Assembly: GCA_001723845.1 (NCBI GenBank)
Contig: MCBE01000255.1
Location: 1 to 14,220, forward strand
Direction: 5' to 3'
Source of the DNA: Candidatus Altiarchaeales archaeon WOR_SM1_SCG
GTDB taxonomy: Archaea; Altiarchaeota; Altiarchaeia; IMC4; WOR-SM1-SCG
Length of the DNA: 14,220 nucleotides
Shown here: piece after piece, positions 1 through 14,220 of the stretch
How the letters are laid out: each line of letters begins with the position of its first letter
Position numbering within the stretch: the stretch's first letter is position 1
The notes under the pieces: model-generated
The model's database searches: none
What the model saw: the letters and a program-made list of their open reading frames with translations, nothing else
What the model was told of the DNA's origin: nothing
Made by a program: the position numbers and the translations under genes

Positions 1-2
1 TA

Positions 3-347
3 TTTACGCCCCTATCTACTTTAGCCGTTGTGCGATATGGTGCAATCGGCAAATTTACCTCTGCGTTTGAAATCACTGCAATCTGGCACAATTTCAGAGC
101 GGGCTTGAAAAATTATATTATCGGATTTATTATAATTCTCGCGGTTGCATTTTTTGTTGAACTCATCGCGCGCATAATTGCAGTTATTGTTATACTTCCG
201 GGTATCTACGCACCCATGCTCTTAATTGTGTTAGCACCACTTGCAGCGTATATCTGGATGGGCATAGCAACATTTTACCAGATGATGATTGGAATTCGTA
301 TGTTTGCAAATATTTACAATGAGGTTGAGGATAAGAAGGAAAAATAA
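3..347 (+). CDS. C-terminal portion of a polytopic membrane protein (5-prime partial; the reading frame is open to the window edge, and the internal GTG at 30 is only a possible start)
   Basis: There is no in-frame stop between position 3 and the GTG at 30, so the ORF very likely continues upstream of the window. The product is strongly hydrophobic with 3 predicted TM segments. The stretch WHNFRAGLKNYIIGFIIIL followed by hydrophobic helices resembles the C-terminal third of the 306-aa membrane protein at 3990..4910 (GFRFFMKNKLNVFLMWLIIL...). Paralogy is judged by eye only. Confidence 0.5.
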   Translation, partial: FTPLSTLAVVRYGAIGKFTSAFEITAIWHNFRAGLKNYIIGFIIILAVAFFVELIARIIAVIVILPGIYAPMLLIVLAPLAAYIWMGIATFYQMMIGIRMFANIYNEVEDKKEK

Positions 348-368
348 AATTTCAATTTAATTTAAATC

Positions 369-377
369 TTTATAAAT
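369..377 (+). promoter_or_regulatory. TATA-box-like element (TTTATAAAT) upstream of the rpl13-rps9 pair
   Basis: The motif is archaeal TATA-like and lies about 45 to 55 nt upstream of the rpl13 start candidates in an AT-rich intergenic region. It was found by sequence inspection only. Confidence 0.25.
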
Positions 378-424
378 TTATTGATTCAAATTTAATGTTT
401 AAAATACCATAATTGAATTTAAAA

Positions 425-862
425 ATGATAATTAACGCAGAAGGACACATACTTGGAAAATTGTCGGCATTCGCGGCAAAACAGGCACTGCTTGGCGAGG
501 AAGTGATCGTTGTAAATGTAGAAAAAGCAGTAGTTTCTGGAAATCGCGACATGGTGTTTAAAAGCTACATGGACAGGTTAAAGTGGAAAAATAAAATGAA
601 TTACAGGAAAGGTCCGTTTCACCAGAAGCGCCCCGATAAGTTCGTAAGAAAAACAATCAGGGGAATGCTTCCGTTCAAGAAGACGCGGGGCAGGGAGGCA
701 TATAAAAGGATCATGACTTATATCGGGATACCGGAAGATGAAATCAAAAGGGCGCATAATCTTGATATAAAAAATCATGAAATTGAAAATTTGGATAATA
801 TTAGAAAAGAAATTAGAGGTGTTACCGTGGATGAAATTTGTAAATTTATCGGAGGCAAATAG
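425..862 (+). CDS. rpl13: 50S ribosomal protein L13 (uL13)
   Basis: The translation MIINAEGHILGKLSAFAAKQALLGEEVIVVNVEKAVVSGNRD...KGPFHQKRPDKFVRKTIRGMLP is a clear match to archaeal uL13. The ORF track starts at 413 (MNLKM...), but archaeal L13 proteins begin at the MxIDAEG motif, so the ATG at 425 is preferred. The stop is TAG at 860-862. Confidence 0.9.
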   Translation: MIINAEGHILGKLSAFAAKQALLGEEVIVVNVEKAVVSGNRDMVFKSYMDRLKWKNKMNYRKGPFHQKRPDKFVRKTIRGMLPFKKTRGREAYKRIMTYIGIPEDEIKRAHNLDIKNHEIENLDNIRKEIRGVTVDEICKFIGGK

Positions 863-868
863 TAATGA

Positions 869-1285
869 ATGATGAATAAACTCGTACATAAACCCGGAAA
901 AAGAAAGACTGCGGTTGCACGCACAACGATAAGAGAAGGCAGGGGAAATGTTAAAATAAATTCCGTACCGGTTGGTACTTACGGACCGGAAATCGCCAGG
1001 CTTAAAATTATGGAGCCGGTTGTTTTAGCAAGAGAAAACGGTGTTAATTTAGATTCAATAGACATACTTGTAAATGTTTCCGGCGGCGGGGTCATGGGAC
1101 AGGCGGCAGCGGCATCAACATCAATTGCAAGAGCACTTGTGGAATTTGCAGGAGAAGACCTGCTCAGGGCGTATGTAGATTACAACAGGATAATTATTGC
1201 AGGCGACCACAGGCAGACAGAACCCCACAAACCCTCGCAGAGCAGCAAAGGTCCGAGACACAGGAGACAGAAATCATACAGGTAA
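869..1285 (+). CDS. rps9: 30S ribosomal protein S9 (uS9)
   Basis: The N-terminus HKPGKRKTAVARTTIREGRGNVKINSVPV, the internal GGGVMGQAAAASTSIARAL and the canonical C-terminal ...RHRRQKSYR are diagnostic of uS9. The gene follows rpl13 by 6 nt, which is the conserved archaeal L13-S9 order. Confidence 0.92.
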   Translation: MMNKLVHKPGKRKTAVARTTIREGRGNVKINSVPVGTYGPEIARLKIMEPVVLARENGVNLDSIDILVNVSGGGVMGQAAAASTSIARALVEFAGEDLLRAYVDYNRIIIAGDHRQTEPHKPSQSSKGPRHRRQKSYR

Positions 1286-1288
1286 ATC

Positions 1289-1325
1289 GGGGGTTAGGGA
1301 TTGGGGATTAGGGGTTAGGGATTAG
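1289..1325. repeat. G-tract repeat with five G3-5 runs separated by TTA/ATT (GGGGGTTAGGGATTGGGGATTAGGGGTTAGGGATTAG); telomere-like (TTAGGG) and able to form a G-quadruplex
   Basis: This is read directly from the sequence. The 13-mer GGGGTTAGGGATT occurs twice, and the G runs sit in an otherwise roughly 35 percent GC genome, immediately 3-prime of the rps9 stop. Confidence 0.6.
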
Positions 1326-1383
1326 TCCGATACACTGACCACCAAAAAACTAACCACTAAAAATAATAATTTAATTAATAAAA

Positions 1384-1959
1384 ATGAAATTCCAAAAATT
1401 TAAGCACGATTCAAAAATTTTGATTTTATTTGTTTTTGTTTCAGTAGTTCTATTTTCAGGATGCACCGAGGTTAATGAACGGGCAGTAGGAAACTCTTCA
1501 GATGAAACACCGGGGCAAATTGAAGTTAAATGCGGAATTGTTAATGAATTGTGCTGTGAAAATAATACCTGTAATTCTAATCTGTCTTGTGTTGAAAATA
1601 GATGTATGAATTTTAAAGTAGCAAACATAAGCACGGAAAACCCAAAGTATGCCGCAAACCAGCAAATTAAAATTTCAGTAAATATTAATTCAACAAGTGA
1701 TGTAAATAATGTCTCGCTTCGTGTTTACGGGATAACATCAAGGCAAAAAAAGCATTTGATGGATAAAACGATAAATTTGAATTTAACTCAAGGTATAAAC
1801 ATCCGGAATTTTACAGTGAACGCCCCTGCTTGCACTCACGGGTGCGGCGCTAAATATTATCCCGGAGATTACCCCCTGTATGCCGAAATCTTATATAAGG
1901 ACGAAATAAATAATATTTCAATTTCAGATGGAAACCAGATTATGGTGAACCTGTACTGA
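1384..1959 (+). CDS. Secreted Cys-rich glycoprotein or lipoprotein candidate (hypothetical)
   Basis: An N-terminal signal peptide (KILILFVFVSVVLFSG-C) ends in a lipobox-like SGC. It is followed by a 6-Cys knot, CGIVNELCCENNTCNSNLSCVENRC. There are at least seven N-x-S/T sequons (NIS, NST, NVS, NLT, NFT, NIS). No recognisable enzyme motif is present. Confidence 0.6.
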   Translation: MKFQKFKHDSKILILFVFVSVVLFSGCTEVNERAVGNSSDETPGQIEVKCGIVNELCCENNTCNSNLSCVENRCMNFKVANISTENPKYAANQQIKISVNINSTSDVNNVSLRVYGITSRQKKHLMDKTINLNLTQGINIRNFTVNAPACTHGCGAKYYPGDYPLYAEILYKDEINNISISDGNQIMVNLY

Positions 1960-2034
1960 AACTAATAATTTTAAATAAATTATGGGCAGGGCATAAATGC
2001 TGTTCCGTACGATTCATGCCGGATGCCGTTTGAC

Positions 2035-2070
2035 GGAATTTATGAAAAATTCCGGGGGGAACTTTTTTTT
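2035..2070 (+). terminator. Hairpin (GGAATTT-ATGAA-AAATTCC), then a G6 run, then a T8 tract; an archaeal oligo-T terminator candidate
   Basis: A perfect 7-bp inverted repeat at 2035-2053 is followed by GGGGGGAAC and TTTTTTTT at 2063-2070. A second perfect hairpin, GCGACA-GGAAAT-TGTCGC, lies at 2077-2094. Archaeal termination relies on oligo-T tracts. The site is about 100 nt downstream of the 1384..1959 CDS. Confidence 0.35.
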
Positions 2071-2175
2071 GTGCTTGCGACAGGAAATTGTCGCTTAAAA
2101 GAGTTTCCGGTATTACATCTATTTAAAGAATTAAACAATAAATAATTAATAGACAATTTATTTATATTTTATACC

Positions 2176-3804
2176 ATGCCTGAAAAAATGAAAATTAATA
2201 CAATAAATGAGCCGCTCTGCCAGGGAGATATAATCTACTTTGTTTTAACGGACAGATTTCGCGACGGGCTCAAAGGAAATAATAACGGCGGGAATTTTAA
2301 TGCCGCACCTTCGGAACCAGAAAACCCGGGAAAATATCACGGCGGGGATTTAAAGGGAATTATTGATTCCATACCTTATCTTTCAAAATTAGGTATTACT
2401 GCCCTGTGGATTACGCCCGTGTATTTGAACATAGGCGAATGCGGGGATGGGGACAGTTATCACGGTTACTGGGCGCTTGATTTTGATAAAATTGACCCGC
2501 ATCTTCTCCCCAAAGGTTCCGATCTCGGTAAAAAGAACCTGCGCGAGTTAAGTGATACACTCCACAAACACGGGATAAAATTAATCCTTGACATGGTCGT
2601 TAACCATACGGGGTATCATACCGGTAATTACAAAGATTACCATAAAAAAGGCGATTTTAAACCGGGTTCCGAATGGTTTGGAAAAAATCCCGGATTAAGC
2701 ACCGGGGGACTTCCAGATATTGATTTCGGTCCTGATGGAAAAGAAGAGAAACCGACCCAGGTGCACTCGGATGTAAGAGATTTCTTTGTCAACAATATAA
2801 TTGACTGGATTGAGGACTCAGGGATAGACGCCATAAGAATGGATACCATAAGATATGTTGAAGATGCTTTCTGGTATTATTTTAAAAGTTATGTTCGCGG
2901 GAAATACAGAAATGTTGCATTGATAGGCGAGGACCTTGGAGGGGATATTGATGAAGTTGCAAAATACCAGAAACAAATGGACATAGATTGCATGTTTGAT
3001 TTTGAATTAACATACAATATACTTGATGTGATGATGTGCGATCATGATAGGTTTAATGACAAAAAAGAACTAAACTTTGGAATGATGTGCCTTGCAAGCC
3101 CGAGGATTCATGAATGGGAAGAACATAAGGGAATACTGGATGTTGACACCAAAAAGTACACGAATGCAAATCGTCTTGTTACGGTGCTTGACAACCACGA
3201 CCTTGAGAAAAGAATTATGAGCTGGGGTTTAACGAAATCCTGCGGCAACAAGGAGTGGGCAGCACGGCTCGTTAGATATGTTTTAGCATTCCAGTTTACA
3301 ACCAGGGGAATTCCATGTATATACTACGGGACGGAACTATGTCTTGAAGGTTCAAGGGAATCCGGGGGCGATGCTGATCTGCGAAAGGATTTCCCGTGGG
3401 AACTGATAGATAAATCAACCCGTGAACCTGGAAAGTATATAGACCGGATTAAATGTGATATGTATTACTTTGTGAAACAGCTGATACAATTAAGAAAAAC
3501 ACACGATTCATTAAAATACGGGATACTTTTCACATTATATGTTGATAGGGATTTCTATGCATACATGAGAGAATGGCGAGGTGAGGTGGTAATAACGGTC
3601 CTGAATAATAAATGCACGGATGATAAAAGCACCGTAGAAATAGATATCAAAAGCAACATAAATATTCCGTCCAGGATAAAGAATATTCTCAATGATAGAG
3701 TCCTGAGGGATGCAATTGAAAAAAGATATAAAACAAAATGTTCAAACGGTAAACTGTCAGTTTCTCTTAAAGGGAAAACTGCCCGCATCCTTACGCTGTT
3801 TTGA
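2176..3804 (+). CDS. GH13-family alpha-amylase, cyclomaltodextrinase or neopullulanase-like glycoside hydrolase (cytoplasmic, no signal peptide)
   Basis: The GH13 conserved regions are present: DRFRDG; GGDLKGIIDSIPYLSKLGITALWITPVY; region II GIKLILDMVVNHTG; region III DAIRMDTIRYV (nucleophile Asp); GEDLGG (acid/base Glu); region IV VLDNHDL. An alternative start is the ATG at 2188 (MKINTINE), with TATA-like TTTATATTTTATA at about 2160-2172. Confidence 0.88.
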   Translation: MPEKMKINTINEPLCQGDIIYFVLTDRFRDGLKGNNNGGNFNAAPSEPENPGKYHGGDLKGIIDSIPYLSKLGITALWITPVYLNIGECGDGDSYHGYWALDFDKIDPHLLPKGSDLGKKNLRELSDTLHKHGIKLILDMVVNHTGYHTGNYKDYHKKGDFKPGSEWFGKNPGLSTGGLPDIDFGPDGKEEKPTQVHSDVRDFFVNNIIDWIEDSGIDAIRMDTIRYVEDAFWYYFKSYVRGKYRNVALIGEDLGGDIDEVAKYQKQMDIDCMFDFELTYNILDVMMCDHDRFNDKKELNFGMMCLASPRIHEWEEHKGILDVDTKKYTNANRLVTVLDNHDLEKRIMSWGLTKSCGNKEWAARLVRYVLAFQFTTRGIPCIYYGTELCLEGSRESGGDADLRKDFPWELIDKSTREPGKYIDRIKCDMYYFVKQLIQLRKTHDSLKYGILFTLYVDRDFYAYMREWRGEVVITVLNNKCTDDKSTVEIDIKSNINIPSRIKNILNDRVLRDAIEKRYKTKCSNGKLSVSLKGKTARILTLF

Positions 3805-3989
3805 ATTAGAACAGAGTAATTTTAATTTGCTTAAACTTTGCTTCCTGTAATCGGTAACGGAAGAGGCACTGGAATATACTGAAAACCGGCTTCGCGCGGG
3901 TATGTGCCTGCGCTAAATAAAGCAAATAAAATTTTAAATAGATTAATTTAAATTAAAGATTAATTAATTATTATTGCCGAGGTATTGAA

Positions 3990-4910
3990 ATGACTGAAAA
4001 TTTAACCGATATTTTAAAGGAAGGATTTGAATTATGGAAAAATAATCCGGTACTTGGAATCCCGCCGCTTTTGGGCTGGATAATACAGTACGGCTTGTGG
4101 TTTATAGCAGGTATTATTATAATGTTTGCGGTACTGGGAGTCGGTCTTGGTGCAGTATCGCTTTCGGAAAATATTGAAAACATTAACGCTTTAATCCAGT
4201 CGCTGGGTGCTGCTGCCGTATTTATATTCCTGGTTGTTGCGTTTTTAATTGTTATAACTCTTTTAATTGACGCATTCTTTAAAGCAGGGCTTATCGGAAT
4301 GTCAAAAGAAGCGATTGAAACAGGAAAAACGGAAATTTCAACTATGGTTGAGTGCGGCAAAAGAAAATTTATACCTGTATTTTTTGCAAATTTAATAATT
4401 TTGATATTATCCCTGCTTCCGTTAATAATTGCGGGAATAATATTTTTAATATTAATTGCTTCGGGCGCGGCATCAATTGAGAGTTTCGGGGATGCGGAAA
4501 TCGTAAAATATACATTTTTATTTCTGCTGCTGCTTGTGATATTTCTGCTCTGGATTTTATACGCGATCGTAATAGATATAATATTTTCAGTCGCTATTTA
4601 TGCCGTGGTCATATCAGACACGGGAGCGGTTGAAGGTTTAAGGTTGGGCTTTAGATTTTTCATGAAAAACAAACTTAATGTCTTTTTGATGTGGCTTATA
4701 ATTTTATGTATATCTTTTGTTTTCGGAAGCATCTATTACATGATACAGGTGTTTCTCAGTTTCATACCTATTATCGGTGCAATTGTCGGTTTTGTCCTCT
4801 GGGTTGTCTTTTATGTTTTCATGGCAGCAGTATTCACCCCTATTACTGCCCTCTGGTGGAGCAGGATTTACATGGACGGGGGGGAAATTAACAAAAAATT
4901 AACAATTTAA
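3990..4910 (+). CDS. Polytopic integral membrane protein of unknown function (roughly 6-7 TM; resembles GP-PDE-membrane/DUF-type archaeal membrane proteins)
   Basis: The 306-aa ORF is very hydrophobic, with repeated 20-25-aa helices and short charged loops. Its C-terminal region is similar to the partial ORF at the window start. It has no catalytic motifs. Confidence 0.6.
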   Translation: MTENLTDILKEGFELWKNNPVLGIPPLLGWIIQYGLWFIAGIIIMFAVLGVGLGAVSLSENIENINALIQSLGAAAVFIFLVVAFLIVITLLIDAFFKAGLIGMSKEAIETGKTEISTMVECGKRKFIPVFFANLIILILSLLPLIIAGIIFLILIASGAASIESFGDAEIVKYTFLFLLLLVIFLLWILYAIVIDIIFSVAIYAVVISDTGAVEGLRLGFRFFMKNKLNVFLMWLIILCISFVFGSIYYMIQVFLSFIPIIGAIVGFVLWVVFYVFMAAVFTPITALWWSRIYMDGGEINKKLTI

Positions 4911-5002
4911 ATGTTAATCTTAATTTTAATTTAAATTCATAAAAATTTTAATTCATAAATAAAAATAACCAATAATAATCAATAATAACCACTAAAATCA
5001 AA

Positions 5003-5779
5003 ATGTTTGCAGAATTATTAACCCTTGTAATTTTTGGAATTTTCTTTTTATTTTTCGCACTGCCCATAATTACTTTAATTGTAACGAGATTTGTAAAAAT
5101 AATTGTTCAATACGAGCGAGGCATGTTGTTTGCAGTGGGCAAATTCGCAAGTATTCTTGAGCCGGGCGTAAATTTTGTAATCCCTTTCTATCACCGGCTT
5201 GAAAAAATTGATATGAGAGTCACGACGATTGATGTGCCTAAACAGGAAGTTATGAGTAAAGACAATGTTCCGGTAAACATTAATGCAGTGCTGTACTTCA
5301 GGGTGTTTGACCCGGAAAAGGCAATACTTAATGTTGAGGACTACACTTATGCGATTTCAAAGTACGCGCAGACATCGCTTAGAAATGTTACGGGGGAGGC
5401 GACGCTTGATGAAATGCTCTCGGAGCGGCAGCAGATTGCAGAGAAATTAAGAAAGATTGTTGACGAGGCAACAGACCAGTGGGGTATAAAGGTTATTGCA
5501 CTTGAACTCCAGGACATTGAACTGCCTGAAGGGATGAAAAGAACAATGGCAAAACAGGCGGAAGCAGAAAGGGAAAAAAGAGCGGCAATAATTAAAGCGG
5601 AAGGGGAAGTCGCCGCATCAAAAAATCTTTCGGATGCGGCAACGATTCTAAGAGGCGTTAAAGGCGCACTGCACCTGCGAACACTGCATTCATTAAATGA
5701 CATGTCATCAGACCAGAGCAATACAATTGTATTTACAGTGCCGCTTGAAGTTTTGCGTGCTCTTGAGGATGTTGATTAA
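5003..5779 (+). CDS. SPFH/Band-7 (stomatin/prohibitin-like) protein with an N-terminal TM anchor
   Basis: An N-terminal hydrophobic helix (LLTLVIFGIFFLFFALPIITLIV) is followed by an SPFH core (QYERGMLFAVGKF...VPKQEVMSKDNVPVNINAVLYFRV...LRNVTGEATLDEMLSERQQIAEKL...) and a coiled-coil AKQAEAEREKRAAIIKAEGE segment, which is typical of stomatin-like proteins. Confidence 0.9.
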   Translation: MFAELLTLVIFGIFFLFFALPIITLIVTRFVKIIVQYERGMLFAVGKFASILEPGVNFVIPFYHRLEKIDMRVTTIDVPKQEVMSKDNVPVNINAVLYFRVFDPEKAILNVEDYTYAISKYAQTSLRNVTGEATLDEMLSERQQIAEKLRKIVDEATDQWGIKVIALELQDIELPEGMKRTMAKQAEAEREKRAAIIKAEGEVAASKNLSDAATILRGVKGALHLRTLHSLNDMSSDQSNTIVFTVPLEVLRALEDVD

Positions 5780-5834
5780 AAATAATATAAAAATTTAAAA
5801 TTAAATTCGATATTTAAAAAATATAAAATTTAAA

Positions 5835-6263
5835 ATGCAGGGCAATATAACGGGATTCAACTTGGAAGATTCGGAGCAGGCAAAAAAAGGAGCGATATTT
5901 TTTGCAGTGGGAATCGTATTCCTCGTTATTGCAGGCACATTCGGGTTTTCAAACCCAACCCTCGCTATTGTTTTAGCAATTTTATGTGCAATTTCTTTAA
6001 CAATCGGTATGTATTTACTAAGCCCGGACAATAAAGACAGTAAAAATAATAAAATGGAATCCGCTGGCTTTGAACAGGATGTACTTTTAAAACCCTCCTG
6101 TAAAAGTACCAAAGACAGGCACACGGGAGGAATTATATTTGCATTCGGGATATTTATATTATTATCCTCGCCGTTATGGGCGCAATTCACGGAAATGCTG
6201 ATTATTACACTTGTAACCGGGGGAGTGATTATGGCTTATGGTCTTTACAGGATTGTCAATTAA
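5835..6263 (+). CDS. Small 4-TM membrane protein with an internal 2-TM duplication, encoded between the two SPFH paralogs
   Basis: The first half (GAIFFAVGIVFLVIAGTFG...LAIVLAILCAISLTIGMYLL) mirrors the second half (GGIIFAFGIFILLSSPLWA...LIITLVTGGVIMAYGLYRI). It is not NfeD-like: there is no OB-fold or ClpP-like domain. The gene sits in the same orientation, 55 nt after the first SPFH gene and 44 nt before the second. Confidence 0.55.
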   Translation: MQGNITGFNLEDSEQAKKGAIFFAVGIVFLVIAGTFGFSNPTLAIVLAILCAISLTIGMYLLSPDNKDSKNNKMESAGFEQDVLLKPSCKSTKDRHTGGIIFAFGIFILLSSPLWAQFTEMLIITLVTGGVIMAYGLYRIVN

Positions 6264-6307
6264 AATCACAAAATTAAAATTTCAATTAAATTAAAATAAA
6301 ATTCAAA

Positions 6308-7039
6308 ATGCCGTTAAAAATAATAAACCAGTACGAAAAAGGGGTTTTGTTTTCCCTTGGTAAATTCAAGGGTCTGCGGGACCCGGGATTGAATACCTAT
6401 GTCCCGATCCTGCAGAAAATTGTGAAAATAGACATAAGAGTAAAGACCGTGGACATCCCGAAACAGGAGGTTATGACAAGGGATAATGTGCCTGTAAAAA
6501 TAAACGCCGTGATTTACTTTAAAATAATTGATCCTGAAAAGGCGGTACTTAATGTCAGGGATGTCATTTATGCAACATCAAAATACGGGCAGCTTGCACT
6601 CCGCAATGTTGTCGGGCAGACAACGCTTGATGAATTGCTTTCCGAAAGACAGCAGATTGCAGACCAGTTGAGAAACATCGTTGACGAAGCAACCGACCCG
6701 TGGGGTGTTGATGTGACAATGATTGAATTACAGGATATTGAACTCCCTGAAACCATGAAAAGAACCATGGCAAAACAGGCGGAAGCGGAAAGGGAAAGAA
6801 GGGCGGTTATAATAAACTCCGAGGGCGAGGTAATTGCCGCAGAAAATATTGCACAGGCAGCCAAAACACTTTACGCAACGCCGGGCGCACTGCACCTGAG
6901 AACACTGCACTCGGTAAATGACCTTTCATCAGATAGATCGCAGACAATCGTGTATGCAATACCTATAGAAATCCTGCGGGTACTTGAGCGGCTCGGTGAT
7001 ATGCTTGAAAAGGAAAACAAAAGAAGAAAAGTGAAATAA
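6308..7039 (+). CDS. SPFH/Band-7 (stomatin-like) paralog that lacks the N-terminal TM anchor
   Basis: It is about 60 percent identical by eye to the 5003..5779 product across the SPFH core (VPKQEVMTRDNVPVKINAVIYFKI...LRNVVGQTTLDELLSERQQIADQL...MKRTMAKQAEAERERRAVIINSEGE). It begins directly at the YEKGVLF motif. The upstream sequence is full of stops, so there is no hidden TM exon. Confidence 0.88.
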   Translation: MPLKIINQYEKGVLFSLGKFKGLRDPGLNTYVPILQKIVKIDIRVKTVDIPKQEVMTRDNVPVKINAVIYFKIIDPEKAVLNVRDVIYATSKYGQLALRNVVGQTTLDELLSERQQIADQLRNIVDEATDPWGVDVTMIELQDIELPETMKRTMAKQAEAERERRAVIINSEGEVIAAENIAQAAKTLYATPGALHLRTLHSVNDLSSDRSQTIVYAIPIEILRVLERLGDMLEKENKRRKVK

Positions 7040-7101
7040 ATAAGTGAATTTAAATTTAAATTTAATTCTTAATTCTAATTTATAAAATCAAAAACAGATT
7101 A

Positions 7102-7146
7102 ATTACATTAAATAAAATTACATTAAATAAAAATATATTAAATAAA
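7102..7146. repeat. Three tandem 15-bp direct repeats (ATTACATTAAATAAA x2, then a degenerate AATATATTAAATAAA copy) abutting the start codon of the aminotransferase gene
   Basis: Read directly from the sequence. The array ends 2 nt before the ATG at 7149. It may be a promoter or operator element, or simply AT-rich slippage. Confidence 0.45.
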
Positions 7147-7148
7147 AA

Positions 7149-8222
7149 ATGGATAAACCGAAATTATTTACCGTCGGACCGACTTATGTAAACGAAGATG
7201 TGAGAGAGGAAATGAAGCGTCAAATGTTTTCCCACAGGAGTTCTGATTATGTGAAACTTCACAGTGAATTAATTGAAAAATTAAGGGAATTTTTAAACAC
7301 TGAAAATGAAATTTTTATTTACACATCATCATCAACAGGATGTATGGAGTCCGGTGTAAGGAATATGATATCAGATAGCGGAACAGGGCTTAGTACAATC
7401 TGCGGTGCTTTTGGTAAAAGATTCGGTGAAATTATTGAGCAAAACGGGAGAAAACTCGTTGAAAGTGAAGTTGAATGGGGCGAGGCAAACAGGGGCGAGC
7501 AGCTTGATGAAGTGCTTTCTAAAAATCCGGGTGTTGAAGTTGTGACAATCACGCACTGCGAGACATCAACCGGTCTTTTAAATCCTCTTGATGAGTTATG
7601 CAAGGTTGCAAAAGAGCATGATGTTTTAACAATGGTTGATACGGTAAGTTCAATGTCCGGGACAAGGATTGAAATAGACAAGCTTGGTATTGACTTCTGT
7701 TTTTTCGGCGTCCAGAAATGCTTTTCGGTGCCGCCGGGACTTGCAATTGCAGTGGTAAGTAAAAAAGCAATGGAAAAGGCAGAAACCGTAAAGAACAGGG
7801 GGCATTATTTTGATTTTTTGAATTTGAAAAAATACAACGACAAAAACATGATTCCATACACGCCGCCGATTCCCCAGATGTTTGGTCTTTCAAAGCAGCT
7901 GGATATGATTATTGATGAAGGCGCAGGAAATAGATTTTACAGGCACAGCAAGATTTCCGCAAGAGTGAGAAACGGCTGCAAGGATTTAGGATTCGGCGTT
8001 TTTCCCGATGAGAAATACGCGGCTCCGACACTCAGCTGCATTTCAAACCCCCTGGAAGTTGACCTTGCCGAAATGAATTCTAAAATGAAAGAGCGAGGGT
8101 TTATTCTTGCTTCAGGTTACGGTAAAATCAAGGATACGACATTCCGTATCGGGAACATGGGTAATGTTACACTTGATGATGTTAACGAGATGCTTGAGAA
8201 TCTGGAAGAGGTTGTCGGGTAA
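7149..8222 (+). CDS. Class V pyridoxal-phosphate-dependent aminotransferase (AGXT/SgaA family; archaeal phosphoserine or serine-glyoxylate aminotransferase-like)
   Basis: The N-terminus LFTVGPTYVNEDVREEM and the PLP-lysine context FFGVQKCFSVPPG (the GSQK...PPG signature of class V aminotransferases) are present. The length is 357 aa. The closing motif is TFRIGNMGNV. Confidence 0.85.
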   Translation: MDKPKLFTVGPTYVNEDVREEMKRQMFSHRSSDYVKLHSELIEKLREFLNTENEIFIYTSSSTGCMESGVRNMISDSGTGLSTICGAFGKRFGEIIEQNGRKLVESEVEWGEANRGEQLDEVLSKNPGVEVVTITHCETSTGLLNPLDELCKVAKEHDVLTMVDTVSSMSGTRIEIDKLGIDFCFFGVQKCFSVPPGLAIAVVSKKAMEKAETVKNRGHYFDFLNLKKYNDKNMIPYTPPIPQMFGLSKQLDMIIDEGAGNRFYRHSKISARVRNGCKDLGFGVFPDEKYAAPTLSCISNPLEVDLAEMNSKMKERGFILASGYGKIKDTTFRIGNMGNVTLDDVNEMLENLEEVVG

Positions 8223-8229
8223 AAATTAA

Positions 8230-8400
8230 TGGGACCGCCGAGATTTGAACTCGGGTTACCAGCTTTTCGTTTCACAGTCAGGCAGTTTAAGCCATCTCAA
8301 CAAAATGGGCTACGCTTTGCTCCGCGACATTTCCGCGTATAACTTGGAAATGAGGAGAATCCCCGAGCTGGAAGGATGAACCAAGCTACCCTACGGTCCC
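8230..8400 (-). tRNA. tRNA gene interrupted by a roughly 97-nt intron. Isotype is unresolved; the weak best guess is anticodon CGG (Pro) if the loop is CUCGGG just before the intron
   Basis: On the minus strand the 5-prime acceptor GGGACCG at 8400-8394 pairs perfectly with the 3-prime CGGTCCC. The D arm is GGGT/AGCTTGGTTC/ATCC. The T arm is CCGAG-TTCAAAT-CTCGG, followed by discriminator A. The intervening roughly 100 nt separate CCAGCT from AGCTGG, which are exact reverse complements and form an anticodon-stem-like helix. CCA is not encoded. Confidence 0.75.
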
Positions 8401-8445
8401 GTAATTATTGATTAGAATTGAAGTTTAATATCAATTTTATTATTT

Positions 8446-11400
8446 TCATTTTATCGCTTCTTCAACACTTAAACTTTTAAAGCCCTTGCTGTTTGCTAAA
8501 TTTCTTTTATTTGAATCTTCTGCAAGAACCACCTTTGCACCCACCTGCATTGCCAGTGCAACAGTTTCATCGCCGACTTCTTCTAAATATTTCCGTCCTT
8601 TTGCATTTAACTCTACCTCCTTTATCCTGCCGTCTTTTTTTATCTCCCCCATAATCGCTTTATAGGTTGCAGGCGTCACATAAATTTTATTGAATTTACC
8701 AATTGCCCTGCCTAATTTACCTTCATTTTTTGCCTTTTCTAAAAATACCATATCTGCGACCGCCTTTTTCTTTCCAAGCAGCAATAATAATAAAATTAAA
8801 ATTATGATTAAAACCGGAACCCAGTACCACCAGGACATGCCCTTTACGGAAATTTCTGCCTTTTCACTTTCAATATAACCTTTTTTACTTGCCGAAGCGT
8901 CAATTTTCCCTGCTTGATTTTCAATAAATTGAATATTACCCTTATCATCTGTTGTAAATGTTCGCCCGTCAGAAGTGATAACCGATGCGCCTGAAACAGT
9001 ATTGCCTTTCTCGTCAGTAACATTGCAGGTTATTATTTCACCGGTTTCAACATTTTCAGGGCAATTAATTATTAATTTTTGTGCCGGGCAGGTACCGCAA
9101 TCTTCACTACAGGTCTCGCAGGTTTCATCGCCCTCGCATTTTCCGTCACCGCAGACAATTTTCGGTGGACATGTACCGCAATCAATTTCACAATTTCCAC
9201 AGGTATCATCACCTTCACACTTCCCGTCGCCGCAAACCGCAGGACATGCACCGCAATCAATTTCGCAATTTGAGCAGTTTTCATCACCCTCACATATTCC
9301 GTCACCGCATACTGCAGGACATGCACCGCAATCAATTTCGCAGTTTGAGCAGTTTTCATCACCTTCACATATTCCGTCACCGCAAACCGCAGGACATGCA
9401 CCGCAATCCGATTCGCAATTTTCGCAGATCTCGTTGCCTTCACATACGCCGTTGCCGCATACCTCGGTCGGGATTGATGGTTTTGGTTTACCATTGGATT
9501 TTCCTGGTTTTTTGCATGCTTTAATCTCTCCGTCACAATCTTCGTCTATATTATTTCCACAGATTTCAGTTGAATTTGGATTAACACCCGGGTTTGTGTC
9601 GTTGCAATCAACCGGGGTATCACAAAGTGTAAAGTTATCGGAATCGGAATCAATTGGTGCATTCACACACGCATCTGAATTTTCATCACATGAATCGTTT
9701 GTGCACGAAATATTATCATCACAGGTTGGCGGTGTTCCCGCCCGGCAGCCGGTAAGGTTGCATACTTCTGCGCCATTGCACCATAAACCGTCATCGCAGG
9801 CAGAATCATCCGGTGTGTAAACGCAGCTTCCGCCGCTGCAGGTATCACCGGTGCATGCCACCTCATCATCACAGGCATTACATCCGGATTTTACTGTCTG
9901 TGTACCTGTTACCGAATAAGTGCAGGAGGTTTCCGAGCAATAATAATTTCTGTACTCCTGCTCCTGGCAGGTGCATACCTGGTTTTCGTCACAGCAATCG
10001 TAGAGTGCGCTGACATTATACCAGCCGTCTTGACTATTGCAGTTTGTACAAGAAGTGCATCCGCAGTCGGTATCCGAACCCGAGCAATACGGAGTATAGA
10101 TGCAATTTCCGCCGCTGCAGGTATCGGATGTGCATGAATTTCCATCATCACACGCATTGCAGCCGGATTTTACTGTCTGTGTACCGGTCACCGAATAAGT
10201 GCAGGAGTTTCCGGAGCAATAATAATCCCTGTGCTCCTGCTCCTGGCAGGTGCATTTCTGGCTTCCGTTGCAACAATCGTAGGGCGCGCTGATATTATAC
10301 CAGCCGTCCTGGCTGTTGCAGTTTGTACAGGAAGTGCATCCGCAGTCGGTATCCGAACCCGAGCAATACGGAGTATAGATGCAATTTCCGCCGCTGCAGG
10401 TATCGGATGTGCATGAATTTCCATCATCACACGCATTGCAATTATATTTCATTACCCGTGTATCGTTTTCCGTATAATTACATGAAAATTCAGAGCATTG
10501 CGTTCCGGAGCAGTAATAATCCCTGTATGTTTGATTCCGGCATGTGCAGTTCTGGTTTGCGTCACAGCAAGCGTAAGGATCGCTGCTGTTATACCACCCG
10601 TCGGAATTGTTGCAGTCATCACAGTTTGTGCAAGGATGAGTACAGGGATTCCCGTCAGGCGTATCATTCCATACGGTTGCACTATTACATGTGTTGTTAT
10701 CCCCAAAACTTGAGCAGCCGCACTCACTATCATCACAATTTATATCGTCAACGGTATTTGAACAGAATATATTGTAATTTACCTGATTATTGCCTGAACA
10801 CATATCTATATTCAAGCCGTATTCGTTATATCTTGCGATATTATTGATTATGTTGTTGTTGTCCGAATTATATAAGTAAATTCCGGAATAATTATTTAAA
10901 TTTACACAATTATTTATGATGCCGTTATTCCATGAATAGTATAAACAAATTCCCTCGTAATTTTCATTGACCGTGTTGTTGATTATGTTTGAATTATCTT
11001 CATTATCAAATACAATTCCGCATCTATCGCACTCACCACCCACCAGGCCGTTATAAAACACCCTGTTGTTCGTGATATTGTTATAACTCTCATAAATCCC
11101 ATTATCATAAATCTCATTTCCACCATAGATTACTATCCCGCTGCAAAAATTAGAACTTACATTGTTATTATCAATCGTGTTGTAACTTGAACTATCTAAA
11201 TAAATTCCGGTACTAAAATTATAAATATTAAAATTATTTATGATAATATTATTTTTTCCATAAGCATATATCCCGTTTCCGGTGGTGTCTCCGGTTATAC
11301 TAAATCCATTGCCGTCAATTGTGATATTATCCGCTCCAACCGTAAAGCATGTGCCGTTTGAATTTAAATTACAATTCAGTGTGCAGGATTCCATTATTGT

Positions 11401-13308
11401 TTCCCCGCAGGTGTAATTATAGGTTCCGTTGTCGCAGCCGCAATGTGCTGGCGTGCAGGAATAACTGCATCCTGCTGTTCCGGCGTCATTCCAGCCATAA
11501 GTTGTGTCGCAGGTATTATCGTCACCGGCATTATTATTTCCTTCGTTGTGAATATCGGTATTTATGATACCGTTAAAGCAAGCAGTGTTTTCATTAAGCG
11601 TATTATCGTCGGATGAATACAAACCAATGCCTTGAAGGTGGTTATACATGGCAGTGTTATTGGTTATATTATTGCGGTGCGATTCGTGCAATCTGATACC
11701 GTGACAATCTCCGGCAACATCATTTAAATTTGCAGTGTTGCCATAAATCAAATTATCATCCGAGTAGAGAAGATCAATACCTACGCCTTCCGGTGCGGAT
11801 GGTCCGTGATTCTCATTCGCGATGTTTTTTACAATTGTATTATTATTTGCATAATATAAATAAATACCTTTCCTATCGTTTGAACTTGCATTATTTCCGG
11901 TAACATTGTTGTAATATGATTGATTTAGGCAGATGCCGTAATAATTGTACAATGCTGTGTTGTTGATTATATTGTTGTATTGTTCACCGAATTTCAGGTA
12001 GACCCCGTATAACTGATTTAAATTTACCGTGTTATTGATTATGTCATTGTAATTATTCCCTGTAACTGATCCCAGATGTATTCCTATGTTGTTTTCTAAA
12101 ACATCGTTGCCGATTATTCGGTTATACCCACTATACTGTGTCAGATAAATACCGTTATTGGTGTTATTATAGATTTTGTTATCAATTAGAGTGTTATTGT
12201 TTGAGCCAGATAATTCAATCCCATTATCTGAGTTGTTATTTACTGTGTTGTCATCTAATGTGTTGCTTAAGGAATAATATAAATAAATCCCATGATTAGT
12301 GTTGTTATTCGCTGTGTTGGATACCAGAGTGTTGTTGTTTGAGGATGACTCTACCCTAATTCCGTTAAAATTATTTGAGCTTGCAGTGTTGTTGATTACT
12401 TTATTGTTTGAGGAATCAAGTATGCGAATTCCGTCATAATTATTTGAATCCGCCGTGTTGTTTGAAACAGTGTTATTTAAGGAAGAATATAAATAAATAC
12501 CGTACCCGTTGGAACTTGCCGTGTTGTCTGTAACAGTGTTATTTTTTGAAATATACATATAAATTCCTGTCTGTTCACTGCCGTTTATTGTATTATTATT
12601 TATTTTACTATTATTCACCGCATTTAAAGAAATTCCATAAGAGAAATTATAAATATTAAAATTTTTTATTGTTACATTATTTCTTCCGTCTGCATAAATC
12701 CCGTCTCCGGTGGCATCCCCGGTTATATTGAATCCCGCACCATCAATTGTGATATCATCCGCTCCAAGGGTAAAGCAATCGCCGGTTGAATTTAAATTAC
12801 AATTCATTACGCAGGATTCCATCACCATTTCCCCGCAGGTGTAATTACGGGTTCCGGTGTCGCAGCCGCACAGTGCAGGTACACAGGAATAACTGCACCC
12901 TCTTGCTCCGGTATCGTTCCAGCCAAATACCGTGTCACAAGTATTATTGTCGCCGGCATTATCGTCAGAATCATTAATATCCCAACCATTACCGCAGATT
13001 AAATTTGAACTTAAATTATTATTATTTGAATTTGAAGCAAAGTAAACGCCGTAGTCAGTATTGTTTACCAGGGTATTATTTGTTAAATTATTAGATCCCG
13101 AATTATACAGGAAAATTCCATAAGCTGCACCATTGTCCCTGTCGCAGTAATTATCATTTGCCGTGTTATTAACCAGAGCATTGTTTGAGGAAGAATATAG
13201 GCGAATTCCATAAGAATTGCTGGATGTGCCGCAGTAATTATCATTTGCTGTGTTTCTGGTCAGGTCATTGTAGTGTGAATCATATAAATAAATCACGTAT
13301 CCTCTCAA
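8446..13308 (-). CDS. Giant (1620 aa) N- and C-rich cell-surface protein that appears 5-prime truncated. It contains parallel beta-helix (PbH1/NosD-like) repeats, Cys-rich tandem modules and an Ig-like domain, then a single C-terminal TM helix and a 109-aa cytoplasmic tail
   Basis: A continuous 4.86-kb ORF spans the locus. Dozens of roughly 22-aa NNTxxxNxxxGIxLyxSxNNxI repeats make up the beta-helix part. Two copies of a CSYSC..CGCD..TCGE...ITIDG.GF.ITGD module are present, then 3 x 93-aa CSGGNCIYTPYCSGSDTDCGCTSC... repeats and 5 x 25-aa CPAVCGDGICEGDENCSNCEIDCGA repeats. The TM helix is MSWWYWVPVLIIILILLLLLL, followed by GKKK. N-x-S/T sequons are very frequent, consistent with archaeal N-glycosylation. 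There is no signal peptide. The ORF begins on a TTG inside a repeat unit, with an in-frame stop 13 codons upstream and no ATG. Confidence 0.85.
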   Translation of the reverse strand: MRGYVIYLYDSHYNDLTRNTANDNYCGTSSNSYGIRLYSSSNNALVNNTANDNYCDRDNGAAYGIFLYNSGSNNLTNNTLVNNTDYGVYFASNSNNNNLSSNLICGNGWDINDSDDNAGDNNTCDTVFGWNDTGARGCSYSCVPALCGCDTGTRNYTCGEMVMESCVMNCNLNSTGDCFTLGADDITIDGAGFNITGDATGDGIYADGRNNVTIKNFNIYNFSYGISLNAVNNSKINNNTINGSEQTGIYMYISKNNTVTDNTASSNGYGIYLYSSLNNTVSNNTADSNNYDGIRILDSSNNKVINNTASSNNFNGIRVESSSNNNTLVSNTANNNTNHGIYLYYSLSNTLDDNTVNNNSDNGIELSGSNNNTLIDNKIYNNTNNGIYLTQYSGYNRIIGNDVLENNIGIHLGSVTGNNYNDIINNTVNLNQLYGVYLKFGEQYNNIINNTALYNYYGICLNQSYYNNVTGNNASSNDRKGIYLYYANNNTIVKNIANENHGPSAPEGVGIDLLYSDDNLIYGNTANLNDVAGDCHGIRLHESHRNNITNNTAMYNHLQGIGLYSSDDNTLNENTACFNGIINTDIHNEGNNNAGDDNTCDTTYGWNDAGTAGCSYSCTPAHCGCDNGTYNYTCGETIMESCTLNCNLNSNGTCFTVGADNITIDGNGFSITGDTTGNGIYAYGKNNIIINNFNIYNFSTGIYLDSSSYNTIDNNNVSSNFCSGIVIYGGNEIYDNGIYESYNNITNNRVFYNGLVGGECDRCGIVFDNEDNSNIINNTVNENYEGICLYYSWNNGIINNCVNLNNYSGIYLYNSDNNNIINNIARYNEYGLNIDMCSGNNQVNYNIFCSNTVDDINCDDSECGCSSFGDNNTCNSATVWNDTPDGNPCTHPCTNCDDCNNSDGWYNSSDPYACCDANQNCTCRNQTYRDYYCSGTQCSEFSCNYTENDTRVMKYNCNACDDGNSCTSDTCSGGNCIYTPYCSGSDTDCGCTSCTNCNSQDGWYNISAPYDCCNGSQKCTCQEQEHRDYYCSGNSCTYSVTGTQTVKSGCNACDDGNSCTSDTCSGGNCIYTPYCSGSDTDCGCTSCTNCNSQDGWYNVSALYDCCDENQVCTCQEQEYRNYYCSETSCTYSVTGTQTVKSGCNACDDEVACTGDTCSGGSCVYTPDDSACDDGLWCNGAEVCNLTGCRAGTPPTCDDNISCTNDSCDENSDACVNAPIDSDSDNFTLCDTPVDCNDTNPGVNPNSTEICGNNIDEDCDGEIKACKKPGKSNGKPKPSIPTEVCGNGVCEGNEICENCESDCGACPAVCGDGICEGDENCSNCEIDCGACPAVCGDGICEGDENCSNCEIDCGACPAVCGDGKCEGDDTCGNCEIDCGTCPPKIVCGDGKCEGDETCETCSEDCGTCPAQKLIINCPENVETGEIITCNVTDEKGNTVSGASVITSDGRTFTTDDKGNIQFIENQAGKIDASASKKGYIESEKAEISVKGMSWWYWVPVLIIILILLLLLLGKKKAVADMVFLEKAKNEGKLGRAIGKFNKIYVTPATYKAIMGEIKKDGRIKEVELNAKGRKYLEEVGDETVALAMQVGAKVVLAEDSNKRNLANSKGFKSLSVEEAIK
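9089..9463. repeat. Five tandem 75-bp repeats (coding 25-aa CxxCGDGxCEGDExCxNCExDCGxCP modules) inside the giant gene
   Basis: The units at 9164-9238, 9239-9313, 9314-9388 and 9389-9463 are near-identical and share the core GCAGGACATGCACCGCAATCAATTTCGCA...; an outer copy at about 9089-9163 is more diverged. Confidence 0.85.
9810..10690. repeat. Three tandem 279-bp repeats (93-aa Cys-rich modules) inside the giant gene
   Basis: CCGGATTTTACTGTCTGTGTACC recurs at 9884 and 10163. A 60-bp block is identical at 10101-10160 and 10380-10439. The third copy, from about 10440, is more diverged. Confidence 0.8.
11185..11529. repeat. Internal duplicated module, copy 2 (roughly 345 bp; the Cys-knot plus first beta-helix turns), homologous to 12613..12957
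   Basis: The protein segments NAGDDNTCDTTYGWNDAGTAGCSYSCTPAHCGCDNGTYNYTCGETIMESCTLNCNLNSNGTCFTVGADNITIDGNGFSITGD and NAGDNNTCDTVFGWNDTGARGCSYSCVPALCGCDTGTRNYTCGEMVMESCVMNCNLNSTGDCFTLGADDITIDGAGFNITGD match. The DNA offset is 1428 bp, with about 80 percent nucleotide identity by eye. Confidence 0.75.
12613..12957. repeat. Internal duplicated module, copy 1, homologous to 11185..11529
   Basis: The evidence is the same as for copy 2. The spurious plus-strand ORFs 12786..12977 and 11349..11567 in the six-frame track encode near-identical peptides, which confirms duplication at the DNA level. Confidence 0.75.
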
Positions 13309-13416
13309 AAAATAGAGTGTCTCTAATCTGCCACATATCTCTCCTCAATTAATTAAAAACACACCTAATTATCCACATTGCTAAAAATCTATTATATCCA
13401 ATGAGACACGAGATAC

Positions 13417-13560
13417 TCAATCCTTAAGTATAATAAGATAAACTCTCTTGCCCATATACTCTTTTGGACAAATCACTTTTGCTCCGCTTCCGAATGGGGT
13501 GACCTTTCTCTCGATAAAACCGAGAACCCCACTAACTTTTATTTCTGTTTGTTCTTTCAT
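13417..13560 (-). CDS. Small 47-aa protein with a swapped-hairpin (AbrB/SpoVT-like) signature that resembles the archaeal putative transposon-encoded protein family. It is absent from the ORF track because it is under 60 aa
   Basis: Translating the minus strand by hand from ATG (13560-13558) to TGA (13419-13417) gives MKEQTEIKVSGVLGFIERKVTPFGSGAKVICPKEYMGKRVYLIILKD. The pattern V-x-P-F-G-x-G-A-x-V-x-x-P-K-E-x-x-G-K-x-V, followed by a hydrophobic strand, is typical of small DNA-binding beta-barrel proteins found next to archaeal transposase genes. Confidence 0.5.
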   Translation of the reverse strand: MKEQTEIKVSGVLGFIERKVTPFGSGAKVICPKEYMGKRVYLIILKD

Positions 13561-13658
13561 AAGTATTTTTTTCATTGTATTTATTTGGGCCATATATTTT
13601 CAGTGGTTTATAGTATATATTAAATATATACTTAAATAAGTAATTCTAATATTATAAT

Positions 13659-14220
13659 ATGAAACAAAAAGATCTGTTGGAAAATTTGGATATTGATCTC
13701 AAGTGCATCGCAGACAAGAAAATAAAGGCGACAATATTGCTCCTTTTCAGTAGGGTAGAGGATTTATCTTCAACTGTTCACAAGCAGCAACAAGAAATTC
13801 AGCGGTTGCGGGACGAGAATAATAGATTAAAAGGCGAACAAGGAAAACCAAACATCAAACCAAATAAAAAGAAGTTGTCTATAGATTTCTCCTCTGAAAA
13901 AGAACGCAAAAAAGCAGACAACCTCCCAAAACGAAAAAGAGATACAAAAAAGGACAAAATTAAAATAGACCGAAAAGAAAAATGCAAGATAAATAGAACT
14001 ATGCTGCCTCCTGATGCCATATTTAGCAGGTATGCAACCGTAGTTGTTCAAGATTTAAAAATAGTAACGGATAACATTGAATTTCAAAAAGAGGTGTGGT
14101 ATTCACCATCGCAAAACAGGACTTACATGGCGGATCTCCCACCGGGTTATAAAAAAGAATATGGTCCCGGAGTCAAAACAATAGCAATTAATATGAAAAA
14201 TGCCTGCAATATGTCCGAGC
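13659..14220 (+). CDS. Transposase, 3-prime partial (runs off the window); IS66-like features
   Basis: The reading frame is open from the ATG at 13659 to the window end (187 codons, verified by hand with no stops). An N-terminal leucine-zipper-like coiled coil (EIQRLRDENNRLKGEQ) is followed by a Lys/Arg-rich linker (KPNIKPNKKKLS...KRKRDTKKDKIK) and then a ...ADLPPGYKKEYGPGVKTIAI segment that resembles the conserved GPGL region of IS66-family TnpC. No CxxC zinc finger is seen, so the family assignment is tentative. Confidence 0.45.
   Translation, partial: MKQKDLLENLDIDLKCIADKKIKATILLLFSRVEDLSSTVHKQQQEIQRLRDENNRLKGEQGKPNIKPNKKKLSIDFSSEKERKKADNLPKRKRDTKKDKIKIDRKEKCKINRTMLPPDAIFSRYATVVVQDLKIVTDNIEFQKEVWYSPSQNRTYMADLPPGYKKEYGPGVKTIAINMKNACNMSE

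What the first reader, a model, noticed from the sequence alone, without database searches (positions are those of the whole stretch)
8446..13308. A 1620-aa mosaic surface protein: beta-helix repeats, three kinds of Cys-rich tandem modules, an Ig-like domain, a TM anchor and a cytoplasmic tail
Domain order:
- The N-terminal 1000 aa are roughly 22-residue Asn-rich parallel beta-helix turns (NNTxxxNxxxGIyLyxSxNNxI), interrupted twice by a CSYSC-CGCD-TCGE Cys knot.
- Next come 3 x 93-aa CSGGNC...CTCQEQE...CNACDDGNSCTSDT modules.
- Then 5 x 25-aa CPAVCGDGICEGDENCSNCEIDCGA modules.
- Then an Ig-like roughly 75-aa domain.
- Then one TM helix and a 109-aa tail.

N-x-S/T sequons are extremely dense. 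The combination is adhesin or S-layer-associated in flavour, but the Cys-module types and the cytoplasmic tail are not a textbook architecture.
Basis: partly seen in the sequence, partly recalled or inferred. Interest (0 to 1): 0.7.

Follow-up and report, generated by a model that had tools for sequence, protein, structure and literature searches.

The report
Truncated archaeal surface protein, PIN tail
This is the 3' part of a gene for a giant membrane-anchored surface protein of an uncultured Altiarchaeales archaeon; the outside part is an ordinary beta-helix adhesin type, but the short inside tail folds like a PIN ribonuclease domain, a combination not described before.

Summary
Three points change the picture.

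- **The ORF is incomplete.** The window is a whole 14,220-bp contig of the single-cell genome Candidatus Altiarchaeales archaeon WOR_SM1_SCG. A 98%-identical metagenome contig is collinear only up to nt 13300. There the same gene continues at least 183 codons further upstream. The window ORF starts mid beta-helix, has no signal peptide, and abuts unrelated DNA carrying a DUF2080 gene.
- **The cysteine-rich (Cys) parts are a mix of known and unknown types.** The Cys "knots" are standard junctions of archaeal NosD-type beta-helix blocks. Parts of the stalk match the Dicty_CTDC and MopE motifs. The core of the 93-aa module and the CGDGxCE mini-modules match no family, and the 93-aa core has no known fold.

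Whether the tail cuts RNA is untested.

The parts
8446..13308 (-). The ORF as found: 1620 codons plus stop. It is the 3' part of a longer gene. NCBI annotates it from the GTG at codon 5 as ODS36283.1, 'hypothetical protein BEH94_01730', 1616 aa.
   Evidence: truncation shown
13288..13300 (.). Breakpoint. Collinearity with the syntenic metagenome contig L004 (98.26% identity over window 1-13300) ends here. The last 13 nt already carry 3 mismatches.
12997..13308 (-). Remnant of beta-helix block A (residues 1-104). It aligns with the last ~105 residues of block B, with 53% identity over residues 6-200 versus 482-676.
12775..12996 (-). Cys-rich junction 1 (residues 105-178): C-cap of one helix block plus N-cap of the next ('GDNNTCD..GWND..GCSYSC..CGCD..YTCGE..C..NC').
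11581..12774 (-). Beta-helix block B (residues 179-576), NosD/right-handed parallel beta-helix repeats.
11347..11580 (-). Cys-rich junction 2 (residues 577-654), 72% identical to junction 1.
10765..11346 (-). Beta-helix block C (residues 655-848).
9811..10764 (-). Cap-like Cys segment plus three ~93-aa modules (residues 849-1166). Each module has a 'DGWYN..CC..C.C..RDYYCSG.SC.YSVT' core with no family match and no known fold, followed by a Dicty_CTDC-type repeat 'CNACDDGNSCTSDTCSGGNC'.
9514..9810 (-). Further CTDC-like Cys repeats and a MopE-type putative metal-binding motif 'ICGNNIDEDCDG' (residues 1167-1265).
   Evidence: PF11617 37.9 bits, cut-off 27
9088..9462 (-). Five CGDGxCEGxExCxxCxxDCGxC mini-modules (residues 1283-1407). 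No Pfam or NCBIfam match. The same modules precede the Ig domain in most tail-family members.
8842..9078 (-). Membrane-proximal Ig-like (CarboxypepD_reg-like) domain, residues ~1411-1489.
8776..8832 (-). Single TM helix W1493-L1511. It is preceded by the aromatic WWYW motif and followed by G-KKK.
8449..8775 (-). Cytoplasmic PIN-fold domain (residues 1512-1620). Candidate pocket residues are D1519, T1545, D1580/E1581 and E1597/D1598. Y1549 and Q1588 are invariant across the family.
13417..13593 (-). 58-aa DUF2080 gene in the unrelated DNA beyond the breakpoint. It is named 'transposase-associated', but the domain is also described as an antitoxin domain.
13659..14220 (+). Partial ORF running off the contig end. 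It has a coiled-coil and basic N-terminus and no family match. It belongs to the foreign segment beyond the breakpoint.

Best explanation
**Summary.** The ORF is the 3' 4.86 kb of a longer gene. The gene encodes a giant single-pass (type I) cell-surface protein of an Alti-2 clade Altiarchaeales archaeon.

**Outside the cell (shown by profile matches).** Several NosD-type right-handed beta-helix blocks are joined by Cys-rich cap junctions. They sit on a stalk made of Cys-rich modules (the uncharacterised 93-aa module, Dicty_CTDC-like repeats, a MopE motif and five CGDGxCE mini-modules) and a CarboxypepD_reg-like Ig domain.

**Inferred function of the ectodomain.** It most likely binds or processes glycans, or acts as an adhesin, as is assumed for the many archaeal NosD-repeat proteins. 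It is probably N-glycosylated.

**Membrane anchor and tail.** A WWYW-leucine-rich TM helix followed by KKK fixes the C-terminus in the cytoplasm (inferred from the positive-inside rule and from the absence of Cys and sequons in the tail). The 109-aa tail is a minimal PIN-fold domain (shown at fold level).

**A reusable cassette.** 'CGDG modules - Ig - TM - KKK - PIN' is a lineage-restricted anchor cassette. It is attached to unrelated ectodomains in at least three paralogues of this population.

**Most likely mechanism of the tail (inference).** It works as a dimer, as VapC-type PIN domains do; one paralogue carries two copies in tandem. It places a metal-binding, RNA-binding or RNA-cutting pocket (D1519, D1580/E1581, E1597/D1598, T1545) at the inner face of the membrane beneath the surface protein.

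**State of this copy.** The gene is cut at nt 13288-13300. Either foreign DNA carrying a DUF2080 gene was inserted there, or the junction is a chimera of the amplified single-cell genome. As encoded in the window, the product has no signal peptide and could not be exported.
For: **Source and truncation**
- The window is the whole WOR_SM1_SCG contig (PMC4975002).
- Window 1-13300 matches L004 523-13844 at 98.26% identity. The L004 gene continues to at least 1803 codons, adding another Cys junction and helix block.
- Residues 6-200 align with residues 482-676.
- The in-frame sequence upstream of the start is not helix-like.

**The gene is real and under constraint**
- The window and L004 copies differ by no indels, and dN/dS is 0.136. 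The neighbouring genes give 0.134 and 0.141.

**Ectodomain**
- More than 1900 homologues were found, and the named ones among the best 120 are all archaeal.
- The junction motif occurs in 28 of those best 120 homologues.

**Topology**
- There is a single hydrophobic segment followed by KKK. The tail has 0 Cys and 0 sequons.
- Full-length relatives P0122, P0125 and P0131 have N-terminal signal peptides.

**PIN fold**
- The AF2 model has pLDDT 94.5 and pTM 0.86.
- The best Foldseek TM-score, 0.70, is also to a PIN domain, 1v96.

**Acidic positions, by the criteria of PMC5499597**
- After strand S1: Asp in 13 of 14 sequences.
- At the N-terminus of helix H4: Asp in 14 of 15 sequences.
- After S4: an acidic residue at positions 86-87 in 11 of 15 sequences.
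- After S2: Thr in 12 of 15 sequences.

**The cassette and its rarity**
- Only 17 clusters among 1.84 billion representatives match the tail.
- The shared architecture is visible.
- P0122 carries two tandem PIN domains.
- The contigs of P0122 and P0123 carry neighbours at least 90% identical to WOR_SM1_SCG proteins.
Against: - No sequence profile (Pfam or NCBIfam at E<=10, PDB profile search) links the tail to PIN families. The assignment rests on a predicted structure.
- Foldseek E-values are marginal, and its list mixes PIN domains with generic alpha/beta folds.
- The fourth acidic residue, usually after S2, is absent. An invariant Tyr sits in that helix instead.
- The canonical S4 Asp is Asn in 7 of 15 family members, so some or all members may be inactive.
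- I could not measure distances in the model to confirm that the acidic residues cluster.
- No conserved partner gene was found. The downstream gene is a convergent aminotransferase.
- The true N-terminus was not recovered, so the signal peptide of this protein is inferred from paralogues.
- The function of the beta-helix part rests only on family membership.
Confidence: 0.7

Rival explanations
1. The PIN-fold tail is a catalytically dead scaffold. It serves only to dimerise or cluster the surface protein, or to dock it to a cytoplasmic partner, with no RNA involved.
For: - The fourth canonical acidic residue after S2 is missing.
- The S4 Asp is Asn in 7 of 15 sequences.
- The only invariant residues, Y38 and Q77, are not catalytic PIN residues.
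- The best structural match, 2mdt, is listed as an example of a predicted inactive PIN in PMC5499597.
- Inactive PIN domains such as Utp23 are known.
- The tandem PIN in P0122 fits a dimerisation role.
Against: - Asp after S1 and Asp at the N-terminus of H4 are kept in 13/14 and 14/15 sequences. Thr after S2 is kept in 12/15.
- Every member has an acidic residue within a few positions after S4.
- The window copy itself has five acidic residues at pocket positions: D1519, D1580, E1581, E1597 and D1598.
Confidence: 0.4
2. The 1616-1620-aa ORF is a complete gene as annotated in GenBank (ODS36283.1), so the protein starts at the TTG or GTG near nt 13300.
For: - The record annotates it as an intact hypothetical protein.
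- The ORF has no internal stops.
Against: - The start lies inside a beta-helix repeat.
- There is no signal peptide ahead of about 1490 aa of Cys-rich, sequon-rich sequence.
- A 98%-identical contig continues the reading frame at least 183 codons upstream.
- The only ribosome-binding-like GAGGAG nearby precedes an ATG in another frame.
Confidence: 0.04
3. The breakpoint at 13288-13300 is an artefact, either a chimera of multiple-displacement amplification or an assembly error in the single-cell genome. The cell then carries an intact gene.
For: - WOR_SM1_SCG is a single-cell amplified genome.
- The ORF shows no decay, and dN/dS is 0.136, like its neighbours.
- The contig ends 920 nt beyond the junction, so no second element end or target duplication can be seen.
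- No other copy of the foreign segment was found in any fetched locus.
Against: - The foreign segment carries a gene of a family that NCBI calls transposase-associated. That fits a real insertion.
- No reads were available to test either view.
Confidence: 0.4
4. It is a polymorphic-toxin or contact-dependent-inhibition type effector: a long beta-helical filament that delivers a C-terminal PIN nuclease toxin into neighbouring cells.
For: A giant beta-helix protein with a C-terminal nuclease-fold domain resembles CdiA/Rhs-type architectures (my own knowledge of those systems; fold).
Against: - The pattern of variation is the reverse of polymorphic toxins. The C-terminal cassette is conserved, and the N-terminal ectodomains vary between beta-helix, DUF11 and DUF1616 types.
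- A TM helix plus a KKK cluster separates the tail from the ectodomain.
- There is no downstream immunity gene; the next gene is a convergent aminotransferase.
Confidence: 0.03

Closest known systems
Archaeal NosD-domain / right-handed parallel beta-helix repeat surface proteins (PF05048, PF13229, TIGR03804)
   Same: - Multiple beta-helix blocks with Asn-rich ~22-aa turns, found in very large secreted proteins of uncultured archaea.
- The same Cys-rich junction occurs between blocks in 28 of the 120 best hits.
   Different: - The best hits are only 30-47% identical over at most 53% of the query.
- None of the 120 has the CGDG modules by motif search.
- None of the six metagenome paralogue loci fetched (L006-L011) has the PIN tail.
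- It is not NosD proper: TIGR04247 scores 115 bits against a cut-off of 300.
Minimal VapC-like PIN domains (e.g. SSO1118, PDB 2mdt; PH0500, 1v96; Nob1; Utp24/Fcf1)
   Same: - Acidic residues lie after S1, at the N-terminus of H4 and after S4, and there is a Thr after S2.
   Different: - No detectable sequence-profile similarity.
- It is fused behind a TM helix to a giant ectodomain, not a free ~130-aa toxin with an antitoxin gene.
- The acidic residue after S2 is missing.
- The invariant Tyr and Gln are specific to this family.
PIN.COG4956 (YacL-type PIN-TRAM proteins with four N-terminal TM helices; PDB 3ix7)
   Same: - It is a membrane-tethered PIN domain facing the cytoplasm. It is the only TM-linked PIN family mentioned in PMC5499597.
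   Different: - Here there is one TM helix N-terminal to the PIN, with a large extracellular part.
- There is no TRAM domain.
- YacL-type proteins are almost all bacterial, whereas this family was seen only in archaeal metagenome contigs.
Ire1 (eukaryotic type I membrane sensor with a cytosolic RNase)
   Same: Analogy only: a single-pass protein with a large external domain and an internal ribonuclease-fold domain that would act as a dimer.
   Different: - The RNase fold is unrelated (KEN domain versus PIN).
- There is no kinase domain here.
- No evidence of signalling was found.

Membership tests
Right-handed parallel beta-helix / NosD-repeat proteins | Repeated beta-helix turns matching PF05048, PF13229 and TIGR03804 above the curated cut-offs | tested here: met
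   231.6 bits (cut-off 23.6), 192.6 bits (cut-off 25.9) and 276.3 bits (cut-off 19.45)
NosD proper (N2O-reductase maturation, TIGR04247) | Full-length match above the subfamily cut-off of 300 bits | tested here: not met
   115 bits. No nos genes are nearby.
PIN domain-like superfamily | Compact alpha/beta/alpha fold with a central parallel sheet, superposable on solved PIN domains | tested here: met
   [not shown]
PIN domain-like superfamily | Three near-invariant acidic residues: after S1, at the N-terminus of H4, and after S4 (PMC5499597) | tested here: met
   The window protein has D1519, D1580 (plus E1581) and E1597/D1598. Across the family the counts are 13/14, 14/15 and 11/15 at positions 86-87. 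Mapping was by secondary-structure position only; distances in the model were not measured.
PIN domain-like superfamily | Fourth acidic residue, usually after S2 or in the following helix | tested here: not met
   The window protein has T1545-P-A-T-Y1549-K-A there. Tyr is invariant, and an acidic residue occurs at positions 39-40 in only some relatives.
PIN domain-like superfamily | Sequence-profile match to a PIN family model | tested here: not met
   No Pfam or NCBIfam hit at E<=10 or E<=1. No PIN domain was found in the PDB profile search.
PIN domain-like superfamily | Metal-dependent nuclease activity | not testable with these tools
   This needs biochemistry.
VapBC toxin-antitoxin module | Free-standing PIN toxin with an adjacent upstream antitoxin gene | tested here: not met
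   The PIN is the C-terminal domain of a protein of more than 1800 aa. No partner gene is present.
Polymorphic toxin / CDI effectors | Conserved N-terminal filament, variable C-terminal toxin, and a downstream immunity gene | tested here: not met
   The pattern is reversed: conserved C-terminal cassette, variable ectodomains. The downstream gene is a convergent aminotransferase.
Altiarchaeal hamus / archaeal S-layer proteins | S_Layer_N-type domain or homology to the hamus protein | tested here: not met
   No such Pfam match was found. Bird et al. report no hamus homologues with S_Layer_N domains in the WOR genomes.
Archaeosortase-type C-terminal sorting signals (PGF-CTERM and relatives) | Motif + TM helix + basic cluster at the extreme C-terminus | tested here: not met
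   WWYW + TM + KKK has the same three-part form, but 105 more folded residues follow and no PGF motif is present. The resemblance is from my own knowledge.
Dicty_CTDC repeat (PF00526) and Cu-binding_MopE motif (PF11617) | Match above the Pfam gathering score | tested here: met
   29.5 bits (cut-off 27) on an isolated module, and 37.9 bits (cut-off 27). Neither was reported at E <= 0.01 when the whole protein was scanned.
CarboxypepD_reg-like Ig domain (PF13620) | Match above the gathering score of 32.3 bits | tested here: inconclusive
   The window domain scores 31.2 bits. The homologous domains of paralogues score 58.1 and 73.7 bits.

The most novel reading that the evidence does not exclude
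The cassette is a transmembrane receptor-ribonuclease. Engagement or clustering of the giant ectodomain outside the cell would dimerise the PIN tails inside and switch on local RNA cleavage. That would be an archaeal, PIN-based analogue of Ire1-type outside-in signalling. Alternatively the tail could be a membrane-localised RNase that couples surface-protein load to mRNA decay.
Probability: 0.12. Interest if true: 0.85.

Novelty: new variant of a known kind. Interest (0 to 1): 0.55.

Why it matters
- **A new context for PIN domains.** They are known as free toxins, RNA-processing enzymes and, in bacteria, YacL-type polytopic proteins. The PIN-superfamily classification I read (PMC5499597) does not describe a PIN domain as the cytoplasmic tail of single-pass surface proteins. 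If the tail is active, it would link the cell surface directly to RNA metabolism in a double-membraned, uncultured archaeal lineage.
- **A reusable anchor.** The cassette (CGDG modules, Ig domain, TM helix, PIN) is attached to unrelated ectodomains. That makes it a candidate lineage-specific surface-anchoring system.
- **An annotation error.** The GenBank entry ODS36283.1 is a 5'-truncated fragment annotated as a complete protein.
- **Two unclassified extracellular modules.** The core of the 93-aa module and the CGDGxCE module are recurrent in DPANN-type and Altiarchaeales proteins and have no family. The 93-aa core also has no known fold.

Tried and rejected
- **Homologue search with residues 1405-1620** found nothing because the word index missed the family. 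The exhaustive HMMER search found the family.
- **Two scans of 185,579 species genomes** for the tail found no relative.
- **A metagenome scan for the missing 5' end** returned only 39-56% identical paralogues without the PIN tail. The true N-terminus remains unknown.
- **The afdb50 fold library** was not available.
- **NCBIfam on the Cys modules and the tail** gave no hits.
- **The foreign segment beyond nt 13300** has no second copy in any fetched locus. Its partial ORF has no family match, so 'insertion sequence' could not be shown. DUF2080 is also described as an antitoxin domain.
- **Rejected readings:** complete gene as annotated, polymorphic toxin, VapBC module, hamus or S-layer protein, and NosD proper. 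The reasons are in the membership tests.
- **No tRNA genes** were found in the window, and **no terminator-like site** was found downstream of the gene.
Full report
**1. The observation**

The window holds one uninterrupted ORF on the minus strand, 8446-13308, of 1620 codons. Its composition is extreme: 15.8% Asn and 7.9% Cys.

Profile searches confirm the beta-helix reading:
- NosD PF05048, E = 8.6e-69, 7 stretches.
- Beta_helix PF13229, E = 4.4e-57.
- TIGR03804 parallel beta-helix repeat, 12 stretches.

The match to NosD proper (TIGR04247) is 115 bits against a cut-off of 300, so this is a NosD-type repeat protein and not the N2O-reductase maturation factor.

The domain order from N- to C-terminus is given below. 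Coordinates are my own residue count on the translation printed.

| Residues | Feature |
|---|---|
| 1-104 | Helix block A (remnant) |
| 105-178 | Cys junction 1 |
| 179-576 | Helix block B |
| 577-654 | Cys junction 2, 72% identical to junction 1 |
| 655-848 | Helix block C |
| 849-887 | Cap-like Cys segment |
| 888-980, 981-1073, 1074-1166 | Three ~93-aa modules (TRF: 279-nt period, 2.2 copies) |
| 1167-1265 | Further Cys repeats |
| 1266-1282 | Lys/Pro linker |
| 1283-1407 | Five 25-27-aa CGDGxCE modules (TRF: 75-nt period, 3.7 copies) |
| ~1411-1489 | Ig-like domain |
| 1493-1511 | Single hydrophobic helix |
| 1513-1515 | KKK |
| 1512-1620 | 109-aa tail |

There are 62 sequons against 40.3 +/- 5.4 in residue shuffles (z = 4). 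Nineteen of them are the NNT of the helix repeat itself, so part of the excess is structural.

**2. Where the window comes from, and the truncation**

Exact look-ups show the window is the complete 14,220-bp contig of Candidatus Altiarchaeales archaeon WOR_SM1_SCG (proteins ODS36276-36284). That genome is a single-cell amplified genome from methanogenic White Oak River estuary sediment, in the Alti-2 clade (PMC4975002). GenBank annotates the ORF from the GTG at codon 5 as ODS36283.1, a 'hypothetical protein' of 1616 aa.

The ORF has no ATG start and no signal peptide. It begins inside a helix turn: '..GYVIYLYDSHYNDLTRNTAND'. The in-frame sequence upstream ('*GEICGRLETLYF') is not helix-like. 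Residues 6-200 align with residues 482-676 at 53% identity, so the ORF begins about 300 residues into a helix block.

A syntenic JGI metagenome contig gives the decisive evidence. This is L004 (Ga0309836_1016683, 14,402 bp).
- It matches window 1-13300 at 98.26% identity and then diverges completely, with 17 of the next 60 bases identical.
- In L004 the same gene runs on for at least 1803 codons and off the contig end. This adds another Cys junction and helix block.
- Downstream of the breakpoint the two copies have no indels and 18 amino-acid differences.
- dN/dS is 0.136, the same as the neighbouring aminotransferase (0.134) and amylase-like gene (0.141).

So the repeat numbers are not assembly artefacts, and the gene is under purifying selection. 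The window ORF is nonetheless only the 3' part of it.

Beyond nt 13300 the window carries two features:
- A 58-aa DUF2080 gene: Pfam 1.9e-17, and NCBIfam 'transposase-associated'.
- A partial ORF without family matches.

Because the contig ends 920 nt further on, I cannot tell a real insertion from a chimera of the amplified single-cell DNA. DUF2080 has also been described as an antitoxin domain (PMC10440598), so the 'transposon' label rests on a name. A metagenome scan for the missing 5' end found only paralogues.

**3. The extracellular part**

- **Homologues.** The full-length search found more than 1900 homologues, all through the beta-helix part. Among the best 120, every source-given name is archaeal (Methanosarcinales, Archaeoglobaceae, Asgard, Thermoplasmata and DPANN-type lineages, Altiarchaeales). 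The best reach 30-47% identity over at most 53% of the query.
- **Cys 'knot'.** A profile built from the three copies of the Cys 'knot' hits 28 of those 120 proteins, often several times per protein. It is therefore the usual cap-to-cap junction of multi-block archaeal beta-helix proteins, not a special feature.
- **Known motifs in the stalk.**
  - The 'CNACDDGNSCTSDTCSGGNC' ends of the 93-aa modules match Dicty_CTDC at 29.5 bits (cut-off 27).
  - 'ICGNNIDEDCDG' matches the MopE-type putative metal-binding motif at 37.9 bits (cut-off 27).
- **Core of the 93-aa module.**
  - The core ('C..CN..DGWYN.G..Y.CCDG..KCTCQ.QEYRDYYCSG.SCTYSVT') has no family.
  - A search found only 12 proteins. They come from uncultured organisms, one named Aenigmarchaeota, and some carry Excalibur domains.
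- **CGDGxCE modules.** They match nothing in Pfam or NCBIfam.
- **Ig-like domain.** It scores 31.2 bits for CarboxypepD_reg, just under the cut-off of 32.3. Its homologues in paralogues score 58-74 bits.

**4. The tail**

An exhaustive HMMER search of the last 110 residues against 1.84 billion cluster representatives found 17 proteins. No relative was found in 185,579 species genomes.

Nearly all members long enough to show it share the same C-terminal cassette. Reading towards the C-terminus it consists of:
1. An Ig-like domain ('LIINC..V..G..ITC.VTD..GN.V.GA.V'), preceded in most members by CGDGxCE modules.
2. An aromatic motif (WWYW-like) plus a Leu-rich TM helix.
3. (R/K)KKK.
4. A ~105-aa domain.

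This cassette sits behind quite different ectodomains: DUF11, DUF7507, a DUF1616 polytopic protein, and beta-helix blocks. P0124 is the exception: it has the CGDGxCE modules, TM helix and tail, but no recognisable Ig-like domain. P0122, P0125 and P0131 have clear N-terminal signal peptides. P0122 carries the tail domain twice in tandem.

The contigs of P0123 and P0122 carry neighbours (Pelota, and a 679-aa protein) that cluster at 90% identity or more with WOR_SM1_SCG proteins ODS40240.1 and ODS37030.1. This population therefore has at least three paralogues with the cassette. The P0131 contig has an archaeal context, with PriL, aIF5B and a V-ATPase subunit.

AlphaFold2 with the 15-sequence alignment gives a confident model: pLDDT 94.5 and pTM 0.86, with topology b-a-a-b-a-b-a-a-b-a-b-a.
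- **Foldseek.** It is less clear. E-values are 7.7e-4 or worse, and generic alpha/beta folds are mixed in. Its best TM-score (0.70) is again to a PIN domain, 1v96.
- **Sequence profiles.** These see no PIN similarity.

The PIN classification of Matelska et al. (PMC5499597) gives criteria for the active site. The minimal PIN is 103 aa (2mdt). [quoted passage not shown] A fourth usually lies after S2. Ser/Thr residues often supplement them.

Mapped on the model's secondary structure, the family shows the following. Tail residue n equals protein residue 1511+n.

| Position | Window residue | Conservation in the family |
|---|---|---|
| After S1 | D8 | Asp 13/14 |
| After S2 | T34 | Thr 12/15 |
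| Helix after S2 | Y38 | Tyr 15/15 (no conserved acid here) |
| N-terminus of H4 | D69 | Asp 14/15 |
| N-terminus of H4 | E70 | acidic 13/15 |
| H4 | Q77 | Gln 15/15 |
| After S4 | T/A85-E86-D/N87 | acid at 86-87 in 11/15, otherwise within three more residues |

The window protein has D1519, D1580, E1581, E1597 and D1598. That is enough acidic residues for a canonical PIN pocket, but not in the fully canonical arrangement.

**5. Interpretation**

Shown:
- A 5'-truncated gene for a very large protein with NosD-type helix blocks and a Cys-rich stalk.
- An Ig-like domain, one TM helix, and a PIN-fold C-terminal domain of a rare, lineage-restricted family.

Inferred:
- Type I topology. This rests on the KKK after the helix, the absence of Cys and sequons in the tail, and the signal peptides in paralogues.
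- A glycan-binding or adhesive, glycosylated ectodomain.
- A tail that acts as a dimer at the inner membrane face and binds or cleaves RNA.

The alternative is that the PIN fold is a dead scaffold for clustering or docking. It is nearly as likely. I put an active nuclease at about 0.4-0.45.

The following readings fail defining features (see the membership tests):
- VapBC toxin-antitoxin module.
- Polymorphic-toxin or CDI effector.
- Hamus or S-layer protein.
- YacL-type PIN-TRAM protein.
- Archaeosortase sorting signal.

**6. Novelty and verdict**

The beta-helix ectodomain is an ordinary member of a very common archaeal class. The finding as written overstates its completeness. The new element is the architecture: a single-pass surface protein with a cytoplasmic PIN domain, as part of a reusable anchor cassette. 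I did not find it in the PIN-superfamily classification, where the only TM-linked family mentioned is the YacL type. Two full-text literature searches did not find it either.

I rate it a new variant of known kinds, of moderate interest, with a low-probability but interesting reading as a receptor-ribonuclease.

Noticed in passing
window 13417-13593 (-) and 13659-14220 (+): - A 58-aa DUF2080 gene and a divergent partial ORF (coiled-coil and basic N-terminus, no family match) form the foreign segment next to the truncated gene.
- DUF2080 is labelled transposase-associated by NCBIfam. It is also reported as an antitoxin domain paired with PIN/VapC-like toxins (PMC10440598).
- Its position just upstream of a PIN-tailed ORF is probably coincidence, since L004 lacks it.
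   Followed up: partly
L012:3034-3270 (+) and L014:7692-7931 (+): - Two homologous ~79-aa ORFs, each with a poly-Thr N-terminus (MITTTTTTTTT..) and two predicted TM helices.
- They lie directly upstream of two different PIN-tailed surface-protein genes (P0122 and P0131).
- They may be a conserved partner. The equivalent region of the window gene is missing.
   Followed up: partly
P0122 (L012:3264-5894), residues 655-875: This paralogue, from the same Altiarchaeales population, carries two PIN-fold tail domains in tandem after the TM helix. That suggests the functional unit is a PIN dimer.
   Followed up: partly
P0128 (L013:1523-5203): The same Ig-TM-PIN cassette is fused to a polytopic DUF1616 membrane protein with a long Glu/Lys-rich coiled-coil N-terminus. 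A separate DUF1616 gene also lies near P0131 (L014:11089-13023).
   Followed up: no
window 5003-7039 (+): Two paralogous SPFH/Band 7 genes (258 and 243 aa) flank a 142-aa membrane protein without a family match. This looks like a duplicated stomatin-type operon.
   Followed up: no
window 1384-1959 (+): A 191-aa protein with a lipoprotein-like signal sequence ('..LFSGC'), a small Cys-rich segment (CCENNTCNSNLSCVENRC) and many sequons. It has no family match and is conserved in related contigs.
   Followed up: no
window 8446-13296 (-): GenBank ODS36283.1 annotates the truncated ORF as a complete 1616-aa hypothetical protein starting at a GTG inside a beta-helix repeat. Its 90% cluster is represented by a 471-aa fragment, which is why the protein did not find itself in the homologue search.
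   Followed up: yes
window 413-862 (+): The mechanical TTG start of the ribosomal protein L13 gene gives 149 aa, and that exact sequence is not in the protein collection. The syntenic contig's gene call is 145 aa, so the true start is probably a few codons downstream.
   Followed up: no

Follow-up and report, generated by a model that had tools for sequence, protein, structure and literature searches.

Layout of the open reading frame

The window, meaning the whole 14,220-nucleotide stretch of DNA analysed, carries on its reverse strand a giant open reading frame (ORF) whose repeats match the Pfam families NosD (E = 8.6e-69) and Beta_helix (E = 4.4e-57). It ends in a C-terminal cassette that resembles a membrane anchor and continues into a tail of 108 residues. 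The features discussed below are as follows.

8446-13308, reverse strand: whole open frame, 1620 aa; NosD/right-handed beta-helix repeats, Cys-rich modules and anchor cassette
9085-9459, reverse strand: five CG[DN]GxCEGxExCxxCxxDCGxCP cysteine repeats (aa 1284-1408; regular expression on the translation), part of the anchor cassette
8845-9033, reverse strand: membrane-proximal Ig-like (CarboxypepD_reg-like) ectodomain (aa 1426-1488), part of the anchor cassette
8773-8832, reverse strand: single transmembrane (TM) helix WWYWVPVLIIILILLLLLLG (aa 1493-1512, W1493-G1512; Kyte-Doolittle)
8449-8772, reverse strand: tail, very probably a cytoplasmic domain of PIN fold (aa 1513-1620, KKK to K1620)
8752-8754, reverse strand: D1519, at a canonical PIN position
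8656-8658, reverse strand: A1551, where Glu is expected
8566-8571, reverse strand: D1580/E1581
8515-8523, reverse strand: A1596-E1597-D1598
8446-8448, reverse strand: TGA stop codon of the giant ORF

The tail comprises KKK (1513-1515) and 105 further residues, the last of which, K1620, is encoded at nt 8449-8451; the span 8449-8838 named in a first-pass annotation corresponds to M1491 to K1620. When hydrophobic stretches were called at a Kyte-Doolittle score above 1.6, W1493-G1512 was the sole peak across the 1620 residues. This helix has a Trp/Tyr belt at the outer end and KKK at the inner end, and all relatives show this layout too. The Ig-like domain matches Pfam PF13620 with E = 1.4e-5, which is under the curated cutoff, and it is kept in the relatives P0005 and P0009, with which the cysteine repeats also align.

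The composition of the protein changes across the helix. Cys makes up 8.6% of the ectodomain, Asn 16.8% and Lys 2.0%, while the tail has no Cys and 17.4% Lys, and the inner flank is Lys-rich; this contrast is consistent with an outside/inside split. The lone hydrophobic stretch, the KKK flank and the Cys/Lys contrast bear out the earlier view that a single TM helix separates the cytoplasmic tail from the ectodomain, and both the peptide quoted at that time and the GDETVALAMQVGAKVVLAED block are present in the translation exactly as given.

The frame has no ATG: it opens directly after a TGA at 13345-13347, and the earliest codon that could serve as a start, a TTG, falls midway through a beta-helix repeat. 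No signal peptide is present, and the gene directly upstream is a DUF2080 ‘transposon-encoded’ gene. The mid-repeat TTG, the missing signal peptide and the DUF2080 neighbour suggest that the window copy is 5’-truncated, and without its 5’ end and signal peptide it might be neither made nor exported here. Signal peptides are present in the full-length relatives P0002, P0005 and P0011, and from these together with the composition we infer export of the window protein. The protein had been described as an extracellular giant; the TM/tail layout behind that description is real, but the copy in the window appears truncated and its export is deduced from its relatives and its composition. Downstream of tail-bearing ORFs lie a tRNA-Pro gene, pelota, a HEAT-protein gene or the gene of an Rce1-like protease. 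Neighbours differ at each locus, and no conserved neighbour gene that might encode a substrate, partner or antitoxin was found across the loci compared.

The tail family

The first-pass annotation raised the question of whether the same tail occurs on other proteins, and it does, more often than by chance. An exhaustive HMMER search of 1.84 billion representative proteins with the tail alone returned 15 relatives, with E-values down to 2e-42, and the addition of a profile word search and metagenome contigs brought the total to 19 tail copies. All 19 directly follow a TM helix, and in P0002 the tail is present twice in tandem, with KKKK at the start of each copy. In a word-indexed search of 5.8 billion proteins, the tail alone recovered the same locus only, the tail profile recovered eight short entries, and the stalk plus TM cassette gave zero matches. 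Pattern scans of GTDB species genomes and IMG/VR viral contigs found no relative. The tail defines a small family without a Pfam or NCBIfam model, and it could enter domain databases.

The ectodomains of the family are variable, and what they have in common is a cassette of cysteine repeats, Ig-like domain, TM helix, KKK and PIN-like tail. This cassette occurs beneath highly different ectodomains in a small set of uncultured archaea from sediment and groundwater. Judged by ribosomal protein S9, the lineage of the window is Altiarchaeota-like. The fusion of ectodomain and tail is seen in frame in independent assemblies of the locus (L001, L006 and L007, 99-100% identity) and of its relatives (L008-L012). 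The junction of TM helix and tail is in frame in 12 of 12 further contigs (L002-L005, L006-L012, L094), while a thirteenth tail-bearing contig, L093, has a frameshift just upstream of the TM helix. There are zero indels between the window and L001, and we rejected a frameshift or an assembly fusion on the strength of this comparison and of the many in-frame contigs. At a dS of 0.94 the dN/dS is 0.09 (L009 versus L094), and the tail family is under purifying selection.

The first-pass annotation also considered that the tail might exist as a free-standing ORF, and none was found. Three 101-aa entries (P0001, P0006, P0008) have the appearance of such genes, but they are gene-caller fragments with a TM helix encoded in frame upstream. 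An internal start at M1520 was rejected as well, since most relatives have Leu at that position.

Fold and active-site positions of the tail

Structure prediction of the tail, proposed in the first-pass annotation as a way to tell a fold from a disordered segment, yielded a folded PIN-like domain. From the single sequence the AF2 prediction was poor (pLDDT 58); with a 15-sequence alignment it reached a pLDDT of 92.8 and a pTM of 0.83, with five of five models above 91. The model is a three-layer alpha/beta/alpha structure with a central parallel five-stranded sheet, in the order b1-a-a-b2-a-b3-a-a-b4-a-b5-a, and it superposes on solved PIN domains (Foldseek against the PDB, TM 0.73), as would be expected of the VapC-like clade of the PIN domain-like superfamily. 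Strand 1 lies at KKAVA, directly before D1519, the Asp at the first catalytic position. Since strand 1 begins at the membrane face, the carboxylate pocket, which is formed at the C-terminal strand ends, would face the cytoplasm. We consider it very likely that the tail has a PIN fold and lies in the cytoplasm. On the basis of the model, it is very probably a complete, divergent and minimal PIN domain with no linker to the TM helix. The resemblance pointed out before concerned just the C-terminal half of such a domain; the model assigns all 108 residues, from KKK onward, to the fold.

Similarity at the sequence level is low. Pfam and NCBIfam scans of the window tail gave no match, and no tail in the family reached a curated threshold in either database: the best member scored 18.4 bits against Pfam PIN_4 (cutoff 21.9), and the further sub-threshold Pfam matches were to PIN_6 and PIN-TPR-GreABC. 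A non-curated PADLOC model for PDC-S70 (PDLC05068) was matched by 10 of 15 tails, with a best E-value of 2.9e-7, and weakly by the window tail (E = 3e-4 over 52 residues). Searches of PDB sequences with the tail profile and with the best member returned chance matches only. Alignments of the tail profile to single PIN sequences with hhalign were not significant and covered the strand 4 block alone; one of these was a Shigella VapC sequence in which D7, E42, D98 and E119 fall at the catalytic positions. The DUF5615/Mut7-C affinity originally suggested did not hold up. No match to PF18480 or PF01927 was found in the 15 + 10 tails scanned with Pfam, and when the tail profile was compared by hhalign with a true DUF5615 protein, encoded on a related contig (L008 2701-3075, Pfam E = 3.9e-23), the probability came to 0.2%.

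We placed the canonical PIN positions by motif and topology. The first (tail position 7, D1519) is acidic in 15 of 15 tails and the third (D68, D1580) is Asp in 18 of 19; the adjacent E69 position is also acidic in 18 of 19. Thr or Ser occupies the T33 position (T1545) in 17 of 18 copies and the T84 position in 17 of 19, and positions 85-87 hold at least one acidic residue in 16 of 19. At the canonical Glu position, 7 of 18 copies have Glu and 8 have Lys, and the window protein has Ala. An acidic residue fills the fourth position (T-x-D) in 7 of 19 copies and Asn does so in 8; in the window protein this residue is Asp. All four carboxylates are present in some relatives, among them the first of the two P0002 tails. 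The strictly invariant residues are Y1543, Y1549, G1571 and Q1588 (Y31, Y37, G59 and Q76), none of them catalytic.

Few prokaryotic nucleases are as common as PIN domains, which are known as soluble toxins, as RNA-processing enzymes and, rarely, as N-terminally membrane-anchored proteins. A PIN fold after a surface-protein anchor was not found in Pfam, NCBIfam, the 2017 PIN classification or full-text literature searches. Identity of the tail to minimal archaeal and VapC-type PIN domains (SSO1118, 2mdt; Pyrococcus furiosus, 1y82; P. horikoshii VapC4, 5h4h; bacterial VapCs) is only 8-24%. Unlike them, it is covalently attached to a TM helix and forms the C-terminus of a large surface protein, and its family does not conserve the Glu or the fourth acidic position. 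A VapBC type II toxin-antitoxin system was rejected, because the tail is always fused to a TM helix, has no stand-alone copy and has no antitoxin-like neighbour.

PDC-S70, a PIN nuclease that forms a single-gene, mostly archaeal candidate defence system in PADLOC (PMC12988326), is the sole family that the tail sequences match recurrently, over the C-terminal two thirds of the domain. Its models span about 125 positions, consistent with a small single-domain protein; the tail family, in contrast, has invariant residues of its own (the four listed above) and is always TM-tethered. In proteins of the YacL-type PIN.COG4956 group (defined in PMC5499597; example TTHA0540, 3ix7), the PIN and TRAM domains come after four N-terminal TM helices, and there is no ectodomain. 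Membership in this group was rejected because the tail proteins have one TM helix, a C-terminal PIN-like domain, an ectodomain that can reach 1,500 aa and no TRAM. Archaeal C-terminal anchors of the PGF-CTERM/archaeosortase type consist of a TM helix and a short basic tail. The window cassette is similar to these in its conserved C-terminal TM helix, its basic flank and its variable surface passengers; we nevertheless rejected an anchor of this type, as no PGF motif precedes the helix and 105 folded residues follow KKK.

Possible roles of the tail

We favour, with a probability of roughly 0.55, a membrane-tethered PIN module that would act as a metal-dependent RNase or bind RNA. The protein would be a type I surface protein in which the PIN domain forms the inner end of the conserved C-terminal anchor cassette. 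The predicted pocket would retain D1519, T1545, D1580/E1581 and, in the window copy, D1598. Most likely, the domain coordinates a divalent metal and works as a membrane-tethered ribonuclease or RNA-binding module; it is probably dimeric, as PIN domains usually are. That nuclease or RNA-binding activity is what has been conserved across the family is a tentative proposal, to which we give nearly even odds. If the tail is active, it would be a direct tie between the cell surface and RNA metabolism in an uncultured archaeal lineage.

The strongest competitor, though we consider it unlikely, is that the nuclease has been lost and the PIN fold serves as a cytoplasmic plug, which would hold the protein in the membrane by dimerising or by docking on a partner. 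In its favour, conservation fails at two of the four canonical acidic positions, with Ala in place of Glu in the window protein; the tail and the extracellular stalk move as one cassette beneath changing passengers, as expected of an anchor; and the tandem duplication in P0002 suits an obligate (pseudo)dimer. However, after the invariant structural residues, the best-kept ones (D7, T33, D68, E69 and T84) gather at the active-site end, a plug alone has no need for the third carboxylate, which is present in 16 of 19 copies, and a conserved partner gene was not found nearby. If the tail is inactive, it would represent a new type of anchor for archaeal surface proteins.

A bolder reading, which we regard as improbable, would couple a membrane-tethered nuclease to a receptor. 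IRE1 spans the membrane in type I topology, with its sensor in the lumen and its RNase, a KEN domain coupled to a kinase, in the cytosol. By analogy only, the tail proteins share this topology, with a large domain outside, a single TM helix and an inner domain of nuclease fold, although the KEN RNase is not homologous to the PIN-like tail. Clustering of the ectodomain or ligand binding, with a virus, other cells or a surface as the trigger, might dimerise the PIN domain and start RNA cleavage as in IRE1 or abortive infection, with an effector derived from a PDC-S70-like defence nuclease. Variable, sensor-like ectodomains do sit atop a conserved TM helix and an enzyme-like cytoplasmic domain, the closest sequence family is an archaea-enriched candidate antiviral PIN nuclease, and the TM helix joins strand 1 without a linker, so that movement of the helix could pass to the PIN domain. 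The argument is one of architecture, however; PDC-S70 is itself a candidate, many members have an incomplete catalytic set, and the loci lie outside recognisable defence islands. If this reading were true, the proteins would represent an archaeal counterpart to IRE1-type or abortive-infection signalling.

A giant NosD/beta-helix protein with a nuclease-fold C-terminus also recalls the polymorphic toxins (CdiA/Rhs), in which an exoprotein delivers a C-terminal nuclease toxin to neighbour cells. This is very improbable here: the polarity is opposite, the C-terminal domain being conserved and the N-terminal regions variable, the TM helix and KKK flank place the tail inside the producer cell, and no conserved immunity gene lies downstream. 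Least probable of all is an artefact (a separate small gene, a fusion created by a frameshift or by the assembly, or a remnant in decay), to which the 101-aa entries, the in-frame ATG of M1520 after KKK and the 5’ truncation of the window ORF might point, but which is refuted for the family by the 12 in-frame contigs, the indel-free match to L001, the TM helix in frame upstream of every short entry, the Leu that mostly replaces M1520 in relatives and the low dN/dS.

Predicted fold of the cytoplasmic tail

We started from the translation of the giant gene, which confirmed both the coordinates (8449-8838) and the peptide quoted in the first-pass annotation. Its main features are:

8446..13308, minus strand: giant open frame of 1620 aa, from translation
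aa 1426-1488 of that frame, minus strand: weak Pfam match to a CarboxypepD_reg-like Ig domain
8773-8832, minus strand: TM helix W1493-G1512, from a Kyte-Doolittle scan

Pfam also found NosD (E 8.6e-69) and right-handed beta-helix repeats (E 4.4e-57). The helix is the sole hydrophobic segment of the 1620-aa protein in the Kyte-Doolittle scan, and is followed by KKK and 105 residues ending at K1620. Composition upstream of it (8.6% Cys, 16.8% Asn, 2% Lys) contrasts with that downstream (0% Cys, 17.4% Lys), as expected from an outside/inside split. Signal peptides open the full-length relatives P0002, P0005 and P0011, which makes the topology type I and puts the tail inside. Both observations uphold the cytoplasmic placement proposed earlier; as computed, the tail always directly follows the TM helix and lies on the side that is rich in Lys and free of Cys.

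AlphaFold2 gave a poor model from the single tail sequence (pLDDT 58); with a 15-sequence alignment, pLDDT rose above 91 in each of the five models. The top model (pLDDT 92.8, pTM 0.83) predicts the order b1(2-6)-a-a-b2(27-32)-a-b3(50-52)-a-a-b4(81-83)-a-b5(99-101)-a, counting from K1513. The top Foldseek matches in the PDB were PIN domains (1y82, VapC4 5h4h, Shigella VapC, Utp24, Nob1 and PAE2754; TM-score up to 0.73), so the tail modeled alone is predicted to adopt a PIN fold and not to be disordered. It had been described as the C-terminal half of such a domain, but strand 1 (K-K-A-V-A) comes straight after the helix and the following residue, D1519, occupies the place of the first PIN catalytic Asp. 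The proposed DUF5615/Mut7-C identity was rejected, since no tail matched either family and, when the tail profile was aligned with a bona fide DUF5615 protein, the probability was 0.2%. That protein served as a negative control; its gene lies 1.4 kb from a tail-bearing gene on the same contig:

L008 2701-3075, minus strand: stand-alone DUF5615 gene (Pfam 3.9e-23)

The tail had no matches in Pfam or NCBIfam, and its family is without a model in either. PADLOC model PDC-S70 PDLC05068 was matched by 10 of 15 tails (best E 2.9e-7; window tail, E 3e-4), further tails matched other PDC-S70 models, and no second family recurred. PDC-S70 is a single-gene PIN nuclease, mainly archaeal, and an unvalidated defence candidate (PMC12988326). 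Sub-threshold Pfam matches of individual tails were to PIN_4 (18.4 bits versus a cutoff of 21.9), PIN_6 and PIN-TPR-GreABC.

Tail relatives and the anchor cassette

A word-indexed search with the tail returned P0001 alone (101 aa, 99% identical). Its contig begins within the TM helix and shows no indels relative to the window, so this 'small protein' is a piece of the same fusion cut out by the gene caller. The same tail was found on other proteins by exhaustive HMMER, which retrieved 15 (E down to 2e-42) among 1.84 billion representatives; the family is very rare. P0016-P0018 and loci L006-L012 came from a profile word search and a metagenome scan. Once translated, these loci show the tail fused in frame in independent assemblies; the tails of L006 and L007 are 100% identical to that of the window, and L009 encodes a new tail-bearing protein of at least 727 aa. 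A pattern scan of GTDB species genomes and viral contigs found no relatives, and the window itself holds one copy.

In P0002, P0003, P0004, P0005, P0007, P0009, P0011 and P0015 (481-1226 aa) the match is the extreme C-terminus, directly preceded by a hydrophobic helix and a K/R cluster. About 25 additional residues separate helix from tail in P0009. P0002 has two tandem copies, each opened by KKKK, and is present in three assemblies. This surface protein (876 aa, with signal peptide and tandem tails after the TM helix) lies at L012 3264-5894, and also in L010 and L011. Genuinely short versions, P0014 (133 aa, three assemblies) and P0017 (211 aa), run from a short ectodomain through a TM helix to the tail. 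No free-standing tail ORF was found: the 101-aa matches were rejected as such, being fragments of the TM fusion with the helix in frame upstream. Two loci carry TM-plus-tail ORFs without a proper start:

L094 501-926: remnant; frame opens upstream and takes in the TM helix, with no start codon there
L093 187-576: frame opens upstream and includes the TM helix; a frameshift sets it apart from the short P0017-type proteins

Judging from these two loci, the anchor cassette at times seems to persist as a fragment of its gene. Despite its remnant state, the L094 tail compared with that of L009 gave a dN/dS of 0.09 at dS 0.94. Computation thus supports a folded PIN-fold domain under selection. In P0012 (181 aa) a tail fragment precedes the Ig-like domain and TM helix, probably reflecting a chimeric or rearranged contig.

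The conserved unit exceeds the tail. When the last 384 residues were compared with P0005 and P0009 by BLASTP, conservation extended over a cassette of CG[DN]GxCEGxE...DCGxCP repeats, Ig-like domain, TM helix, KKK and PIN domain. In L006 1-500 the frame breaks within the Cys-rich repeats, where the near-identical window region (~9900-10400) stays open; the repeats may have misled the assembly, or the variation may be real. Passengers above the cassette differ widely. The window protein has beta-helix repeats, P0003 and L009 have DUF11-like repeats, and P0002 and P0011 have other domains; P0009 (1226 aa) places the cassette on a DUF1616-like protein that crosses the membrane several times and has a long N-terminal region rich in E/K/R. 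Adjacent genes also differ at every locus: the window has tRNA-Pro and an aminotransferase, and other loci have pelota, a protein with HEAT repeats or an Rce1-like protease. Across the loci compared, no antitoxin, immunity or partner gene is conserved beside the tail.

Active-site positions and candidate function

Conservation at active-site positions in 19 aligned tails (15 or 18 scored at some positions)
Position 7, first Asp: acidic 15/15
Position 33, hydroxyl after strand 2: Thr/Ser 17/18
Position 39, canonical Glu: Glu 7/18, Lys 8/18; window Ala
Position 68, third position: Asp 18/19
Position 69, adjoining 68: acidic 18/19
Position 84, Thr of T-x-D: Thr/Ser 17/19; window Ala
Position 86, fourth position: Asp/Glu 7/19, Asn 8/19; window Asp

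Of the four canonical carboxylates (positions 7, 39, 68 and 86), the window protein has three. Across the family two are nearly invariant and a third is movable, with at least one acidic residue within positions 85-87 in 16 of 19 tails; Y31, Y37, G59 and Q76 are strictly invariant. The 2017 PIN classification codes comparable families as mixing active and inactive members (PMC5499597).

In the model, strand 1 would start at the membrane face, which would direct the carboxylate pocket into the cytoplasm, and the best-conserved non-structural residues would gather at that pocket. Predicted orientation and conservation together favor a putative metal-binding PIN module, tethered to the membrane and probably dimeric, that would cleave or bind RNA. 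We give this reading a probability of roughly 45-50%; under it the tandem tails of P0002 would pair as a pseudo-dimer. The variable canonical Glu and fourth positions, and the behavior of the tail as part of the cassette, would instead suit a purely structural dimerising anchor, which we consider rather unlikely given the conserved pocket. A receptor-coupled RNase is attractive, but the argument for it is purely architectural, and we regard it as improbable. The reversed conservation polarity and missing immunity gene make a polymorphic toxin very improbable, and an artefact is less credible still, given in-frame fusion in many contigs and the dN/dS of the tail.

Since the PIN fold is already known, the tail is not categorically new; the architecture is a C-terminal cytoplasmic PIN domain beneath a large type I surface protein. 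The single TM-linked group that a term search of the 2017 classification found has four N-terminal helices and TRAM (PMC5499597), unlike this C-terminal arrangement, and full-text literature searches found no PIN domain joined to a membrane or surface protein in this way.

The window locus

The window copy is probably truncated at its 5' end. Its coding-strand frame opens just past TGA 13345-13347, and the first available start is a TTG inside one of the beta-helix repeats. The giant ORF lacks an ATG, a hydrophobic N-terminus and a signal peptide, and stops abound upstream of the frame. Beyond it lie:

13420-13593, minus strand, immediately upstream: DUF2080 'putative transposon-encoded protein' gene (Pfam E 1.9e-17)
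13659-14220, plus strand: divergent coiled-coil ORF without Pfam assignment, running off the window

A mobile element or rearrangement probably removed the 5' end.

The window ribosomal protein S9 best matches Candidatus Altiarchaeota/Altiarchaeales MAGs (55-63% identity), from which we infer a likely placement in that group. If the placement is right, 'surface' may include an inter-membrane space, since a double membrane may be present in Altiarchaeales. Altiarchaeales genomes have been described from White Oak River sediments (PMC4975002).

On the other side of the giant gene are:

8230-8400, minus strand: tRNA-Pro(CGG), its anticodon loop interrupted by a 98-nt intron, found by aragorn -i only
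5003-5779 and 6308-7039, plus strand: two SPFH/Band 7 genes

The stop codon of the giant gene is followed after 45 nt by this tRNA gene, which default ARAGORN and Rfam missed. A 142-aa ORF without assignment (5835-6263) sits between the SPFH/Band 7 genes (5003-7039, plus strand), and the region further upstream of these encodes a DUF7847 membrane protein, an enzyme of the alpha-amylase family and the ribosomal proteins L13 and S9.

Follow-up and report, generated by a model that had tools for sequence, protein, structure and literature searches.

Probable disruption of a giant beta-helix surface-protein gene by an IS66-family insertion sequence in a Candidatus Altiarchaeales archaeon

The window analysed here is an entire contig (14,220 bp) from the single-cell genome of Candidatus Altiarchaeales archaeon WOR_SM1_SCG, and in it an insertion sequence (IS) of the IS66 family, 2135 bp long, has very probably inserted within the coding sequence of a giant modular beta-helix cell-surface gene. 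The terminus of the IS was found inside a reading frame that runs continuously in an IS-free allele, L038. A first-pass annotation, made from the letters of the window, had proposed that an IS cut off the 5' end of this gene and left a remnant or pseudogene, and both the position of the boundary, between codons 4 and 5 of the ORF as listed, and the L038 frame bear this out. An orthologue starting at the same position, which that annotation had named as the contrary outcome, was not what we found, as the L038 orthologue continues upstream instead. This is an ordinary IS disruption and its biology is unsurprising; among the archaeal phyla compared in an earlier study, median IS content was highest in Altiarchaeota (PMC13343696).

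The giant reading frame and its truncated N-terminus

The features of the gene and of its junction with the IS were as follows.

8446..13308, minus strand: giant ORF, 1620 aa as listed
8446..13296, minus strand: native 3' portion of the giant beta-helix surface-protein gene (NosD/PbH1-type, right-handed parallel), 1616 codons plus stop
8761..8832, minus strand: single predicted transmembrane (TM) segment (WWYWVPVLIIILILLLLLLG), residues 1493-1516 by hydrophobicity scan, followed by KKK and a tail of about 100 aa
13280..13348, minus strand: short outward ORF across the IS end, +1 out of frame with the giant ORF, stopping 17 nt into the flank
13289..13296, plus strand: predicted copy of the 8-bp target site (TAAATCAC); the IS-free allele reads GAAATTCC, with 3/8 positions different
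13297..13308, minus strand: apparently spurious start TTG AGA GGA TAC (M-R-G-Y), within the IS terminal inverted repeat
13345..13347, minus strand: in-frame TGA closing the frame upstream, in IS sequence

Against Pfam, the giant ORF matched NosD (231.6 bits) and Beta_helix (192.6 bits), and TIGR03804 recognised multiple parallel beta-helix repeats in 12 stretches (276 bits). Assignment to NosD proper was rejected, as the TIGR04247 score (115 bits) lay below the family cut-off of 300, and profile matches across the window placed no nos genes near the ORF. Read from its 5' side, the native portion opens with the tail of a beta-helix module. A Cys-rich linker leads on to two more modules, which have their start motifs at residues 147 and 623, and these are succeeded by Cys-rich repeats, a CarboxypepD_reg-like domain, the TM segment and the C-terminal tail. 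Residues 6-214 align to residues 482-690 with 54% identity (E 3e-73), and the ORF therefore starts deep within a module. The earlier observation that its first residues are themselves a beta-helix repeat holds in so far as residues 2-25 resemble the next turns, but the "RGY" of that unit is IS sequence; the native residues run from V5 (VIYLYDSHYNDL...).

The C-terminal TM segment that had been described earlier was recovered as the sole hydrophobic segment of the ORF, and the N-terminus was, as also described, devoid of a signal peptide in the form in which the ORF stands in the window (Kyte-Doolittle maximum 0.03 over 15 aa up to residue 70). A hydrophobic stretch of at least 1.8 was present within the first 60 residues in 96 of the 113 homologues that begin with methionine. 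P0004 and P0005 are examples of homologues in which the signal peptide leads directly into the module-start motif. The listed TTG (13308-13306) had been taken for the only start, but a GTG at codon 5 (13296-13294) was overlooked and is an additional formal candidate; the earliest in-frame ATG is codon 161.

The insertion sequence and its junction with the gene

The part of the element that lies in the window was resolved into four features, with the copy in locus L002 as reference.

13297..14220, plus strand: IS66-family IS, first 924 bp of 2135 bp, 99.8% identical to IS positions 1-924 of L002 754-2888
13297..13313, plus strand: IS terminal inverted repeat (GTATCCTCTCAAAAAAT); L002 arms 754-770 and 2872-2888, 16/17 complementary
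13417..13593, minus strand: DUF2080 family transposase-associated protein, IS accessory gene, 58 aa (Pfam PF09853, 63.2 bits)
13659..14220, plus strand: IS66-family DDE transposase, first 187 of 548 codons, running off the contig end and identical to residues 1-187 of the L002 transposase

The ends of the IS were fixed by at least 11 other copies in at least 8 left-flank contexts, whose right flanks were of at least 6 kinds. Across L001, L002 and L028-L039, the full or near-full copies were 99.0-100% identical over 2135 bp, every full copy starting GTATCCTCTCAA and ending TTGAGAGGATAC. Inverted repeats with 17-nt arms, GTATCCTCTCAAAA(A/T)AT, were present at both ends, and the termini were alike in all copies. 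The window copy has only two mismatches to L002, at 13328 and 13589; the right end of the contig falls 924 bp into the element, which if complete would extend to about 15431.

The full transposase scored 34.9 bits against PF03050 (DDE_Tnp_IS66; gathering score 23.1), with only profile positions 129-283 of 284 matched, and 87.6 bits against NCBIfam NF033517, for which the equivalog cut-off is 180; judged from these matches, it is probably a divergent member of the IS66 family. The DUF2080 gene is transcribed divergently from the transposase gene, and its product in L002 (NCBIfam NF033496, 48.4 bits) is one residue apart from that of the window (A2V). The accessory genes tnpA and tnpB are absent from the 2135-bp element, which holds only the 548-aa transposase and the 58-aa DUF2080 genes and thus resembles the single-ORF ISBst12 group and not the canonical three-ORF IS66. 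An exact 37-mer from the transposase start had no match among the genome contigs, and an exact look-up of the partial transposase of this single-cell genome (ODS38405.1, 392 aa) found it not on record.

A target duplication of 8 bp was deduced from two independent flank pairs, each rebuilt from different contigs and neither of them belonging to the window copy: TTTCTATA (left flank L030; right flank L031/L034) and CAAAAAAC (left flank L029/L001; right flank L039). Metagenome contigs spanning the IS were demonstrably chimeric, and often so; L029 and L033, for example, have a right flank in common while their left flanks differ.

At the gene, identity to the other IS copies stops at 13297, which is 12 nt inside the listed ORF, so that the insertion point lies between 13296 and 13297, in the second-known module of the gene and midway through one of its beta-helix turns, where the flank GTGATTTA abuts the IS beginning GTATCC. 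Because the terminus lies at 13297, the TTG, the MRGY codons and the upstream TGA are all IS sequence. The earlier statement that an in-frame TGA (13347-13345) precedes the TTG by 13 codons, with no in-frame ATG between them, was correct, and it is the presence of these two codons in the IS end that leads ORF finders to give a 1620-codon TTG "gene"; we infer that the TTG start is an artefact. A transposase-bearing element upstream had also been reported, and it is there, but it does not begin about 110 bp away: what lies at that distance is only the stop codon of the DUF2080 gene (13417), and the IS itself abuts and overlaps the ORF. These 108 bp to the DUF2080 gene do look intergenic, and the TTG is listed by the ORF finder, as would be expected if the natural start of the gene were at 13308 or close to it, with the IS confined to the intergenic region upstream. 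With the TTG inside the IS, and with an IS-free allele in which the ORF does not begin there, we accord that explanation practically no probability, and L038 refutes it.

The IS-free allele and the fate of the remnant

L038 comes from another sample (3300028897) and represents a different strain of a closely related population, 1.8% divergent. Its positions 523-13844 align with window positions 1-13300 at 98.2% nucleotide identity, without an IS at the insertion point. The frame is open through the junction (...GNTAKYNKYGISLYDSHYNDLTRNTANDNY...) and for at least 187 more codons upstream, in which the interrupted beta-helix module continues to its beginning and a further Cys-rich linker is encoded. 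The 1616 native residues of the window are colinear with L038 residues 188-1803 (98.8% amino acid identity, no gaps), and the remnant has no internal stops or gaps, with a dN/dS of 0.15 against L038. The intact gene exceeds 1800 codons and, by analogy with its homologues, would carry a signal peptide; L038 itself ends short of the true N-terminus. By analogy with module 2 about 330 aa would have been lost from the cut module, but this figure was discarded, as the module in L038 is shorter and the loss amounts to about 159 aa, together with one or more linkers or modules that lie upstream of it.

Could the junction have been made in the laboratory? The assembly derives from an MDA-amplified single cell (single-cell amplified genome; PMC4975002), the contig ends inside the IS, the metagenome contigs that cross the IS join unrelated flanks, and three mismatches are clustered in the 8 nt beside the junction, all of which would be compatible with an MDA chimera or an assembler join and with a gene that is intact in the real genome. 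The break, however, coincides precisely with the terminal base of the IS inverted repeat, as expected of a real insertion and not of a random chimera, and mis-joins induced by repeats arise inside the repeat, without creating a new junction between flank and terminus. We therefore regard such an artefact as very unlikely.

The mismatch cluster is in itself a curiosity, TAAATCAC differing from L038 at three positions within the 8 nt that adjoin the IS. As decisive evidence against a real insertion it was set aside, since four other such clusters occur within the gene.

We favour a real insertion, which would split the gene and leave its 5' part beyond the IS, although an IS-adjacent deletion of the 5' side may have occurred. 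Neither the 5' fragment nor the second target copy was found beyond the IS, because the contig ends inside it. The upstream 200 aa of L038, used as a query for the 5' fragment or the true N-terminus, retrieved nothing near-identical, P0159 and P0160 being rejected as paralogue-like fragments, and when its upstream 570 nt were compared by BLAST with every locus retrieved, the only matches were internal and paralogous. The IS end together with the predicted duplication had no match in the viral contigs searched. Exact-protein look-ups of the giant ORF, the DUF2080 protein of the window and the aminotransferase found none of them on record, and the full-length homologue search with the giant ORF gave no close orthologue, the best matches being partial alignments of 30-47% identity. 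A search for synteny through the aminotransferase in GTDB genomes yielded archaeal relatives of only 44-50% identity (Hadesarchaea, Bathyarchaeia), and in none of these was a homologue of the giant gene nearby.

What remains in the window is best read as a split gene or a pseudogene that appears to have lost its promoter, its ribosome-binding context, its signal peptide and the 187 or more codons seen in L038. The insertion is probably recent, because the remnant has acquired no other disabling mutation and the IS still shares 99.8% identity with other copies. The same lack of decay might be taken to mean that the remnant still functions, with DUF2080 read-through or an outward-facing promoter in the IS driving its transcription, and with translation, starting at either the TTG at 13308 or the GTG at 13296, yielding an N-terminally shortened protein with a C-terminal TM anchor. 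No stop closes the frame that leads from the IS to the gene, no disabling mutation occurs over the 1616 codons, the DUF2080 gene is oriented as the remnant is, and the IS end contains an AT-rich, TATA-like stretch and a GAGGAG. This GAGGAG, however, stands before an ATG (13336-13334) that opens the short outward ORF, out of frame with the giant ORF and ending 17 nt into the flank, and no Shine-Dalgarno-like motif was present directly before the TTG; the product would lack a signal peptide and start in the middle of a beta-helix turn, and recent insertion explains the absence of decay equally well. A functioning remnant is thus left with a very slim chance. A read-through product from the IS, if made, would have no export signal, and its Cys-rich beta-helix ectodomain would be expected to stay in the cytoplasm and be non-functional.

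Comparison with known systems

IS elements inactivate surface-structure genes or cause their phase variation in bacteria, as with IS256 in the staphylococcal ica locus and IS1301 in Neisseria siaA. Our case resembles these in having an IS within a surface-protein gene in one cell and an IS-free allele in related populations, but it differs in that there is no sign of reversibility, precise excision or switching within a population, and the IS-free allele is 1.8% divergent. We give a small probability to the idea that an adhesin-like giant surface protein of sediment Altiarchaeales is switched on and off by the IS, the cells of a population differing in a manner akin to phase variation and the insertion being one of the two states, or that the IS end, with its frame open into the flank, drives an N-terminally truncated protein. 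If the on/off reading were true, the cluster of 3/8 mismatches would record error-prone repair of the gap at IS66-type insertion sites.

With the giant NosD/PbH1 surface proteins of archaea the gene shares its NosD and Beta_helix repeats. Homologues of this kind are 1000-2800 aa long, occur in Methanosarcinales, Asgard archaea, Thermoplasmatota and Altiarchaeales, and mostly have an N-terminal signal or TM segment; the present gene differs from them in its multi-modular build, with repeated Cys-rich linkers, a C-terminal TM segment and a cytoplasmic tail. For annotation, the 1620-aa "protein" becomes the 3' part of an IS-interrupted gene, with its first four residues encoded by the IS.

The comparison also defines a complete and evidently active IS66-family element of sediment Altiarchaeales, with its length of 2135 bp, its ends, inverted repeats, 8-bp duplication and DUF2080 gene. 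Like the members of the single-ORF ISBst12 group (ISBst12, ISDge4), it encodes a DDE transposase with a DDE_Tnp_IS66 domain and no TnpA or TnpB, and it has terminal inverted repeats starting GT(A) and an 8-bp target duplication; for a coiled-coil N-terminal region the likeness consists of sub-threshold Pfam matches only (SlyX, Med9). ISDge4 has the inverted repeats GTGAC/GTAAC and the direct repeat CCTCGATG (PMC12898284), and ISBst12, as recounted in the same source, came to light when an S-layer gene, which encodes a surface structure, ceased to be expressed (Egelseer 2000, cited in PMC12898284). The present element departs from the group in its divergent 58-aa DUF2080 accessory gene, in a transposase whose 87.6 bits fall short of the 180 required by the NCBIfam IS66 equivalog and which matches only the C-terminal half of the Pfam model, and in having an Altiarchaeales archaeon as host. 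At 2135 bp it is also longer than typical ISBst12-group members.

The giant gene and its junction with the insertion sequence

The largest open reading frame (ORF) in the window encodes a right-handed parallel β-helix repeat protein (Pfam NosD 231.6 bits, Beta_helix 192.6 bits; TIGR03804 in 12 stretches) and has two insertion sequence (IS) genes upstream:

8446..13308, minus strand: giant ORF, 1620 aa, listed start TTG
13417-13593, minus strand: DUF2080 gene, 58 aa
13659 to window end, plus strand: transposase, first 187 codons

On the minus strand, an in-frame TGA (13347-13345) is followed by 12 sense codons and then by the TTG (13308-13306), and reading from this TGA there is no in-frame ATG before codon 161 of the giant ORF. 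The sole hydrophobic segment of the product spans residues 1493-1516, and a hydrophobicity scan found no signal-peptide-like sequence at the N-terminus. The ORF map and hydrophobicity thus agree with the first-pass annotation, which had described a TTG start, an upstream in-frame TGA, a missing signal peptide and an upstream transposase element. Its boundary for that element was wrong: identity to the IS runs from 14220 down to 13297, inside the listed ORF, and ends there, so that the TTG, the codons AGA GGA TAC and the upstream TGA all lie in the IS terminal region. Native giant-gene sequence starts at 13296 with GTG ATT TAT TTA TAT GAT... (VIYLYDS...), and the 108 bp between the giant ORF and the DUF2080 gene are non-coding IS end, not intergenic host DNA.

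The uninterrupted allele and the intact protein

The same locus was retrieved from related populations by look-ups of neighbouring proteins. One such contig, L038 (JGI 3300028897, 14,402 bp), aligns to window positions 1-13300 with 98.2% identity and runs on for 558 nt past the aligned region with no IS. Its giant ORF is uninterrupted through the insertion point (...LGIYLYHSDNNEIYGNTAKYNKYGISLYDSHYNDLTRNTANDNYCGTSS...) and extends 187 codons beyond the junction in the upstream direction, where the contig ends with the frame open. With the boundary corrected, this read-through supports the earlier proposal that an IS truncated the gene; the case is an ordinary one of a gene disrupted by insertion of an IS66-family, ISBst12-like element.

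The 187 extra codons include the start of the module cut by the IS (CGCDTGTRNYTCGD...NCDLNSNGTCFTIGANDIAIDGNGYSITH), preceded by a Cys-rich linker (GDNNTCNTVQNWNDGGEVTGCTYSC). In the window, every such linker comes after a β-helix module (motifs at residues 119, 595 and 869), and the intact gene probably contains at least one more module further upstream, which would make the intact protein longer than 1803 aa. Independently, the internal homology of residues 6-214 to residues 482-690 (54% identity, E 3e-73) shows that the window ORF starts deep in a module. L038 ends short of the true N-terminus; a hydrophobic N-terminal segment is present in 96 of 113 homologues, and in two homologous proteins, P0004 and P0005, the common module-start motif follows it immediately. 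By analogy with these homologues, we infer that the intact protein has a signal peptide.

At the other end of the protein, the single transmembrane segment and a KKK stop-transfer are followed by a tail of about 100 aa (residues 1517-1620; window 8446-8760, minus strand; AVADMVFLEKAKNEGKLGRAIGKFNKIYVTPATYKAIMGEIKKDGRIKEVELNAKGRKYLEEVG…). The tail is predicted to be cytoplasmic, is unusual among surface proteins of this kind and gave no Pfam hit up to E 0.01. Tandem internal repeats (window 9086-9463 and 9808-10616, minus-strand gene) comprise five short units of about 25 aa (VCGDGxCEGD.NC.NCE.DCG.CP, starts at residues 1283-1385) and long, Cys-rich units of about 93 aa with mutual nucleotide identity of about 81%. 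Overlapping BLAST segments suggest that the L019 allele has about one long unit fewer than the window and L038, and several related contigs terminate within these repeats.

Copies, ends and family of the insertion sequence

Two metagenome contigs with IS copies were retrieved using an exact 37-mer from the transposase start, further copies in 10 places by look-up of the 548-aa transposase, and one more through a transposase variant. A 2135-bp unit was present in all of them (99.0-100% identity), always starting with GTATCCTCTCAA and ending with TTGAGAGGATAC; the adjoining DNA varied, with at least eight left flanks (window counted) and at least six right flanks. The ends carry inverted repeats of 17 nt, complementary at 16/17 positions. 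The 8 nt adjoining the IS were identical in two flank pairs, TTTCTATA (L030 left, L031/L034 right) and CAAAAAAC (L029/L001 left, L039 right), these matching duplications being seen across contigs only. The transposase scored above the gathering score of Pfam DDE_Tnp_IS66, and its match to NCBIfam IS66 fell short of the equivalog cut-off; the small gene encodes a 'DUF2080 family transposase-associated protein', and tnpA and tnpB are absent from the 2135-bp IS. The 8-bp duplication, GT-initial inverted repeats and single transposase ORF resemble the ISBst12 group of the IS66 family, of which ISDge4 is an example (PMC12898284). Both the IS, including its accessory DUF2080 gene, and the giant β-helix protein belong to known families and are themselves uncharacterised. 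Altiarchaeota are reported to have the highest median IS load among archaea (PMC13343696).

Among the variants, the copy at L028 4859-7008 (JGI 3300028823) contains 15 bp inserted compared with the reference, together with a DUF2080 variant of 63 aa versus 58 aa, and the L039 copy has a 533-aa transposase. An IS630-like element (DDE_3 and HTH_32/33 ORFs; L001 2139-3271, L029 921-1900) directly adjoins one IS copy, indicating that this population has clustered or nested mobile elements. The DUF2080 gene and the transposase are divergently transcribed and only 65 bp apart. By eye, the DUF2080 protein (…VTPFGSGAKVICPKEYMGKRVYLIILKD) presumably resembles an AbrB/SpoVT-type swapped-hairpin DNA-binding domain, and papers on toxin-antitoxin networks mention DUF2080.

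Several metagenome contigs crossing the IS paired flanks from different loci; L029 and L033, for example, have a common right flank and different left flanks. Short-read assembly of a 2-kb repeat is expected to produce such mismatches, and short-read contigs spanning the IS should not be relied on for synteny.

The remnant and the insertion site

The 1616 native codons align colinearly to L038 without gaps or stops (98.8% amino acid identity; 57 of 4851 nt differ; dN/dS 0.15), and the IS copy in the window has 2 mismatches to the reference over 924 nt. The intact remnant and near-identical IS copy are consistent with a recent insertion into a gene formerly under purifying selection. No Shine-Dalgarno-like motif was found before the TTG at 13308; the GAGGAG within the IS end belongs instead to an ATG in another frame (13336). 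That ATG opens a short outward ORF (13280-13348, minus strand) which crosses the IS terminus out of frame with the giant gene and stops 17 nt into the flank, after four flank codons; at insertions in another phase, this start could yield fusion proteins. The remnant might conceivably be expressed by read-through from the DUF2080 gene, which has the same orientation, and the Cys-rich ectodomain of the remnant, having no export signal, presumably could not reach the surface.

The WOR_SM1_SCG genome was amplified from a single cell of White Oak River estuary sediment (reads SRR3575064; Bird et al. 2016, PMC4975002). The gene-IS junction is unlikely to be a chimera of multiple displacement amplification (MDA) or assembly, since the break lies precisely at the IS terminus. 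Exact-sequence matches of neighbouring proteins identify the window as a whole WOR_SM1_SCG contig of 14,220 bp; it ends inside the IS, so extension past the IS is impossible from this assembly. An amino acid search with the L038 upstream sequence, a nucleotide search with it against the retrieved loci, and a search of viral contigs with the IS end plus predicted duplication found neither the 5' fragment nor a second TAAATCAC copy, and a clean split is therefore indistinguishable from insertion with adjacent deletion.

At the predicted target-site duplication, the 8 nt adjoining the IS (window 13289-13296, L038 13833-13840) hold three of the 57 differences (TAAATCAC versus GAAATTCC), changing GGA ATT TCT (G-I-S) in L038 to GTG ATT TAT (V-I-Y) in the window and the consensus Gly of an 'xGIxL' turn to Val. 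Under a uniform rate this clustering has P of about 9e-5, yet four similar clusters occur elsewhere in the giant gene. Polymorphism, gene conversion between repeats, a (gap-)repair error at the duplication or an assembly error at the repeat boundary are possible sources.

Elsewhere in the window, two SPFH/Band-7 paralogues (5003-5779 and 6308-7039, plus strand) with a 142-aa ORF between them share about 72% nucleotide identity over about 510 nt (BLAST self-hits).
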